DNA from: an uncultured Pseudomonadales bacterium
GTDB taxonomy: Bacteria > Patescibacteriota > Microgenomatia > UBA1400 > PJMF01
DNA length: 64,000 bases
NCBI GenBank assembly: GCA_964393205.1
Contig: CAYMSV010000003.1
Location: 34,608-98,607 of the forward strand
Direction of reading: 5' to 3'
Shown: piece by piece, positions 1 through 64,000 of the stretch
Position numbering within the stretch: the stretch's first letter is position 1
Layout: each line of letters starts with the position of its first letter
Notes under the pieces: model-generated
What the model saw: only the letters and a program-made list of their open reading frames with translations
Told to the model about the DNA's origin: nothing
The model's database searches: none
Translations under genes and position numbers: made by a program

Positions 1-303
1 TCCGGGTTCTCCAAATTTTTCTCTAAGAAATAGGGAAGCGAGCTGTTCCTCGGCTTCTTTAGTTAAATGATCAATCTCATTTTGAATTAAATCTATTAGT
101 GTTTCTCCACTATAAGCCAGCATTTTAATTAAGCTCTGAGTGCTTGATTGTAACTGCTCATGCAGATTTTCCAATAAAAGTAGGGGGTTTTTTTCTAGAA
201 CCAAATAATCATGTAATGATTCTAAATTAGCTGGTATTTCACTTTTCCAAGCAGTTCCATACCAATTATTTGCGTATTCTACAGATGAAACATTTTCTTT
301 CAT
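1..303 (-). CDS. Partial CDS (N-terminal ~100 aa; C-terminus lies beyond window start), unknown function
   Basis: Minus-strand ATG at 301-303 (MKENVSSVEYANNWYGTAWK...); open with no stop to position 1; not in ORF track because it is truncated. Confidence 0.35.
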   Translation of the reverse strand, partial: MKENVSSVEYANNWYGTAWKSEIPANLESLHDYLVLEKNPLLLLENLHEQLQSSTQSLIKMLAYSGETLIDLIQNEIDHLTKEAEEQLASLFLREKFGEPG

Positions 304-530
304 CAGACCTTTCTTGCGGCTTTATTGCCAAAATCCATCTCCAATGATGAATTTAATTAATAATTTGCCGTGGAAAAGCCTAAAAAAAATCACTTGATGC
401 TCGTCAAGAATGATTTGGGCTGAAGATCGGACTTATTTGTAATTGAAATAAAAACAAACTCACCGTTGCGGCACAGTCACGGACTTACACCGTGTTCCAC
501 AGCAAAAACAATTTAGCAAAAAAATAATAA

Positions 531-1268
531 TTAGACAATTGGTAATTTATTTAAGCGATAAGCTCGAATTAATAGTTTTTGTAAAGTTTTTTGAATAATT
601 AAGTTAGCTTGGTTGACAGTAGTGAAGTCTTTGCTCTTCCCTTCAAAATAAATGGGTTTGCCATAACTTATGATATAAGCTCCTTTTCGATACCAAACGA
701 ATAGATTCTTTTTCCCTTTAATATTTATAGAGAATTTTTTGATTTTTTCTGGGTTAACACAAATACTAATGGGAATAATTGGAGCTTTAGTTGCCAAAGC
801 CATACGAGCAGCACCAGTTTTTAAAGTTTTAACCTTTTTACAATTTTTACTAACGCCCCCCTCTGGGAAAATCAAAATTGAACGATTCTTTTTGAGCAAA
901 GCGATAGCTCTTTTAAGAGCTAATTTTCCAGTAGTAGGGCTTACTGGAATGTGTCCCGCCCAAGTAATTAGTCTACTTAAACCAAAAATTTTAAAAACGT
1001 CTTCTGTAAGAAGAGCATGTACCGGTTCTTTGATACTACTCATTACGTATAAAGGGTCAAGTGTGCTGGGGTGATTAACAGCAAAGATTTTGGCACCTTT
1101 GGGTAATTTTTCTTTTGATTTAATTTGGCGTTTTAGATCAATTTTGGTATAGCAGCGAGCTAATGAACGACCAAAAAAATATAGCAGGTTTTCTAAGAAG
1201 TAATGTTTTTTCATTTTGACAACTGGCCCATTAAGCCATAGATTACTTATAAAAGCAAGCTTAATCAA
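531..1268 (-). CDS. plsC: 1-acyl-sn-glycerol-3-phosphate acyltransferase
   Basis: Acyltransferase motifs H(x)4D (AVNHPSTLDP) and FPEGG; 245 aa. Confidence 0.8.
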   Translation of the reverse strand: MIKLAFISNLWLNGPVVKMKKHYFLENLLYFFGRSLARCYTKIDLKRQIKSKEKLPKGAKIFAVNHPSTLDPLYVMSSIKEPVHALLTEDVFKIFGLSRLITWAGHIPVSPTTGKLALKRAIALLKKNRSILIFPEGGVSKNCKKVKTLKTGAARMALATKAPIIPISICVNPEKIKKFSINIKGKKNLFVWYRKGAYIISYGKPIYFEGKSKDFTTVNQANLIIQKTLQKLLIRAYRLNKLPIV

Positions 1269-2205
1269 TTAGAGTTTTATAAACTTTCTGACTAATTGAG
1301 GCTATAAGTTCAGCTTGTTTTTTCAAATCTTTGCCCTTGGTCATTACGCAAAGAATATAGGGTGAAGAATTTTTATAAACAATGCCGCAGTTATGCAATT
1401 GCTTTTCATTTGTTTTTGGATATGTTCTAACACCATATTTATGTGCAACTAAAACATTCTCCGGCAGGTATTTAGTGAGACCCTCAGTAAAAGTTGCTTT
1501 AGTCATTAGATCAAGAGCCTGATTGGAGCTATTAGCTGAAAGATATTCGCTGTTGTATAAAATACGTAACATACCAGCATATTCAATGACATTAATAGTG
1601 TCTATTTCTGATAAAATTCCTAAATATAATTCTGTTTGAGCGAGGGTGGGCTGAATACCTTCTTTTTCATAATATTCAGTTAATAGAGCGAGAGAAGTGT
1701 TGTCAGAATTAATGATCATAATTTTTAATAACTCCCGAATGGTATAGCTTTTTCCAAGAACTAAAGATTTCTCAAAGTCTGGGTCAGAAAATAAAATTTT
1801 TCTTTCTTGATATTTAATTTTTTTATCTAATAATTCGGGGTTATTTTCAGCATTTTTATAATAAGCAACCAAAACGGGGATTTTTAATAAGCTTCCGCCG
1901 TCAAATCTTAAATTACCATTAATGCTAAACCATGGTCCATTATTAAGATCACGGAAATAAATAGCTGTTTGAATCTCTGAATTTTGCAAAGATTTGTCAA
2001 TTGTTGATTTAAATTCGTCAATCTTTTTTAAACTAATGTTATCCTCCTTGGCATAAGGATTTAAAAATTGCCACTGAGAGTCCTGTGGATGATCGAGGGA
2101 GCAGCTTATTTGTTGGCAAGGTTGTTGATATATATAGATAAGTAGAAAAATAATTAAGAAAAAAACAATTAGTCCAAAAGAAATTAAAATTAATTTTTGT
2201 TTCAC
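1261..2205 (-). CDS. Serine hydrolase, class A beta-lactamase / PBP-like, membrane anchored
   Basis: N-terminal TM; S-x-x-K (GGSLLK) and SDN (NSDNTS) motifs; KTG replaced by HKYG. Confidence 0.5.
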   Translation of the reverse strand: MKQKLILISFGLIVFFLIIFLLIYIYQQPCQQISCSLDHPQDSQWQFLNPYAKEDNISLKKIDEFKSTIDKSLQNSEIQTAIYFRDLNNGPWFSINGNLRFDGGSLLKIPVLVAYYKNAENNPELLDKKIKYQERKILFSDPDFEKSLVLGKSYTIRELLKIMIINSDNTSLALLTEYYEKEGIQPTLAQTELYLGILSEIDTINVIEYAGMLRILYNSEYLSANSSNQALDLMTKATFTEGLTKYLPENVLVAHKYGVRTYPKTNEKQLHNCGIVYKNSSPYILCVMTKGKDLKKQAELIASISQKVYKTLID

Positions 2206-2298
2206 TAAAAATAATATTGTAGACCTTTTGTCTCAAGAATCAATCAATAGATGGGATGAGCTTGAAAATCAATTATTAGAAGCCTAGAATAGAACTAT

Positions 2299-3039
2299 AT
2301 GAAAAAAAATATTTTTCTTCTTTCATTTTGTTCGTTAAGTTTAATTTTTTCAAATTCTGTCAATGCTCAGCGCGCCAATAACAGAGCCCCTGAATTATCT
2401 AGGGAAGCAATAGGAAATATTAATCGAGTGCAACAACAAGAAAATATTCAAGACCCAAATTTGCCCAGTGATGATTCAATTCAAGTAAGAACAAATCCCT
2501 CTGGAAAGAGTGAAATAATTGGGGAAGAGAATGGAGCTGGGGGAGCCATGCTTGTAAAAGATGGATCTAGACGTTTAACGGTTGGAGAAGCTGCAAAAAT
2601 TGTCAGAGAAAAAAATAATGATGTTGCTAATCAAGTTCAATCTTTATTGATGGAAAAATTCCAGGAAGGGAACGGTCCTAAAGGTGGAATTGGTGAGCAA
2701 GTAAGAACTATAGCTCAAGAACAGTTGCGAGCACAAGAAGAAATAAGAAACAGATTGAGTCAGTTGGAGGAAAGACCGGCTTGGAAGCGTTTTTTCTTTG
2801 GTCAAGAAAAAAGTGCGGTTGTTGCTGTAGATGAAACCCTAGAAAAACAAACTCAACAGCTTAATGAATGGCGTGAACTTTTAGAAGACCCAAACTTAAC
2901 TGCAGAAGAGCGTTTAGCGATAGAAGATACAATTTTAGAATTGCAGGCTCAACAAGAATTGGTTGAGGCTCATGTTGACAATGTTTTAGGAGAATTTAAT
3001 TTGGCTAACTTTTTTAGAAGATTATTTCGCCGCTCCTAA
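2299..3039 (+). CDS. Secreted coiled-coil protein, unknown function
   Basis: Signal peptide (MKKNIFLLSFCSLSLIFSNSVNA), Q/E-rich coiled-coil. Confidence 0.45.
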   Translation: MKKNIFLLSFCSLSLIFSNSVNAQRANNRAPELSREAIGNINRVQQQENIQDPNLPSDDSIQVRTNPSGKSEIIGEENGAGGAMLVKDGSRRLTVGEAAKIVREKNNDVANQVQSLLMEKFQEGNGPKGGIGEQVRTIAQEQLRAQEEIRNRLSQLEERPAWKRFFFGQEKSAVVAVDETLEKQTQQLNEWRELLEDPNLTAEERLAIEDTILELQAQQELVEAHVDNVLGEFNLANFFRRLFRRS

Positions 3040-4160
3040 TTATTGAGAGACTCTTGTAGAAATATTTTTAATCCGTTCCAATTGTCACGTCCAGCTTTTG
3101 GAATTAGTACTGAGCCATTATTACTGCTACTACTATTTAAAACATTCTCTGTATTTAAATTAATGTTTTTAATCTGAAAATCATTGGCGCTGACAAGTAG
3201 TGGTGCAAAATATTGCAAACTTTCTAAATCGAAATCTGTATGAACGTGTTGATTTACTTGTTTAAAAAATTGAGGAATTTTATTCAGTGCATCTAGATCA
3301 AAAAGCTTTTTTCTAATACCGGTTATTACTTCCACTTGGCGTCGACTACGATCAAAATCACTAGAGCTGTGTCGAGAACGGACGTATTTTAGCGCATCTC
3401 CTCCCTCCATTTTTTGCAGTCCAGCTGGAAAATAAATACGTTCATAACGACAGGTAAATTGACTCTCTAAATTAAAACCACTAAGGGTAGCAGTTAAATG
3501 AGCAATCTCATCATTACTATAACCACAGGGGTCGAGTTGTTTTCCTTCAATTGGATACCATTTATCTTCAAAGTCTTGTGCCACCTCAACTTCAATTCCA
3601 CCCAACTCTTTACCAATTAGACGTTGAAACCCAACAAAATCAATGGCAATAAAATACCTGATATTCAAGCCAGTAATTAGAGATAGTGTTTCTTTACTAA
3701 CTTGACCGGCATTAATCATTGGTTCGCTGCCAGTCATATTAGAACTAAAAACAGCATTAATCTTTCGGTAATTAGTGTTATTAAGTTTAACTTCTAAATC
3801 CCTAGGGATTGATATAAAAGACAAAGTCTTTTGTTCAAAATTTAGTTGGGCAATTTGAATGACATCAGCCAACATTCCTCCTTGGTGACCAGCCCCACCA
3901 TATCCCAAAAGCAAGACATTTAGTTCCTTTTTATCATTTTTTTCAATTTGACTATCGTCTAAAAAGTTTGCAGCATTAATTTCGATCTGGTTTACTACTT
4001 CTTGTTTGTTTTTGTTTTGATTGAAATAGCGATAGCTAAGTACACTAGAAATAGTGATTCCGGTAATAAATATAAGTAAAAAAGCAATAAATAAAGTCTT
4101 TTGTTTATTGTTTAATCGACGAAATTTTATTAATTGTTTTTGCCACAGCTTCTTAATCAT
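3036..4160 (-). CDS. LytR-CpsA-Psr (LCP) family cell-envelope phosphotransferase
   Basis: N-terminal TM; LCP core (LLLGYGGAGHQGG...ADVIQIAQLN...ISIPRDL). Confidence 0.75.
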   Translation of the reverse strand: MIKKLWQKQLIKFRRLNNKQKTLFIAFLLIFITGITISSVLSYRYFNQNKNKQEVVNQIEINAANFLDDSQIEKNDKKELNVLLLGYGGAGHQGGMLADVIQIAQLNFEQKTLSFISIPRDLEVKLNNTNYRKINAVFSSNMTGSEPMINAGQVSKETLSLITGLNIRYFIAIDFVGFQRLIGKELGGIEVEVAQDFEDKWYPIEGKQLDPCGYSNDEIAHLTATLSGFNLESQFTCRYERIYFPAGLQKMEGGDALKYVRSRHSSSDFDRSRRQVEVITGIRKKLFDLDALNKIPQFFKQVNQHVHTDFDLESLQYFAPLLVSANDFQIKNINLNTENVLNSSSSNNGSVLIPKAGRDNWNGLKIFLQESLNN

Positions 4161-4198
4161 AAGTCTTTTTAGTATAGCTTAAGTGATATAATAAGACC

Positions 4199-4915
4199 AT
4201 GTCTTCAAAATCTTTTTTTATTTCAAATGATATTAGTTTTCCTTATGACCAGTCCCGCTTTCCGGGTCAGGCAAGTGATGAAAGCATTTTATATGCTACT
4301 AGGGAGCATTCGATATTTTTAATCATCAGATTATTGTTTGTTTTTGGAGTAGGCTTGAGTATTATTTTAGCCACTATTTTATTTAATAAAACCATTAATT
4401 TAATTTTTTCTACCAATGTTTTGCCAGGTGTTATTTTAATTATGTTATTGATTTTTTCTTTGTTTATTTTGATTGGAGCTTGGTGGGTTTTTACTCTGTG
4501 GAAGAAATCCATAGCTATAGTTACTAACAAGCGTTTAATTAAGTTTATTTATACCACTCCAATTAATCGTTACAACATGAGTTTGCCTCTGGATATGATT
4601 GTTGATACTAGTTGTCACAATAAGGGTTTTTTAAGTTCTTATTTAAAAATTGGTAGTATTACAGCTCGTTCTAGTGCTAGTAGTTCTGGTCTAGCTACCG
4701 CAGACACTTCTCGAATTAATAAAAAATATTTTTATTTAGAAAATATTAAATATTTTGAAGATTTGCAACAATATTTAAATAAACTCATTAACACTTTGCA
4801 TAAAGAACCAGAAAAATTAAACAAATTTAGACCTTTTATTCCCCATTTAAAAGGGGAAAAAAGAGAAGAATTTTTAAGAAATAATTATCCTGATTACGCA
4901 AAAAAAACCAACTAA
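4199..4915 (+). CDS. Membrane protein with bacterial PH (bPH_2/DUF304-like) domain
   Basis: Two TM helices followed by IVTNKRLIKFIY...PLDMI segment typical of membrane-flanked PH domains. Confidence 0.4.
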   Translation: MSSKSFFISNDISFPYDQSRFPGQASDESILYATREHSIFLIIRLLFVFGVGLSIILATILFNKTINLIFSTNVLPGVILIMLLIFSLFILIGAWWVFTLWKKSIAIVTNKRLIKFIYTTPINRYNMSLPLDMIVDTSCHNKGFLSSYLKIGSITARSSASSSGLATADTSRINKKYFYLENIKYFEDLQQYLNKLINTLHKEPEKLNKFRPFIPHLKGEKREEFLRNNYPDYAKKTN

Positions 4916-4936
4916 TTACAAAAGTTTTTAATACTT

Positions 4937-5686
4937 TTAGATTATTCGAGTTTTCTTTTTGTAATTTAACCACTCTTTGCCGTATCTTTCAGCGTAATTT
5001 TTTTCTAAAAGAGGTACTCCACTAACAAAACGAATTAGAACAGTGATATAAATAGGGCTTACTAGAGCTAGTAAAGCCCAATTGCCTAAGCTGGGTAAAA
5101 AATAGAAAAAGAGGCACCACCAAAAGAGAATTTCGCCTAGATAATTGGGATGACGAGAATGTTTCCATAGGCCGCTTTGAATAAATTTACCTTTGTTTTT
5201 TGCATTATTTTTAAATTGATATTTTTGCCAATCGGCTATAGTTTCAATTCCAAGAGCGATGAGAGCTAAGACAAAGAACATAATTTGCCAACTATTAACG
5301 CTGGTTTTAATAGAATCTGCTAGGGAAAAACTCAAAATAAAGCTTAAGCTAATTGCAAAAATTGATAGAGCTTGTAGTAGCCAAAACTGTAAAAAGCTCC
5401 AAAAATTTTGCCGAATTTGATTAAAGCGCTGATCTTTTTTAATTTTGAGAATTCTAATAAATAAATAACTGGCTAATCTAATTCCCCAAAGACTGACTAG
5501 TAGGGTGGGTAAAATAAAGAAAAGTTTTTGTTGGCTTTGCCAGAATAAAAGATTGATGACAATAACAAAAGTTATTCCATAGGCTAAGTCAGTTAATTTG
5601 TCGGTTTTAAAAGCATTAGCAACCAAGAAAAATAAAACCTGACTAGTAAAAATTAATAAAAAAAGATTAAAAAATTGATTAAACAT
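4937..5686 (-). CDS. Polytopic membrane methyltransferase, ICMT/PEMT-like family
   Basis: Multiple TM; C-terminal RHPNYLGE motif (isoprenylcysteine carboxyl / phospholipid methyltransferase family). Confidence 0.55.
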   Translation of the reverse strand: MFNQFFNLFLLIFTSQVLFFLVANAFKTDKLTDLAYGITFVIVINLLFWQSQQKLFFILPTLLVSLWGIRLASYLFIRILKIKKDQRFNQIRQNFWSFLQFWLLQALSIFAISLSFILSFSLADSIKTSVNSWQIMFFVLALIALGIETIADWQKYQFKNNAKNKGKFIQSGLWKHSRHPNYLGEILFWWCLFFYFLPSLGNWALLALVSPIYITVLIRFVSGVPLLEKNYAERYGKEWLNYKKKTRII

Positions 5687-5778
5687 ATTACTATATTATA
5701 GCAGTCCTGTTTTTTTATTAATGTAATATTGATTGTTTGAACTTTTCTTGATAGGCTGATCAAATAATATCCAAAAAT

Positions 5779-6966
5779 ATGAAAAAAAGTGCTGGGCCCG
5801 GTTTATCTGCAGATAAAAAAACCGTATTAAAACAAATTTTGTATTGGCAAGAATTTCAGGCTGATAAACAAGCTTATTTAACAGTAGGAGGTTATGCTGG
5901 AACTGGAAAAACTACTCTAATTGCTGTTTTGCGCCGTTTACTTTATAAGAAAGATCCTAAACTAAAAGTAGCTTTTGCTGCTTTCACCGGAAAAGCCGCT
6001 CGGGTATTGAAGAATTATTTGGAAGAATTTGCTTTGCTTTATAAGCAGGATTCTATTGGTACTATCCACTCGCTGATTTATAGCGTGATTGAAAATGAAC
6101 AACAACAAATTATTGGTTGGCGTAAAAAAGACCGGTTAAAAACAGATTTGATTATTATCGATGAAGCCTCAATGATTGATCAAAAAATTTGGTCAGATCT
6201 CTTGTCTTATCAAATTCCTATTTTGGCAGTTGGGGATCATGGCCAATTGCCACCAGTTCATGGTTACTTTAATTTAATGAAAGAACCAATTTTGCGTTTA
6301 GAAACTATTCATCGTCAAGAAGCTAATAACCCCATTATTGATTTATCGATTTTGGCTAGAACAAAGGGTTGTATTCCAGTTGGTAACTATGGACCAAGAG
6401 TTAAAAAGTTTCTCAAAAGTGATCCAGAAACTGCTGAGTTGATAGATAATCATCTGCAAATGGCCAATCAAGACACACTAATTGTTTGTGGTTACAATAA
6501 TACTAGATTAAAACTTAATCAATACCTGCGTTCTATTAAAGGTTTTGAAGATGAACAACCACAAGCTGGCGATCGGGTGATTTGTTTACGCAACAACCAC
6601 CAAAAACAAATTTTTAATGGCATGTTGGGGACTATAGAAAGAATTAGAACAGTTGATGAGAAATTTTTCGAAATAAAAGTTAATTTTGACGATCAGGATT
6701 TTGTTTATGAGGGTCTAGCTGTAGCCAAGCAATTCAATAGTAGTAAGACTATTAGTTTTAATAATCAAGATCGTCACTTACTCAAAAAAGCTGATCTCTT
6801 TGACTTTGCTTACGCGCTAACAGTCCACAAAGCCCAAGGTAGTCAGGCAAGCAAGGTGATTGTCTTTGAAGAGCGTTTCAAACAAATGAGTGATGAAGAC
6901 TGGCGACGTTGGTTGTATACTGCCATTACCCGTGCCGAAGAAGAATTAATTATTATAGGTGATTAA
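5779..6966 (+). CDS. RecD/PIF1-like ATP-dependent DNA helicase
   Basis: Walker A GYAGTGKTT, Walker B IIIDEASM, C-terminal LTVHKAQGSQ (UvrD_C_2-like). Confidence 0.7.
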   Translation: MKKSAGPGLSADKKTVLKQILYWQEFQADKQAYLTVGGYAGTGKTTLIAVLRRLLYKKDPKLKVAFAAFTGKAARVLKNYLEEFALLYKQDSIGTIHSLIYSVIENEQQQIIGWRKKDRLKTDLIIIDEASMIDQKIWSDLLSYQIPILAVGDHGQLPPVHGYFNLMKEPILRLETIHRQEANNPIIDLSILARTKGCIPVGNYGPRVKKFLKSDPETAELIDNHLQMANQDTLIVCGYNNTRLKLNQYLRSIKGFEDEQPQAGDRVICLRNNHQKQIFNGMLGTIERIRTVDEKFFEIKVNFDDQDFVYEGLAVAKQFNSSKTISFNNQDRHLLKKADLFDFAYALTVHKAQGSQASKVIVFEERFKQMSDEDWRRWLYTAITRAEEELIIIGD

Positions 6967-6968
6967 AT

Positions 6969-7718
6969 ATGAGTATTCGTATCAATAAGTTGTTAGCAGA
7001 CCTTGGTTTAGCTTCTCGTCGTGGTGCTGATCTTTTAATTAGTGCTGGTAAGGTAAAAATTAATGGCAAGAAAGCTGAACTAGGAACTAAAGTAGATTTG
7101 AGTCGTGATCGATTGGTGGTTAACGGTGAATTGATTAATACAGAAACAGCTCAAGCAATTGTGGCTGGAGAAAATTTTGAATATTGGTTGCTCAATAAAC
7201 CCCCAGGAGTTATTTCTTCTGTTAGTGATCCTGCTGGTCGTAAAACTGTGATGCGATTTTTTACAAATAAAACTCAGGCTCGTTTATATCCAGTTGGACG
7301 CTTGGATTATGATTCAGAAGGCTTATTGTTAATGACTAATGATGGAGAATTAACTCACCGACTTACTCATCCTAAATATGGTATAGAAAAAGAATATTTG
7401 GTTGAAGCAAATGGTATTTTTAGTCAGGACAAAATAGCTAGATTAGAGCGAGGAGTTTTATTGTCTGGTAGGCGAGCTAGAGCGGACCAAGTTGAATTAA
7501 TTCAAAAAACTGGTCGGGATCTAGAGTTAAAATTTATTCTTCATGAGGGGCGCAAACGCGAGGTGAGAAGATTGTGTGCTAGGGTTGGTTGGGAGGTGCA
7601 GCGTCTAGTGAGGGTGCGTTTAGCCAATCTAGAATTAGGAACATTAAAACCAGGCATTGTACGCAAATTGAGTAATCAGGAAATTGCAGAATTAAAAAGC
7701 AGTGTCAAGTTAGTTTGA
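6969..7718 (+). CDS. rluB: rRNA pseudouridine synthase (RsuA/RluB family)
   Basis: N-terminal S4 domain (RINKLLADLGLASRRGADLLI), catalytic PVGRLDYDSEGLLLMTNDGEL. Confidence 0.85.
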   Translation: MSIRINKLLADLGLASRRGADLLISAGKVKINGKKAELGTKVDLSRDRLVVNGELINTETAQAIVAGENFEYWLLNKPPGVISSVSDPAGRKTVMRFFTNKTQARLYPVGRLDYDSEGLLLMTNDGELTHRLTHPKYGIEKEYLVEANGIFSQDKIARLERGVLLSGRRARADQVELIQKTGRDLELKFILHEGRKREVRRLCARVGWEVQRLVRVRLANLELGTLKPGIVRKLSNQEIAELKSSVKLV

Positions 7719-7728
7719 CTAGAAGTTT

Positions 7729-8157
7729 TTGGTGAATCAGGAAACAAAACTTAAGAAAAAAGCTTATAAATTTGACAAGGTAACGAAAGAATTAGCTGTT
7801 AAAAAGGCAAATTATCACTGCGAGTGTTGTGAAGCTAAACTCAACAAAAAGGATTCAAAAAAAGCAGAAGTGCATCATCTGTTGCCCGTTTGGGTAGTTT
7901 TTAATTGTTGTCCGGAAATGAGTGCTGACCTTATTCGAAATTTGGCAAATGCTGTAGTTTTGTGTCACGATTGTCATTGTTTTTTGCATCAAATAGAAAA
8001 TGGAGATGAAAATAAATTAGAAGTTTTTTATCAAGCTTTGATGGAAGAAATGCGTTGTTTAGATAGAAAATTTTTTAAAAATAACGGTAAGAAAAATTCA
8101 AACAAAGAGTTAATTAATTCTCTGAAAGTTAAAAAAATGCTGTACTTGCTCTATTGA
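7729..8157 (+). CDS. HNH-motif endonuclease-like small protein
   Basis: Cys/His cluster YHCECC...VHHLLP...LCHDCHCFLH. Confidence 0.45.
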   Translation: MVNQETKLKKKAYKFDKVTKELAVKKANYHCECCEAKLNKKDSKKAEVHHLLPVWVVFNCCPEMSADLIRNLANAVVLCHDCHCFLHQIENGDENKLEVFYQALMEEMRCLDRKFFKNNGKKNSNKELINSLKVKKMLYLLY

Positions 8158-8183
8158 AAGAAGAAATTTAAAATTCCACTATA

Positions 8184-8831
8184 ATGGAAATAATGCAATC
8201 TAATTTTACACACTTAATTTTTGATTTTGATGGTACTTTGGTTGACACTAGAGAAATTTATGTTTTGGCCTTTAATAAAATTCACGCTCGTTTTGATTTG
8301 CCAAAAATCAACAAGAAGGATTGGACCAGGTTCCAATCGAGTAGTATGAAAGATCTTTGTCGAGAATATGATATTGGTCCAGTGAAATTATTGAAAATTG
8401 CTAAAACTATTAATAGAGAAACTAGACTTTTAATAACTAAGGCTAAGTTTTATCCAAATATTGAAAAAATTTTACTTAAATTAAAAAAAGATTATCAGCT
8501 CGGGATTTTAAGTTCGAATGAGTTGAGTAACATCAAGGCGTTTTTTAAGCAACAAAATTTACCTTTAAAAGAAGTTTTTTCTTTTTGGCGCTGTGAAAAA
8601 AACTTATTTGGTAAAGATCGGGCTCTTAAGTCTTTAATTAAAGAATATCAGCTTGATCCAAAAACAATTCTTTATTTTGGCGATCAAGTTCGTGATATTG
8701 AAGCTTGTCAACGTGCTGGGGTTCCGGTTGCAGCGGTAAGTTGGGGTTTTGCGAGTGAAGATTTATTGGCCAGTGCTCAGCCCAATTTTTTACTTAATAG
8801 TCCAAGTGAGATTTTAGATCTATTGTATTGA
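8184..8831 (+). CDS. HAD-superfamily hydrolase (phosphoglycolate phosphatase-like)
   Basis: DxDGT motif (LIFDFDGTLVDT), C-terminal GDxxxD (YFGDQVRDIEA). Confidence 0.7.
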   Translation: MEIMQSNFTHLIFDFDGTLVDTREIYVLAFNKIHARFDLPKINKKDWTRFQSSSMKDLCREYDIGPVKLLKIAKTINRETRLLITKAKFYPNIEKILLKLKKDYQLGILSSNELSNIKAFFKQQNLPLKEVFSFWRCEKNLFGKDRALKSLIKEYQLDPKTILYFGDQVRDIEACQRAGVPVAAVSWGFASEDLLASAQPNFLLNSPSEILDLLY

Positions 8832-8901
8832 GTCAAATACTGTGCTCTGTTAATTTTACTCTCAAAAGAGTATAATCTATCTTTTGATTTTAGAAAGATT
8901 T

Positions 8902-10755
8902 ATGCAAATTCGTAATGTAGCGATCATCGCTCACGTTGATCACGGAAAAACTACTTTAATTGATGGGATGCTCAAACAGACCCATGCTTTTCGTGAAAAT
9001 CAGGCCGAGATGGAACAAGAAACCATACTTGATAGTAATGATTTAGAGCGAGAAAAAGGCATTACCATTTTAGCTAAAAATACCTCTATTCACTATCAGA
9101 GTTTAGCGGGTGAAAAGATAAAAATTAATATTATTGATACTCCAGGCCACGCAGACTTTGCAGGTGAAGTAGAGCGAGTGATCAGCATGGCTGATGGTGC
9201 CATTTTATTGGTTGATGCTGCTGAGGGGCCACTACCCCAAACCAAATTTGTTTTGGAGCAGGCCATTGAGCAAAAACTACCCATGATTGTTTTGATTAAC
9301 AAAATTGATCGTCAAGATGCTGAACCAGAAAAAGTTTTGGCTCAAGTTGAAGAACTATTTTTAAGTTTAGCAGACAACGCTGCCCAATTAGATTTTCCAG
9401 TTTTATATTCTGTTGGTAGGATAGGAAAAATTTGGCCAACACTGCCCGTTCAAGAACTAGGACAAACAGAAGCTTTAGCCAAAAAAACAGGCGACTTGAG
9501 ACCTTTATTTGAAGAAATCGTGCGCAGTATTCCAGCTCCTCAAACTAAGCCAGAAGCAGCTTTTAAAATGCAAGTATCAACCTTAGATTTTGATTCATAT
9601 AAAGGTATTTATGCCATTGGTAAGGTTACTCAGGGTTTAGTTAAGCGAGGTCAGCGTTTAGTAATTTTACAAGAACAAGAAAAAGTTGGTGAAATGACAG
9701 TGGCTCATTTACTGGAAAGTGACGGTTTAGACAAGGTAGAAATCGAACAATCTCGTCCTGGAGACATTATTGCCATCACTGGTTTAGATAAAATTGCTAT
9801 TGGTCAAACTTTAGCAGCTCTGGGTGAAACTGAGGGTTTCCCGATGATTAAAATTACTGAACCAACTCTTAAAATTCAAATTTCAGCCAATACTTCTCCA
9901 TTTGTTGGTAAAGAAAGTGAATTTTGTACAGTTCGTCAGTTAGCAGATCGTCTTAAGCGTGAACAAAAAACCAACTTAGGTTTGCGTATTGAACAGAAGG
10001 AGGGTGGAGTTTTTGTAGTAGCTGGGCGTGGAGAATTGCATTTATCTATTTTGATTGAGACCATGCGGCGAGAAGGTTATGAAATGGAGGTTGGTCGTCC
10101 TCAGGTGATTTTTAAAGAAATTGATGGAGTCAAACAAGAACCAATTGAGGAATTAATGGTTGAGATAGATCAAGCTTATGTGGGAGTAATTACTGAAGAG
10201 TTGGGTAAACGTCACGCTCAATTACAAGCGAGCTCTACTAGTCATAAGGGAGTTAGTCGAATGACTTACCATATTAGTAGCCGCAATCTTTTAGGATTTC
10301 GGACAGAGATTTTAACCAAAACCAAGGGCAATGGTTTATTCACTAGTTCTTTTTTGAAATATGCACCACTTCAAGGTAATAAGTTGAGGTTAAGAAATGG
10401 AGCTTTGATTGCTACTGAAGCTGGGATGGTAACAGCTTATGCATTAGAGAGTGTGCAACAGCGAGGTAAAACCTTTGTTAACCCTGGTGATCAAGTTTAT
10501 GAAGGACAGATAGTTGGTTTGTGTAAACAAAAGGGTGACTTAGATGTCAATGTTTGTAAAAGTAAAAAGCTAACTAATTTCCGCTCAAATGCTGACGTGA
10601 TGACGGTGCTTAATGCTCGAGTCGATTTAAGTCTCGAACAATGCTTAGATTTTATTGAGAATGATGAATTGCTCGAAGTTACTCCAGAAAATTTACGTTT
10701 ACGAAAACGCTACTTAAGTAAATTAGTTCGTAATAAAAAAACTCGTCCCCAATAA
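8902..10755 (+). CDS. typA: Translational GTPase TypA/BipA
   Basis: IRNVAIIAHVDHGKTTL, DTPGHADF, NKIDR; EF-G-like domain order; ATG at 8902 preferred over track TTG at 8884. Confidence 0.9.
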   Translation: MQIRNVAIIAHVDHGKTTLIDGMLKQTHAFRENQAEMEQETILDSNDLEREKGITILAKNTSIHYQSLAGEKIKINIIDTPGHADFAGEVERVISMADGAILLVDAAEGPLPQTKFVLEQAIEQKLPMIVLINKIDRQDAEPEKVLAQVEELFLSLADNAAQLDFPVLYSVGRIGKIWPTLPVQELGQTEALAKKTGDLRPLFEEIVRSIPAPQTKPEAAFKMQVSTLDFDSYKGIYAIGKVTQGLVKRGQRLVILQEQEKVGEMTVAHLLESDGLDKVEIEQSRPGDIIAITGLDKIAIGQTLAALGETEGFPMIKITEPTLKIQISANTSPFVGKESEFCTVRQLADRLKREQKTNLGLRIEQKEGGVFVVAGRGELHLSILIETMRREGYEMEVGRPQVIFKEIDGVKQEPIEELMVEIDQAYVGVITEELGKRHAQLQASSTSHKGVSRMTYHISSRNLLGFRTEILTKTKGNGLFTSSFLKYAPLQGNKLRLRNGALIATEAGMVTAYALESVQQRGKTFVNPGDQVYEGQIVGLCKQKGDLDVNVCKSKKLTNFRSNADVMTVLNARVDLSLEQCLDFIENDELLEVTPENLRLRKRYLSKLVRNKKTRPQ

Positions 10756-10788
10756 AGCATCTTTATAAATGGGTGTTAGAATAGGAGT

Positions 10789-12006
10789 ATGCCTTCGTTT
10801 AGCGAACCATTAGCCTCACTTTTGCGTCCTAAGAACCTTGAAGAATTTGTTGGTCAAACTCATTTGGTGGGAGAGGGAAAACCTCTTAGTGCGATGATTG
10901 CGCTCGGTGCGCCTTTTTCTTTGATTTTTTGGGGACCACCTGGGGTGGGTAAAACTACTTTGGCCAAAATTATTGCTAGAGAAACTGGTCGGTCTTTTAT
11001 TGAGTTATCTGCGGTCTCAGCTAGTAAAGCAGATGTAAGAAAGGTCTTAGAGCAAACTAAAGAGCAAAAGACTTTGCTTGAATCATATCAAGCACCGGTG
11101 CTTTTTTTGGATGAAATTCATCGTTTCAATAAAGCTCAGCAAGACTTTTTATTACCCAGTGTTGAAAGCGGTCAAATTGTTTTAATTGGTGCTACCACTG
11201 AGAACCCATCTTTTGAAGTAATTGCTCCACTCTTATCTAGAATGAGGGTTTTTGTCTTGCATGCCCTCAAAGATGAAGATTTATTAGAAATAATTAAAAA
11301 AGCTCTTAAATTATTGAAGATCAAAAAAATAGCCAGTGCTAGTCAAGATTTTTTACTAAATTATGCCGATGGTGATGCGCGCAGACTATTAACCATTATA
11401 GATAACACCTATGCTCTTTATGGAGATCTTAAATTAAAATCACTCAAAAATGCTTTGCAATCCAAGCAGATTTTATATGATAAAAAGGGTGAAGAACACT
11501 ACAATATTATTAGTGCTTTTATCAAGAGTTTGCGGGCTAGCGATGTTGATAGTGCTCTTTACTATTTGGCAAGAATGGTTAAGGCTGGAGAAGATCCAAA
11601 ATTTATTGCTAGGAGAATGGTAATTTTTGCTAGTGAAGATGTTGGTATGGCACAGCCAACAGCGATAGTGGTTGCCAATGAGGTTTTTGAGGCTGTGATG
11701 AAAATTGGTTATCCAGAAGCGCAAATAAGTTTAGCTCATGGAGTGGTTTATTTAGCCCTGGCTAAAAAAGATCGAAGTGCTTATGATGCCTATTTTGCTG
11801 CTCTCTCTGATGTAGAAAAACAGGGTAATTTAGCCATTCCTCTTAAGCTACGCAATGCTCCAACCAAATTAATGAAAAATTTAAAATATGGTGAGGGTTA
11901 TCAAATGTATAAACCCGGCAGAGATGAAAAAAAAGAGAGCTATTTGCCAGACAAACTTAAGGGCAAAAAATATTATAAGCCAAAAAATAAAAGCCATCTT
12001 GAGTAA
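10789..12006 (+). CDS. rarA: Replication-associated recombination protein A (AAA+ ATPase)
   Basis: FWGPPGVGKTTLAKIIA Walker A, LFLDEIHRFNK, MgsA C-terminal domain. Confidence 0.85.
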   Translation: MPSFSEPLASLLRPKNLEEFVGQTHLVGEGKPLSAMIALGAPFSLIFWGPPGVGKTTLAKIIARETGRSFIELSAVSASKADVRKVLEQTKEQKTLLESYQAPVLFLDEIHRFNKAQQDFLLPSVESGQIVLIGATTENPSFEVIAPLLSRMRVFVLHALKDEDLLEIIKKALKLLKIKKIASASQDFLLNYADGDARRLLTIIDNTYALYGDLKLKSLKNALQSKQILYDKKGEEHYNIISAFIKSLRASDVDSALYYLARMVKAGEDPKFIARRMVIFASEDVGMAQPTAIVVANEVFEAVMKIGYPEAQISLAHGVVYLALAKKDRSAYDAYFAALSDVEKQGNLAIPLKLRNAPTKLMKNLKYGEGYQMYKPGRDEKKESYLPDKLKGKKYYKPKNKSHLE

Positions 12007-12130
12007 AACACAATTTTTACTCTTAAAGATGATTATTTACTAATTTACCAATCTTTTTTATTTATTGTTTTCTTAATATCTAGCTGATATAATAAATTTT
12101 TACCTAATTAATAATAATCGAAAGGTTAAA

Positions 12131-12853
12131 ATGTCAGAAAAAGACTTGCAAAATTGTTGTGGCTGTTGTCAATGTGCTGATTGTGATTGTGCAACAATTA
12201 ATACTACTTTCCCCTTAATTGGTGATAAATTTCCAGAGATGGAAGCCCATAGTACTCATGGTCGCTTATCTTTCCCCAAAGACTTAATGGGTAAGTGGAC
12301 GGTGCTCTTTAGTCATCCAGCCGATTTTACGCCAGTTTGTACTACAGAGTTTGTATCTTTTGCCAAATATGCGCCAGAATTTAAAAAAATTAATACTCAA
12401 TTAATTGGTTTATCTATTGATCAGGTTTTTTCTCATATCAAATGGGTGGAATGGATTAAAGATAAGCTAGACATTAAAATTCCTTTCCCGATTATCTCTG
12501 ATAATACTGGTCGTGTGGGTAAACGTCTGGGGATGATTCATGAAAAACAAGGCACAGATACGGTGAGAGCTGTTTTTGTCATGGATGAAAAGGCCAAGAT
12601 TCGCTTAATTCTTTATTATCCTCAAGAAGTAGGGCGCAATATGGCAGAAATTCTGCGAGCAGTTAAAGCTTTGCAGTTTTCTACGGCCAATAAGGTTGCT
12701 ATGCCAGCTAATTGGCCAGAGAATGAGTTAGTCGGCGATCATGTAATTATTCCTCCAGCTACAACTGAAGCTGAAGCCAAAAGTAGAGCTGGAAAAAAAG
12801 ACTGTTATGATTGGTGGTTTTGTCATAAAAAGATAGCGACTAAAAAGAAATAA
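12131..12853 (+). CDS. 1-Cys peroxiredoxin (Prx6-like) with N-terminal Cys-rich extension
   Basis: [12 protein letters not shown] peroxidatic motif; N-terminus [12 protein letters not shown]. Confidence 0.85.
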
Positions 12854-12870
12854 ATTTCTTATATAAATTG

Positions 12871-12897
12871 GCCCCTGTTTTGACAGGGGCTTTTTTT
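12871..12897 (+). terminator. Rho-independent terminator
   Basis: GCCCCTGT-TTTG-ACAGGGGC stem-loop followed by TTTTTTT. Confidence 0.8.
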
Positions 12898-12943
12898 CAT
12901 TTGTTCTAATTATAGAAGTGGCTTATAATAACAACTTGAGTGA

Positions 12944-13017
12944 GCGCCCATAGCTCAGCTGGATAGAGCGTTTGTTTGCGGAACAAAAGGCCAGAGGTTC
13001 GAATCCTCTTGGGCGCA
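12944..13017 (+). tRNA. tRNA-Arg, anticodon read as GCG
   Basis: Manual cloverleaf: acceptor GCGCCCA/TGGGCGC, D-arm GCTCAGCTGGATAGAGC, anticodon loop TTGCGGA, T-arm AGAGGTTCGAATCCTCT; no encoded CCA. Confidence 0.8.
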
Positions 13018-13282
13018 CAATTGGTTTTTAAATTAATTTTTTTTGGTAAGCTTGTTTGATTTTTATTGGTTTTTTTCGCCCATTGGTTTACAATACAAAG
13101 ATTATGAGAAAAGAACATAAAGAATCTGCCACGGCGGTTGTTATTCGTCAGCTGTCACAAATTCAACAGAGTGGTTGTAAATGTGATGAGACCAATAAAA
13201 AGATATGGTCTGACACAGCAGAAGTTCGCGCAGCGGATAATCAAAAAAATAAAAAAAGCAGCAACTAAGACGATCTGCTTAA

Positions 13283-13369
13283 GGAAGGGTCGCATAGCGG
13301 CTATTGCATCAGCCTCGAAAACTGACGCCCTTTTGGGCATCGCGGGTTCGAGTCCCGCCCCTTCCGCCA
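13283..13369 (+). tRNA. tRNA-Ser (anticodon CGA), type II with long variable arm, CCA encoded
   Basis: Acceptor GGAAGGG/CCCTTCC, anticodon loop CTCGAAA, variable arm GCCCTTTTGGGC, T-arm GCGGGTTCGAGTCCCGC, 3' GCCA. Confidence 0.8.
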
Positions 13370-13377
13370 AGCGAATT

Positions 13378-13405
13378 CCTGGCGGATGGCCCCCGAGCCA
13401 CCGCC
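13378..13405 (+). repeat. Conserved tRNA-Ser trailer hairpin, copy 1 (CCTGGCGGATGGCCCCCGAGCCACCGCC)
   Basis: Near-identical 27-nt element recurs after the second tRNA-Ser (19440-19466); folds as GGCGG-A-TGG / CCA-C-CGCC stem with 8-nt loop. Confidence 0.6.
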
Positions 13406-13432
13406 GTCAAGCGAGCATACTAAGTTATTATC

Positions 13433-14098
13433 ATGAAAAAACTCATTATTTCAGATACCCATCTTGGAAAGTTTAATAAAAAACAATTTAGTTTTTTAAA
13501 GGATCTTATCAGTTCCGTTGACGAAGTAATTATCAATGGTGATTTTTGGGACAGTTGGTGTGTTTCTTTTGAAAAATTTGTTAATTCAGGGTGGCAGCAA
13601 CTATTCGATTTATTGTTAGAAAAAAACACTATTTATATTCACGGCAACCACGACCCCAAGCATTTGTGCGATGAACGTTGTTCCTTATTTGCTGTAGAAA
13701 CCCATGATAGTTATGAATTTGAGTTTTTGGGTAAAAAATTTCATTGCGAACATGGTCATCGTTTAATGACTGGTTTTGACATGGGTAAATTTATTAATTT
13801 TTATAATAAGATTTTACATCGTAGACCTAAATTTCTTTGTTATGTTATTGCTAAATTAGAAAGATTACTTTTTAATTTATTTCCAAAAATTGCTAAACAC
13901 TCAAAAGTTGGTCAGCGTACTAATAAAATACTTAAGAAAAATTCTAAAGTTGAATATATAAATATTTTTGGTCATTCACACAATCCAACTCTGGATTATG
14001 AAAATAATTTTATCAATACAGGTTCAATTATGTGTAAAAATGCTAGTTATGTTCTTATTGATGATGAAAAAATTCACTTGGAAAAAAAGAGATATTAG
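13433..14098 (+). CDS. Calcineurin-like metallophosphoesterase (LpxH-like)
   Basis: ISDTHLG, INGDFWD, GNHD, GHSH motifs. Confidence 0.7.
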   Translation: MKKLIISDTHLGKFNKKQFSFLKDLISSVDEVIINGDFWDSWCVSFEKFVNSGWQQLFDLLLEKNTIYIHGNHDPKHLCDERCSLFAVETHDSYEFEFLGKKFHCEHGHRLMTGFDMGKFINFYNKILHRRPKFLCYVIAKLERLLFNLFPKIAKHSKVGQRTNKILKKNSKVEYINIFGHSHNPTLDYENNFINTGSIMCKNASYVLIDDEKIHLEKKRY

Positions 14099-14154
14099 GC
14101 TTAAGTTTAATTTTTAAACTGGTGGCTTGAATAAAAATTTGTTAATATGATTTT

Positions 14155-14613
14155 ATGGAAGCCCTCACTTGTCTCAAAACTAGAAGGTCAATTAGAAAAT
14201 ACAAAAATACGTCTGTTTCTCAAGAAATTATTGACGACATTCTTGAATGTGCGCGCAGCGCTCCTTCGGCCAACAATTCACGACCTTGGCATTTTATTGT
14301 GGTGCGAGACCAAGCTCAAAAAGAAAAATTGTCTCAGGTTCAGCCTTGGGCTTCTTTTGTAGCAGATGCTCCGGTTTGTATTGTTTTGTGTATGACTAGC
14401 GCTGGCTCAGACTTTTCGCCATCAAACTATCTAAGTGTGGCTTGTGCAGGTGAAAATATTTTGTTGGCGGCTCATGCTCATGGATTAGGCAGTTGTTGGG
14501 CTTACGTTAAAGATTTTAATAATACTAGTGTTGAAGAAAAAGCCAGAACTGTTTTAAAAGTTTCAGAAGATTTAGAAATTATTGCCCTTTTTCCCATTGG
14601 CTATCCTGTATAA
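14155..14613 (+). CDS. Nitroreductase-family oxidoreductase
   Basis: TRRSIRKY ... SAPSANNSRPWHFIVV nitroreductase signature. Confidence 0.8.
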   Translation: MEALTCLKTRRSIRKYKNTSVSQEIIDDILECARSAPSANNSRPWHFIVVRDQAQKEKLSQVQPWASFVADAPVCIVLCMTSAGSDFSPSNYLSVACAGENILLAAHAHGLGSCWAYVKDFNNTSVEEKARTVLKVSEDLEIIALFPIGYPV

Positions 14614-14621
14614 TCCTCTTC

Positions 14622-15431
14622 ATGAAAAGAAAACAAAAAAAGTTAGGTTTAGCTTTAGGTTGCGGTGGTTGGAGAGGCTTGGCTCATATTGGTGTAATTG
14701 AGGAGTTATTGAAAAATGATATTGAGATTAGTTATATAGCTGGTAGTAGTGCTGGAGCTCTGGTCGGTGGCATGTATGCAGCTTTTCAAGATATTGAAAA
14801 AGTAGAATCAATATTTCGAGAAAATATGAATTATCGACGTGTACTCTATGCTTTTTCTGATCCTCGACCAAAATGGGGAATTTTTGGTGGTGAAAAAATG
14901 GAGAAAATTTTTAAAAAATACTTAGGTAATCGTCAAATAGAAGATTTACCAATTCCTTTTTGCGCGATGGCTTGTGACCTGTTAACTGGTAAAGCTATAG
15001 AATTAAAAGCCGGCAACTTGGCTAAAGCCATTCATGCCAGTCTAGCTGTGCCATTTTTTTTACAACCGGTTAAGTGGGGTAAGATGCGCCTTATTGATGG
15101 AGGAACAGCGGTACCGATTCCAGTTAAAACAGCTCAACAGATGGGAGCAGAGGTAGTGATTGGAGTTAATTTACAAAAAAACCATTTTCCGATGACAGAT
15201 CATAAGATGTCTGCTTTTAAGACAGCCCTTAAAACTTCTCAAGTAATGCTTTATCACTTGGCCCAATACACTCAAGAGCCAGCAGACTTAGTGTTGCAAC
15301 CAGATATTAATGAAAGCGGCGATTATAGCAATCCCTTTTTGGGTTTTGTTAAACGAGGGGATGTATTTTCTGATGGAGAAGAAGTGGTGAAAAATAATAT
15401 AGAAGTTATTAAAAAATTATTATTTGTTTAA
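14622..15431 (+). CDS. Patatin-like phospholipase
   Basis: Oxyanion GCGGWRG, nucleophile GxSxG (AGSSAGA), DGG catalytic Asp. Confidence 0.8.
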   Translation: MKRKQKKLGLALGCGGWRGLAHIGVIEELLKNDIEISYIAGSSAGALVGGMYAAFQDIEKVESIFRENMNYRRVLYAFSDPRPKWGIFGGEKMEKIFKKYLGNRQIEDLPIPFCAMACDLLTGKAIELKAGNLAKAIHASLAVPFFLQPVKWGKMRLIDGGTAVPIPVKTAQQMGAEVVIGVNLQKNHFPMTDHKMSAFKTALKTSQVMLYHLAQYTQEPADLVLQPDINESGDYSNPFLGFVKRGDVFSDGEEVVKNNIEVIKKLLFV

Positions 15432-16173
15432 AAAAATGAGTCAAATTGCTAAAAAAATTATTCTAGCTATTAAAAAAGAAGCAGATCCTCAAAAAGCTAA
15501 ACACTTGCAACGTTTTTTTAAAACTGGTCCGGGAGAATATGGTGAGGGCGATTTATTTTTAGGTTTAACTGTTCCCACTCAACGAAGTATTGTTAAGAAT
15601 TTTAAAAACAGACTAAACCTTAAGGATTTAAAAGTACTTATTGTTAATCCTTATCATGAAGTTCGTTTGGTTGGTTTGCTGTTGTTAGTAGAGTTTTTTA
15701 AAAAGGCTTCTAATCAGTTAGAAAAAAAAGTTTTAGTTGATTTTTATTTGGATCATTCCTCTTATATTAATAATTGGGATTTAGTTGATTTATCTGCTTA
15801 TAAAATTATTGGTCAATATTTATTTGAAATAAATCAGGAAAAAAAATTACAGAAAATTCCAAAATTATTAAGTAGTTTAGCTAAATCAGATTTGTTATGG
15901 GATAGGCGAATTGCTATATTATCTACTTTTCCTTTTGTCAGAGCGGGTCAATTTTTACCAACTTTGGAATTAGCTAAAATCTTAATTAATGATCAAGAAG
16001 ATTTAATGCACAAGGCGGTTGGTTGGCTACTACGTGAAGTGGGCAAGCGAGACGAACAGGTTTTAACTACTTTTTTAGACGAATATACTTTAGAAATGCC
16101 ACGCACCATGTTGCGCTATGCTATTGAAAAATTTCCTGAGAAAAAAAGACAGTTTTATTTAAAGAAAACTTAA
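15424..16173 (+). CDS. DNA alkylation repair protein (AlkD/AlkC-like HEAT-repeat glycosylase)
   Basis: N-terminal ADPQKAKHLQRFFKTGPGEYGEGDLFLGLTVP characteristic of the family; likely start ATG 15436. Confidence 0.65.
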   Translation: MFKKMSQIAKKIILAIKKEADPQKAKHLQRFFKTGPGEYGEGDLFLGLTVPTQRSIVKNFKNRLNLKDLKVLIVNPYHEVRLVGLLLLVEFFKKASNQLEKKVLVDFYLDHSSYINNWDLVDLSAYKIIGQYLFEINQEKKLQKIPKLLSSLAKSDLLWDRRIAILSTFPFVRAGQFLPTLELAKILINDQEDLMHKAVGWLLREVGKRDEQVLTTFLDEYTLEMPRTMLRYAIEKFPEKKRQFYLKKT

Positions 16174-16403
16174 GCAGGCTTGTGAACGTAAAAGACCTGA
16201 TCACTAATGGGGAAATCTGATTCATTAAAAACTTCATTCTTAAGTGAACGAATAACAATCATTGAAGCTCCTGGTATTTCTTTAACAATTTCTGCAATTA
16301 GTTTTTTATTAACAAAATATGGTTCCGCATCACTACCAGCTCCTGCATGGATAGAATCTCCTTTGTGTAGAGTAATTTTTTTGATTTTTTCTGTCATAAT
16401 CAA
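16170..16403 (-). CDS. Hypothetical small protein (77 aa)
   Basis: ORF only; 4-nt overlap with upstream convergent gene. Confidence 0.3.
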   Translation of the reverse strand: MIMTEKIKKITLHKGDSIHAGAGSDAEPYFVNKKLIAEIVKEIPGASMIVIRSLKNEVFNESDFPISDQVFYVHKPA

Positions 16404-16543
16404 TTATTATATCAATTTATATCAAATAGTGAAGACAAATTTATTTTTTAATTATTTTAACTATTGCCTTCTCAAAAAATAAAAACTACAATGACCGATG
16501 GTGTTGAGCTCTCGTTTAGATATAAACCAGATTAGATTTGATA

Positions 16544-16633
16544 AAAAACGCCTAAATAGGCGTTTTTCTATGGTCACTTTTTTGACCAAAGAAATATTAG
16601 ACACCAAAAAGCAAGCTAAGGCTTGCTTTTTTT
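16544..16633 (+). promoter_or_regulatory. Cluster of three hairpins in the argG 5' region (possible attenuator / small RNA / bidirectional terminators)
   Basis: AAAAACGCCTAAATAGGCGTTTTT; TGGTCACTTTTTTGACCA; AAAAAGCAAGCTAAGGCTTGCTTTTTTT, 50 nt upstream of argG start. Confidence 0.45.
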
Positions 16634-16685
16634 ATAACCTTAAAGTTAGTTTAAATATTAATTAGTTTACGGAAAGTCAACAACT

Positions 16686-18368
16686 ATGGAGCAAGATTCA
16701 AGCTACACCAAAGTTTCTACTTATGAGGGACGCAAGGGGATGGTTAAAAAAGTGGTGCTTTTGTATTCTGGTGGACTTGATACTTCAGTGATGCTGCGTT
16801 GGATTAAAGAAGAATATGGGGCTCAGGTGGTAGCTTTGACTATAGATATTGGTCAACAAGCTGACGATTTAGAAGAAATGCGTAAAAAAGCATTGAAAAT
16901 TGGTGCGGTCAAAGCAATTGTCATTGATGCTAAAAAAGAATTTGCCTATCACTATCTCGCTAAGGGTATTAAGGCTAATGCTAGTTATCAGGGCAAATAT
17001 CATTTAAGCACCCCTTTAGGTCGACCTTTACTAGCAAAATTAGCAGTCGAAGTAGCTCGCGCCGAGGGTTGTGACACTATCGCTCATGGTTGCACTGGCA
17101 AAGGCAATGATCAAGTTCGATTGGAGGGCACTATTTTAACCCTAGCTCCAGAAATGAAAATAATTGCTCCAGTTAGAGAATGGAGTATGGGCCGTGATGA
17201 AGAATTAGCCTATGCTAAAAAACACAAAATACCGGTTAAACAAACCAAGGACAAACCTTATTCTTATGATGATAATATGTGGGGAGTAACCATTGAAAGT
17301 GGTGAGATTGAAAATCCAGCTCTTATTCCTCCTTTAGACAAAATTCTTCAAGTGAGTCGGGTTATTGAAAAAACCCCAGATAAACCAAAATATATCAAAC
17401 TAACTTTTGTTAGAGGTCTACCAACTAAAATTGATGATAAAACCATGAATTTAGTAGAGATTATTCGATTTTTAAATCAAATGGGTGGCAAGCATGGGGT
17501 TGGAGTAACTCATCATATTGAAGATCGATTGGTAGGATTGAAAGTGCGAGGTATTTATGAAGCGCCGGCAGCAGAAATTATTATTAACGCCCATCTTAAT
17601 TTGGAAAAATATGTCTGTACCCGTCGAGAAAATGAATTTAAAAATGAAATTGACAATAAGTGGGCTTATCTCTGTTATGGGGCACTTTGGTATGAGCCAC
17701 TGATGGAGAGTTTAAATGCTTTTATTAATCAAGTTAATGATAAGGTGAGTGGGACAGTAACAGTTAAGTTGTTTAAAGGGATAGCTGAAGTAGTGGCAGT
17801 TGAAACTGCTAATAGCATTTTCGATGAAAAACTAGCTACTTTTATGAAGAACGATGCTTACAATCAAAACGCTTCTCCAGGTTTTATTGAGATTTATACT
17901 CTACAGATGCGTTTAGCTCAAAACAAACATCGCTATGCGCTGCTAACTATTGGAGAAGACAAAAATAAAAAAGCCTTTTTACCTTATGTAAAAATTTTAG
18001 CCAAACTCGGTTATAACTTCTATGCAACGGAAAATACGCATAAGTTTTATAAAAAACACGGTATTGAATCAGTTTTTATTTATAAGATGCATCAGAAAAA
18101 ATATCCTAACCTAGAGGAATTATTGCAACAAAATTTCTTTGATTTAATTATTCATGCTCCTTATAAAAATAAACCAGAGAATGCTAAAGATGAAGAAGTG
18201 ATCAGAAAATGGACAGTTAAGCACAGCATTCCCGTTGTTAATGATGCTAGAGTATTTAAGGTTTTAACCGATAAATTACAAAAACACATCGTTGCCGTTA
18301 AAAAGGAACAAAAAGATGAAGAAAAAGCAAAATTGGAATTTGAAAAATCTCGTTCTAGAAAAAATTAA
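16686..18368 (+). CDS. argG: Argininosuccinate synthase fused to a C-terminal MGS-like domain
   Basis: N-terminal VVLLYSGGLDTSVMLRWI PP-loop and ArgG core (~400 aa); C-terminal ~150 aa (LLTIGEDKNKKAFLPYVKILAKLGYNFYATENTHKFYKKHGIESVFIY...) resembles methylglyoxal-synthase-like allosteric domain of CarB. Confidence 0.8.
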   Translation: MEQDSSYTKVSTYEGRKGMVKKVVLLYSGGLDTSVMLRWIKEEYGAQVVALTIDIGQQADDLEEMRKKALKIGAVKAIVIDAKKEFAYHYLAKGIKANASYQGKYHLSTPLGRPLLAKLAVEVARAEGCDTIAHGCTGKGNDQVRLEGTILTLAPEMKIIAPVREWSMGRDEELAYAKKHKIPVKQTKDKPYSYDDNMWGVTIESGEIENPALIPPLDKILQVSRVIEKTPDKPKYIKLTFVRGLPTKIDDKTMNLVEIIRFLNQMGGKHGVGVTHHIEDRLVGLKVRGIYEAPAAEIIINAHLNLEKYVCTRRENEFKNEIDNKWAYLCYGALWYEPLMESLNAFINQVNDKVSGTVTVKLFKGIAEVVAVETANSIFDEKLATFMKNDAYNQNASPGFIEIYTLQMRLAQNKHRYALLTIGEDKNKKAFLPYVKILAKLGYNFYATENTHKFYKKHGIESVFIYKMHQKKYPNLEELLQQNFFDLIIHAPYKNKPENAKDEEVIRKWTVKHSIPVVNDARVFKVLTDKLQKHIVAVKKEQKDEEKAKLEFEKSRSRKN

Positions 18369-19296
18369 AAAACAGGGTGGTTGGGTTAATACTCACAGTC
18401 ATTTAGATAGAGCTTATACCATTACCCCTGAATCTTTAAAACTAGGTGATGAGCATTTGCATAAAAAATGGGGGCTAGTTGATGAGCTTAAAAAAAGTTC
18501 CAGTGTTAAACAAATCTACGATAGAATGGCTTTTGCTTTGGAAAGACAGTTAGAGCAAGGAGTAACCGTCTTGGCTAGTTTTATTGATGTTGATGAGGTA
18601 GTAAAAGATAAAGCCATGAAAGCGGCTCAAAAATTGAAGGAAAATTATCAAAAAGATTTAAAATTAGTTTTTATTAACCAAGCACTGAAGGGAGTTTTAA
18701 ATCCTAAAGCTAGATTTTGGTTTGAAGAAGCACTGAGCTTTGTAGACATTATTGGTGGCTTGCCAGGTAAAGATGCTGGTCAAGAAACTAAGCACCTAGA
18801 TATTTTATTTAGTTTGGCTAAAAAACACGACAAAATGGTTCATGTCCATGTCGATCAACTCAATACTCCTCAAGAAAAAGAAACTGAGTTGTTGATTAAA
18901 AAAACTCAAGAACATGCTTTGCAAGGAAAAGTGGTTGCTGTTCATTCCGTTTCTTTGGCTGCTCAGAAAGCCAAATATCGACAAAAAATTTATCAAGAAA
19001 TGCAAAAAAACCAGTTAATGGTGATAGTTTGTCCCTCAGCTTGGATAGATAGTCGACGCTCAGAAGAATTGGCGGTGACTCATAACGCCATTGCTCCAGT
19101 TGAGGAGTTGCTTGAAGCCAAAATTCCAGTAGCCCTTGGTACAGATAATATTGCTGATATTTACAAACCCTTTACAGATGGGGAGATGTGGATAGAACTG
19201 CGTTTTTTGCTAGAGACTTGTCATTTTTATGATATTAAACAACTAGCAAACATTGCTACTATAAATGGTAGAAAAGCTCTTGGTCTAAGCACTTGA
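18292..19296 (+). CDS. Amidohydrolase-superfamily metal-dependent hydrolase (deaminase-like)
   Basis: NTHSHLD (HxH), VHVHVD, AVHSVSL, LGTDNIAD metal-ligand pattern; true start uncertain (overlaps argG 3' end). Confidence 0.55.
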   Translation: MPLKRNKKMKKKQNWNLKNLVLEKIKKQGGWVNTHSHLDRAYTITPESLKLGDEHLHKKWGLVDELKKSSSVKQIYDRMAFALERQLEQGVTVLASFIDVDEVVKDKAMKAAQKLKENYQKDLKLVFINQALKGVLNPKARFWFEEALSFVDIIGGLPGKDAGQETKHLDILFSLAKKHDKMVHVHVDQLNTPQEKETELLIKKTQEHALQGKVVAVHSVSLAAQKAKYRQKIYQEMQKNQLMVIVCPSAWIDSRRSEELAVTHNAIAPVEELLEAKIPVALGTDNIADIYKPFTDGEMWIELRFLLETCHFYDIKQLANIATINGRKALGLST

Positions 19297-19345
19297 GGCT
19301 GTCGGCTTAGTAAAAAGACGCTATAATAAACAAGTTTTTTGATAA

Positions 19346-19428
19346 GGAGGTGTCGCATAGCGGTCAATTGCACACGCTTGGAAAGCGTGAGCCTCACGGC
19401 TTCAAGGGTTCGAATCCCTTCACCTCCG
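19346..19428 (+). tRNA. tRNA-Ser (anticodon GGA), type II
   Basis: Acceptor GGAGGTG/CACCTCC, anticodon stem CACGC/GCGTG loop TTGGAAA, variable arm AGCCTCACGGCT, T-arm AAGGGTTCGAATCCCTT. Confidence 0.85.
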
Positions 19429-19439
19429 CAAAGCGCCAG

Positions 19440-19466
19440 CCTGGCGGATGGCCCACGAGCCACCGC
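19440..19466 (+). repeat. Conserved tRNA-Ser trailer hairpin, copy 2 (CCTGGCGGATGGCCCACGAGCCACCGC)
   Basis: 26/27 identity with 13378-13404. Confidence 0.6.
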
Positions 19467-19605
19467 ATCCTGGGATTTGAACTATAGCGACGTCATTATT
19501 TTTTTGGCTAATTGTTTTTTTATTTTTTTAAAAAATTATATATTGTGATATACTATGAGCTGTTGTTGATTTAACCAATCTTTCATTCTGTTTAGGAGGT
19601 GTATC

Positions 19606-19824
19606 GTGGGTTTTAGGAAAGAGGATCGAGAATCAGCGAACAGCAAGTTTCACAATGCGTGTAAAGCTGCAGGTCTTTCAGAACAAGAGCGAAGGGCTTT
19701 CAGCGAATACATGCATAACAAGAACTTACTCAGGGATTATATGAGTTACGACGAGATTAAACGTCTCGCCACAGAGTGGAAAGGCCGTAGCGGCTACAAT
19801 CCATATCATCGTAATAACCGATAG
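19606..19824 (+). CDS. Small basic protein (72 aa), unknown function
   Basis: AGGAGG RBS then GTG start; locally elevated GC; followed by terminator. Confidence 0.4.
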   Translation: MGFRKEDRESANSKFHNACKAAGLSEQERRAFSEYMHNKNLLRDYMSYDEIKRLATEWKGRSGYNPYHRNNR

Positions 19825-19839
19825 TAAGTTCATCAACTG

Positions 19840-19862
19840 AGGGCAGTAAAATCTGCCCTCTT
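19840..19862 (+). terminator. Rho-independent terminator
   Basis: GGGCAG-TAAAAT-CTGCCC followed by TCTTTT. Confidence 0.65.
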
Positions 19863-19880
19863 TTACTTTAAAAAGTCGAG

Positions 19881-20348
19881 CTAATCAATTTCATGAAAAA
19901 AAGCTATTTGACAGTTATCTATTTGTTTCGCCAATGTTATCTCCTTTTTCTTATTATTAGAGATGGAAATAAGACCAAAACGATTAGGTAAAACATTTAT
20001 GACACTTTGATCATTGAATATAATTGATACAGTTTTGGCTGTTTTACTAAATCTAAATTCAGTAATTTCTTTAATTTTATTTTTTAGTTTTTGCTCGACA
20101 AAAATTTCAATTCTCTTATACAACTGCAGGGCTGTTTCATTATCATCTTTAAACTCAGTCATAAACAAATAATCATTGCTATCATAATTCCAAATACCAT
20201 CTATAGTAATTGTTAGTTTTTCATCATTCTTATCTTTTAAGATGAAATACAGTTCCGTTCCGGCCGCCTTAAATAAATCTACTATTGGTAGACCAATAGC
20301 TGAATCGAAAGCTTGTTTATATTCTTCTGTAGTAATCTTTTTTTGCAT
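19881..20348 (-). CDS. Hypothetical protein (155 aa)
   Basis: ORF only. Confidence 0.35.
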   Translation of the reverse strand: MQKKITTEEYKQAFDSAIGLPIVDLFKAAGTELYFILKDKNDEKLTITIDGIWNYDSNDYLFMTEFKDDNETALQLYKRIEIFVEQKLKNKIKEITEFRFSKTAKTVSIIFNDQSVINVLPNRFGLISISNNKKKEITLAKQIDNCQIAFFHEID

Positions 20349-20480
20349 GCCTTAATTCTATACTATTTAGTCAAGAAAGATAATTCAAAGAAAATAAAAC
20401 ATTTACTTTCTATACTGTCCCATTTGTCTCATTTTGAGTATAATTAACTCTAGAAAGGTGTAGGTGGCTATGGGACACCC

Positions 20481-20510
20481 TGGTTCCAGACCCACCTGCT
20501 CCGCAATAAT
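20481..20510 (+). repeat. Direct repeat R1 (candidate att core)
   Basis: Shares GTTCCAG(A/G)CCCAnnTGCTCCGC(C)A with 31917-31949 and 32769-32801. Confidence 0.6.
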
Positions 20511-20560
20511 CCAAAAATTCTGATAGACCCGTCTAATAATGCTAAAGGTCTTGATGAATC

Positions 20561-20590
20561 TTGCTAAAAATCTCCAATTTGGAGATTTTT
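20561..20590. terminator. Palindromic hairpin, bidirectional terminator candidate
   Basis: AAAATCTCCAAATTTGGAGATTTTTT. Confidence 0.5.
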
Positions 20591-20611
20591 TAGTTTTAGA
20601 GCCCAGAATAA

Positions 20612-21442
20612 ATGATTTCTTTACTTATATTGATATATAATCTGAATCATATGAGCGATCCCAATAAGTCTGATCATAAGAAAAATGTTTCTGAATTAAT
20701 TTCTGCTGGATCAGAAATAGTGGGAGCTGGAATTGGAGGTGTTACTGGATTTTTATTTGCTGGACCAGTGGGCGCAGCTGGTGCTGGAATTGGGGGAGTC
20801 ATAGTTGCAAAAACATTGAATAAAGTCGGCCAAGAAATATCAACCAGGCTTTTATCACCTAGAGAAAAAGTAAGAGTGGGAGGAGTTATGGCTCTTTCCA
20901 CACTAGAAATAGAAAAGAGAATCTCAGAAGGAGAGACCATACGCTCTGATGGTTTTTTTGATACCAATCCCAATGGAAGATCCAATGCTGATGAAGTTGT
21001 AGAAAGTGTTCTACTCAAAAGTCAAAGAGAACCTGAAGAAAAAAAACTTCCCTATCTTGCTCATTTATATGCAAATATTGCATTCAGCGAAGAAATCAGC
21101 ACCCCAATGGCTCATCAACTTATAAAAGGTGTTAACCAACTAACATATAGACAGCTATGCATTTTAAGATTGTGTGCAATGAAAAAAATCCCACTCAGAG
21201 AAAAAGACTACAGAGAAGAGTCTTCTTTCCCAAAAGAACTTTATCAAGTTTTATATGAATGTTTTGACTTATCCTCAAAAGGATACATAAATAATGGAAG
21301 CACAATTGCTCTTGGGCTAACTGATTTAATCCCAAAAGAAATGACTCCTCAAGCATTAGGAGCTGACATTCATAATTTCTTACAACTTTGGAATATTCCC
21401 ATGGAAGACCTCCAACCGATTATAGATCAATTAAAACAATAA
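20612..21442 (+). CDS. Hypothetical protein with N-terminal glycine-zipper membrane segment
   Basis: GAGIGGVTGFLFAGPVGAAGAGIGGVIVA then soluble domain. Confidence 0.4.
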   Translation: MISLLILIYNLNHMSDPNKSDHKKNVSELISAGSEIVGAGIGGVTGFLFAGPVGAAGAGIGGVIVAKTLNKVGQEISTRLLSPREKVRVGGVMALSTLEIEKRISEGETIRSDGFFDTNPNGRSNADEVVESVLLKSQREPEEKKLPYLAHLYANIAFSEEISTPMAHQLIKGVNQLTYRQLCILRLCAMKKIPLREKDYREESSFPKELYQVLYECFDLSSKGYINNGSTIALGLTDLIPKEMTPQALGADIHNFLQLWNIPMEDLQPIIDQLKQ

Positions 21443-22726
21443 CTGTTTATTCTTAAGTATAAATTTAGTTTTTATCATCCCCAACGCTTCCTGCCTATCA
21501 TCTGCTGATCCAGTTTTAAGTACATGTTTTAGATAGTTTATTGCCATCCCTTCATCATTAATTTTAACTGCTGAATTTTCCATTTCTTCCAAATTCCCAG
21601 ACAAATATTCTTGGTGTAAAACTTCTGATCTTAGTTTATGGAATCTCTCTATATCTGCCTTAAGTTTTTTAGCAATTTTAGTCTTAACTATTTTTATATT
21701 TCCAGCATTAATGTGAGCCAAAAGTTGGCTTATCAAATCTTCCTCAGTGATATAAGGTTCATCACAATCATAATTAACTGATCTGCCACAATGATAGTAA
21801 ATGTATTTCCCATAACCCCCATATTTAAGTTTTTTGTATTTAACTTCTGCTGTAACACCTCCACCACATGATCCACAAGTACAAAGTGTTTTAAATGGAA
21901 ATTTCTTTTTATGCCAATTCTTTGGTGGCACTTGAAGTTGCTTTTGTACTTTATCCCACAATTCTTTACTGACTAAAGGTTCATGAATTCCTTTGTACCA
22001 TTCATCTCCATATTTAAACTCACCATAATAAAATGGATTTTTTAGAGTTGAATAAATTTTGCTTAAAGCCAATATCTTTCCTCTCTTTGTTTCGAACCCA
22101 ATTTCTTTAAACCATTTTCTGATTGTTCTACCACTATGTCCTTTTACAGCTACCCGTGTAAACATTTCCTTAATAACCCATGCTCTTTCAGGATCAGGTA
22201 TAACTTCACTGATTCTATTATTTTTCAAAATATTTAAATATCCAATTGGAGCTAACCCAGGTCTAATACCCATTTCACATTTAGCTTTAAGTCCTCGCTT
22301 AACATTAATCCCTCTATTATCATTTTCTAACTTCGCTTGTGAACAAAGAATCATTAATAGAAACTTTTCATTTGGATTATTTCTAAATATCTGAGATTTT
22401 GTTTTAATCTCTTGAAGCTTTCCTTGATCCATTAGATCCACCAAAGATCCTAAATCACCTGCATTACGACTTAATCTGTCAGGGGCCCAAGTAAGAATCC
22501 CATCAAAAACCCCTTTATCAATATCTTTTAAGAGTTTAATAAAAACTGGCCTTGTTCCTGATCTTTTAGCAGAATGACTCTCTTGTCTAATTTCAGTAAC
22601 ATTTAGTTGTTCACTTTCAGCTATTATCCTCATCTCTTTAATTTGAGAATCAATTGACATTGTTTGTCGTTCATCAGATTCAGAAGATTTTCTTGCGTAG
22701 AGACAATATTTTATATTTTTTTGCAT
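21431..22726 (-). CDS. Large serine recombinase (integrase/resolvase family)
   Basis: N-terminal resolvase catalytic domain YARKSS...S..Q, recombinase domain, C-terminal zinc ribbon CTCGSCGG...YYHCGR. Confidence 0.85.
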   Translation of the reverse strand: MQKNIKYCLYARKSSESDERQTMSIDSQIKEMRIIAESEQLNVTEIRQESHSAKRSGTRPVFIKLLKDIDKGVFDGILTWAPDRLSRNAGDLGSLVDLMDQGKLQEIKTKSQIFRNNPNEKFLLMILCSQAKLENDNRGINVKRGLKAKCEMGIRPGLAPIGYLNILKNNRISEVIPDPERAWVIKEMFTRVAVKGHSGRTIRKWFKEIGFETKRGKILALSKIYSTLKNPFYYGEFKYGDEWYKGIHEPLVSKELWDKVQKQLQVPPKNWHKKKFPFKTLCTCGSCGGGVTAEVKYKKLKYGGYGKYIYYHCGRSVNYDCDEPYITEEDLISQLLAHINAGNIKIVKTKIAKKLKADIERFHKLRSEVLHQEYLSGNLEEMENSAVKINDEGMAINYLKHVLKTGSADDRQEALGMIKTKFILKNKQLLF

Positions 22727-22990
22727 TCTGTTCCTTTTCTAGTAGTAGAAGGTACCGCAAAAAAAGATGAAGTCAAGTCGTGGTTGAAACATTAAAAAAG
22801 ACTGATTTATAGTTATTTTTTATTAAAAATACTCTTGATTTTCTTTGCTAAAAATCTTATAATTAAGTAGTTAAAAAAAGGTAAACTAATAGAAAATATA
22901 CTCATGGAAAAAGGTTCAAAACTAATTAAAGATAATGATAAATTAATGTCTATGGATGGTTTAAACTCTAGCCTCTTGTCAAAAGATGAG

Positions 22991-23025
22991 TGTAAATGTA
23001 AAATCGACTCGATTTTACATTTACA
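22991..23025. promoter_or_regulatory. Perfect 17-bp inverted repeat (35 bp), candidate recombinase/repressor binding site or attP-like site
   Basis: TGTAAATGTAAAATCGA-C-TCGATTTTACATTTACA, between terminase stop and recombinase start. Confidence 0.5.
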
Positions 23026-23048
23026 GTAGAATTTTCAAAAATAATTCC

Positions 23049-24479
23049 CTATAAAAAATCAATAATTGGCACTTCTTCCTCCTTTAAGTCTTCTAAAAAC
23101 TCATAAACTAATTGAGAAAATGAATCTGCTAAATCATCATATTTTTCACTTCCAAAATACAAAATTTGATTAATTAATTCTTCTGCTCCTTTTTTAGGAA
23201 ATCTAACCTTTCCATTTTTGATCTGATAAGAAGCTGATGATAATCTTTCTCTTTTATCACGACCTCCTGTTGTCAAACCTCTAACTGGTAAACCTTCTCT
23301 CTCCATACTTTGAATTAACCCTGCCTGCTGACCCGCTTCTTCAACAACAATTTCAACTGGAGCTAAATCTTTTAAAGAAAAAAACATTACTTTAACTTCT
23401 TCAATTAAATCAGGCATTCTTATTCGTTTATTTGTTGGAAACGGATGAATATATATTTTAGCTGACTTTCCTTTACCAACAACTGAACCAACAGTAATGG
23501 CTACATTATCTCCAGTACTTTTTTGACTAAAAGCAGGATCAATACTAATAATAATTCTAGAAACATTTCTTTCAGGTAATTCATCATAAAACTGTAGCCA
23601 TTCTTCTTTAACAATTTGCTCGTCATCAGCAATAATCTTCAACATATATTCTCTTTGAAAATCAGTATTAGTTACTTTGTTTTTTAATCTAACGATTGAG
23701 ACTTCATCTGGATATTTACCAAACCATAAACTCTTGCCTTCTAATAAGAGAGAGTACTCTCTATATTCACCATCAAAAGTTCCTCCCAAAATAGATCTTT
23801 TCATTCTCATCATTACTGAATCGTTATGAACCAAGTTCCCAATCATTACTACTTTGGTATTTTTATCTCCAGATGGAATTAATTCTGAATTCAAAAATTC
23901 CCAAGCCTTCTTTCTCCCTTCAGCTGTTTTTGCAGAAGCAACATCTTCAATATCATCAGCCACAATTAAATCAGGTCTAAACTGACGATGACGAAAACCT
24001 CTAATTTTTTCAGATATAGAAACGGCTGTAATACGAGCCTGTTGTTTAGTAAAAACCAAACTAGAACTACTCCATTCAGCAAGATCCTTTGGAAATGGAC
24101 CAAAATCATTTATCAAAAGCTGATTATTTTCACACTCCTGTCTAATGTTATCCAAAGCCTGTTGAGCTCTTGTCTGTGTTTGATTAACTAACACTACAAA
24201 ATTCTTTTCCTTACGACTTAAGATCATCCATAAAGGATAAATAAGCTGACAATAAGTAGACTTGGCACTTCCACGAAAAGCTACAATCACTAAAAATCTA
24301 ACAGCATCATTTTGTAAAAGCTGTAGCATCTCTTTATGAAAATCTGCTATTTCATATTCAATATAATGTGGGAAGTAAATCACAAAAAACCAAAGAATAT
24401 CCTGCTTTGCCAGCTTCTTTCTGAGTTTTTTATTTTTCCTAACTTCTAAAATTAATTCTTGTGTAATTTTTTCTTTCAT
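23049..24479 (-). CDS. terL: Phage terminase large subunit
   Basis: N-terminal ATPase (VIVAFRGSAKST Walker A-like, DDIED), C-terminal RNase-H-like nuclease (ISIDPAFS). Confidence 0.8.
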   Translation of the reverse strand: MKEKITQELILEVRKNKKLRKKLAKQDILWFFVIYFPHYIEYEIADFHKEMLQLLQNDAVRFLVIVAFRGSAKSTYCQLIYPLWMILSRKEKNFVVLVNQTQTRAQQALDNIRQECENNQLLINDFGPFPKDLAEWSSSSLVFTKQQARITAVSISEKIRGFRHRQFRPDLIVADDIEDVASAKTAEGRKKAWEFLNSELIPSGDKNTKVVMIGNLVHNDSVMMRMKRSILGGTFDGEYREYSLLLEGKSLWFGKYPDEVSIVRLKNKVTNTDFQREYMLKIIADDEQIVKEEWLQFYDELPERNVSRIIISIDPAFSQKSTGDNVAITVGSVVGKGKSAKIYIHPFPTNKRIRMPDLIEEVKVMFFSLKDLAPVEIVVEEAGQQAGLIQSMEREGLPVRGLTTGGRDKRERLSSASYQIKNGKVRFPKKGAEELINQILYFGSEKYDDLADSFSQLVYEFLEDLKEEEVPIIDFL

Positions 24480-24480
24480 T

Positions 24481-24891
24481 TCAATCCTTACTGCTCATTA
24501 AACTGAGTGCTTTTTTATAAATTTCTTTTTCTTCTTCAGTTAATTCTTCTGACTCCTCTGATTCATGAAAAAGTTTGACCCTATTCTCATAAGCCTGTCT
24601 GTGATGCTTTAACCAAAAGATTATGGCAGTCATATTTTCATCTCGTATTTGATTTATTAATTGAGACTCTGCCATATCAGATATTAGCTCTGTTCCTTCT
24701 TGTAAAGCTTTATTAGCTTCCTTAGAAAATTCAGGGTCATCCTTCCTCCAACGATAGTAGGTTGCCCTGGATATTCCTGCTTTTTTACAAGCTATTTGAA
24801 TTATTGGATTCACTTTTAATTTATCGATAATAAGTTTCTTATCATTAATAATCCTTTCCTCAATTGGAGTTAATACTTTTGTATTTGTCAT
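24481..24891 (-). CDS. HTH DNA-binding protein, probable terminase small subunit
   Basis: HTH (ACKKAGISRATYYRWRKDDPEF); position immediately upstream of terL with 1-nt gap. Confidence 0.45.
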   Translation of the reverse strand: MTNTKVLTPIEERIINDKKLIIDKLKVNPIIQIACKKAGISRATYYRWRKDDPEFSKEANKALQEGTELISDMAESQLINQIRDENMTAIIFWLKHHRQAYENRVKLFHESEESEELTEEEKEIYKKALSLMSSKD

Positions 24892-26210
24892 TGAATTAGC
24901 TTTGCTTTTTTACCTGTTAACTTTTCCCAACGATTCTTAATAACTTCTGCATAAATTGGAGATTTTTCCATGATGTTGCATCTTCTCTTCATCTTTTGAG
25001 AAGCGATTAAAGTACTACCACTACCACCAAATGGCTCTACAACTAAATCTCCACGCCTGGTTAAAACTTTAAGATAAGGGATTAAAATCTCAATTGGTTT
25101 TGTACCAAAAATAATTCCTTGTCCCGATTGTTTCTCATCACAAGCTTTAAATTCAATGAAATCAGTCGGTTGGATTTTCTTACCCTTGTTGTAACCTTCC
25201 CAGTGAGGCTTCCCGTTAATTGCAAACAAAGCCGTTTCATATTCATTCTGCAAAAGGTTATCTGATTCTGAATCTAAATCTAACTGTTTGCTTTCTGAGC
25301 TCCCAACCATAGCAATATCATGCTTTGAAAAAAACTTGTGTTGAGAAGCAAATCCTTGATGCCTATTTGGTAAATGCCAAACCAACATATTACGAACTTT
25401 CCAATGTCTTTCCATTTCTCCCCAAATAGTTCTGATGTTTTTCCAATTTTCATAAACAATAATACTAAAATCATCTTTGGCTATTTTAGAAATATTCCCC
25501 ATCCACTTTTCGGTGAAATCTGGTGGTAGAACGTCTGTCTCAAGATATTTTCTATTTTTCTTAGCCCCAAATCCTTCAGTTGGTTTTCCATGTCTTTTAG
25601 CTTTTAGATAATCAAGAATGTAGGGAGGATCAGTCAGACACATATCTGCTTTTTCTTTATTCATTAATTTAAGAAAATCAGCTTCAATTGTTGAGTCTCC
25701 ACACATTAACTTGTTTTCACCCAGCTGCCAAACATCACCTTTTTTAATTTTGATTTCATCTATTTTTAATTTCTGGAGTTCTTTCTCAAGATCAAAATCT
25801 TCTGGATTATCTTCTGTTAGAAAAACTTCATCTATCTCTTCACTAGAAAATCCAACATCAGAAAGAAAAGCCTCATCAAACTCAGCCAATAAATCAAAGT
25901 CCCAGTCACCAGTATTTTTATTAAGCCTTAGATTGAGTTCTTTTTCTTTTTTAATCTCTGGAAGATTGATGAAAACCACAGGAACTTCTTTAAATCCCAA
26001 ATCCTTTAAAACTTTTAAGCGAAAATGGCCTCCTATAACTATATTCTTTCTACCTGGAGCTGAGTTAACTAAGAGTGGATCAACAACTCCAAAACGCGAG
26101 ATGCTTTCTTTAAGATCATTGCTAGCTTCTTCACTCCAAGTTCTTGGGTTATATGGAGCTGGATTTAACTCTGATACTTTAATTTCTACTATATTCAGTT
26201 TATTTTTCAT
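24888..26210 (-). CDS. ParB-like nuclease domain fused to N6-adenine/N4-cytosine DNA methyltransferase
   Basis: N-terminal ParB motif (VSELNPAPYNPR), DPPY catalytic motif (CLTDPPYILD), AdoMet motif FGGSGST. Confidence 0.8.
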   Translation of the reverse strand: MKNKLNIVEIKVSELNPAPYNPRTWSEEASNDLKESISRFGVVDPLLVNSAPGRKNIVIGGHFRLKVLKDLGFKEVPVVFINLPEIKKEKELNLRLNKNTGDWDFDLLAEFDEAFLSDVGFSSEEIDEVFLTEDNPEDFDLEKELQKLKIDEIKIKKGDVWQLGENKLMCGDSTIEADFLKLMNKEKADMCLTDPPYILDYLKAKRHGKPTEGFGAKKNRKYLETDVLPPDFTEKWMGNISKIAKDDFSIIVYENWKNIRTIWGEMERHWKVRNMLVWHLPNRHQGFASQHKFFSKHDIAMVGSSESKQLDLDSESDNLLQNEYETALFAINGKPHWEGYNKGKKIQPTDFIEFKACDEKQSGQGIIFGTKPIEILIPYLKVLTRRGDLVVEPFGGSGSTLIASQKMKRRCNIMEKSPIYAEVIKNRWEKLTGKKAKLIQ

Positions 26211-26318
26211 AAACTTTCCTTTACTAAAAGATCTTTTTGATACTAATTTGATCTTCTAATAATATTGTAAAAATATTCTTTGGTTTTTTTCCCAAATTGC
26301 TTTTTTAGCCTGATAATA

Positions 26319-26348
26319 AAAAAGCACTCTCAATTGAGAGTGCTTAAA
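26319..26348 (-). terminator. Rho-independent terminator for minus-strand gene 26390-26812
   Basis: GCACTCTCAATTGAGAGTGC palindrome flanked by A/T runs. Confidence 0.6.
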
Positions 26349-26389
26349 AAACTTTTATTTTATAACTTAAAGTTAAAATTTAGTTAAAA

Positions 26390-26812
26390 TTATCTGTATT
26401 CTTTATCAAAATCAATAATCTCAATCTGTTCATTACCCCAAGCATCAGTATATATCAACCTATATCCACCACCATCCATTCTTGTCTCATACTCTACAGG
26501 AGTTGAAACAAAACATTCCCGGGTAATATCAAAAAAGTTTGAATCATAATTATCTAAAGATTCAAGCTTCTCAATCATTCCTTCCAAAGAAACTGGAATA
26601 GTATAAAACCAAGCTTCATATAAATTTATGACTGCCTTGTATTCTCCAAGACAAGAAACCTTAACTTGCTGTTCAGAATCCTTTAAAGCCTCTTGTTTTT
26701 TTGAAAACTTATAAAAATTAAAAGCTTCTTTAACAATTAAAACTAATACTAATATTCCAATTATTATAAATATTTTTGAAATTGGCCTTTTTATACTCAT
26801 TTTCTTAAACAT
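26390..26812 (-). CDS. Hypothetical membrane-anchored protein (140 aa)
   Basis: Single N-terminal TM helix; ORF only. Confidence 0.35.
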   Translation of the reverse strand: MFKKMSIKRPISKIFIIIGILVLVLIVKEAFNFYKFSKKQEALKDSEQQVKVSCLGEYKAVINLYEAWFYTIPVSLEGMIEKLESLDNYDSNFFDITRECFVSTPVEYETRMDGGGYRLIYTDAWGNEQIEIIDFDKEYR

Positions 26813-26921
26813 ATTCCCCTTCTATAAATGCTATTTATTAACATCATTTTATCTGTATGTCTGTGAAAATGCTAGTTATAAACTGTAGAGTCGACAACAT
26901 CATTTCATTAATCTGATATTA

Positions 26922-27152
26922 ATGAAACAAACACACAAACCAAATACAAACTTGAGAAGGAAATTTGGGAAAAGAGTTAGACAATTAAGAGATGATTTGG
27001 GATATTCACAAGAAGAACTAGGATTCAAAGCTGACCTACATAGAACTTACATTGGCTCGATAGAACGAGGAGAACAAAATGTATCTTTGGATAATATAGG
27101 AAAATTAGCTAAAGTTCTCAAGACCTCTCTTTCAGATCTTTTTGATCTATAA
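26922..27152 (+). CDS. XRE-family HTH transcriptional regulator (Cro/CI-like)
   Basis: RVRQLRDDLGYSQEELGFKADLHRTYIGSIERGEQNVSLDNIGKLAKVL. Confidence 0.8.
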   Translation: MKQTHKPNTNLRRKFGKRVRQLRDDLGYSQEELGFKADLHRTYIGSIERGEQNVSLDNIGKLAKVLKTSLSDLFDL

Positions 27153-27193
27153 ATCACCTTTAATCTAAAAATTTACAATCTATAATAACCTTT

Positions 27194-28075
27194 ATGATTG
27201 ATATACAGGTAGTTCGTGCAGTCAAAAAACAACTTGAAGAAGCCTCATCTGTTATAAAAGCAATGAAGGAAGTAAATGATTCTTATTCAAAGCAACTTAG
27301 AGCCATCTCCGAAACTATAATTAATTTCAACAAACAAGCAAAAAAAATAATATCAGAACTACCAAACCTTGATCTTTTTTTAGGGTTTGATCAGGCAGGG
27401 CTAACCCCTAATTTGGGAAAAAGTAAATCAATTCATAATGTTAAAAAGTTTATTTCAAACCTCGATAAAGGGTATGCTATTTTTTGGATTCCTAGAGCTG
27501 ATATCGTTGATGAAATTGTATTTGCTGATACCAGTAAACAGAAAAAGGAAATAATTATAGAAAACCAAAAGCTAATTCTCTCTGATTGTTTAAAAGTGGT
27601 AAAAACAATAAAAAATAATAAATTAAAAAATCATGCTGATCATTTAATGTCAGCTATTACTTGCATGGAACATGGAAATTTTAGAGCTGCTCAATCAACT
27701 GCAACAATTTGTCTTGACTCATTGATTGATGAATTAGTTGACCTAAGTGATCTAGATTCATTTAGGAAAATAAATAACAAATTAAATAAGACTGCAAATG
27801 TTTTGACAGATATTGATAAAATTCCAATTAACTATCTCTATGCTGCTCTGCAATCCAGATTAATAATCTATTTATTCCGACCATTTGACAGATTAAATCC
27901 GAATAAAATATCACATAAGTATGCAAGACACTCTAGCACTCATTCTGTTAGCAAAAGACAATATAAACCATTTAATGCCATGCAAGCTATTATGATTGCA
28001 ACATCACTACTAGCAACTACCAATAAATTAGGAAGTAACTGGTTATCAAAATTAGCATCGTATAATTCTGTATAA
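27194..28075 (+). CDS. Hypothetical protein (293 aa), unknown function
   Basis: ORF only; first gene of 4-gene unknown cassette. Confidence 0.35.
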   Translation: MIDIQVVRAVKKQLEEASSVIKAMKEVNDSYSKQLRAISETIINFNKQAKKIISELPNLDLFLGFDQAGLTPNLGKSKSIHNVKKFISNLDKGYAIFWIPRADIVDEIVFADTSKQKKEIIIENQKLILSDCLKVVKTIKNNKLKNHADHLMSAITCMEHGNFRAAQSTATICLDSLIDELVDLSDLDSFRKINNKLNKTANVLTDIDKIPINYLYAALQSRLIIYLFRPFDRLNPNKISHKYARHSSTHSVSKRQYKPFNAMQAIMIATSLLATTNKLGSNWLSKLASYNSV

Positions 28076-28089
28076 ATTACTAAACTGAA

Positions 28090-29187
28090 ATGGAAAATAG
28101 ATATCTTAAACCTAAACAATACTATATTGACCTCTACGATTTATTCACCATAAAAGAATGCCTAGATTGGTATTGGAAACTAAAAGAAGGCATGGAAAAA
28201 CACCGTGATGAACTAAAAGAAAAAGAACCTAAAACAGATTTTGATCATGAAGTTCACAAATGTTGCAGCTATGCAGTTAATGTAATAAAAGGCGAAAGAT
28301 ATCGTAGAAAGGCAGAAACCATTCAAAAATGGATAGATAAAGATAAAAAAAACCAAGACATCTTTGATAAAGCCACTCCCCACTCAGATATTCTCTGCAA
28401 AAAATGTGGAGGTAAGACCAAAATAATCCATAAAACTTTACATAGTGAAGATGAAAACAATCCAAGAATTTCTTTCATGTTTGAGTGTAAGAAATGTAAC
28501 AAAAGACAAATTTTTTATAGTGATGGTTCTCCTTGGGATTTTGAAAGGGAAAAGTGTCCTGACTGTGGAATTGAACTTAAAACAGAGTACGAAGATGATG
28601 AAAAAAATGAAATATTAATTACAACTGATTACTGTCTCAAATGTGATTATAAGAAAGTTGATGTAACTAATTTCAAAAAGAATCGGGAAGAACGAGAAGA
28701 AGAAAAACAAAAAGATGAGGCTTTACTAAAAGAATATCGTGATGAGTTTTGCTGGAATGACAAAGATGGCCAACAATATATAAGCACAATGGAAACTCTA
28801 AAAAACTTATACGAAGAAGCTGAACAACAAAAGAAAAAAGAAAAAGATCCAAATTACCAAAAAACTAAAAAACTAAAGAAACTTAAAATCAATCAACTAA
28901 AAGAACTACTTTCAGAAAAGTTAAATAAGCAAAAATATATTGATCTTCAATTTGGGAAACCAGAAATTGGAAAGTATGTTGTAGTAGATTTTACTGTTAA
29001 TGACACAAACAATGATCGATCTGAATATGATAGTAATAAACAATTAAAAAAACTAATACAGAATACATTAATCAAAACAAATTGGAGATTAATGAGTGAC
29101 GGGATTAGTTATCGCATAGGAATCTTAAGTGGAAGACTTAAGGCTTATGAAAGAGATGATGATTTAATGAAAATTATTAAAAATTAA
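28090..29187 (+). CDS. Hypothetical protein with four CxxC zinc-ribbon pairs and K/E-rich coiled-coil
   Basis: CKKCGG...CKKCNK...CPDCG...CLKCDY. Confidence 0.4.
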   Translation: MENRYLKPKQYYIDLYDLFTIKECLDWYWKLKEGMEKHRDELKEKEPKTDFDHEVHKCCSYAVNVIKGERYRRKAETIQKWIDKDKKNQDIFDKATPHSDILCKKCGGKTKIIHKTLHSEDENNPRISFMFECKKCNKRQIFYSDGSPWDFEREKCPDCGIELKTEYEDDEKNEILITTDYCLKCDYKKVDVTNFKKNREEREEEKQKDEALLKEYRDEFCWNDKDGQQYISTMETLKNLYEEAEQQKKKEKDPNYQKTKKLKKLKINQLKELLSEKLNKQKYIDLQFGKPEIGKYVVVDFTVNDTNNDRSEYDSNKQLKKLIQNTLIKTNWRLMSDGISYRIGILSGRLKAYERDDDLMKIIKN

Positions 29188-29207
29188 TTATTAATATAGA
29201 CAAAAAT

Positions 29208-30587
29208 ATGATAAAAAATAGTTCAAATTTAAAAAAATTATTGCAAAAATTCAAAGAATCTGGTTTTGAATTAATACAATCTAAAGATAAATCATATTTC
29301 TACATAAAAAATGAAAAAGAAGAAGCAAAAATACTAGAAATTAAAGATAGTGAATATATATTACATCTTTTGAAGATAGAGGAAAACAATTCTATTATTT
29401 ATCAAAAGGGTTTTAAATATTTAATTTCTGAAAAGGATTTTGATTTATTATCGATTTTGTACTTCAAAGAAAAAAAATATCAACTATCAGCTGGATGGCA
29501 ATTCAGAAGAATAAATAATCTTGGAGAGGATATTGAAAAATTAATTATTAAACAAAAATATAAACAAAAAAGAATTAACAAAAAAGGTAAAAGTCTAACA
29601 ATTTCTCCAAATATATACTCACTTATCCTTAAAGATATATGGCGTGCTGAAGATAAATCAAGAAAATATAAATCATCAGTACGAAATTATCTTTTAAATG
29701 ACCTAACTGGAGAATACTCTTCAAAAAAAATTAAAGATACTACTTCATTAAACAAAGGTGAATATGAATTCATAACACATAGATTTAATTTAAAAACAAA
29801 AAATAAACGTAAAGACTATCTTAAATACTTAAACAAAAATGACATCAATTCTCTACAATATTTATTTCTAAAAATGGTTAAAAATAAAGTTTTTGATGAC
29901 AAATATTTAAAGAAACTAAATAACTTTTTCAAAAAAGAAAATCTTAGAGAAATCATAAGTCTAGGAAATGAGATATTAAGTTTAGGTGTTACAGATTTAA
30001 GTACAAAAAAAGCAAAAGCCACAGTAAAAAAAATTACTGAAAAAAAAGTTGCAAAGCTTGAAGGTCTTTGGCAAGAATATTTTGAACAATATTTGTTATT
30101 ATTAATATTTTCTTACAAATCAATTCATCCAAAAATCAAACTAAATAATATTGATTCAGATAAAAACTATCCAGATTTCATTGGAATAAATCATTATAAT
30201 GGCTTAGATGTTATAGAGATAAAAACTCATTTAAAAAAAGCACTAACTTATGATTCGAGTCACGATAATTTTAGTTTTTCCTCTGAATTGAGCAAAGCTA
30301 TTATACAAACAACAAATTACATGGATCAAATAGTTGCAGAAAATTTCAAGAAAAGTTCTGATAAAACAAAAATAACTTCATCAATTCATGAAGAAAATTT
30401 ACATAGACCTAGAGGAATAATCATTATCTCATCTTATGAACATCTAACAACTGACATGTCATCAAGAAATAAGGATAAACTAACTAGAGATTTCACCAAA
30501 CTTAGAAATAGTCTACATAATATACAAATTCTAACCTTTGATGAAATACTTAATACAGCAAGTGACTATCTAGATAATGTTGTATAA
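29208..30587 (+). CDS. Hypothetical protein with C-terminal PD-(D/E)xK nuclease-like motif (Shedu/DUF4263-like candidate)
   Basis: C-terminal NYPDFIGINHYNGLDVIEIKTHLKK...AIIQTTNY resembles D...(D/E)xK...Q restriction-endonuclease fold. Confidence 0.35.
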   Translation: MIKNSSNLKKLLQKFKESGFELIQSKDKSYFYIKNEKEEAKILEIKDSEYILHLLKIEENNSIIYQKGFKYLISEKDFDLLSILYFKEKKYQLSAGWQFRRINNLGEDIEKLIIKQKYKQKRINKKGKSLTISPNIYSLILKDIWRAEDKSRKYKSSVRNYLLNDLTGEYSSKKIKDTTSLNKGEYEFITHRFNLKTKNKRKDYLKYLNKNDINSLQYLFLKMVKNKVFDDKYLKKLNNFFKKENLREIISLGNEILSLGVTDLSTKKAKATVKKITEKKVAKLEGLWQEYFEQYLLLLIFSYKSIHPKIKLNNIDSDKNYPDFIGINHYNGLDVIEIKTHLKKALTYDSSHDNFSFSSELSKAIIQTTNYMDQIVAENFKKSSDKTKITSSIHEENLHRPRGIIIISSYEHLTTDMSSRNKDKLTRDFTKLRNSLHNIQILTFDEILNTASDYLDNVV

Positions 30588-30611
30588 ATAAACTATATAA
30601 AATATATATTT

Positions 30612-30794
30612 ATGATAAAACCAATAAAAGTTGATGCACTGAATATGACAAATCATGCATATTTTGAATGCAAAAATTGCAATCTAAAAAGTGAGATGTT
30701 CTTAAAAAATAAAATTAGTGTTGATGAGAAAAATGATACTCAATATTTAAATACAATGCCATGTCCTAATTGCAATAAAAAGCTTGGCAAATAG
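30612..30794 (+). CDS. Small zinc-ribbon protein (60 aa)
   Basis: CKNCN...CPNCNKK. Confidence 0.3.
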   Translation: MIKPIKVDALNMTNHAYFECKNCNLKSEMFLKNKISVDEKNDTQYLNTMPCPNCNKKLGK

Positions 30795-30811
30795 TCTATA
30801 TTGTTCATGGC

Positions 30812-31681
30812 TTAATTTAAATCTTCTGGTAAGAGGCTATCAATATGCCACTCATCATTAAATAAAGCAGAATTATTTTCATTAATTCTTGAAATATCTC
30901 TATCTCCATAACTATCTTTAGTTTTTTCAAAACGACTAATTCCAAAATTAATTGCTAAAACTTCGGCAGATTTTGCTGTATTTGATAACCCAAGTTTTAT
31001 TAACTCCTCAGAACTAATCCACAAATAATATTCATGAAATTGATTTTTTTCACCAAATTGATTTGTAACCCAGAAACCACCTTGCTTACTCTTAAAACGC
31101 AAGCTAACTCGCCATGCCTTTTGAGAACTAGAGTAAGGACATGAATGTTCTGCCACTATCATGAGTCCTGGAATTAATATTTTTGAATACTTTTCTTCCC
31201 ACCAATCAGGATTTTCTATTAAACAAAATTGTTCATTTACCATTTCAAATGTAAATCTCTCTCCATCGCTAGGATTGCTACTATCAATTGTTTCTTTGAT
31301 TTTTTCTATGGCTAACTTTTCAATTTCTTCCTTTTTTAAATGATGGGAATTTAGTATGGAGATAAAAAAGATAAAACCAATAAAATCATCTTCACTTTTT
31401 TTAACAATAAATCTTGCCATTCTTTCAAAACTAGCACTTAGAGTGACAACTCCTTTCAAATCCCAATAAATTTTATAACCATGATGATTAATAGGAGTAT
31501 CATATTCCCCTAATTTTTTATTTTCCAAAAAATTCAATATTACTTTTAATTCATACCTTCGATCACCTCTGTCATTAACTCTTACAGAATTTAAAGTCCC
31601 ATTTCTATCCCAACGTCTTAAAGTTTCAGGGTGAATATTTAACATTTCTGCTGCTTCACTTATGGTAAGTAAGTTTTTCAT
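30812..31681 (-). CDS. Excisionase/MerR-family HTH protein with C-terminal unknown domain
   Basis: LTISEAAEMLNIHPETLRRWDRNGTLNSVRVNDRGDRRYE (HTH_17 excisionase-type). Confidence 0.55.
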   Translation of the reverse strand: MKNLLTISEAAEMLNIHPETLRRWDRNGTLNSVRVNDRGDRRYELKVILNFLENKKLGEYDTPINHHGYKIYWDLKGVVTLSASFERMARFIVKKSEDDFIGFIFFISILNSHHLKKEEIEKLAIEKIKETIDSSNPSDGERFTFEMVNEQFCLIENPDWWEEKYSKILIPGLMIVAEHSCPYSSSQKAWRVSLRFKSKQGGFWVTNQFGEKNQFHEYYLWISSEELIKLGLSNTAKSAEVLAINFGISRFEKTKDSYGDRDISRINENNSALFNDEWHIDSLLPEDLN

Positions 31682-31790
31682 AACTTATACTAAGTTATAC
31701 TTAATTAAACAAAATGTCAAGAGATAAAAAAGCACAACATTTTTTTAAACTGTCTCATTTGTCTTGTTTCTGTTATAAACATAATTAGAG

Positions 31791-31896
31791 GTCTCTATAG
31801 TTCAATGGATAGAATAGAGTCTTGCTTAAGATCATAAGCTTATCAGTTTGTGTTTTTAACAAGACTAAGATGGTGGTTCAATTCCACCTAGAGATA
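31791..31896 (+). tRNA. tRNA-like gene with aberrant 50-nt anticodon region (pseudo-tRNA or insertion/intron-containing tRNA)
   Basis: Acceptor GTCTCTA/TAGAGAT (G1-U72), D-arm TAGTTCAATGGATAGAAT, T-arm GGTGGTTCAATTCCACC; 7-bp stem AGTCTTG/CAAGACT encloses 35 nt. Confidence 0.4.
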
Positions 31897-31916
31897 CAAA
31901 TGTTATAACGATATAT

Positions 31917-31949
31917 GAGTTCCAGACCCATATGCTCCGCCATTTTAAT
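31917..31949 (+). repeat. Direct repeat R2 (candidate att core)
   Basis: See R1. Confidence 0.6.
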
Positions 31950-32011
31950 GTGTTTTAACAAGCCATGCAGTCATTTGTTCACTTTCCATCAATGCGTGGT
32001 ATCATTTCTTA

Positions 32012-32419
32012 ATGAGCGATAAACAATTATCTTTAATAGCTCCTTGTGGCATGAATTGTTCTTTGTGCTTAGCGTATCAAAGAGAGAAAAATCACTGCAA
32101 TGGCTGTAGAAATGAACAAAACATCAAAACCAAAACTAAGAGATTTGACAATTGCATTATTAAAAATTGTAAACTATTAAAAAACACAAAATCTGGATTT
32201 TGTTATGACTGTGATAAATTCCCATGCACCAGATTAAAACAGTTAGGTAAAAGATATAAAAATAAATATAATATGAGTATGTTAGATAATTTAGACTATA
32301 TAAAAGAAAAAGGAATTAAAGAATTTGTTGAGAAAGAAAATCTTAAATGGCAATGCTCTAAATGCAATGGATTAATGTGTGTACACAGAGAACATTGTTT
32401 AAATTGTAAGAAAAAATAA
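32012..32419 (+). CDS. Cys-rich DUF3795-like protein
   Basis: LIAPCGMNCSLCLAYQ...CNGCR pattern. Confidence 0.45.
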   Translation: MSDKQLSLIAPCGMNCSLCLAYQREKNHCNGCRNEQNIKTKTKRFDNCIIKNCKLLKNTKSGFCYDCDKFPCTRLKQLGKRYKNKYNMSMLDNLDYIKEKGIKEFVEKENLKWQCSKCNGLMCVHREHCLNCKKK

Positions 32420-32421
32420 GT

Positions 32422-32748
32422 ATGACCGTAGACGAATATTATAATAAACAGAAATCTCCTCAAAAAGAAATATGCTTGAAGTTGAGAGAAATAATTAAAA
32501 AGAAATATCCACAATATAAAGAAAGTATGTTGTGGGGAGTTCCGGTTTTTAATAACGGCTTGTTCTATATTGTATCTCTAAAAAATCATGTTAATTTAGG
32601 TTTTACTATTTCTAAGCTTACTAAAGAAGAAGAAAAATTATTTCAAGGAGGGGGTAAAACTACCAGAAAGATTGAAATAGAGAGTTTAGATCAAATAAAT
32701 AAAGCAAAAATATTAGAATTAATAGATTTTGTTATTAAAAAAACTTAA
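32422..32748 (+). CDS. DUF1801 (YdhG-like) family protein
   Basis: 108 aa; KEICLKLREIIKK...YKESMLWGVPVF. Confidence 0.4.
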   Translation: MTVDEYYNKQKSPQKEICLKLREIIKKKYPQYKESMLWGVPVFNNGLFYIVSLKNHVNLGFTISKLTKEEEKLFQGGGKTTRKIEIESLDQINKAKILELIDFVIKKT

Positions 32749-32768
32749 AAGGGAACTGTGGTTCCAGG

Positions 32769-32801
32769 CCCAGATGCTCCGCCATTAAAATATTACTTAA
32801 C
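32769..32801 (+). repeat. Direct repeat R3 (third copy of att-like core)
   Basis: TGGTTCCAGGCCCAGATGCTCCGCCATTAAAAT. Confidence 0.6.
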
Positions 32802-32932
32802 AAAAACACATTTGACAAAAAAATTCTTCCCTGCTAGGATTTCAATGATGAAATTTAATTATAAGCGAATCGGTTTAAATTGGTGGACTACCTCTTTTTG
32901 GCGGTAGTTCTTGTTGTATTTAAGAAGTGAAA

Positions 32933-32957
32933 ACACCGCCACATGGGCGGTTTTTTT
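32933..32957 (+). terminator. Rho-independent terminator
   Basis: CACCGCC-ACAT-GGGCGG followed by TTTTTTT. Confidence 0.7.
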
Positions 32958-33007
32958 ATGCAAAAACCGAAAATGTAAATATATTAATAAACTTTAAAGA
33001 AAGAAAC

Positions 33008-34228
33008 ATGAAAAAAAATAAAATTAGAAAAAAATATTATCAGGCATTACCAAACAAAACAGGTTTTTTTGGTGAGTATGGTGGTCAATTTGTTCCTCCA
33101 CAATTAAAAGTAGCCCTAGAAGAAGTTGCTGCAGCTTATGAAGTGGCAAAGAAAGATCCTGTATTTCAAAAAGAATATAAGACTCTTTTAACAGACTACG
33201 TAGGCAGGCTATCCCCCCTTTTTTATGCTAAAAATTTAACAGAAAAATTGGGTGGCGCAAAAATTTATTTAAAAAGAGAGGACCTCAATCACACGGGTGC
33301 GCATAAAATTAATCACACCTTGGGTGAGGCGCTGTTGGCTAAAAAAATGGCTAAGAAAAAACTACTAGCAGAAACGGGGGCTGGTCAACATGGTGTAGCT
33401 CTTGCTACCGCCGCAGCATTGGTGGGACTTGAATGCGAAATTCATATGGGTGAAATTGATGTTTTAAAACAACATCCTAATGTTTTACGCATGCAACTGC
33501 TTGGTGCCAAGGTGATCACTGTTAAAAGCGGTGGGAGGTGTTTAAAAGACGCTGTTGATAGTGCTTTTGCCGCCTACCTCAAAGATTATAAAAATACTTT
33601 TTTTGGCATTGGCTCAGTTGTTGGTCCACATCCTTATCCAATGATGGTGAGAGACTTTCAATCAATTGTAGGAAAAGAAGTTCGCCAGCAAATCATAAGT
33701 AGCGAAAATAGACTACCAGATTATTTAGTAGCGTGTGTAGGTGGTGGTTCTAATGCCATGGGTTTATTTCACGCTTTTCTCAATGATAATCAAGTCAAAA
33801 TGCTGGGTGTTGAACCAGCAGGAAGGAGTTTTAAACCAGGTGATCATGCTGCTACGCTAACGCTCGGTAGACCAGGGACTTTGCATGGAATGTTTACTTA
33901 TCTGCTGCAGGATGACAAAGGTGAACCCTTAGCTGTGCATTCTATTGCTTCTGGTTTAGATTATCCTGGAGTTGGTCCACAACACTCTTATCTTAAAGAT
34001 CAAGAAAGAGTGAATTATGTCACAATTAATGATCAAGAAGCTCTGGCCGCTTTTGAACTCTTAAGTAAGGTTGAGGGTATTATTCCTGCTTTAGAAAGTG
34101 CTCATGCTATTGCTCATGTGTTGAAGTTGGCTCCAACTCTAAGTAGAGACAAAGTTATTGTTGTTAATCTTTCTGGCCGTGGCGATAAGGATGTTGATTA
34201 TGTTGGGGAATTACTTGGATTGAGCTAA
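33008..34228 (+). CDS. trpB: Tryptophan synthase beta chain (stand-alone)
   Basis: [18 protein letters not shown] (PLP lysine), GGGSNA; start ATG 33008 after the terminator rather than track start 32927. Confidence 0.85.
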
Positions 34229-34236
34229 AATTAGTT

Positions 34237-34277
34237 TGGGCTGCCACGATGTTTTCGTTGCGGCCCAACTTAACACA
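34237..34277. terminator. Imperfect hairpin between convergent genes (bidirectional terminator candidate)
   Basis: GGGCTGCCACG-ATGTTTT-CGTTGCGGCCC. Confidence 0.4.
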
Positions 34278-34283
34278 ATAGCT

Positions 34284-34487
34284 TTAATCAAACCTTTGTT
34301 GACGAAGATCGTTTTCACAAAGTCTAAGCGCTGTATTTAGATCTCTAATGCCAACAATGTTAAAGCCCGCCTTGTTTAGTTGATTGCTTATTTTAGCTAA
34401 TTCTTTATCTCCATTAGCAGTAGCGTATTCATGCTGACCGTTTTTATTTATATAAACTACACATTGATTTGATTGCTCTTTTGTCAT
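34284..34487 (-). CDS. Hypothetical small protein (67 aa)
   Basis: ORF only. Confidence 0.3.
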   Translation of the reverse strand: MTKEQSNQCVVYINKNGQHEYATANGDKELAKISNQLNKAGFNIVGIRDLNTALRLCENDLRQQRFD

Positions 34488-34598
34488 AGTAAGCCGTATT
34501 TTAATACTATTTTCTTATTTTTGTGAAGATTAGCTCATATATTGATATTTTTTTTGCCATGTAAAGAATAATTAATAGCAATTATAATTAATTACAAG

Positions 34599-35498
34599 AT
34601 GAAATTTGGTATTAGTCTCAGTCATCACCAACTAAAAGAACTCAAAATTGATTTAGATTATGCTCTCAATGAAAGCATTAAGCATCAGTTTGCCTATGTC
34701 AGGCTCAGCCTTTATTGGAATGAAATTGAGAAAAATAAAAATATTTATGATTTCTCTATTATAAAGAAAATTTTAGACTTTTACCAAAAAAACCAACAAG
34801 AAATTATTTTAACTGTTGGAGTCAAAGCCCAAAGATGGCCAGAGTATTATTGGCCCGAATACACTGAAAACAAAAATCTTAGTAATCAAAAAACAAAAGA
34901 ATCCCTACTAAAATTTATAGAAACCAGTATTCAAGAATTAAAAGCTTATTCTTGTATTGAGTATTGGCAGTTAGAAAACGAACCCCTAGATCCGAGTGGC
35001 CCACATCAAGACGTTATTCCTTTAAATGTTCTGCAAAAAGAAGCAGCGCTAATCAAAAGACTTGATCAGCGACCGATTATTATTAGTGTCTGGGGAAATG
35101 AAATAATTAAAAGAAATTTGCTAGATCAATTGAGTTCTATCACCGATCATATTGGTTTAGATCTTTATTACAAACTGTTTATTAGAAAAATTTTAAAAAA
35201 ATCAATTTATCTTGGACCACTGCAAAGTAGCAAAGAACTGAAAAAATATCTTGCTAAATTTCCTAAAATCAATTTTTGGATTACTGAACTGCAGGCTGAA
35301 CCATGGGAAAAAGATGCAAAGGCCTATCTCAGTCTTAATCCGAGAAGCATTAGTCCTCAGCAATTATTAAATAATTTTAAAAAAGCCTCGTTATTAGATG
35401 TAGATAAAATTTTGTTTTGGGGGTTTGAGTATTGGCTGTGGAAGAAAATTAAGGGGGATAATAGTTATTTTAAGCTTCTTAAAGAAATAAAAAATTAG
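34599..35498 (+). CDS. Clan GH-A glycoside hydrolase-like (GH5/GH113-type TIM barrel)
   Basis: Acid/base NEP motif (WQLENEPLD) and nucleophile region ITELQAEPW. Confidence 0.45.
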   Translation: MKFGISLSHHQLKELKIDLDYALNESIKHQFAYVRLSLYWNEIEKNKNIYDFSIIKKILDFYQKNQQEIILTVGVKAQRWPEYYWPEYTENKNLSNQKTKESLLKFIETSIQELKAYSCIEYWQLENEPLDPSGPHQDVIPLNVLQKEAALIKRLDQRPIIISVWGNEIIKRNLLDQLSSITDHIGLDLYYKLFIRKILKKSIYLGPLQSSKELKKYLAKFPKINFWITELQAEPWEKDAKAYLSLNPRSISPQQLLNNFKKASLLDVDKILFWGFEYWLWKKIKGDNSYFKLLKEIKN

Positions 35499-35553
35499 TT
35501 GTTTATTTGATCAAGATTGCTTTTTTATTCATCTCAAGCTATAATATCCCATA

Positions 35554-36378
35554 ATGTTAAATAGAAAGACGAGGGCTAGATTTTATCAAAAAGCCCCGGC
35601 TAAATTTTTATTAAAGAAAGCTAAGAGCCTGAGAAAGTTGGCTATTGCTTCTTTTATATTTAGTTTGGTGTTTATGTTTTTAAGCAATCCTTTTCTTACT
35701 CTGGCAAAATTTAAAGATTTACCAAACACACTAAACAGCTCAAAAGCAATCATTGCTAGTATTCCTGAATTTATTAGAGATATACCTCAAGAAGCAGAAA
35801 AAAGTAGCTTTGATTTTTTTGATTGGACAAAGATGCAGTTAGATAATTCTTGGCCAATTTTTGCTAGAGAAACAGTTGAAGAAAATCAAGAGGCTGGTCA
35901 GAGTGCTATCCCTCAAGTTATAGTGGCTCCAGACTACGCCAATTTACCTTTTCATATTGAAATTCCTAGTTTAGAGATTTATGAAGAGGTTCATGCCAAT
36001 ATTAACCCTAATAAACCCTCAGAATATAAGGAAGCTCTAGAAACTGGCGTAGCTCATGCTCGTAATTCAGCTTTTCCTGGACAAGACAAATTAATTTATA
36101 TTTTTGGTCATTCAACCAATGGCTTGTGGAATGTAGAGGCTTACAATGCGGTTTTTTATCAGATTAAGGATTTAGCGCTGGGCGAGCAAATTATTTTACA
36201 TTTAGGTGAAGAGCAGTTCGTTTACCGAGTGAGCGCTCAAGATATTATCCAAAGCAGCGAAGTGGATTTTGTTAATAATCTAAAAGATGAAAACATTTTG
36301 TTATTACAAACCTGTTGGCCTCCGGGCACTACTTGGCAAAGACTTTTTGTCAGTGCGGTGCCAGTGATTATTGAATAA
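35554..36378 (+). CDS. Sortase-family transpeptidase
   Basis: N-terminal TM; His (YIFGHST), catalytic Cys in LLLQTCWPP (TLxTC), downstream Arg (TWQRLFV). Confidence 0.65.
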   Translation: MLNRKTRARFYQKAPAKFLLKKAKSLRKLAIASFIFSLVFMFLSNPFLTLAKFKDLPNTLNSSKAIIASIPEFIRDIPQEAEKSSFDFFDWTKMQLDNSWPIFARETVEENQEAGQSAIPQVIVAPDYANLPFHIEIPSLEIYEEVHANINPNKPSEYKEALETGVAHARNSAFPGQDKLIYIFGHSTNGLWNVEAYNAVFYQIKDLALGEQIILHLGEEQFVYRVSAQDIIQSSEVDFVNNLKDENILLLQTCWPPGTTWQRLFVSAVPVIIE

Positions 36379-36379
36379 T

Positions 36380-36419
36380 ATCCCATAATGTTGACAATAT
36401 AATATTATAAATATATAAT
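36380..36419 (+). promoter_or_regulatory. Sigma70-type promoter with upstream conserved ATCCCATAAT element
   Basis: -35 TTGACA 36391-36396, 17-bp spacer, -10 TATAAT 36414-36419; ATCCCATAAT 36380-36389. Confidence 0.6.
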
Positions 36420-36461
36420 ATATAGTCCAATATATATAAAAGTAGTTTTTTAAAGACTAAT

Positions 36462-37139
36462 ATGAAAAAAATAATTTCTTACCTTTTAATAGCCACTGGC
36501 TTTTTATTGTTTTTCGCAAATCTAGCTAGCGCCAAAGAATGTCGTACTGTTTACGGTGGTGGTGAAGTTTGTGAAACCGGCAGCATTAGTTTAGATAAAA
36601 AGGTTTTTAATCCAAAAGCTGAACAATATTGGGATAATATTGCTGCTAGTTCTTATGCTTTTTCTCCAAAAGAAGAAGTTAAGTTTAGTTTAAGAATCAA
36701 AAATATTTCAGATATTAAAGTTGACAGCGTTCGTTTAGATGACGACTTCGCTCGCTTAATTGATTACATGATTTATGTAAGTAGTGATAAAGGCGATTAT
36801 GAAGTTGAAGTCAAAGATAATGTTATTAAATTTAAGCTTGGTGATTTAGATGGCAAAGAAGAGCTTACAGTTTACTTTACAGCTCGTTTCAAAGACGCAG
36901 ATGAATTACCAGTCGGTACCACTTGTATTACTAATGTAGCTCGCGCTTATTCTGATGAAGATAATTTAAGCGATACCGATTATGCTAGTTTTTGTGTCAA
37001 GACCGATGAGGCTAAAATTGTTACTGAAGTCACTCCAGACACTGGTTTTGATTTAAGCACTATTTTAGCTCTAGAAGCGATGGCTTTAGCTGGTTTAGGT
37101 GCTTTTGCCCTAACTAAGTCAAAGAAAATCAGTAAATAA
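36462..37139 (+). CDS. Sortase substrate: secreted surface protein with C-terminal TPDTG sorting signal
   Basis: Signal peptide; C-terminus VTPDTG + hydrophobic stretch + KSKKISK tail. Confidence 0.55.
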   Translation: MKKIISYLLIATGFLLFFANLASAKECRTVYGGGEVCETGSISLDKKVFNPKAEQYWDNIAASSYAFSPKEEVKFSLRIKNISDIKVDSVRLDDDFARLIDYMIYVSSDKGDYEVEVKDNVIKFKLGDLDGKEELTVYFTARFKDADELPVGTTCITNVARAYSDEDNLSDTDYASFCVKTDEAKIVTEVTPDTGFDLSTILALEAMALAGLGAFALTKSKKISK

Positions 37140-37161
37140 TTAGCATTTTTTAATTGAATTG

Positions 37162-37192
37162 AAAAACCCCTCTTCAAAAAAGAGGGGTTTTT
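37162..37192. terminator. Bidirectional rho-independent terminator
   Basis: AAAAACCCCTCTTCAAAAAAGAGGGGTTTTT. Confidence 0.85.
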
Positions 37193-37260
37193 AATAGGGT
37201 TTTAAAATTTGCATCTGGTTTTTCCTTTTTTATAGAGCACTTATAAAACAAAGAATTAAC

Positions 37261-37300
37261 ATCCCATAATATTGACAAAAATGACTTTAATTGATATACT
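37261..37300 (+). promoter_or_regulatory. Sigma70-type promoter with ATCCCATAAT element; transcript has ~350-nt leader
   Basis: ATCCCATAAT 37261-37270, -35 TTGACA 37272-37277, -10 TATACT 37295-37300. Confidence 0.55.
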
Positions 37301-37655
37301 TCTATCTAGTTATGATAACTTTTTAGTAGAGAGCAGGCCTCGATGTAATAATGCTTGTTTCTTGAAACACATTTCTTCATCAAAGTCTTTTCTCTGCTCG
37401 AAAGAGTAGAAGAAGGAGCTCTTTAAGCAGCTCTTAAAACCCGGAAATTGCTTCTGGAGTTTTGATTAGCTTACTAAAGAGACGCACCTTAACAATTGGA
37501 GGAAAATGCTTTAGGCATTTAGGTCCAGCTTTTGTGACAATCATTGCAATGAATGGTTGTTAGAGAAGCTGGTCCTTCGTGCCGAAAGGCAAAGGGACGA
37601 GTCGGTGACCACTGACGCCCATGTGGAGATTTTAACCTATAAAAAGGAGAATACC

Positions 37656-38174
37656 GTGCGTACAAAAATTTTTTTTGTTGTATTTGTTCTGGCCAGCATC
37701 ATGCTGGCAGCCTGCGGCGCGAAAGATGTGCCTACAGGTGATGAATTAAGCACTGAGCTAACTGAGCCGCGGGTAGTGGTGGTAACAGCCACTCCTGCTC
37801 CAGTCAAATTAGCTGGAATCGATGGGCTCGAAAGTCCTCGTTTGCACCATGCAGGGGAACACCCCGCTGGAGAATCCAGTGTTGGTATGTTTGACATTGG
37901 AGTAAACGAAGGTCAGTATGGCCTGGTGTTTGGTTGGAACCTTGCTTGGGGTGCACAAAGTATCCCCGGTGAAGGCTGTGAACTCGTTGTTCTCGTATCA
38001 GGATGGTATGAGGACTTTGAGATTACAGATGGTCGTTACGAGGTTTATGACCTCCCGGCGGCCGATCCCTCTGGTTGGGCAGAAGTTTTGCTCAGCCAAC
38101 GGATAGAAGAGCAGGCCACCCACTATGGATGTCCCGCTGATAAAGTCCCCCCAGTTTGGGAGGGTGGCAAATAG
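37656..38174 (+). CDS. Lipoprotein, unknown function; GC-rich (foreign-composition) gene
   Basis: GGAG RBS then GTG start; lipobox LAAC; local GC ~50% versus ~33% background. Confidence 0.55.
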   Translation: MRTKIFFVVFVLASIMLAACGAKDVPTGDELSTELTEPRVVVVTATPAPVKLAGIDGLESPRLHHAGEHPAGESSVGMFDIGVNEGQYGLVFGWNLAWGAQSIPGEGCELVVLVSGWYEDFEITDGRYEVYDLPAADPSGWAEVLLSQRIEEQATHYGCPADKVPPVWEGGK

Positions 38175-38194
38175 CCACCCTCGATCCTCCAATT

Positions 38195-38220
38195 CCCGCG
38201 AGTCGTAAAAAGCTCGCGGG
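38195..38220 (+). terminator. GC-rich hairpin after lipoprotein gene (terminator candidate; no U-tract)
   Basis: CCCGCGAG-TCGTAAAAAG-CTCGCGGG. Confidence 0.4.
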
Positions 38221-38281
38221 AAACCTTAAGTTCATAATCGCATATCAGTTTGTGAATTTAAGGTTTCTTGTCTTTTAAAAT

Positions 38282-39148
38282 ATGAAAACTGTCAAAGAAC
38301 AAACACTAGTTTCAATTCTAATGCCTGTTTATAATGCTGAGAAATATCTCAGCAAGACGTTAGAAAGCATTCAATCTCAAACATATAAAAATTGGGAGTT
38401 ATTTGCTATTGATGATTGGTCAACTGATCGATCTTATAGCATTTTATTAGATTTTGCTAAAAAAGATAAAAGAATTAAGCTTTATAGAAATGGTAAGCAT
38501 CGAGGGGTCGCTGGAGCTGCTAATTTGGCTTTATCAATGATTAAAAGTGATTATGTAGCTCGAATGGATGCTGATGACCTAATGCATCCTGAGAGAATTG
38601 CTAAGCAACTTAAATTCTTAAAAGCAAATCCAAGTGTTGTAATTGTTGGTTCACAATGCCTTTTGATCGATCAAGATGGTCAAAAAATTGGTGAAAAAAA
38701 GTTTCCAATGAAGAATGAGGATATCATGAAGATGATTTTTCGCTCAATCCCTATTCAACAACCATCCATGATGATTAATAGAGTTTTGTTGCCAAAAGAT
38801 TTTATTGCTTATGATAAAAGCAAAAACACTGCTGAAGAAGTAGGTCTACTTTTTAAGCTTTTTGAATATGGTGAGGCTGCTAACTTACCCGATTTTTTAC
38901 ACTTTTATCGTTTGCACGATAAAAACACTTCTCTTACAAATCCAAAAAAAACATTTTATTTAACATTTTTAACCCGCTTAAAATATGCCCATCAGGCCAG
39001 TTTTAGTGATTTATTTTTAAATTTTGTACAGTTAGTGATTGTTTTTATTTTGCCTAAAAAACTAATTTTTCCTTTATATAATTTGTGGCGTAATAATAAG
39101 CTGTTAAATTTAAGTGTTCCTTCCCTTACTCGACTTTTCAAAATATAA
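38282..39148 (+). CDS. Family 2 glycosyltransferase
   Basis: SILMPVYNAEKYL...AIDDWSTD, MDADD (DxD). Confidence 0.85.
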   Translation: MKTVKEQTLVSILMPVYNAEKYLSKTLESIQSQTYKNWELFAIDDWSTDRSYSILLDFAKKDKRIKLYRNGKHRGVAGAANLALSMIKSDYVARMDADDLMHPERIAKQLKFLKANPSVVIVGSQCLLIDQDGQKIGEKKFPMKNEDIMKMIFRSIPIQQPSMMINRVLLPKDFIAYDKSKNTAEEVGLLFKLFEYGEAANLPDFLHFYRLHDKNTSLTNPKKTFYLTFLTRLKYAHQASFSDLFLNFVQLVIVFILPKKLIFPLYNLWRNNKLLNLSVPSLTRLFKI

Positions 39149-39158
39149 TTTAATACTG

Positions 39159-42100
39159 ATGATGTTTAAAAAAAAGTTTGTTTTTCCATTTTTATCAGTG
39201 TTTCTTGTTTTTATTCTTTTATTATTTAATTTCAGTTCCGGCACTTTTTTAATTGGTTGGGACAATTTACAAACGGATTTAAATCCAGTTCTTAATTTTA
39301 AGAGAGCTTTAAACGTTTCTTGGCAAGAATATCAGGGGCTTGGATTGCTAGGAGGAATGGGGCATGGGGCAGACTTGATTCGCCAAATGATCCTTATCCC
39401 TTTTTCTCTAGTTTTAAATCAAAACTTACTGCGATATTTTTGGAATTTTTTCGCTCTAGCAATTGGTGTTTTGGGTTTTTATTCTTTACTTACTTACTTG
39501 ACAAAAAATAAACAAGCCTCCTTTTTAGGAGCTTGTTTCTATCTTTTAAATATTGGGACAATGCAAAATTTTTATGTTACATTTGAACCTTTTTCTTCTT
39601 TTTTTGCATTTTTACCATGGTTAATTTATTTTTTATTTAAATATTTAAATAAAGCGAAGAAAAAAACATTATTGATGTTTTTCTTCTTGTCTTTATTAGG
39701 TACAAGCTTTGCTTATGTGCAAACCACATTTTTAGTTTATTTAATTTTATTAGCGATCATTTTGTTATTTTATATTTTCAAAAAGAATATTGTTTCTAAA
39801 AAAGAGAAAGCTCTTAATTCTTTAAAAATTTTAATTATAGTTTTTTTAACAAATGCTTTTTGGCTTTTACCGCTGTCATTGTTTACTTTGAAAAATATTG
39901 ATACAACGATCAAGGCTAAAGGTAATCTGATGACTACGGAGCCTGTATTTTTACGCAACAATAAATTTGGTAACTTTCGTGATCTTATTCAACTAAAAGG
40001 CTATTGGTTCGATTTTACTGATTTTGATCAATGGGGTAATGCAGTTTTTTTACTTGAAGACTGGAAAGTTCATTTTCAAAATCCCCTGATTACTTCTTTT
40101 TCTTTTATTTATTTTGCCCTATTATTACTGGGAATTACTTCTATTTTTACTTTAAAAAAGTTACCTAGTGCAATGAAACGAGCGCGTTACTCGATTCTGG
40201 CTTTGTTTTTATTCTCTTGTTTTATTCTTCTTGGCTCTAACCCACCATTTGGATTTATTTATGACTTTTTACGTGAAAACTTGCCTCTTTTTGGCCAAGT
40301 TTTTCGCTCCTCTTTCACCAAATGGATTGTGCCCTACAGTCTTTTTTATAGCTTGCTCTTAACTTTTGGTTTAGCTTTCCTTTTCAGCATTTTTAAAAAG
40401 AAGATTTGGCAGCGCCTAGTAGCCGGAGCCTTTTTTCTTTCTCTAATTTTCTATTCCCTACCTAGTTTTACTGGTAATTTCTTTTATTCTCGTCTTAGGA
40501 TAGCAGTTCCTGATGCTTATTTTCAGTTATTTGATTATTTTAAAGACGAGGCTCCACAAAGTAGCAGGATTGCTAATTTACCCCAACACTCTTTTTATGG
40601 TTGGCAATGGAATGATTGGGGTTATCGAGGCTCTGGATTTATTTGGTACGGTATTAAACAGCCCATTTTAGATCGAGCTTTTGATGTTTGGAGTGAGGCC
40701 AGTGAGCGTTATTACTGGCAATTACAGGCGGCTTTGGATAAAAAAGATATTGGTGCGCTGGAAAATGTTTTAGCCCAATACGATGTTGATTATTTACTGC
40801 TTGATGGGTCGATTATCAACCGTAACACCAAGAAGCCTTTTAATTATCAAGCGATAAAAGATCTCTTACTTAGTTCGGAACAGATTAAACTAGTCGAAGA
40901 ATTTGATTTTATTAGTTTATATACTTTTAGCGATTCAGAAAAAAGTCGTGAAAAGAATTTTATTAGTTTGTATAAAGATTTACCAATTATAGTTAATGAT
41001 TATCGTTTTACTTGGGAAGATAAAGCTTTCATAAGTTTTCACGACTATTTGAATAAAGAAAATATTGATCAAGCTGAAGTAATATTTCTCTTTTCTTCAT
41101 TGTTTAGCAATCATTTACAAAAAGATTTGGAATTTACTTTGGGTGAAGATGATAACTATTTTTATTTAACTAATTTAAGAGATTCTAGCGCTAATAACTT
41201 TCAACTTAATTTGCCAGATCTATTGGGTACTGAAACTCACCTGCCATTTCGTTTATCCTGGTTGACGGACGAGAATATGGTGAAATTAAACTTTACTTTG
41301 CTAGCTCCAGAAATTGATAGCGCCAAACAAAAAATCAATTTTAACTTAGTAGAAGACTTTGTTTTTAACATTTCACCATGTTCAAGCAGTGAAGTTTGTT
41401 ATATCAATATAAACAACCAGCTAATTAGCCAGATCAATGAAGGTGGTGAGCTTGATTTGCTGTTAAATACCGATTTACCAAACACTATTGCTTTAAGTAC
41501 CGATTCAAAAATTGACTATTTTGACTTTGCTTTTTTTGATTTAGAACTTGAAGGCATAGAAATTACTAAGGAGGTTTTGCCAGAAAACCCTGGCTTTAGA
41601 GTCAAAATCCCAAAAATTTTATTGCAAAGCAACCTTTTAGAAACCGAACTTAATTTGAGTGAGGCCGAGGACTGTCGGCCGCTACAAGAAGGTTTTGTTG
41701 CTAAAGAACAGCGCTCTGAGGGCAATTATTATCGCTCAGTTGACACCAGTGTTTGCGATCACTTTTATTTAGAAAATTTAGATCACTCTGTTGGCTATTT
41801 GTTTAAATTAAAAGCGCAAAATATTAGCAGTTTGCCCTTGGTTTTTGCTGTCCAAGCAGATAGTTTAGGGCGCAGTCCACTGGAGACTTATTTAAGTGAA
41901 GGTGTAAATTACCAAATTTTGCCTCCAACGGAAGAGTTTAATCAGGGCTATACTTTGTATTTTTCTACTGATTCCTATGGTAGAGAAGTTAATGAAAACC
42001 TTTTAGAGTCGGCAGAAGTGTTTTTTTGGCCATATCATTTTTTGAAAAATATTGCTTTGCAAAATATAGACAGGGATTTTTTTAAAAATGAAATGGTTAA

Positions 42101-42434
42101 TTGTGACTTTGAAGTCAAAAAAAGTGCTCTTTGGTTATATCGAGTGAGCTTGAGTAGCAATTGTGATGCTAATTATTTAAAGCTATCTCAAGCTTATGAT
42201 AGTGGCTGGTTAGCATATCAAGCTGGGCAAAGACTTGAGCATCGAAAACTTAATAATTGGGCTAATGCTTGGATTTTAAATAATCAAGACAGCGATTCTC
42301 TAATTTATATTTTTTATTGGCCACAATTTTTACAATATTTTGGCTTCTTAGCAATTGCGCTTGGTTTCATTGGAATATTTTATTGTGACAGAAAGAAGCC
42401 TATTACTGATTTAGACAAAAAAACTAATCAGTAA
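39159..42434 (+). CDS. Large polytopic membrane protein, YfhO-like (GT-C fold candidate) with large extracytoplasmic C-terminal domain
   Basis: >12 predicted TM helices in first ~480 aa, ~600-aa soluble C-terminal domain ending in TM; start ATG 39159. Confidence 0.45.
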   Translation: MMFKKKFVFPFLSVFLVFILLLFNFSSGTFLIGWDNLQTDLNPVLNFKRALNVSWQEYQGLGLLGGMGHGADLIRQMILIPFSLVLNQNLLRYFWNFFALAIGVLGFYSLLTYLTKNKQASFLGACFYLLNIGTMQNFYVTFEPFSSFFAFLPWLIYFLFKYLNKAKKKTLLMFFFLSLLGTSFAYVQTTFLVYLILLAIILLFYIFKKNIVSKKEKALNSLKILIIVFLTNAFWLLPLSLFTLKNIDTTIKAKGNLMTTEPVFLRNNKFGNFRDLIQLKGYWFDFTDFDQWGNAVFLLEDWKVHFQNPLITSFSFIYFALLLLGITSIFTLKKLPSAMKRARYSILALFLFSCFILLGSNPPFGFIYDFLRENLPLFGQVFRSSFTKWIVPYSLFYSLLLTFGLAFLFSIFKKKIWQRLVAGAFFLSLIFYSLPSFTGNFFYSRLRIAVPDAYFQLFDYFKDEAPQSSRIANLPQHSFYGWQWNDWGYRGSGFIWYGIKQPILDRAFDVWSEASERYYWQLQAALDKKDIGALENVLAQYDVDYLLLDGSIINRNTKKPFNYQAIKDLLLSSEQIKLVEEFDFISLYTFSDSEKSREKNFISLYKDLPIIVNDYRFTWEDKAFISFHDYLNKENIDQAEVIFLFSSLFSNHLQKDLEFTLGEDDNYFYLTNLRDSSANNFQLNLPDLLGTETHLPFRLSWLTDENMVKLNFTLLAPEIDSAKQKINFNLVEDFVFNISPCSSSEVCYININNQLISQINEGGELDLLLNTDLPNTIALSTDSKIDYFDFAFFDLELEGIEITKEVLPENPGFRVKIPKILLQSNLLETELNLSEAEDCRPLQEGFVAKEQRSEGNYYRSVDTSVCDHFYLENLDHSVGYLFKLKAQNISSLPLVFAVQADSLGRSPLETYLSEGVNYQILPPTEEFNQGYTLYFSTDSYGREVNENLLESAEVFFWPYHFLKNIALQNIDRDFFKNEMVNCDFEVKKSALWLYRVSLSSNCDANYLKLSQAYDSGWLAYQAGQRLEHRKLNNWANAWILNNQDSDSLIYIFYWPQFLQYFGFLAIALGFIGIFYCDRKKPITDLDKKTNQ

Positions 42435-42451
42435 TTTGCTATACTAGAGAA

Positions 42452-44593
42452 GTGCTAAAAAATCACATCCTGCTTAAGGTTAAAACCAGCAAAGACAGCC
42501 AAGAGACTGAGGAGTCAGCTGTTCAACTTTTTTCTACCCTGCCTAAGTTAAAAAATAAGCTGACTGATAAGCTGCTGGGTAAAAACGAAAGACTTAGTTT
42601 TGAAATCTTGGTTAGAGAACAAAATATTCATTTTTTAGTTTGTGTCCCCCTGCGCCTTTTAGAATATTTTAAAGGAGCTATTCATGCTAGTTATCCAGAA
42701 GCAGTAATTGAAGAACTTGCTTATGATCCAGCAATTTGGTTTTTTGCTAAAAACTACCAAGTGTCTGTGGCTAGTCTTAAATTAAAAAATAAGAGTTATT
42801 TGCCCCTTAAAACTTACAAAGATTTTAAGGACATTGATCCATTATCAACTTTAATGTCTACTCTATCTAAAAACGAAGGTCAAGATACTATTTTGATCCA
42901 AATGCTTTTAAACAATCAAGTTAGTGTTTGGTCAAAAAGCTATCAGGCTTCTATTGAAGAGTTAGAAAATCATCCACAAAAGAAGTTGATTGGTCAAAAA
43001 ATGGAACAACGATCGCTCAAAGTTGCTTTTAAAATAGCGGTTGCCACAGATAATCGGCAAAAAAGCAAGCTAATTTTAGATAACATCGCTGCGGCCTATC
43101 AAGCCATGTCTCAGAGTGAGAGCAATGCTTTGCTTTTAAAGAAAAGACATTTTTTTAAAAAATCTTTTCTCAAAAAAATGCAAGAGCGAAGTTTCAGCGC
43201 TTCGCCGAATTTAAACTTAAGTTTAGATGAATTGGCCACTCTTTATCATTTTCCCAGTCAAAAATTAAGTAATATTACTAATATATCTTGGGGTAAAAAA
43301 TTACTTGGTGAGGCTCCAGAAAACTTGCCGACTATCACCCGCGACAGTTCAGTTCAAAGAAAAAAGGATATTAATATTATTGGTGAAACAGTTTATAAAA
43401 ATCGTCTAACTAAGTATGGTTTATGGAGTGAAGATCGCCGCCGCCATGTTTATGTAATTGGTAAGACTGGCACCGGTAAATCTACTTTATTGGCTAATAT
43501 GGCAATTAATGACCTCAAGCACAATGAAGGAATGTGTGTAATTGATCCTCATGGTGATCTGGTAGAAACTTTACTCGATTTTATTCCTAAGCATCGAATT
43601 AACGACGTGGTTTATTTTGATCCAGCAGATACTGAAAGAACGGTGCAAATCAATCTTTTTGAAGGAGAAAATGTGGTGCATCGTGAGCTAATTGCCTCTG
43701 GCATTATTTCTGTTTTTAAAAAGCTCTATGGCTATTCTTGGGGGCCAAGGTTGGAATATATTTTGCGTAATTGCTTACTAACCTTGCTTAAAAGTCCAGA
43801 AGCAAAATTGTCAGATATTTTAGACTTATTAACCAATGAAAAATTTCGCGAAAAAGTAGTTAACAAACTTGATGATCCAATTTTGAAAAACTTTTGGGTC
43901 AATGAATATAACAAAATGCATGATCGTCAACGCCAAGAACAAATTGCTTCAATCCTCAATAAAGTTGGTCAATTTGTTTCTTCACCACTGGTGCGCAATG
44001 TGGTTAATACCACTCAGTCTTCTTTCAGCATCGAAGAACTAATGAGTCAGGGCAAAATTTTATTAATAAATTTATCTCAAGGTCGCTTAGGTGAAGATAA
44101 TGCTACCCTTTTGGGTGCGATGATGATTACCAAGATTCAGTTAGCAGCTATGGGTAGAGTTAATGTTAGTGAAGATAAGCGACCCGACTTTTATCTCTAC
44201 GTTGACGAGTTTCAAAATTTTGCCACCGATGCTTTTATTAAGATTCTTTCCGAAGCTCGTAAATATCATCTTAATTTAACTTTAGCCAATCAATATATAG
44301 ATCAAATTCCCGAAGAGGTGCGCAATGCTATTTTTGGCAACTGTGGCAACATCATTAGTTTTGTAATGGGAGCTGGTGATGCTAGTTATTTTCAGGCTGA
44401 ATATGGAGGACTTTATACTCAAGACGATTTAGTTAATTTAGATAAATATCAAATTATTAATAAAATTTCTATCAATAATGTTTTGAGTAGGCCGTTTCCT
44501 GCTTATACTTTGCCTCTAGCTAAGAGTAGCAACCGAAATCGAGAAAAAGTAATTCGCAACAGTCGGGAGCGATACGCTAAAAAGAGAAATTAG
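42452..44593 (+). CDS. HerA/DUF87-family P-loop ATPase with ~330-aa N-terminal domain of unknown function
   Basis: Walker A VIGKTGTGKST, hallmark IDPHGD after Walker A, Walker B LYVDEFQNF. Confidence 0.55.
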   Translation: MLKNHILLKVKTSKDSQETEESAVQLFSTLPKLKNKLTDKLLGKNERLSFEILVREQNIHFLVCVPLRLLEYFKGAIHASYPEAVIEELAYDPAIWFFAKNYQVSVASLKLKNKSYLPLKTYKDFKDIDPLSTLMSTLSKNEGQDTILIQMLLNNQVSVWSKSYQASIEELENHPQKKLIGQKMEQRSLKVAFKIAVATDNRQKSKLILDNIAAAYQAMSQSESNALLLKKRHFFKKSFLKKMQERSFSASPNLNLSLDELATLYHFPSQKLSNITNISWGKKLLGEAPENLPTITRDSSVQRKKDINIIGETVYKNRLTKYGLWSEDRRRHVYVIGKTGTGKSTLLANMAINDLKHNEGMCVIDPHGDLVETLLDFIPKHRINDVVYFDPADTERTVQINLFEGENVVHRELIASGIISVFKKLYGYSWGPRLEYILRNCLLTLLKSPEAKLSDILDLLTNEKFREKVVNKLDDPILKNFWVNEYNKMHDRQRQEQIASILNKVGQFVSSPLVRNVVNTTQSSFSIEELMSQGKILLINLSQGRLGEDNATLLGAMMITKIQLAAMGRVNVSEDKRPDFYLYVDEFQNFATDAFIKILSEARKYHLNLTLANQYIDQIPEEVRNAIFGNCGNIISFVMGAGDASYFQAEYGGLYTQDDLVNLDKYQIINKISINNVLSRPFPAYTLPLAKSSNRNREKVIRNSRERYAKKRN

Positions 44594-45240
44594 TGAAGAA
44601 AAATTTTTCAACAGTCACTGATGAAAACAAGAAACCTTGGTGGGTATATATTGCTGAATGTAGTGACGGCACTTACTATACTGGCATCAGCAACGATATT
44701 AATAAAAGATTAGATAAACACAATACAGGTTGTGGAGCTCAATATACAAAAAATCGCAATCCTGTTAGTCTTGTATATTTTGAAAAACATTTAAATCGAT
44801 CCTTAGCAACAAAAAGAGAATATCAGATTAAACAATTAACTCGTCAAGAAAAAGAGAAATTAGTTGATGGTTTCTTATCAAATGCGGCCGGCTTAAAGGA
44901 AAATTTTTTATCAATTAATAAAATGCCAGCCGATAGCTTTGGTTTGAAAATTATCATCAAAAATCAAGAAAATCAGGAGCTAGCTCGTGCTTTTTTATAT
45001 ATTATGCAAAATGACTTGCATGAGCGACCATTTGCTTTATTGGAAGATGTTTTTGTAGAGTCAGAAAATCGCGGACAGGGCTTGGGTACGCAATTAATTA
45101 AAAAAGCTATTAGTGAAGCCAAGAATTTGAATTGTTATAAATTAATAGCCACCAGTCGTTATCAGCGAGCTAGAGTTCATAAGCTTTATCTTGACTTGGG
45201 TTTTAAAGATTGGGGTCAAGAATTTCGTTTAGACTTTTAA
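44593..45240 (+). CDS. GIY-YIG nuclease (YhbQ/UPF0213-type) fused to GNAT N-acetyltransferase
   Basis: WWVYIAECSDGTYYTGISNDINKRLDKHNTGCGAQYT...REYQIKQL (YhbQ-like); C-terminal GNAT motif A ENRGQGLGTQLIKKAI; GTG start overlaps ATPase stop (TAGTG). Confidence 0.6.
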   Translation: MKKNFSTVTDENKKPWWVYIAECSDGTYYTGISNDINKRLDKHNTGCGAQYTKNRNPVSLVYFEKHLNRSLATKREYQIKQLTRQEKEKLVDGFLSNAAGLKENFLSINKMPADSFGLKIIIKNQENQELARAFLYIMQNDLHERPFALLEDVFVESENRGQGLGTQLIKKAISEAKNLNCYKLIATSRYQRARVHKLYLDLGFKDWGQEFRLDF

Positions 45241-45305
45241 ACTATTCTAATTTTTATTTTTAACTTACAATTGTAAGTTGTAGTAATAGTCTTGTTTAAA
45301 TCTAA

Positions 45306-46958
45306 ATGCCAAGTATTTCCTTTAATAAAAATTCTAACTTTTTAAAACGACTTGCCTCTTATCTAAATTGGAATAATGTTGCTTTAATTTTAATTTTATT
45401 CTTGGCAGTTTTTTTAAGATTTTACCGTTTAGATAAGCAAATTTGGTGGATGAGTGGTGATGATGCTAGAGATATGTTGGTTGTGAGGCATATTGTTGAA
45501 TATGGTGAGACAATCAATCGTGGACCGTTGGCCTTGGGTGGATTTGGTTGGCTCAAAAATTCACCAGTTTACTATTATTTTGTAGCTTTTCTTTGGTTTC
45601 TAACAAACAGTGCTCAGGGAGTAATGTATTTATGGGCTGGTTTATTTACCCTGCCTGTTTTCTTAGCTTATGTGATAGTTAAAAAAATTCATAAAAAAAC
45701 CAGCGCTTTATTGGCAGCTTTGGTTTTTGCAATTAATCCATATATGATTAATGCTGCAAAAAATTTAACCCAAGTTCATTTGTCAGTAATTTTTTCTATT
45801 TTATTTATTTATTTTTTAATTAATTACTTGTCAAGTAAAAAGAAAAGATTGCTTAATCTTTTAGGAATGATTGGTGTTCTATTTTCAGCCTTTCATTTTC
45901 ACTACAACATTATCTTGGTTTTTCCTAGTTTATTTTTTTTGATTTTAATTTTTTATTGGCAACTCAACACTGGACAGAAAAAATTGTTGAGTAAAAACTT
46001 CATTTTACCAATATTATTGGCTTCGATTTTGTTTATATCTTGGATTTTTCTTACTTATACAGTAAAGCTTTTTGATCAGTTTACTTTTTTTGAAATTAAT
46101 AATTCTCTCAATGATAAAATTCTTTCTACAACAATTCTTCATTTTTTTGATTCAAACAAGTTAGTGTTCAAACTAATATGGGGCGAGTCTTTAGCAACAA
46201 TTATGATTCTGCCGACTTTGATCTTGTTGCTATTTTTAATTTTGAAAAAGGCCTATTTAAAAAATCTGCTGTTAAAAAAAAGTATAAAATATTTTTCACT
46301 CATCTTAAGCTCTTTGTTTTTGATATTTTTTTATCAGGGGTCAGTTGAAGATACTTACTTTTTATTTTTATTGCCAATTATTTTGATAATGCTGACACTA
46401 GCATTGGTTTTATTATTGGAGCAAATGAAGTATTTGGCTTGGCCAATTATTGTTCTTATTATTTTTTTAATGTTTGATTCTGGAATTAAATATAATTTTA
46501 ATAATTTTTATCCTTTGCCCGTCTACGAAAAAAAGAGATTTTTAGCTAAATTAATCGCTAGTGATTATTTTAAATTATATCCATCTAGTAAAATTACTGA
46601 GCAACCTAGGTTTTTATTGAGTTGGGACAGTCAGGTTTTTTATTTTATGAATGATTCCTGGGGTAATTCTGGAGTTTGGTTTCATTTGGAGGATGTTTTT
46701 GCTCAGCAGCTAGTAAAATTAGTTAATTATGGACCAAATTATCAATCAAAAATTGAGAATCCCCAAGTTATATATAGTATTTGTCACCATGATAATAATT
46801 ATGCGAAGGTTTCCAACTGTTTAAAAAATTTTATGGAAAAATATCCTGTTCATGAAACAGATATTTATAAATTGTATGAAGATGAGGAAGTAGCTCTGCT
46901 GCGTGCAAAAATAAGTATAAGTTTGAATAACGCTTTGCTTAATACTCCCAATTATTAG
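45306..46958 (+). CDS. GT-C membrane glycosyltransferase (ArnT/PMT-like, GT39/GT83)
   Basis: ~12 TM; first-loop motif SGDDARDMLVVRHIVEYGET...GGFGWLKNSPVYYY. Confidence 0.6.
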   Translation: MPSISFNKNSNFLKRLASYLNWNNVALILILFLAVFLRFYRLDKQIWWMSGDDARDMLVVRHIVEYGETINRGPLALGGFGWLKNSPVYYYFVAFLWFLTNSAQGVMYLWAGLFTLPVFLAYVIVKKIHKKTSALLAALVFAINPYMINAAKNLTQVHLSVIFSILFIYFLINYLSSKKKRLLNLLGMIGVLFSAFHFHYNIILVFPSLFFLILIFYWQLNTGQKKLLSKNFILPILLASILFISWIFLTYTVKLFDQFTFFEINNSLNDKILSTTILHFFDSNKLVFKLIWGESLATIMILPTLILLLFLILKKAYLKNLLLKKSIKYFSLILSSLFLIFFYQGSVEDTYFLFLLPIILIMLTLALVLLLEQMKYLAWPIIVLIIFLMFDSGIKYNFNNFYPLPVYEKKRFLAKLIASDYFKLYPSSKITEQPRFLLSWDSQVFYFMNDSWGNSGVWFHLEDVFAQQLVKLVNYGPNYQSKIENPQVIYSICHHDNNYAKVSNCLKNFMEKYPVHETDIYKLYEDEEVALLRAKISISLNNALLNTPNY

Positions 46959-46976
46959 TTATAATTTAGAGAATTT

Positions 46977-48602
46977 TTAAAGCAAGTCTGCATATACATA
47001 ATTAAGGGGTTGAGTTTGTTGTTCTTCATCAAGCTGAAACTTCCAAAGTGTAAATTCAGCTGAACTATAAATTACTTTTGGTTCCTCTGTTAAATATGAT
47101 CTTACTGACCGGAATCTTTCTAAACATTCTGTCTCAATTAATTCTGGATTTGATCTGTGGTCACATGCGAAGTAAATAAGAGAAATATTATTAGAATCCG
47201 TGTTAATGTCTGGAAAAAAATTAACTCCATGATCAGTGAGACTTACCAGTTTTCTATCTAAAAAAATTTCTAAATGATACCATAAACCACTGGTCCCCCA
47301 TAAATCATAAGGCATATTTTTTATTGTTGTTAATAAAGCTAGAGAAAATTGCTTAGAATTTTCTGATTGATTAAGTTTTAAGTCGTCAAAAATTGTTTTA
47401 GCCATCAAATATTTCTGATTATGATATGAGATTTTTGGAGTATTATCTGTTTTATAAAATTTTATTGAGGAATAAAAAATTAAGCATATTGTTGTAGTAA
47501 TTAACAGGCCAGGAAAGAAGTTTATTTCTATGAGAATGCGTAAAGCTATCGCTATAGAAATTATGAAAAATGGTAAAACAGCAGCAATATAGGTGTGAGT
47601 AATAAAACCTCTAGATAAAAAAATAAATGATAATGAAAATGACATTGAAAGAGGAATTGCAACAAGTATAAAATTTATCTTATTACGATAATTTACAATC
47701 AGCCAATAAATTACAATACCAATAAAGAAAAGTGTTAGAACGCTTGATTGAATTAGGCTTGAATTAAACCACCATAAACTTTCACTTAGAACTATTGAAA
47801 TTTCTCTAGAAAGATTGCTAAGAGGCTGAATTTTTTCTGAGAAATTAAAGCTTAAAAAATATATTTGATCTAGAGGAAAATTTCTATAAGTTAAAAAAAC
47901 CCAAGAACCGATAATTAAAAAAATTAAAATTATGGGAACATAAATGTTAGCCCATTTTGATTCGTTGTCTATTAGTAAGAACCAAGAATAGATAATCCAA
48001 AAAATTCCTATTGGCAGAATAAGAAATATTCCATAATGAAAATGCAAGCCAAAAAGTAAAAAAAATATTGATAAACAAAATGATAAAAGTTTTTTGTTTT
48101 TATAAAAATTGCTTAAAGATAATAAAAACAATACAGAGAGAAGTGGTAGTAAAAATGGTTGTAATAGCTCTTGACTCTGGTTGATTAGTGTTGGATGAAG
48201 GGCGAATAAAGCAGCAATAATTAATCCAAGTTTTTTGTCCCAGATTGTTTTTCCCAACAAATAAGCAAGTGGGATTATAGAGCTTAAAAGAAAAGACCAT
48301 ACAATCATGAAATTTATTGGGTTTTTTGTAAAAAACCAAATGATAGAAAGAAAATAGTAGTAAATTGGGGAGTTTTGTAACCAATTGAAGCCACCAGCGG
48401 CTAGAGGACCTTTGAAAATTGTTTCAGCATGTGCGACTATGTGCTTAGCTACCAACATGTCTCTGCTCTCATCAAAACCTCTTTGTGCCCAAATCCATCT
48501 ATCAAGGTCATGTAGTCGTAAATATATGCCTAAAACTACAATCAATAAAAACATTAAATTATAATTGTTTTTTTTGAAAAAGTTGAAAACTTTAGTAACC
48601 AC
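46977..48602 (-). CDS. GT-C membrane glycosyltransferase (ArnT/PMT-like), paralog of 45306-46958
   Basis: GFDESRDMLVAKHIVAHAET...GGFNWLQNSPIYYY, same motif set as convergent neighbour. Confidence 0.6.
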   Translation of the reverse strand: MVTKVFNFFKKNNYNLMFLLIVVLGIYLRLHDLDRWIWAQRGFDESRDMLVAKHIVAHAETIFKGPLAAGGFNWLQNSPIYYYFLSIIWFFTKNPINFMIVWSFLLSSIIPLAYLLGKTIWDKKLGLIIAALFALHPTLINQSQELLQPFLLPLLSVLFLLSLSNFYKNKKLLSFCLSIFFLLFGLHFHYGIFLILPIGIFWIIYSWFLLIDNESKWANIYVPIILIFLIIGSWVFLTYRNFPLDQIYFLSFNFSEKIQPLSNLSREISIVLSESLWWFNSSLIQSSVLTLFFIGIVIYWLIVNYRNKINFILVAIPLSMSFSLSFIFLSRGFITHTYIAAVLPFFIISIAIALRILIEINFFPGLLITTTICLIFYSSIKFYKTDNTPKISYHNQKYLMAKTIFDDLKLNQSENSKQFSLALLTTIKNMPYDLWGTSGLWYHLEIFLDRKLVSLTDHGVNFFPDINTDSNNISLIYFACDHRSNPELIETECLERFRSVRSYLTEEPKVIYSSAEFTLWKFQLDEEQQTQPLNYVYADLL

Positions 48603-48686
48603 CTGCTAATTTAAACACATCTGATGCTTGAGTTTCAAGTGTTAGAGTTTCTTATTAAATTGACTTGTATAAAGAATAGGCAAAAA

Positions 48687-49649
48687 CTAATTTTTTTGGG
48701 CCTTAATTTTAGCTTTTATACCCTCATATAAAGCCTCAGTCATTCTATCTAAATCAAATTTTTCCTGCCATCCCCAATCTCTGCGTGCAACATCATCATC
48801 AATAGTTTTTGGCCAACTATCAGCAATGGCTTGAGTGTGGTTGGGTTGATATTCAACTGCAAAATCTGGCTGAATTTTTTTAATAGCAGCCACCAGTTCT
48901 GCCGGAGTAAAACTAATGGCAGTAAAATTATAACTGGTACGAACTGTTAAGTTTTTAGCCGGAGCTTCCATTAATTGAATGGTGCCATTGATGGCATCAT
49001 CCATATACATCATTGGTAGGCGAGTGTCTGGTTTGAGTGGACAAACATAGTGACCATCTCTAATAGCTGCATAAAAAATATGAATGGCATATTCAGTGGT
49101 ACCATCACCCGGATCAGCTTTATAGCCGTTTAAACCAGGATAACGGAGACTACGAAAATCAACTCCATATTTAAGATGATAATATTGGCCCAGTAGCTCT
49201 CCAGCCACCTTATTAACGCCATACATAGTAGTTGGTTCAAGCACAGTGTGTTGGGGGGTGTTTTGAGTGGGTGTGGTCGGTCCGAAGGCTGCGATAGAGG
49301 ACGGCCAAAAGACTTTTATCTTATATTTTACTGCCAGATCCAAAACATTTTTTAAGCCACCCATATTGATGTCCCAAGCCAGTTGAGGGTTCTTCTCTCC
49401 ACCGACTGATAAAATGCCTGCTAAATGGTAGATTTCAGTAATATGGTATTGTTTAATCAATTCCTCTAAACGACTGAAATCTGTAACATCACCTTTTTCT
49501 AAGATGCCAATAAAATTGTCGGACATGGTCTTTCTGGCAAGCGCAACAACTTTGTTTTGACCATATTTTTTTTGCAAAGCTGGAACTAGTTCCGAGCCCA
49601 CTAAACCAAAGGCTCCAGTTACCAAAATATTATTTTTTGTCATATACAC
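48687..49649 (-). CDS. NAD-dependent epimerase/dehydratase family protein (L-threonine dehydrogenase / GalE-like)
   Basis: Rossmann ILVTGAFGLVGSEL, catalytic YxxxK (MYGVNKVAGE). Confidence 0.75.
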   Translation of the reverse strand: MYMTKNNILVTGAFGLVGSELVPALQKKYGQNKVVALARKTMSDNFIGILEKGDVTDFSRLEELIKQYHITEIYHLAGILSVGGEKNPQLAWDINMGGLKNVLDLAVKYKIKVFWPSSIAAFGPTTPTQNTPQHTVLEPTTMYGVNKVAGELLGQYYHLKYGVDFRSLRYPGLNGYKADPGDGTTEYAIHIFYAAIRDGHYVCPLKPDTRLPMMYMDDAINGTIQLMEAPAKNLTVRTSYNFTAISFTPAELVAAIKKIQPDFAVEYQPNHTQAIADSWPKTIDDDVARRDWGWQEKFDLDRMTEALYEGIKAKIKAQKN

Positions 49650-49717
49650 TTAAAGATAGGGGAGAAAGTAGTTTTGGTCAAGAATTAAAGTTAAAATAAT
49701 TTAAAAATTTTTAAAAT

Positions 49718-50236
49718 TTGTCACGCTATTCATTAATTTTTTTAGCTGTGTTACAATTTTGCTCTATGTCTCAAAAGGGATTTTCAAAGTTTTTGTCAAT
49801 TTTAATGGGTTTGTTGATGGGTTTAGTTGCTTTGTTTTTTATAATTGCTTTTTTATTTCCTAATTTAAATCTACCCAGTCTCAGAGATCTGTTGGAAACT
49901 GAAAACAGACAACAAATTCGTTTGGAAGAGAGCGAAGAAAAGATTAGAAATGATTTAGAAGTTGTTGAAGTAGTGAGTGAAGAATTGCAGCTAATTAGTT
50001 TAACTTCACCTGAAGATGATACTAACGCTTGGGATTTGCTCTTGGCGAGCCATGAGGTGCTTTATCAAGAGTATGATTTTGGTGTTTTTATTGAAGAAAT
50101 AAATGGTTTAAGGGGGGATCAAGATAATTTTTGGGCAATTTATGTGAATGATGAGAGTTCTTTGGTTGGCATACAAGATATTATGCTGAATGAAGGCGAT
50201 ATAATTGAATTAAGATATGAAGCAATTAAAAAATAA
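49718..50236 (+). CDS. Hypothetical exported/membrane-anchored protein
   Basis: N-terminal hydrophobic segment; ORF only. Confidence 0.3.
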   Translation: MSRYSLIFLAVLQFCSMSQKGFSKFLSILMGLLMGLVALFFIIAFLFPNLNLPSLRDLLETENRQQIRLEESEEKIRNDLEVVEVVSEELQLISLTSPEDDTNAWDLLLASHEVLYQEYDFGVFIEEINGLRGDQDNFWAIYVNDESSLVGIQDIMLNEGDIIELRYEAIKK

Positions 50237-50696
50237 CTTAGTAAGTGCATTGGGTGTTTTAGCTATAAGAATAGTTAAAATTTTACCAGCTAATTTTACT
50301 CCTTTGGGTAGTTTTGGATTTTTTTCTAGTCAGCCAATTTTTTATTTTATTTCAATTATCCTTTTTGATTATTTTTATGGTGGTTTGTATAGCGGTCAAA
50401 TTTGGGTGTATTTAGCTTTTACTATTTATCCAATTCTGGGATATTTGAGCCGTGGACAAATTAAAAAACAATTGTTTTTTATTCCTCTAGCTTCTTTTTT
50501 ATTTTTTTTAATATCTAATTTTGGGGTGTGGTTGAATTGGTATCCTAAAAATTTAGAGGCGCTGTTTCAGTGTTATTTATTAGCTCTGCCTTTTTATGGA
50601 CGAACTCTGATGGGAGATTTAGTTTTTGCTTATGGGTATCTCTTATTCAAGCAACTCAAACAAGAAAAATCAGTATTAGTTGAATATTCTAGTTAA
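50217..50696 (+). CDS. Hypothetical polytopic membrane protein
   Basis: 4-5 TM helices; ORF only. Confidence 0.3.
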   Translation: MKQLKNNLVSALGVLAIRIVKILPANFTPLGSFGFFSSQPIFYFISIILFDYFYGGLYSGQIWVYLAFTIYPILGYLSRGQIKKQLFFIPLASFLFFLISNFGVWLNWYPKNLEALFQCYLLALPFYGRTLMGDLVFAYGYLLFKQLKQEKSVLVEYSS

Positions 50697-50698
50697 AC

Positions 50699-51046
50699 TT
50701 ATTTCTTTTTGTCTAGTTTTTCTAAACGTAGACCCTTAACCCCAAAATAAACGACAAAAGCCACAATTGTAAAGTTTATTAAAGTAGCAACAAAATTTCC
50801 CCAAGCTACTTGGGCCGAACCAATTTGCCAAACAGCATTAGAGAAGTCAACAGTACCCAAAACAAGACCTAAAAGAGGATTAATCAAATCATTAACTATT
50901 GAATCAACTACTGTTCGAATTGAGCCTCCTAAAATAAAACCAACTGCTAGACCCACCACTCCTTGTTCACGAATAAATTCTAAAAAACCAAGCGCTGGCT
51001 GTTTAATGTTTTTTTTAATAGTTGCTTTTTCGTCTTTTTTGTTCAT
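50699..51046 (-). CDS. mscL: Large-conductance mechanosensitive channel
   Basis: FIREQGVVGLAVGFILGGSIRTVVDSIVNDLINP. Confidence 0.85.
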   Translation of the reverse strand: MNKKDEKATIKKNIKQPALGFLEFIREQGVVGLAVGFILGGSIRTVVDSIVNDLINPLLGLVLGTVDFSNAVWQIGSAQVAWGNFVATLINFTIVAFVVYFGVKGLRLEKLDKKK

Positions 51047-51063
51047 ATTAATTAATTATAACA

Positions 51064-52077
51064 TTGATATATAATCGAAAGTTAATGCTTACAGAAAAAA
51101 ATAAAAAAAATTCTTCTATCAAAAAAATTGCCATTTTATATTCTGATGCTCAACGCAAATATTTTCCAACTGAAGAGCTGTATATTACTGAAGCTGAGGT
51201 AAAGGGTCGAGCTAAATTAATTGCTGAAATTTTACGGGATAAAGAGTATCAGGTAGAGATTTTTCCAGGAGATGCTAGATTAAATGAAACTCTAGTCGAT
51301 TTTAAACCCGACAAAGTAATTAATTTAGTAGATTCTGTCTACGGCAAAGAATATTTGGCGGCTAGCATACCGGCAACGCTTGAATTGTTAAAAATTCCTT
51401 ATACCGGCAGTGGTATGTTAGCTAGTTCGATTAATGCCAATAAATATTTAACCAAATCATTGCTCGAGCAGTATGGAATAACCACTCCTAAATATCAATT
51501 AATAAAGCATGCAGGCGATGAGATTGATGAAGAATTGGATTTTCCGATTTTTGTTAAGCTTAATGAGAACCATGGTTCTCTGGAGGTGTCTGAGACTTCG
51601 GTTTGTTTTGATGACAAAATGGCTAAAGTGCAAATTGATTTTTTATATAAAAATTACAAGCAAGCAATTTTACTTGAAGAGTTTATTGCCGGTCGTGAAA
51701 TTACGGTGGTAGTGGTTGAAGGCGGAAATACTAAAATTTATGCAGCCGAAAAAATCTTTCATCGCGCTGATAACAATCCTTTCAAAAAGATTGTTACTTT
51801 TGATGATAATTGGTTGAGTACCGAAAAAACCATTACTTACGAAAAATATGACTTGCCCGAAGCAGTTAAAGAAGATATAAAAATTGCTTTTAGCATTCTT
51901 AAAATTGAGGATTATGCTAAATTTGATTTTCGTTTAGATGAGGCAGGCCGCCATTATTTAATTGATGTAAACGTCAACCCTGCCCTTGGTCCGAGTGGAA
52001 CTTGTGCAATCGCTAGTATTTTGCAGCTTCACGGCTTAAGTTTTTATACTTTATTGGATAGGTTAATTAATAACTAG
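51064..52077 (+). CDS. ddl: D-alanine--D-alanine ligase family ATP-grasp enzyme
   Basis: EEFIAGREITV, DFRLDEAGRHYLIDVNVNPALG ATP-grasp C-terminal motifs. Confidence 0.65.
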   Translation: MIYNRKLMLTEKNKKNSSIKKIAILYSDAQRKYFPTEELYITEAEVKGRAKLIAEILRDKEYQVEIFPGDARLNETLVDFKPDKVINLVDSVYGKEYLAASIPATLELLKIPYTGSGMLASSINANKYLTKSLLEQYGITTPKYQLIKHAGDEIDEELDFPIFVKLNENHGSLEVSETSVCFDDKMAKVQIDFLYKNYKQAILLEEFIAGREITVVVVEGGNTKIYAAEKIFHRADNNPFKKIVTFDDNWLSTEKTITYEKYDLPEAVKEDIKIAFSILKIEDYAKFDFRLDEAGRHYLIDVNVNPALGPSGTCAIASILQLHGLSFYTLLDRLINN

Positions 52078-52080
52078 CTT

Positions 52081-52815
52081 GTGTCAAAAATAACTTCTTA
52101 TCATATTAAAAAAGTGGATGATTATTGTTTACGAGATAATCGTTGGTTGGAATTGGATTGGCGACTAAAGAGTTTAGAAGAACTCGAACGGGAACTAGAT
52201 AAAGCAATAGCGTTTGCTAAAAAAAAAGCTTTAGCAAAAATTGAAATTATATTGCCGGCTGAAGCTAAAAAATTTAGTAGATTTTTGCTTAATAAAAATT
52301 TTAAACCAGCCTTAACAGAGCTGAAGTTTAATTTAGAAGACCTAAGCACCTTATCTTTGGTGATGACTGATTTTACTTTTGTCACAGAGATTAATAATAA
52401 AAAACCAGTCAAAGAATTATTGCTTGAACAAGCCAATTTTCATTATCAAAGTTTGCCTGATTATTATCGTTCTCCTCAAGAAATTAATTGGTTTTTTTAC
52501 TTAAAACAAGTTTACAGGGACGCGCAAAAAGATAATGGTTTAATTTTTTTGGCAAAAGAGCGAGAACAAGCAATAGCTTTAGTATTAGGGGAATATTTAG
52601 CAAAAACTGCTTTTATTTGGGAAATAATTGTTAGTCAAGAAAAGCGTGATTTTCATCTAGGAACTTTACTGCTCAATCAATATTTACAAAAATTAAAGAC
52701 TTTGGGAGTAACTAGAGTTTATCTAGAAACTATTAGCCAGTCTTATGCTAAAAACTGGTATGAACATCAGGGTTTTACAGCTATTAGCCAATCTTGGTTT
52801 TGTCGGTTAAAATAA
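52081..52815 (+). CDS. GNAT-family acetyltransferase-like protein
   Basis: C-terminal GNAT-like fold motifs; GTG start. Confidence 0.4.
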   Translation: MSKITSYHIKKVDDYCLRDNRWLELDWRLKSLEELERELDKAIAFAKKKALAKIEIILPAEAKKFSRFLLNKNFKPALTELKFNLEDLSTLSLVMTDFTFVTEINNKKPVKELLLEQANFHYQSLPDYYRSPQEINWFFYLKQVYRDAQKDNGLIFLAKEREQAIALVLGEYLAKTAFIWEIIVSQEKRDFHLGTLLLNQYLQKLKTLGVTRVYLETISQSYAKNWYEHQGFTAISQSWFCRLK

Positions 52816-53855
52816 GCTATCTGCAAAAAAAATTATATTTATTTTTATTAGTTTTTTTATCCTTTTTTACTTTGCTGTATTTGTTAATCTTTATTAGTTT
52901 AAAAGTTTTTTTTCATTCATCGCAAAAGCAGTTTAAAAAATCTACTAATTCTTCTTTGATTGCCGAACCAGAACCGATTCCAAGCTCTGCGCCTTTAAGT
53001 TTTTCTATGATTGTTGGTGGAGATTTAATGTTTGATCGTCATATTCGCACTAAAGCTGAAACGAGGGGCAGTTATGATTTTATTTTTGATGAAGATCTAA
53101 GCAATTTTTTAAATAGTGCCGACTATGCCTTGGCTAATTTAGAGGGGCCTATTACTCAAGAAAAATCAGTTAGTCAATATAGTTTGCCGGGTGGTCCTGG
53201 CAATTATACTTTCACTTTTTCACCAGAAATTATTCCAGTTTTACAACAAAATAATTTGCGTATTCTAAATTTGGGCAATAATCATATTTTAAATTTTGGT
53301 CGCAATGGTTTAAATAGTACTCAAGAGTATTTGGAACAAGCTAATCTAGTTTATTTTGGCGATGTGGGTGTTGGTGAAGATTGGCAGCGCTATTCTTTTT
53401 TAGAATATTTTGGACAGAAGATTGCCTTAATTAGTTACAACCAATTTGTTACTGAAGCAAAAAATAAAACTTTGCGTGATTTAATTGAGGTTCAAAATCA
53501 GGGAGCTGATCTAGTTTTACTTTTTGTTCATTGGGGAAACGAATATGTTCCAACAGCTAATCAGTCAATTGTTAATTTAGCTTATGAATTTATTGAAGCT
53601 GGAGCTGATTTAATTATTGGCGGCCATCCCCACGTGGTGCAAAACAAAGAGCTTTATCAAGGCAAGACCATTTATTATTCTTTAGGCAATTTTGTTTTTG
53701 ATCAATATTTTTCCATTGAAACTCAAGAAGGCTTGTTGTTAAAAATTGATTTTACTTTTGATCCAGATACGAATAACTGGACTTATCAAATTTTTGAACA
53801 AGCAATTCAGATGTCTAAAGATGGGGTAACCAGTCTTAATTCTATTGCAAATTGA
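52794..53855 (+). CDS. CapA/PgsA-family metallophosphatase (capsule biosynthesis-type)
   Basis: N-terminal TM; IVGGDLMFDRHIR, GNNHILNFG, VHWGNEY, GGHPHVVQ. Confidence 0.75.
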   Translation: MVLSVKISYLQKKLYLFLLVFLSFFTLLYLLIFISLKVFFHSSQKQFKKSTNSSLIAEPEPIPSSAPLSFSMIVGGDLMFDRHIRTKAETRGSYDFIFDEDLSNFLNSADYALANLEGPITQEKSVSQYSLPGGPGNYTFTFSPEIIPVLQQNNLRILNLGNNHILNFGRNGLNSTQEYLEQANLVYFGDVGVGEDWQRYSFLEYFGQKIALISYNQFVTEAKNKTLRDLIEVQNQGADLVLLFVHWGNEYVPTANQSIVNLAYEFIEAGADLIIGGHPHVVQNKELYQGKTIYYSLGNFVFDQYFSIETQEGLLLKIDFTFDPDTNNWTYQIFEQAIQMSKDGVTSLNSIAN

Positions 53856-53890
53856 CTTTTCTCAATAAAAAGTATATTTTACAGCTAAAG

Positions 53891-55690
53891 ATGTCCCAAA
53901 TTCAAGAGGTTAAAGACGCAAACAACATTGTTGAGATAATTGGTGAAAAAATTGATTTAAAAGTTTCTGGTAGCAGTTTTAAGGCTCCTTGTCCTTTTCA
54001 TAATGAAAAAACTCCCTCCTTTTTTGTTCATCCAGAAATGCAGCGCTATCGTTGTTTTGGTTGTGGAGCTACTGGTGATGTTTTAGACTTTTTACAAAGT
54101 TATGATGGCATGACTTTTTATGAGGCGTTGAAATTTTTAGCAGATCGCGCAGCCATCACTCTCAAGGATTTTAATCGTACCAGTGAAGATGAAGAGCGAG
54201 AGCAATTGTTAGCTATTTTGAATTTAGCTAAAGAATACTATCACTACTTATTGACCGAGCACGAAGCTGGTAAAACTGCACTAGCCTACTTGAAAGATAG
54301 AGGAACCAACAGTCAATCGATCAATTTGTTTCAGTTGGGTTATTCTATGAATAGTTGGGATGCACTCATTAAATACTTGCATTTGAAAAAGAAATATCCG
54401 CTAGATCTGATTGCTAAAACTGGCCTAATCATTAAGGGTAGAGGTAATCGTTATTATGATCGTTTTAGAGGGCGCCTAATGTTTCCTTTGAAAAATCACC
54501 GGGGACAAGTGGTGGGTTTTTCTGGAAGAGTTCTAGATCCAAAAATTAAAGAAGCTAAATATATTAATAGTCCAGAAACTAGTTTGTATCATAAATCAAA
54601 ACTACTTTATGGTTATAGCGAACTTTTTAGAGAAATTAGAAAAGATAATAGCCTCGTAATAGTCGAGGGGGAATTTGATGTAATTTCTTCAGCTCAGGCT
54701 CACGTCAACAATGTTGTGGCTGTAAAGGGGAGTGCTTTAACTAAGGAGCAAATAGAACTTATAGCCAGAGTAGCTCAAACCATTATTTTGGCTTTTGACC
54801 AGGATGAGGCTGGTATTAAGGCCACTAAAAGAGCCATCTCATTAATTAAAGATAAAGAAATAGATTTAAGAGTTATTGATGTTAAATCTCTCAATAAACT
54901 TGCTGGTTCGATTGATCTTAAAGATCCTGACGATTTTGCTCGTCATGAACCAAAATTATGGCGCCAAGCTATAGACCAAGCTGTGTCAGTTTATAGTTTT
55001 TTACTGGATATAGCCCTAGCCAAACATGATCCAAGCTCACCAGACGGTAAGCGCAAAATTATCAATGATTTGGCTTTAGTTATTAATTCTATTGATCACT
55101 CAGTTGAAAAAGAATTCTATTTGCAGAAATTAGCAGAAAAGTTAAATGTCAAAGTAGCATTGATTAAAGAAGATATTGATCGCTTTGGTCAGAAAAAAGA
55201 GCAAAAAAAAGTAGTTAAAGAACAGAAAACTAAAATCACTAAAACTCATCAAGAAAAAATGGAGGAATATTTAATATTTCTATTATTTCAATTAGATGTG
55301 AAAGATTTTGAGGAAGAAGTTAAGAAGATTTTGTCCTTAAACTTTCAAACTCCTGGTATTTCTAACATTTTGGAAATTTTGTCTAAAGATATGAGTAGTT
55401 TTAACTTGGAAAAGTTTACCAAAAAACTAGCGGAGGATTTAAAGGAAAAGTTAATGGAATTTTTATTAAATCCAGAATTTCAAAAAAATATTAAAACTGC
55501 TGATATAAAAAAAGAATGGACTTATGCTTTGTCTCAAGTTAAAAAAGATATTGTTCATGCGGAGATTGAGGAAATTAATGAAGAGATAGCTCAACTTGAT
55601 AAGAAAAATAAAAGAAGTGAGGCAGAAGAAAAACGCCTTGATGAGTTATTAAATAAAATTATTGAAAAACAGGGTCAAATCAAAAATTAA
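53891..55690 (+). CDS. dnaG: DNA primase
   Basis: CHC2 zinc finger CPFHNEKTPSFFV...CFGCGATGD, TOPRIM (IVEGEFDVISS, FDQDEAG); ATG 53891 preferred over track TTG 53852. Confidence 0.85.
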   Translation: MSQIQEVKDANNIVEIIGEKIDLKVSGSSFKAPCPFHNEKTPSFFVHPEMQRYRCFGCGATGDVLDFLQSYDGMTFYEALKFLADRAAITLKDFNRTSEDEEREQLLAILNLAKEYYHYLLTEHEAGKTALAYLKDRGTNSQSINLFQLGYSMNSWDALIKYLHLKKKYPLDLIAKTGLIIKGRGNRYYDRFRGRLMFPLKNHRGQVVGFSGRVLDPKIKEAKYINSPETSLYHKSKLLYGYSELFREIRKDNSLVIVEGEFDVISSAQAHVNNVVAVKGSALTKEQIELIARVAQTIILAFDQDEAGIKATKRAISLIKDKEIDLRVIDVKSLNKLAGSIDLKDPDDFARHEPKLWRQAIDQAVSVYSFLLDIALAKHDPSSPDGKRKIINDLALVINSIDHSVEKEFYLQKLAEKLNVKVALIKEDIDRFGQKKEQKKVVKEQKTKITKTHQEKMEEYLIFLLFQLDVKDFEEEVKKILSLNFQTPGISNILEILSKDMSSFNLEKFTKKLAEDLKEKLMEFLLNPEFQKNIKTADIKKEWTYALSQVKKDIVHAEIEEINEEIAQLDKKNKRSEAEEKRLDELLNKIIEKQGQIKN

Positions 55691-55743
55691 TTTCATTTAA
55701 AATTGACTCTTGTTAACATACCCCCACAGGGTATAATGAAATC

Positions 55744-56010
55744 ATGTCCCTGAAAAAAAATAAACTAAGTTTATCTGGAAGTGATAAAACGCTTATTCAA
55801 TTAAAAAGAATTCGTGGGCAAATTGATGGCTTGATTAGAATATATCAAGAGGAACGTCCCTGTATAGAAATTGCCCAGCAAATTACTGCTGCTCGTAATT
55901 CACTTTCTAGAGTAGCTAGAGATATTTTGGGTTCAGCAGCTAGTCGTTGCACTAGAAACAAAGACAGTCAACAATTAGATGCTATTCTTAAGGAATTATT
56001 AAAGTATTAA
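55744..56010 (+). CDS. CsoR/RcnR-family metal-sensing transcriptional repressor
   Basis: LKRIRGQIDGLIRIYQEERPCIEI...SRCT four-helix DUF156 pattern. Confidence 0.65.
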   Translation: MSLKKNKLSLSGSDKTLIQLKRIRGQIDGLIRIYQEERPCIEIAQQITAARNSLSRVARDILGSAASRCTRNKDSQQLDAILKELLKY

Positions 56011-56029
56011 GTTAAAAAGAAAGGCTGTT

Positions 56030-56368
56030 ATGTCAGCACAACATTTAGATAACACAAGTTTTCAAAGTGCTCTTGATAAGGCAGAAACTCCTGTTTTTGT
56101 GGATTTTTTTGCTGAGTGGTGTGGACCTTGTCAAATGGCTGCACCAGTTATTGATAAATTAGCAGAGGAATATAAGGATAAGGTTTTGATTGCTAAATTA
56201 GATATTGATGAGGCTCGTGATATAGCTATGCAGTTTAATGTAATGAGCGTACCAACAGTTATCATTTTCAAAAAAGATGATGGTGGCCAAATGGTAGAAT
56301 TTGATCGTAAAATTGGTTTTCCTGGTGAGGATGCTTATAAGAAAATTATCGAAGAAGCTCTAGCTTAA
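56030..56368 (+). CDS. trxA: Thioredoxin
   Basis: WCGPC active site. Confidence 0.9.
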   Translation: MSAQHLDNTSFQSALDKAETPVFVDFFAEWCGPCQMAAPVIDKLAEEYKDKVLIAKLDIDEARDIAMQFNVMSVPTVIIFKKDDGGQMVEFDRKIGFPGEDAYKKIIEEALA

Positions 56369-56408
56369 AAACGTGATACTAAATTAATTATTAATAGATA
56401 GACTATTT

Positions 56409-57494
56409 ATGAAAAATTTAAAAATTGCTGTTATTGGTTCTGGTCCCGCTGGTTTAACAGCTGGTATTTATTTGGGTAGAGCACTATTAAAACCAGTTTT
56501 GTTTAGTGGTTTTAACATGGGCGGTCAATTAATGTTTACTAGAGATGTTGAGAATTTTCCTGGTTTCCCCGATGGGATGAGGGGTCCAGAGTTTATGATC
56601 AATTTACAAAAACAGGCGGCAAAGTTTGACACAGAACTTCTTCACCAACAGGTTACAGCAGTAGATTTAAGTAAAAAACCCTTTCGAATTTGGACTACTT
56701 TGCCCAAAAATATGGAGTTGGAAAGTTTTCAAAAATTGAGGGGTCAGGAATTATTTGAAGCTACTCAAAAGATCAAAAAAGAAAGTGAAGCAAATTATAG
56801 TACTCAAGTTTTATTAATAGCAACTGGAGCCAACCACATGATGTTGGGTGTTCCTGGTGAAAAGAAATACTTGGGCAAAGGAGTGGGATTTTGTGCGGTT
56901 TGTGATGGGGCTTTTTATCGGGATAAAAAAGTTTTTGTAATTGGTGGAGGTGATACAGCACTGGGAGATGCTTTAGCTTTAACTAGATTTACTAAAGAAG
57001 TAACTATTGTTCATCGTCGAAATCAGTTTCGAGCTAGTAAGATTCTTCAAAAACAAGTTATAAACAATCCACAAATAAAAATTTTATGGAATACTCAGGT
57101 TAAAGAAATAATGGGTGATGAACAAAAAGTGACTGGCTTGAAAATTTTAGAAACAACTAAAGAGAGAACTCTTCTTGCTGATGGTGTTTTTGTAGCTATT
57201 GGTTATCAACCAAATACTGGCTTGTTTATTGATCAATTAAAAATGAATGATCGATCTTATTTATTGACTTGTCAATACGGTTGTGAGGAAAGCATAAAGT
57301 TAGAGGGTAAATGTCCAGAAGACAAAAAGCAACTTGCTTTTCCCACGATGACTTCAATCGAAGGAGTTTTTGCCGCTGGCGATGTTACTGATTTTCGTTA
57401 TCGTCAAGCAGTAGTAGCAGCTGGTTCAGGAGCCATGGCAGCTATGGACATTGAACGTTGGTTAGAAAGTAAACAACACTCAAGAAACGATTAA
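56409..57494 (+). CDS. trxB: Thioredoxin-disulfide reductase
   Basis: FAD GxGxxG (VIGSGPAG), redox CAVCD, NAD(P) GGGDTA. Confidence 0.85.
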   Translation: MKNLKIAVIGSGPAGLTAGIYLGRALLKPVLFSGFNMGGQLMFTRDVENFPGFPDGMRGPEFMINLQKQAAKFDTELLHQQVTAVDLSKKPFRIWTTLPKNMELESFQKLRGQELFEATQKIKKESEANYSTQVLLIATGANHMMLGVPGEKKYLGKGVGFCAVCDGAFYRDKKVFVIGGGDTALGDALALTRFTKEVTIVHRRNQFRASKILQKQVINNPQIKILWNTQVKEIMGDEQKVTGLKILETTKERTLLADGVFVAIGYQPNTGLFIDQLKMNDRSYLLTCQYGCEESIKLEGKCPEDKKQLAFPTMTSIEGVFAAGDVTDFRYRQAVVAAGSGAMAAMDIERWLESKQHSRND

Positions 57495-57509
57495 ATAGTT
57501 TTATTAGTA

Positions 57510-58382
57510 TTAGTTATTTACAAATTTTTTGATGGCGGTCCAAATCTCTGGATTATTTTTAGCAACATTAAGGTTGGCTAACAACCAACCTAATGGATAA
57601 CCTCCGTCAAGATATTCTCCGCTAGGTTGATGAATAACAACCTTTTCAGTAAGAGCCAGTTGACTGATGGTGTCCGTGATATAAAGTTCTCCTGATTGAG
57701 GATTAGGTTGTTGAACGCTGATTAAATCAAAAATCGTTTTAGGCAAAATATATTTGCTGATATTAGCTAAATTAGAAGGAGCAGCTCCTGGTGCTGGTTT
57801 CTCAATTAAAGCTTGTAAATAGCGGAAATTATTTTCACTAGCTAGTTTAGCAATTCCGTAGCGATGCAGCATCTCTTCTGGTTTTTCAATGCAAGTCACT
57901 AAACCTTTCGCACCGGATTCTTCGAAAGTTTTAATCATTGCTGCCACTTCACTATGACCATTATGGTTATAGATGAAGTCATCACCCATTAGGACTAAAA
58001 AAGCCTCTTCATCTTTTAAATATTCTTTAGCTAACTGAACTGGTACAGCTGTTCCATAATTTTCAGCATCAGGTTGTCTGACAAAATGAAAATTGGCTTT
58101 TTGATGTAATTGTTTAATTGAATCGTAAAGTTCAAGTTTATTATTTTTTTGTAAGTATTGATGTAATCTTTGGTTTTCTCGATAGTAATGAAGAACTTGA
58201 TAATTATGTTCACTGATTACAAAAATAATATCGGTAATGCCAGCTCTAATACAGTCATCTACCACATAATCAATTAATGGTCGATCTAAAATTGGCAACA
58301 TTTCTTTTTGAATAGTTTTACTGATGGGTAAGAATCTAGTACCAAATCCAGCGCAAGTAATCACTGCTTTACTTATTTTCAT
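57510..58382 (-). CDS. galU: UTP--glucose-1-phosphate uridylyltransferase
   Basis: KAVITCAGFGTRFLPISKTIQKEMLPILDRPLIDYVV. Confidence 0.8.
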   Translation of the reverse strand: MKISKAVITCAGFGTRFLPISKTIQKEMLPILDRPLIDYVVDDCIRAGITDIIFVISEHNYQVLHYYRENQRLHQYLQKNNKLELYDSIKQLHQKANFHFVRQPDAENYGTAVPVQLAKEYLKDEEAFLVLMGDDFIYNHNGHSEVAAMIKTFEESGAKGLVTCIEKPEEMLHRYGIAKLASENNFRYLQALIEKPAPGAAPSNLANISKYILPKTIFDLISVQQPNPQSGELYITDTISQLALTEKVVIHQPSGEYLDGGYPLGWLLANLNVAKNNPEIWTAIKKFVNN

Positions 58383-58422
58383 ATTTTATCTTTGTAGCAT
58401 ATTTTTGTATAATTGTTAAGTT

Positions 58423-59007
58423 ATGCAGTTTATTTTAGCATCACAATCGCCACAAAGGGCAAGTCTTTTGGCCACCCTACCTTATAATTTTAAATTATTG
58501 TCAGCTGCAATTGATGAAGCAGCCATTTCTTTTAAAAATCCTAAAGATAAAGCCAAGCGCATCGCTTTAGCCAAGGCTGAAACAGTAGCAAAAAAAATTA
58601 ATGGAGAATCCATTATTATTGCTGCGGACACTTTTTGTTTATGTAAGGGGAAAATTTTAGAGAAACCCAAAAACAAATCAGAGGCGCGTCAAATGTTAGA
58701 ATTACAAAATGGTCAAGAAATTAAAGCTATTACTGGATATGCTTTTATTTATCAAAATGGCGAACAAAAAATTATTAAAAATAATAGTGTGACGACAAAA
58801 CTTCGTTTTCGTAAATTATTAAGGAGTGAAATTGAAAATTATATTACCCACCAACCAGTTTTAACTTGGTCGGCTGCTTTTAGCCCAGCTTATGATGCTG
58901 GAATGGCCTTATTGCTTTCTTCTGAAGGAAATTTAACTGCTTTTACACATGGTTTGCCAATTAATCTAGTAGTTGATTTTATTAATCAACAACTTCAATT
59001 AAATTAG
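58423..59007 (+). CDS. maf: Maf-like nucleoside triphosphate pyrophosphatase
   Basis: FILASQSPQRASLL ... IIAADT. Confidence 0.8.
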   Translation: MQFILASQSPQRASLLATLPYNFKLLSAAIDEAAISFKNPKDKAKRIALAKAETVAKKINGESIIIAADTFCLCKGKILEKPKNKSEARQMLELQNGQEIKAITGYAFIYQNGEQKIIKNNSVTTKLRFRKLLRSEIENYITHQPVLTWSAAFSPAYDAGMALLLSSEGNLTAFTHGLPINLVVDFINQQLQLN

Positions 59008-59966
59008 GCATATATTACAAACATTACGCCAACAAACCAAATAAAAACAGTAACTAGCAGAATTTTGTCTTTTATCAAAACATCAACTGGCGCCTCGCCT
59101 CGATTTTCTTCATAAACAAGTTGTAGATAACGCATAATGCCAAAAATTACAAAAGGTAAAGTTAACATTAATAATTTTTGGGATTGAAGAGTGCGTGGTA
59201 AATTAATTACTAAATTAGGAAAATGTTCATAGAGTAAATGTAAGCCATCGCCTGGAGAATTTTGAAAGGCAAATAAAGCATAGGTTAGCCAAGTAGACGT
59301 TGCAAAAATACTAGTATATTGATCTAGTAAACGGATGCTGTAGGTGTCTAAGCTTTTTCTAGCAAAAGATAATTTGTGTTCAGTCATTAGAGTTCTCTCA
59401 CTTTGTCTTTTTCCAACAGCCATGAACAGAGACATAGAGATTACCGTTAGTAAAAACCAAACACTCATGTGTAAGTTGACTACCACTGCTCCTGCATAAA
59501 CCCTGATTAAAAAACCACCAGCTATGGAAATAATATCGAAAATAGCAATTTGTTTAAGATAGCTTGAATAAGCAAGTTGTAGGATTAAATAGGCAAAGAG
59601 TAAAATTTTAAAAACAATTGGTAAGGATAAACTTAACCAAAAGACCACAGCCCAACAAAAAGCAATTGCAAAAATGGCTATTGGAATTGCTAATTTTCCA
59701 GAAGCAAGGGGGCGATTTTTTTTGAAGGGGTGTTTACGGTCAGCTTCAATATCAATTAAATCGTTTAAGATATAAGTACTACTAGTCAGTAGACAAAAGA
59801 TAGCAAAAGCATAGGTGACCATCCAGAAGTAAGATGGTCCAGTTTCAGGTTTGAAAAAGAAGAACCCTGAAAAAACCAAGGAGGCATACAAAGCCAAATT
59901 TTTTAACCACTGTTTGGGCCTGGCAGTTTTAATTATTAAGAATAAGGTATTATCTGTGATTGACAT
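59004..59966 (-). CDS. UbiA-family prenyltransferase, decaprenyl-phosphate phosphoribosyltransferase-like
   Basis: NDLIDIEADRKHPFKKNRPLASGKL and second Asp-rich motif; 8-9 TM. Confidence 0.65.
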   Translation of the reverse strand: MSITDNTLFLIIKTARPKQWLKNLALYASLVFSGFFFFKPETGPSYFWMVTYAFAIFCLLTSSTYILNDLIDIEADRKHPFKKNRPLASGKLAIPIAIFAIAFCWAVVFWLSLSLPIVFKILLFAYLILQLAYSSYLKQIAIFDIISIAGGFLIRVYAGAVVVNLHMSVWFLLTVISMSLFMAVGKRQSERTLMTEHKLSFARKSLDTYSIRLLDQYTSIFATSTWLTYALFAFQNSPGDGLHLLYEHFPNLVINLPRTLQSQKLLMLTLPFVIFGIMRYLQLVYEENRGEAPVDVLIKDKILLVTVFIWFVGVMFVIYA

Positions 59967-61008
59967 TGCTTTTAAACTTATTATAAATCAAAAAAGCGAA
60001 GACAAAGCAACTAACTATAACAATGGTAATGATTTTACCGGTAGTGTTGAGGAATAAAGATAAAAATCCCAAAAGAAAACTACTAGCGATATAAAAAAGA
60101 CTAATGCGACGTTTTCCCCAACCAAAATTATCCATTAACTTGTGATGCAGGTGTCCACGATCTCCCCAAAAGGGTGATTTACCAGCCAAAACTCTTCTAA
60201 CTACTGTAAAAAGTCCGTCGGCACTTGGAATTGCTAAAACCATTAAGGTGGTTGCTACCTTAGCTCCAGAAAGAATGGCGAGCACACTTAAAAAGTAACC
60301 GGCCAGAGAACCTCCACCATAACCAGGCATAATTTTTTGTGGATAAAAATTCCAATATAATAAGCCAGCAAATGCTCCTGAAACAATTAGTGCTAATTGA
60401 GCCACATTAAATTGACTAGGGGCATCCTGAAAGCTATTGGCTAAAACAGCAATAAATAAACAGGCAACCATTACAAATCCAGGTAGTTGACCATCAACCC
60501 CTTTTGACCAATTAATAATATTCATGTTCCACATAATAAAAAAAACAGCAAAGGTACTGGATAATAACCAAATGCTTCTAAATTCACCAAACAAGAAAAA
60601 ACGCCACTGAGGCTGATCGAGATGAATAACTCCTGGACCAAAAGGGTTGCTAACGTAAGCTATACCGATACCAGCACCAACAATAATTAATGTAGCTAAG
60701 AGACCGCTTAATAACCTCCAATAAGGACTAATATCAAAAATATCGTCTAAAATACCAACTATGGTTAAAATTAAAGCTCCTAAAAAAATGGCAAACAAAT
60801 AACGATCAAAATTAAGAAAGATTATGGCACTAAAAAAAATTGCTAAGAAAACCGCTAAGCCACCACCTCTAGGAACGCTACTGGTGTGAGTAACTTTAAT
60901 GTGAGAGTTTTTTTTTGGATCATCAAGCCAATTATGTTTACGATAAAGAGCAATTATTAAAGGTGTTATGCTTAGGTTAATAAGGAAGCTAACTATTAAT
61001 GGCCACAT
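59950..61008 (-). CDS. GT4-family polyprenyl-phosphate sugar-1-phosphate transferase (MraY/WecA-like)
   Basis: DD motif (GILDDIFD), NWSKGVDGQ loop, 10 TM. Confidence 0.7.
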   Translation of the reverse strand: MWPLIVSFLINLSITPLIIALYRKHNWLDDPKKNSHIKVTHTSSVPRGGGLAVFLAIFFSAIIFLNFDRYLFAIFLGALILTIVGILDDIFDISPYWRLLSGLLATLIIVGAGIGIAYVSNPFGPGVIHLDQPQWRFFLFGEFRSIWLLSSTFAVFFIMWNMNIINWSKGVDGQLPGFVMVACLFIAVLANSFQDAPSQFNVAQLALIVSGAFAGLLYWNFYPQKIMPGYGGGSLAGYFLSVLAILSGAKVATTLMVLAIPSADGLFTVVRRVLAGKSPFWGDRGHLHHKLMDNFGWGKRRISLFYIASSFLLGFLSLFLNTTGKIITIVIVSCFVFAFLIYNKFKSNVNHR

Positions 61009-61011
61009 AAA

Positions 61012-61395
61012 TTAATTTAAAATAATAACTAATCTTAAAGAGACAGCAAAAATTAAAACTTGTAGTGCTACGGTACTTAATAAAAATACTTGCAAAATAG
61101 TTGGGTGAGCGTTTTTAAAGTTCTTAATAATTAAAAAATGAATGGTATTAATTATTGAAGCCAGTACAGGAAGAATTAGAATAAATTCTTTATTGATTAA
61201 TTGTTGGGTTTCTGGCAAAGAATAAAACAAAGGGATCTTTTCTTGAAGCGATGGGTAAAAGATCAACGAAAAAATTATGGTTAATAAATTAAAAATTACA
61301 CTATATAAAGCTATTTGGCGCAAATTTTTGGGCAAAAAAGTTAAATATTTAAACTTTTTCTTTCTACTAGAAGACTCTTTGAAACTTATATCCAT
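61012..61395 (-). CDS. Hypothetical membrane protein (127 aa)
   Basis: 3 TM; ORF only. Confidence 0.3.
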   Translation of the reverse strand: MDISFKESSSRKKKFKYLTFLPKNLRQIALYSVIFNLLTIIFSLIFYPSLQEKIPLFYSLPETQQLINKEFILILPVLASIINTIHFLIIKNFKNAHPTILQVFLLSTVALQVLIFAVSLRLVIILN

Positions 61396-61426
61396 GATTG
61401 TATTATAAACCTTTTTCTTTAAGAGA

Positions 61427-63007
61427 CTATTTTCTAAGATAAAGGTTCATGTGTTGAAATTCAGAATTTATTAAATAGTTTTCTTTGAGATAGGTGTTTA
61501 AATCTGGAAAAGTATCTTGATCATTTCTCATAACCACTATTAATCGAGGTGTTTCCTCTTTAATTTGAGTTAGAGTGCGATCATAATCTTCAAAATCTTT
61601 AATATGAAAAGCTACTGTAAAGCGAGAGCTGGGAACGGTCTTGGTTTGAGCATAAAGCATGGGATTGGTTCCCCAAATAAAGATTTTTTCTAATCCCAAC
61701 TCTTCGATCAATTTTGCTACTTTCTGATTATCTCTGACTAGGCCATTAAAGTTATAGTCATATTCTTCCTTAGTGATCTGACCGCTGACCATTTTCCAAA
61801 ACTGAGAGTAATACTTACTTGTTGAATAGGGTCTAAAATTAAACAAAAGCATAATATAAATTGTTAGAGCAACCAAACCCAATCCACTGGCGATGCTTTT
61901 AAAATTTTTAATTCTATTTTTGTTTTTCAATTCAAGGAAGACCTCCACTAGCATTAGGGCAAATGGTGGAACCATTTGGATAAAATAGTGGGGATAGGGG
62001 CGACTAGACAGTAAACTTGAGTAAAGTGAGGCTACAAACCAAACACTAATGAATTGAAATCGTTTACTAAGTTCTTTAGTGTTTAAAGCAATGAGTATTG
62101 TAAAAGCAAAAAAGTATAAGGTTTTTCCCAACAGAGAAAAAGAAAAATTAAGAAAAGCGGAATTAAGGTTTAGTTGCCAAGATTGGCTATATCGCAGATT
62201 ATATAACAAACCATAATCCAAATAATCTTGAATAGAAGCAAAAAACTGATAATAAAGAATGGAAATCACAATTGGTAGCATGATGCCTAAAGAGAATATT
62301 AAAATTCTCCAAAACAACTGTTGCAGAGTTTTATTCCAATCTTCAAACTTTTTATTAATTGAGAGCATGTCTGATAAAAGTAACAAAGCAAATATGGCCA
62401 GAAAACCGGTTAAATCGAGTAGAGCAGGTACTTTGGTTAAAATGCCTAAGGAGAAAAATAAGCCTGAAACAAACAATAACACACTCTCTTTTCTTTTTGC
62501 TTTCGGCCAAGTGATTTTTTTACTAAAGAAATTTTTCCAAACTTTAGTGTGTGCAAATAAAAGTGCTCCTACCATCACGAAACCCATGACAAACAATTCT
62601 CCGTTAGGAATATGACCCTCCAACCAAGGTAAAGTAGTCAGCAAAACCATGATTAAAGTGGCAAGAAAGCTGGGTAAGTTTTTTTTAAAGAGTTTTTTAG
62701 CAAAAAGCCAAAAGGCAGTAGTTGTCACCAACATCCAGCCCAAATTTAGCAGACGAAAATAAAACTGATTGGGTACTCTGGCTAACTGATAAATTAAGGG
62801 GGTTTTGTGGTCGATAATTGTACTGTAGAGTTGACCACCTTTATTTAGTGCATTACCAATTGTTAGATAAATAGCTTCATCCCCATACCAATAAGGTTCA
62901 AAAAAGTTTGGTATTCTAAGAATTACGACTAAGAACAAGTTTAAAAGTAGAGCTGTTTGATGATCTAAAAACACATCAATTTTTTTAAGGGTTTTTTTGA
63001 TTGACAT
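61427..63007 (-). CDS. GT-C membrane glycosyltransferase (ArnT/PMT-like), third paralog
   Basis: YWYGDEAIYLTIGNALNKGG...DHKTPLIY, ~12 TM. Confidence 0.6.
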   Translation of the reverse strand: MSIKKTLKKIDVFLDHQTALLLNLFLVVILRIPNFFEPYWYGDEAIYLTIGNALNKGGQLYSTIIDHKTPLIYQLARVPNQFYFRLLNLGWMLVTTTAFWLFAKKLFKKNLPSFLATLIMVLLTTLPWLEGHIPNGELFVMGFVMVGALLFAHTKVWKNFFSKKITWPKAKRKESVLLFVSGLFFSLGILTKVPALLDLTGFLAIFALLLLSDMLSINKKFEDWNKTLQQLFWRILIFSLGIMLPIVISILYYQFFASIQDYLDYGLLYNLRYSQSWQLNLNSAFLNFSFSLLGKTLYFFAFTILIALNTKELSKRFQFISVWFVASLYSSLLSSRPYPHYFIQMVPPFALMLVEVFLELKNKNRIKNFKSIASGLGLVALTIYIMLLFNFRPYSTSKYYSQFWKMVSGQITKEEYDYNFNGLVRDNQKVAKLIEELGLEKIFIWGTNPMLYAQTKTVPSSRFTVAFHIKDFEDYDRTLTQIKEETPRLIVVMRNDQDTFPDLNTYLKENYLINSEFQHMNLYLRK

Positions 63008-63060
63008 AAAGCTAATTTTATCTGGAAAAGTGCTAACAGCGCAAGTGCCGTTTTTGTGAT

Positions 63061-64000
63061 CTAATTCTTCTCAGGATTAGAGACTTTTTCTGTAACTCGA
63101 TATTCCATGTATTTTCCAAACATCAGTCTAGTATGAGCATCTATTCCTGGTAGCGCACTAAAAAAGAAACCCACAAGAGGAATTAATAGGAACTCAAGTG
63201 GTTGAGTTATATAAGACCACAGATTCTTGTTAGGTCTAGGTGGTCTATTTTTGGCATCAATAATAAAAATAGCAAGCATTGATATCATAGACAAAGTTAG
63301 TAGTGTAGAAGAAACTTGAGGTAGCGTTTTTCCGATAATGGTACGACCAAACTGCTCATTGAGCAGTGGAGGTAGCATGGCAGAGACGGTAATAGCAAAC
63401 CAGTTAACGGGCCATAAAAAATGATCTTCAATTACTTTTAAAACTCTAATGCTTTTATCGATAAAAGGTACTCTGTCATTAAGAACAAAGTGACGAATAA
63501 TGTAGGCATCGTCACTCACTCCCCAGGCCCAGCGTTTAATTTGTTCATATTGGTTGCGCATGCTACTCCAAAAACCAGTTGATTGGGCGGCATCAGCATA
63601 AATAGGTAAGAAGATGGGTTCTACTTCAAAATCGCCATCTTTAGCAAAATAAGACTTAAAAAACAAACGATAATCTTCTGGAATAACATCTGTATCCCAG
63701 TAACCGATATCTTCTATATGTTTGAGAGAAACAGAATAAGTAGAGAAATTAATTAAACGATCACGTCTAGCTAAGATATAAATTTGCGTAACAGATTGAG
63801 TGGCAGCTAAAACTCTGATTGGAGCTGGTACTTGCCAGATATTATTATAAAAACAAATACCCGCTTGCCAACTTTTATTGTAAGGTTTTTTACTGGTCAA
63901 GAAACTATGTGTTAAATAAGAAAAATAAAAAGGATGCAGGATTGCATCAGCATCTTCACTAGTGATAGTAATGTTTTCTAGAGCTATACCAGCTTCATCT
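63061..64000 (-). CDS. Processive GT2 (cellulose-synthase-like) glycosyltransferase, C-terminal part; gene continues past window end
   Basis: QxxRW motif (QYEQIKRWAWG), C-terminal TM helices; reading frame stays open through position 64000 (…EDADAILHP…). Confidence 0.55.
   Translation of the reverse strand, partial: DEAGIALENITITSEDADAILHPFYFSYLTHSFLTSKKPYNKSWQAGICFYNNIWQVPAPIRVLAATQSVTQIYILARRDRLINFSTYSVSLKHIEDIGYWDTDVIPEDYRLFFKSYFAKDGDFEVEPIFLPIYADAAQSTGFWSSMRNQYEQIKRWAWGVSDDAYIIRHFVLNDRVPFIDKSIRVLKVIEDHFLWPVNWFAITVSAMLPPLLNEQFGRTIIGKTLPQVSSTLLTLSMISMLAIFIIDAKNRPPRPNKNLWSYITQPLEFLLIPLVGFFFSALPGIDAHTRLMFGKYMEYRVTEKVSNPEKN

Follow-up and report, generated by a model that had tools for sequence, protein, structure and literature searches.

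Orphan homologues of the type IV coupling protein (T4CP; VirD4) have been described in Patescibacteria by Quinonero-Coronel et al. 2025 (PMC12102498). In that paper T4CP homologues are reported in 2,918 of 3,035 Patescibacteria genomes, with only 148 of them near virB4; they are presented as orphans of unknown function, and relaxases are nearly absent from the phylum (PMC12102498). The ATPase gene studied here (42452..44593, GTG start, 713 aa) lies in a 64,000-nucleotide stretch of DNA, the window, to which all coordinates refer, on the + strand unless stated otherwise. Like the published orphans, it is chromosomal in a CPR bacterium, carries a T4CP signature, lies away from virB4 and has no relaxase. 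The published set consists of HMM matches and may not coincide exactly with the DUF8128 family to which our protein belongs, and otherwise the two do not differ in substance; the VirB4-like fold of the N-terminal domain and the missing membrane anchor described below are not mentioned in the text consulted. A second described relative is CedD/TedD, the VirD4-like ATPase of the archaeal Ced DNA-import system (PMC11823120). The two are alike in that the ATPase is encoded apart from its partner genes, and some CedD orthologues also have no transmembrane segment (PMC11823120).

The ATPase gene is followed by a gene (44593..45240, GTG start, 215 aa) for a UPF0213/YhbQ-type GIY-YIG domain joined to a mini-GNAT. 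The sequence-only reading had described these two ORFs, with overlapping stop and start codons, and in this it was correct. The Walker A motif GKTGTGKST (residues 337-345; 43460..43486), IDPHGD (residues 364-369) and the Walker B DEFQNF, which it had also named, are all present in the translation of the 713-aa protein, the last within YLYVDEFQNF (residues 581-590; 44192..44221). All three motifs, including D585 and E586, are invariant in 25 homologues sharing 62-95% identity with the window ATPase. An all-alpha insertion (residues 406-532; 43667..44047) separates Walker A from Walker B and is the counterpart of the T4CP all-alpha domain, so that the protein shares the T4CP hallmark of an FtsK/HerA-superfamily nucleotide-binding domain with Walker A/B motifs and an inserted all-alpha domain. 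The Pfam matches were DUF87 (3.6e-10), TrwB_AAD_bind (5.5e-10) and TraG-D_C (3.3e-5), the last two exceeding the Pfam cut-offs.

The N-terminal domain (residues 1 to ~300; 42452..43351) had been called unassigned, but PF26449 (DUF8128) is given for it in the precomputed annotation of P0001, a protein of identical sequence; our local Pfam scan gave no PF26449 match, the model perhaps being absent there. P0001 and nearly all listed homologues carry PF26449, then PF10412 and PF01935. This alpha/beta domain has a fold resembling the N-terminal domain of VirB4/TrwK, and a literature search on DUF8128 found nothing. Canonical TrwB, VirD4 and TraD have an N-terminal transmembrane anchor, whereas the window ATPase has instead this soluble domain of about 300 residues, and no 19-residue stretch of the protein reaches 1.6 on the Kyte-Doolittle scale, so that no transmembrane segment was found. 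No second paralogue of the ATPase was found within the window.

Although the N-terminal fold is shared with VirB4, no VirB4 model of Pfam or NCBIfam matched the ATPase at E <= 0.01, and the sequence profiles point to T4CPs. The top NCBIfam matches were VirD4-like CD1115, TraD and CedD, all below their equivalog cut-offs (CD1115, 53.9 versus 250; SXT_TraD, 42.7 versus 366; CedD, 37.9 versus 600, with an E-value of 8.5e-10 over residues 271-382 only). TrwB was the sole match in a sequence search of the PDB. By these profiles the ATPase is a member of the VirD4/TrwB coupling-protein family, and belongs there at the superfamily/family level, outside every named equivalog (CD1115, TraD, CedD).

The nearest relatives outside the CPR are T4CPs of monoderm MPF-FATA plasmids, which are homologous over the full length, including the N-terminal domain, at 25-28% identity. 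An 812-aa T4CP of an Embleya (Streptomycetaceae) plasmid (NZ_CP108778) aligns from query residue 22 (E 7e-77), and an 885-aa 'DUF87 protein' of B. subtilis (NZ_CP154917), also free of transmembrane segments, from query residue 42 (E 1e-48). Both plasmid genes stand within conjugation operons, directly upstream of a gene for a replication-relaxation-family relaxase and near genes for VirB4-size ATPases, with a PrgI protein (Embleya) or conjugal-transfer proteins (Bacillus) also in the neighbourhood. In contrast, the window gene is chromosomal and vertically inherited and has no such conjugation genes nearby; a Pfam scan of the 30 larger window ORFs found no relaxase, VirB4, VirB6 or PrgI.

The protein is the local copy of a soluble T4CP-like ATPase conserved on Patescibacteria chromosomes, in which the VirB4-like N-terminal domain (DUF8128) is joined to a nucleotide-binding domain of the VirD4/TrwB type that contains the all-alpha insertion. 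From homology it is expected to form a hexameric, ATP-driven ring, which would act at the membrane to deliver or translocate a substrate. Most likely this substrate is DNA, because outside the CPR the protein is most closely related to conjugative coupling proteins linked to relaxases, and we infer that translocation of DNA may be the mechanism of the CPR T4CP-like family as a whole. By analogy with archaeal CedD, which would suggest a role in DNA import, the ATPase probably works with the relaxase-less T4SS of Patescibacteria or with a DNA-uptake route.

The family is very widespread. More than 7,700 homologues have the architecture of the ATPase, and all named ones are from the CPR, where PF26449+PF10412+PF01935(+PF12696) is common to thousands of proteins. 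There were at least 599 matches in species-representative genomes, and remote CPR homologues are still about 62-65% identical to the window ATPase, with long invariant stretches. The viral contigs of IMG/VR gave no matches to the family, and hence nothing suggests that the ATPase came from a phage or mobile element. In three loci (L076, L080, L082) proteins of about 815-858 aa adjoin the ATPase; these were considered as VirB4 candidates and rejected, being tandem paralogues of the ATPase family.

We searched for partners of the ATPase in 81 non-redundant Patescibacteria loci by all-versus-all clustering, by iterated HMMs and by Pfam annotation of the neighbours (145 downstream, 135 upstream). 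No universal partner was found across the 81 loci. The neighbours are lineage-specific housekeeping genes such as radA, rho, obg, an M23 peptidase, coaD-like, YidC, SPFH, MreC and YebC. PrgI (VirB3-like)+CarboxypepD_reg proteins are encoded divergently upstream of the ATPase in seven loci, which apparently form one related (Gottesmanbacteria-type) group and were therefore counted as a single observation.

A GIY-YIG gene directly follows the ATPase in only two of the 81 loci, the window lineage and L010, which belong to one clade; the pair is also present in L089, a sister genome fetched separately from this set. Relatives of the ATPase at 82% identity are already without it. Among the 145 downstream neighbours, Pfam detected a GIY-YIG domain in the window lineage only, and no recurrent nuclease family was found. 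The idea of a conserved ATPase and nuclease pair was thus not upheld.

This bears directly on the proposal that the locus encodes an anti-phage pair of the HerA type, in which the ATPase ring would activate or load a nuclease effector as in HerA-NurA, Sir2-HerA (Nezha) and DUF4297-HerA. Those systems share with our locus the P-loop fold of the FtsK/HerA superfamily and an adjacent nuclease gene, and the DUF87 match, a PADLOC match of the ATPase to mad8 (2.2e-15) with weak matches to HerA models, and a Shedu-containing island about 12 kb upstream would agree with such a role. However, the PADLOC matches are confined to the ATPase region (residues ~327-640), apart from a marginal PprDinG match (E 0.0078) that starts earlier, and PADLOC matched neither the GIY-YIG-GNAT protein nor the 1106-aa protein encoded upstream. 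The HAS-barrel N-terminal domain of HerA is missing, its place being taken by the VirB4-like domain; the HerA_antiphage model scores only 16 bits against a cut-off of 800; and HerA proteins are not the closest relatives of the ATPase in structure or in sequence. The ATPase is also highly conserved throughout the phylum, not patchy as is typical of defence genes, and it has neither a conserved partner nuclease nor matches in viral contigs. With an N-terminal region homologous to that of T4CPs and a pair that is not conserved, the defence reading is already contradicted, and we regard it as extremely improbable.

The second protein shows both of the domains that had been predicted for it, GIY-YIG and Acetyltransf_1. 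The GIY-YIG catalytic domain (residues 16-88; 44638..44856) matches PF01541 at 1.1e-18 (67.7 bits, cut-off 22.6; profile positions 2-77 of 78). Its catalytic residues Y, R and E are in place, Y19, Y29, R39 and E76 being invariant, together with H43, in an alignment of 29 sequences. The PDB sequence matches of this domain are the UPF0213 proteins EF2693 (1ywl) and BH0048 (1zg2), at 1e-16. Small UPF0213/YhbQ GIY-YIG proteins, which are related to SLX1, align with it end to end and share the catalytic Y, Y, R and E; the window protein differs in the mini-GNAT fused at its C-terminus. Literature searches on YhbQ with GIY-YIG and on UPF0213 found nothing.

The mini-GNAT domain (residues 126-215; 44968..45237; Pfam Acetyltransf_1/7/10) matches Acetyltransf_1 over residues 126-204 at 3.4e-11 (43.9 bits, cut-off 20.7; profile positions 40-116), and since coverage is limited to the C-terminal two thirds of the profile we call it a mini-GNAT. 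RGQGLG (residues 160-165) fits the acetyl-CoA motif R/Q-x-x-G-x-G/A, and the closest relatives of the domain are stand-alone GNATs of about 110-120 aa. The fusion is limited to four clusters, each at least 75% identical to the window protein, and none was found among the best 150 of 11,158 representative matches. Four further candidates were rejected, P0162, P0164 and P0190 (with two matched stretches) as tandem mini-GNATs and P0165 as HAD+GNAT. A jackhmmer search with the GNAT domain missed the known second GNAT in L001 and so is insensitive to distant GNATs; for this reason we relied on Pfam. Small chromosomal genes of this GIY-YIG subfamily are widespread, and elsewhere the subfamily is joined to an AGOG DNA glycosylase, to NUDIX or to a methyltransferase. 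The GIY-YIG domain is probably a small repair-type enzyme, and the most likely role of the whole protein is that of a nuclease for repair or housekeeping, extended by an acetyltransferase, rather than that of an effector of the ATPase.

The two genes meet in a TAGTG stop/start overlap (44591..44595), read directly as ...AAT TAG TGA AG..., in which the G of TAG (44591-44593) is also the first base of GTG (44593-44595). The same junction is found in L089 and L010, and it is thus kept across three related genomes. From 38282 to 46958 the intergenic gaps are at most 65 bp and hold no terminator-like sites, the few matches all lying within coding sequence; co-transcription of this region, including the ATPase and GIY-YIG-GNAT genes, is therefore plausible. 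The nuclease differs much more than the ATPase between the window and L089, with 76.6% identity for the GIY-YIG-GNAT protein compared with 94.7% for the ATPase. In L010 the GIY-YIG domain has no GNAT, and it is out of frame with its own start codon, an apparent frameshift at an A-run (L010 10168-10174) that may reflect gene decay or an assembly error. Probably a small SLX1/UPF0213-type GIY-YIG gene was inserted immediately behind the stop codon of the ATPase gene, in a recent ancestor, and the mini-GNAT was fused to it later.

Such an insertion might also have been selfish, the GIY-YIG gene being a free-standing, homing-endonuclease-like element at the 3' end of a conserved gene with no function linked to the ATPase. 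A narrow distribution, a position right at the stop codon of a gene that is itself strongly conserved, evolution faster than that of its neighbours and the apparently frameshifted copy in L010 are what this would lead one to expect. We nevertheless consider it unlikely, because the UPF0213 type consists of the catalytic domain only, lacking the DNA-binding modules of homing GIY-YIG enzymes, and members of its subfamily are common as small genes on chromosomes and occur fused to repair enzymes. The window also shows neither a second GIY-YIG copy nor evidence of a target site.

Three observations speak against regarding the two genes as unrelated. The stop/start overlap is kept in three related genomes, as expected for translationally coupled functional partners; conjugative plasmids place the DNA-processing relaxase directly downstream of the T4CP, so that a nuclease in this position could matter; and the nuclease domain appears, by its residues, to be catalytically intact. 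Together with the near absence of relaxases from Patescibacteria (PMC12102498), these could point to a lineage-specific module in which the GIY-YIG-GNAT protein, occupying the slot of the relaxase, nicks or processes DNA that the ATPase translocates for export or uptake. We find this decidedly unlikely given that the pair is limited to one genus-level clade (two of the 81 loci, and L089), that the nearest ATPase relatives outside the clade do without it, that the nuclease is evolving much faster than the ATPase, and that the L010 copy is out of frame. Moreover, enzymes of the GIY-YIG type act by hydrolysis of DNA and are not known to form the covalent adduct with which relaxases pilot DNA.

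The wider neighbourhood is as the sequence-only reading described it, with glycosyltransferase genes on both sides of the pair. A GT2 glycosyltransferase (38282-39148) and a 1106-aa AftD-like GT-C membrane protein (39114-42434; about nine transmembrane segments), some homologues of which carry the AftD-like GT-C domain PF11847 or PF10131, are encoded upstream and in the same direction. Downstream are a PMT_2 GT-C (45306-46958) and, on the - strand, its PMT_2-like paralogue (46977-48602). An epimerase gene is also present in the flanking region. Sequence searches of the PDB yielded no useful match for either the 1106-aa or the 541-aa membrane protein.

As an alternative to defence, the ATPase had been proposed to be a VirD4/TraD-like exporter serving these glycosylation genes. 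The VirD4/TraD-like part of this proposal stands; nothing was found to support the service to the surrounding genes. That the ATPase powers a neighbouring envelope or glycosylation machinery of GT2, AftD-like GT-C, PMT_2 and a sortase with its substrate might be suggested by the adjacent and co-directional GT2, 1106-aa GT-C and ATPase genes in the window clade and in Roizmanbacteria-type L030, L045 and L073. Across the 81 loci, an AftD-like GT-C gene lies within 8 kb of the ATPase in 13 and DUF11 sortase substrates are near it in 13, with a sortase adjoining in several. But the unrelated syntenic genes are near the ATPase at similar frequencies (rho in 15, obg in 12, radA in 10 and coaD-like in 14), so that proximity of the GT-C is at the level of housekeeping genes, and 356 homologues were detected for the GT-C family, compared with the more than 7,700 known for the ATPase. 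The donors of GT-C enzymes are lipid-linked, and to our knowledge these enzymes have no requirement for a cytoplasmic motor of the FtsK/HerA type. Given also that the closest homologues of the ATPase are coupling proteins of DNA conjugation, we consider such a role very unlikely, and treat the GT2 and AftD-like genes as context and not as partners.

The explanation that we prefer, and consider likely, is that the ATPase and the GIY-YIG-GNAT protein are encoded by two functionally unrelated genes that became operon neighbours within one narrow clade of Patescibacteria. The locus is an ordinary one and does not represent a new defence pair, since the ATPase occurs in nearly all Patescibacteria and its nuclease-acetyltransferase neighbour is recent and limited to one narrow clade; the pairing being unsupported, the locus has no importance as a discovery of HerA plus nuclease. 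It is of some use as a clean illustration that the stop and start codons of an ATPase gene and a nuclease gene can come to overlap through a recent insertion, without implying a system. There is a very slim chance that in this clade a GIY-YIG(-GNAT) protein in the relaxase slot, translationally coupled to a relaxase-less, T4CP-like motor, makes up with that motor a minimal nick/cut-and-translocate module by which an epibiotic CPR bacterium takes up or exports DNA; if true, this would offer a non-covalent route in place of relaxase-dependent substrate processing. The locus is also of modest use with regard to the ATPase itself, a near-universal orphan T4CP-like protein of Patescibacteria that is soluble, has a DUF8128 domain with the VirB4 N-terminal fold, and is homologous over its whole length to T4CPs from conjugative plasmids of monoderms. 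Fold and homology together offer a structural way into the role of this conserved CPR gene.

The ATPase gene (42452..44593, + strand; GTG start, 713 aa) and the GIY-YIG-GNAT gene (44593..45240, + strand; GTG start, 215 aa) meet at the junction AAT-TAG-TGA-AG, in which the last base of the TAG stop (44591-44593) is the first base of the GTG start. The two ORFs and the overlap described in the sequence-only reading are therefore borne out. Upstream, the pair is adjoined by a gene for an 1106-aa membrane protein with about nine TM segments, some homologues of which carry AftD-like GT-C domains (PF11847 or PF10131), and beyond it by a GT2 glycosyltransferase, a lipoprotein-like ORF, a DUF11 surface protein and a sortase. 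A PMT_2 GT-C, a convergent PMT_2-like paralogue and an epimerase follow the pair in that order. Neighbouring genes from GT2 through PMT_2 are separated by at most 65 bp, no terminator-like site was found in these gaps on the + strand, and the ATPase and GIY-YIG-GNAT genes are probably co-transcribed.

Some of these neighbours have features of their own. The sortase gene (within 35554-37187) precedes its likely substrate, the 225-aa DUF11 protein, which combines a signal peptide with a TPDTG-TM-KSKK sorting signal at its C-terminus (TPDTG motif, TM segment, basic tail). Positions 36391-36419 hold a sigma-70-like promoter that is perfect (12/12), and positions 37169-37187 a bidirectional hairpin terminator. 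In several CPR lineages the ATPase has sortase and DUF11 proteins beside it. The 205-aa lipoprotein-like ORF (37557-38174; LAAC lipobox, Pro/Thr/Val-rich, relatively GC-rich) is a fast-evolving surface protein, with 48% identity to its copy in the sister genome L089 against 88-95% for its neighbours. A 541-aa protein with 11 TM segments (46977-48602, - strand) had no Pfam match and shares 31% identity with the PMT_2 GT-C of L089, which indicates two PMT_2-type GT-C paralogues tail to tail.

The ATPase carries Walker A GKTGTGKST (337-345), IDPHGD (364-369) and Walker B YLYVDEFQNF (581-590). Pfam placed DUF87 (3.6e-10) and TrwB_AAD_bind (5.5e-10) on an equal standing, followed by TraG-D_C (3.3e-5), and the best NCBIfam matches were VirD4-like CD1115 (1.3e-14), then TraD and CedD, with HerA_antiphage scoring 16 bits where the cut-off is 800. 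Among PDB sequences the family profile matched TrwB alone, and comparison values were 18.0 for the VirB4 C-terminal domain, 17.9 for TrwB, 16.4 for DotL, 15.9 for DptH, 14.1 for Cag-beta, and 11.7 and 10.6 for HerA. Judged by its sequence, the protein groups with coupling proteins (T4CPs). No TM segment was found in its 713 residues, in which it differs from canonical VirD4, TraD and TrwB; it is a soluble protein of two-domain VirB4-like architecture and T4CP-like sequence.

The N-terminal domain had been left unassigned in the sequence-only reading. Over its whole length, including that domain, the ATPase has homologues encoded on 682 plasmids, from Bacillus, Streptomyces, Staphylococcus, Clostridium, haloarchaea and Sulfolobus, and alignments to Bacillus and Embleya proteins show clear homology of the N-terminal domain to T4SS coupling proteins. 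Gene order was examined in these two examples. On B. subtilis plasmid NZ_CP154917, an 885-aa homologue without a TM segment (E 1e-48, alignment starting at query residue 42) is directly followed by a replication-relaxation-family relaxase, then conjugal-transfer proteins and an 847-aa ATP-binding protein. On an Embleya plasmid (E 7e-77, from query residue 22) the order is PrgI, XF1762, ATP-binding protein, T4CP homologue, relaxase and NlpC/P60.

More than 7,700 ATPase homologues were found in a 5.8-billion-protein collection, those with a named source all being CPR/Patescibacteria, and nearly all carry PF26449 (DUF8128), PF10412 (TrwB_AAD_bind) and PF01935 (DUF87), with or without PF12696 (TraG-D_C). 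Long invariant stretches are common to 25 homologues at identities down to 62%. A scan of species-representative genomes gave at least 599 loci, in Microgenomates-type, Parcubacteria-type, Berkelbacteria, Dojkabacteria and other lineages. Quinonero-Coronel et al. (PMC12102498) report VirD4-type T4CP homologues, 5,713 in all, from 2,918 of 3,035 Patescibacteria genomes; of these just 148 lie near virB4, and relaxases are almost absent. The window ATPase answers to that description. In some basal CPR lineages (loci L076, L080, L082), two DUF8128 T4CP-like ATPase paralogues occur in tandem, the neighbour ORFs (about 815-834 aa) being 31-34% identical to the window ATPase over full length.

Conservation of the pair was surveyed in 81 non-redundant loci with ATPases 34-83% identical to the window protein. 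By tblastn and jackhmmer, loci with a GIY-YIG gene after the ATPase were limited to the window lineage (L001-L003) and locus L010; Pfam, applied to the two downstream ORFs of each locus (145 proteins), detected the domain in the window lineage alone and no nuclease family that recurred. The commonest downstream neighbours were RadA (10), cytidylyltransferase-like (9), YtxH (6) and DUF11 (5) proteins, and close relatives, with ATPase identities of 82%, 64% and 64%, carry radA downstream in convergent orientation and no GIY-YIG gene. In L010 (ATPase 83% identical) the TAGTG junction is the same and the GIY-YIG domain, of about 100 aa, lacks GNAT; its frame (10126-10437) is one base off the GTG, with an A7 run just downstream, and is explained either by decay of the gene or by an error in the assembly. 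L089 keeps the pair, overlap and synteny, at identities of 94.7% for the ATPase, 93% for GT2, 81% for GT-C, 76.6% for GIY-YIG-GNAT and 70% for PMT_2. With two lineages of one clade in 81 loci, the pair is not a conserved system. The HerA-type defence pair that led the sequence-only reading is thereby refuted on grounds which that reading itself had named, the T4CP homology of the N-terminal domain being the other, and is extremely improbable. Its fallback, a VirD4/TraD-like exporter, was right only as to family; service to the glycosylation and envelope genes is very doubtful, as GT-C is near the ATPase in 13 of the 81 loci, no commoner than rho, radA or obg.

Upstream neighbours comprised PrgI-domain proteins (7), Rho, sortase, YidC, GT2, SPFH and others, the seven apparently forming one related Gottesmanbacteria-type group. 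In L035 (6425-7888, - strand) Pfam identified a fusion of PrgI (VirB3-like) to a CarboxypepD_reg beta-sandwich, with equivalents in L036, L037, L040, L041, L050 and L071. Transcribed divergently from the position immediately upstream of the ATPase, these proteins measure about 440-490 aa (372 aa for L050) and may tether the soluble ATPase to the membrane.

The 215-aa protein matched GIY-YIG (1.1e-18, 16-88) and Acetyltransf_1 (3.4e-11, 126-204). Its first domain is of UPF0213/YhbQ type, matching the structural-genomics proteins EF2693 (1ywl) and BH0048 (1zg2) at 1e-16. The catalytic residues whose loss would have refuted the pair idea are in place; Y19, Y29, G31, R39, H43 and E76 are invariant in 29 subfamily members, and the domain is therefore probably an active nuclease. 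The GNAT half is short (about 110 aa; acetyl-CoA motif RGQGLG), its nearest relatives being stand-alone proteins of about 110-120 aa. The fusion occurs in four 90%-identity clusters, each sharing 75% identity or more with the window protein, and was absent from the best 150 of 11,158 matches in an exhaustive HMMER search of 1.84 billion representatives; candidates matching in two stretches were double mini-GNATs or HAD+GNAT. Elsewhere UPF0213-type domains are fused to AGOG 8-oxoguanine glycosylase/lyase, NUDIX or methyltransferase (metagenomic proteins P0155, P0234 and P0218), which suggests a small, promiscuous nuclease with a repair or housekeeping role rather than a dedicated ATPase effector. 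Perhaps the nuclease occupies, in this lineage, the relaxase slot found downstream of plasmid T4CPs, and both this analogy and the conserved TAGTG overlap favour a joint module; however, the narrow distribution, the unequal rates of nuclease and ATPase, and GIY-YIG chemistry make such a module quite unlikely. A selfish GIY-YIG insertion is also unlikely. We consider a coincidental pairing the probable explanation.

Elsewhere in the window, 19346-31943 (low GC of 26-31%, reversed GC skew), beside tRNA-Ser(GGA) at 19346-19429, is a probable integrated island. Its - strand encodes a large serine recombinase (21431-22726), a ParB-N6/N4 DNA methylase fusion (24888-26210) and a MerR/HTH regulator (30812-31681), its + strand a Shedu SduA_C nuclease protein (29208-30587). 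Two 25-nt direct repeats resembling a tRNA 3' end (20483-20507 and 31919-31943; 88% identical) may be att sites. At 16686-18368, argininosuccinate synthase (ArgG) has an unusual addition, a C-terminal MGS-like domain (Pfam MGS 9.5e-13).

The ATPase is this organism's copy of a soluble T4CP-like motor that the phylum as a whole conserves. We propose, from homology, that it would form a hexameric ring and, driven by ATP, pass on or transport a substrate at the membrane. The substrate would most likely be DNA, because the nearest non-CPR relatives are relaxase-coupled conjugative T4CPs, and the partner may be a relaxase-less CPR T4SS or a DNA-uptake route, a role proposed for archaeal CedD (PMC11823120). 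A recent ancestor would have received the GIY-YIG gene as an insertion at the stop codon of the ATPase, with GNAT gained afterwards. The ATPase is a member of a published, functionally uncharacterised kind, and the second gene is a clade-restricted domain fusion. What is mildly new is that DUF8128 corresponds to the VirB4 N-terminal fold, and that the orphan T4CPs of CPR are homologous over their full length to the coupling proteins of monoderm plasmids.
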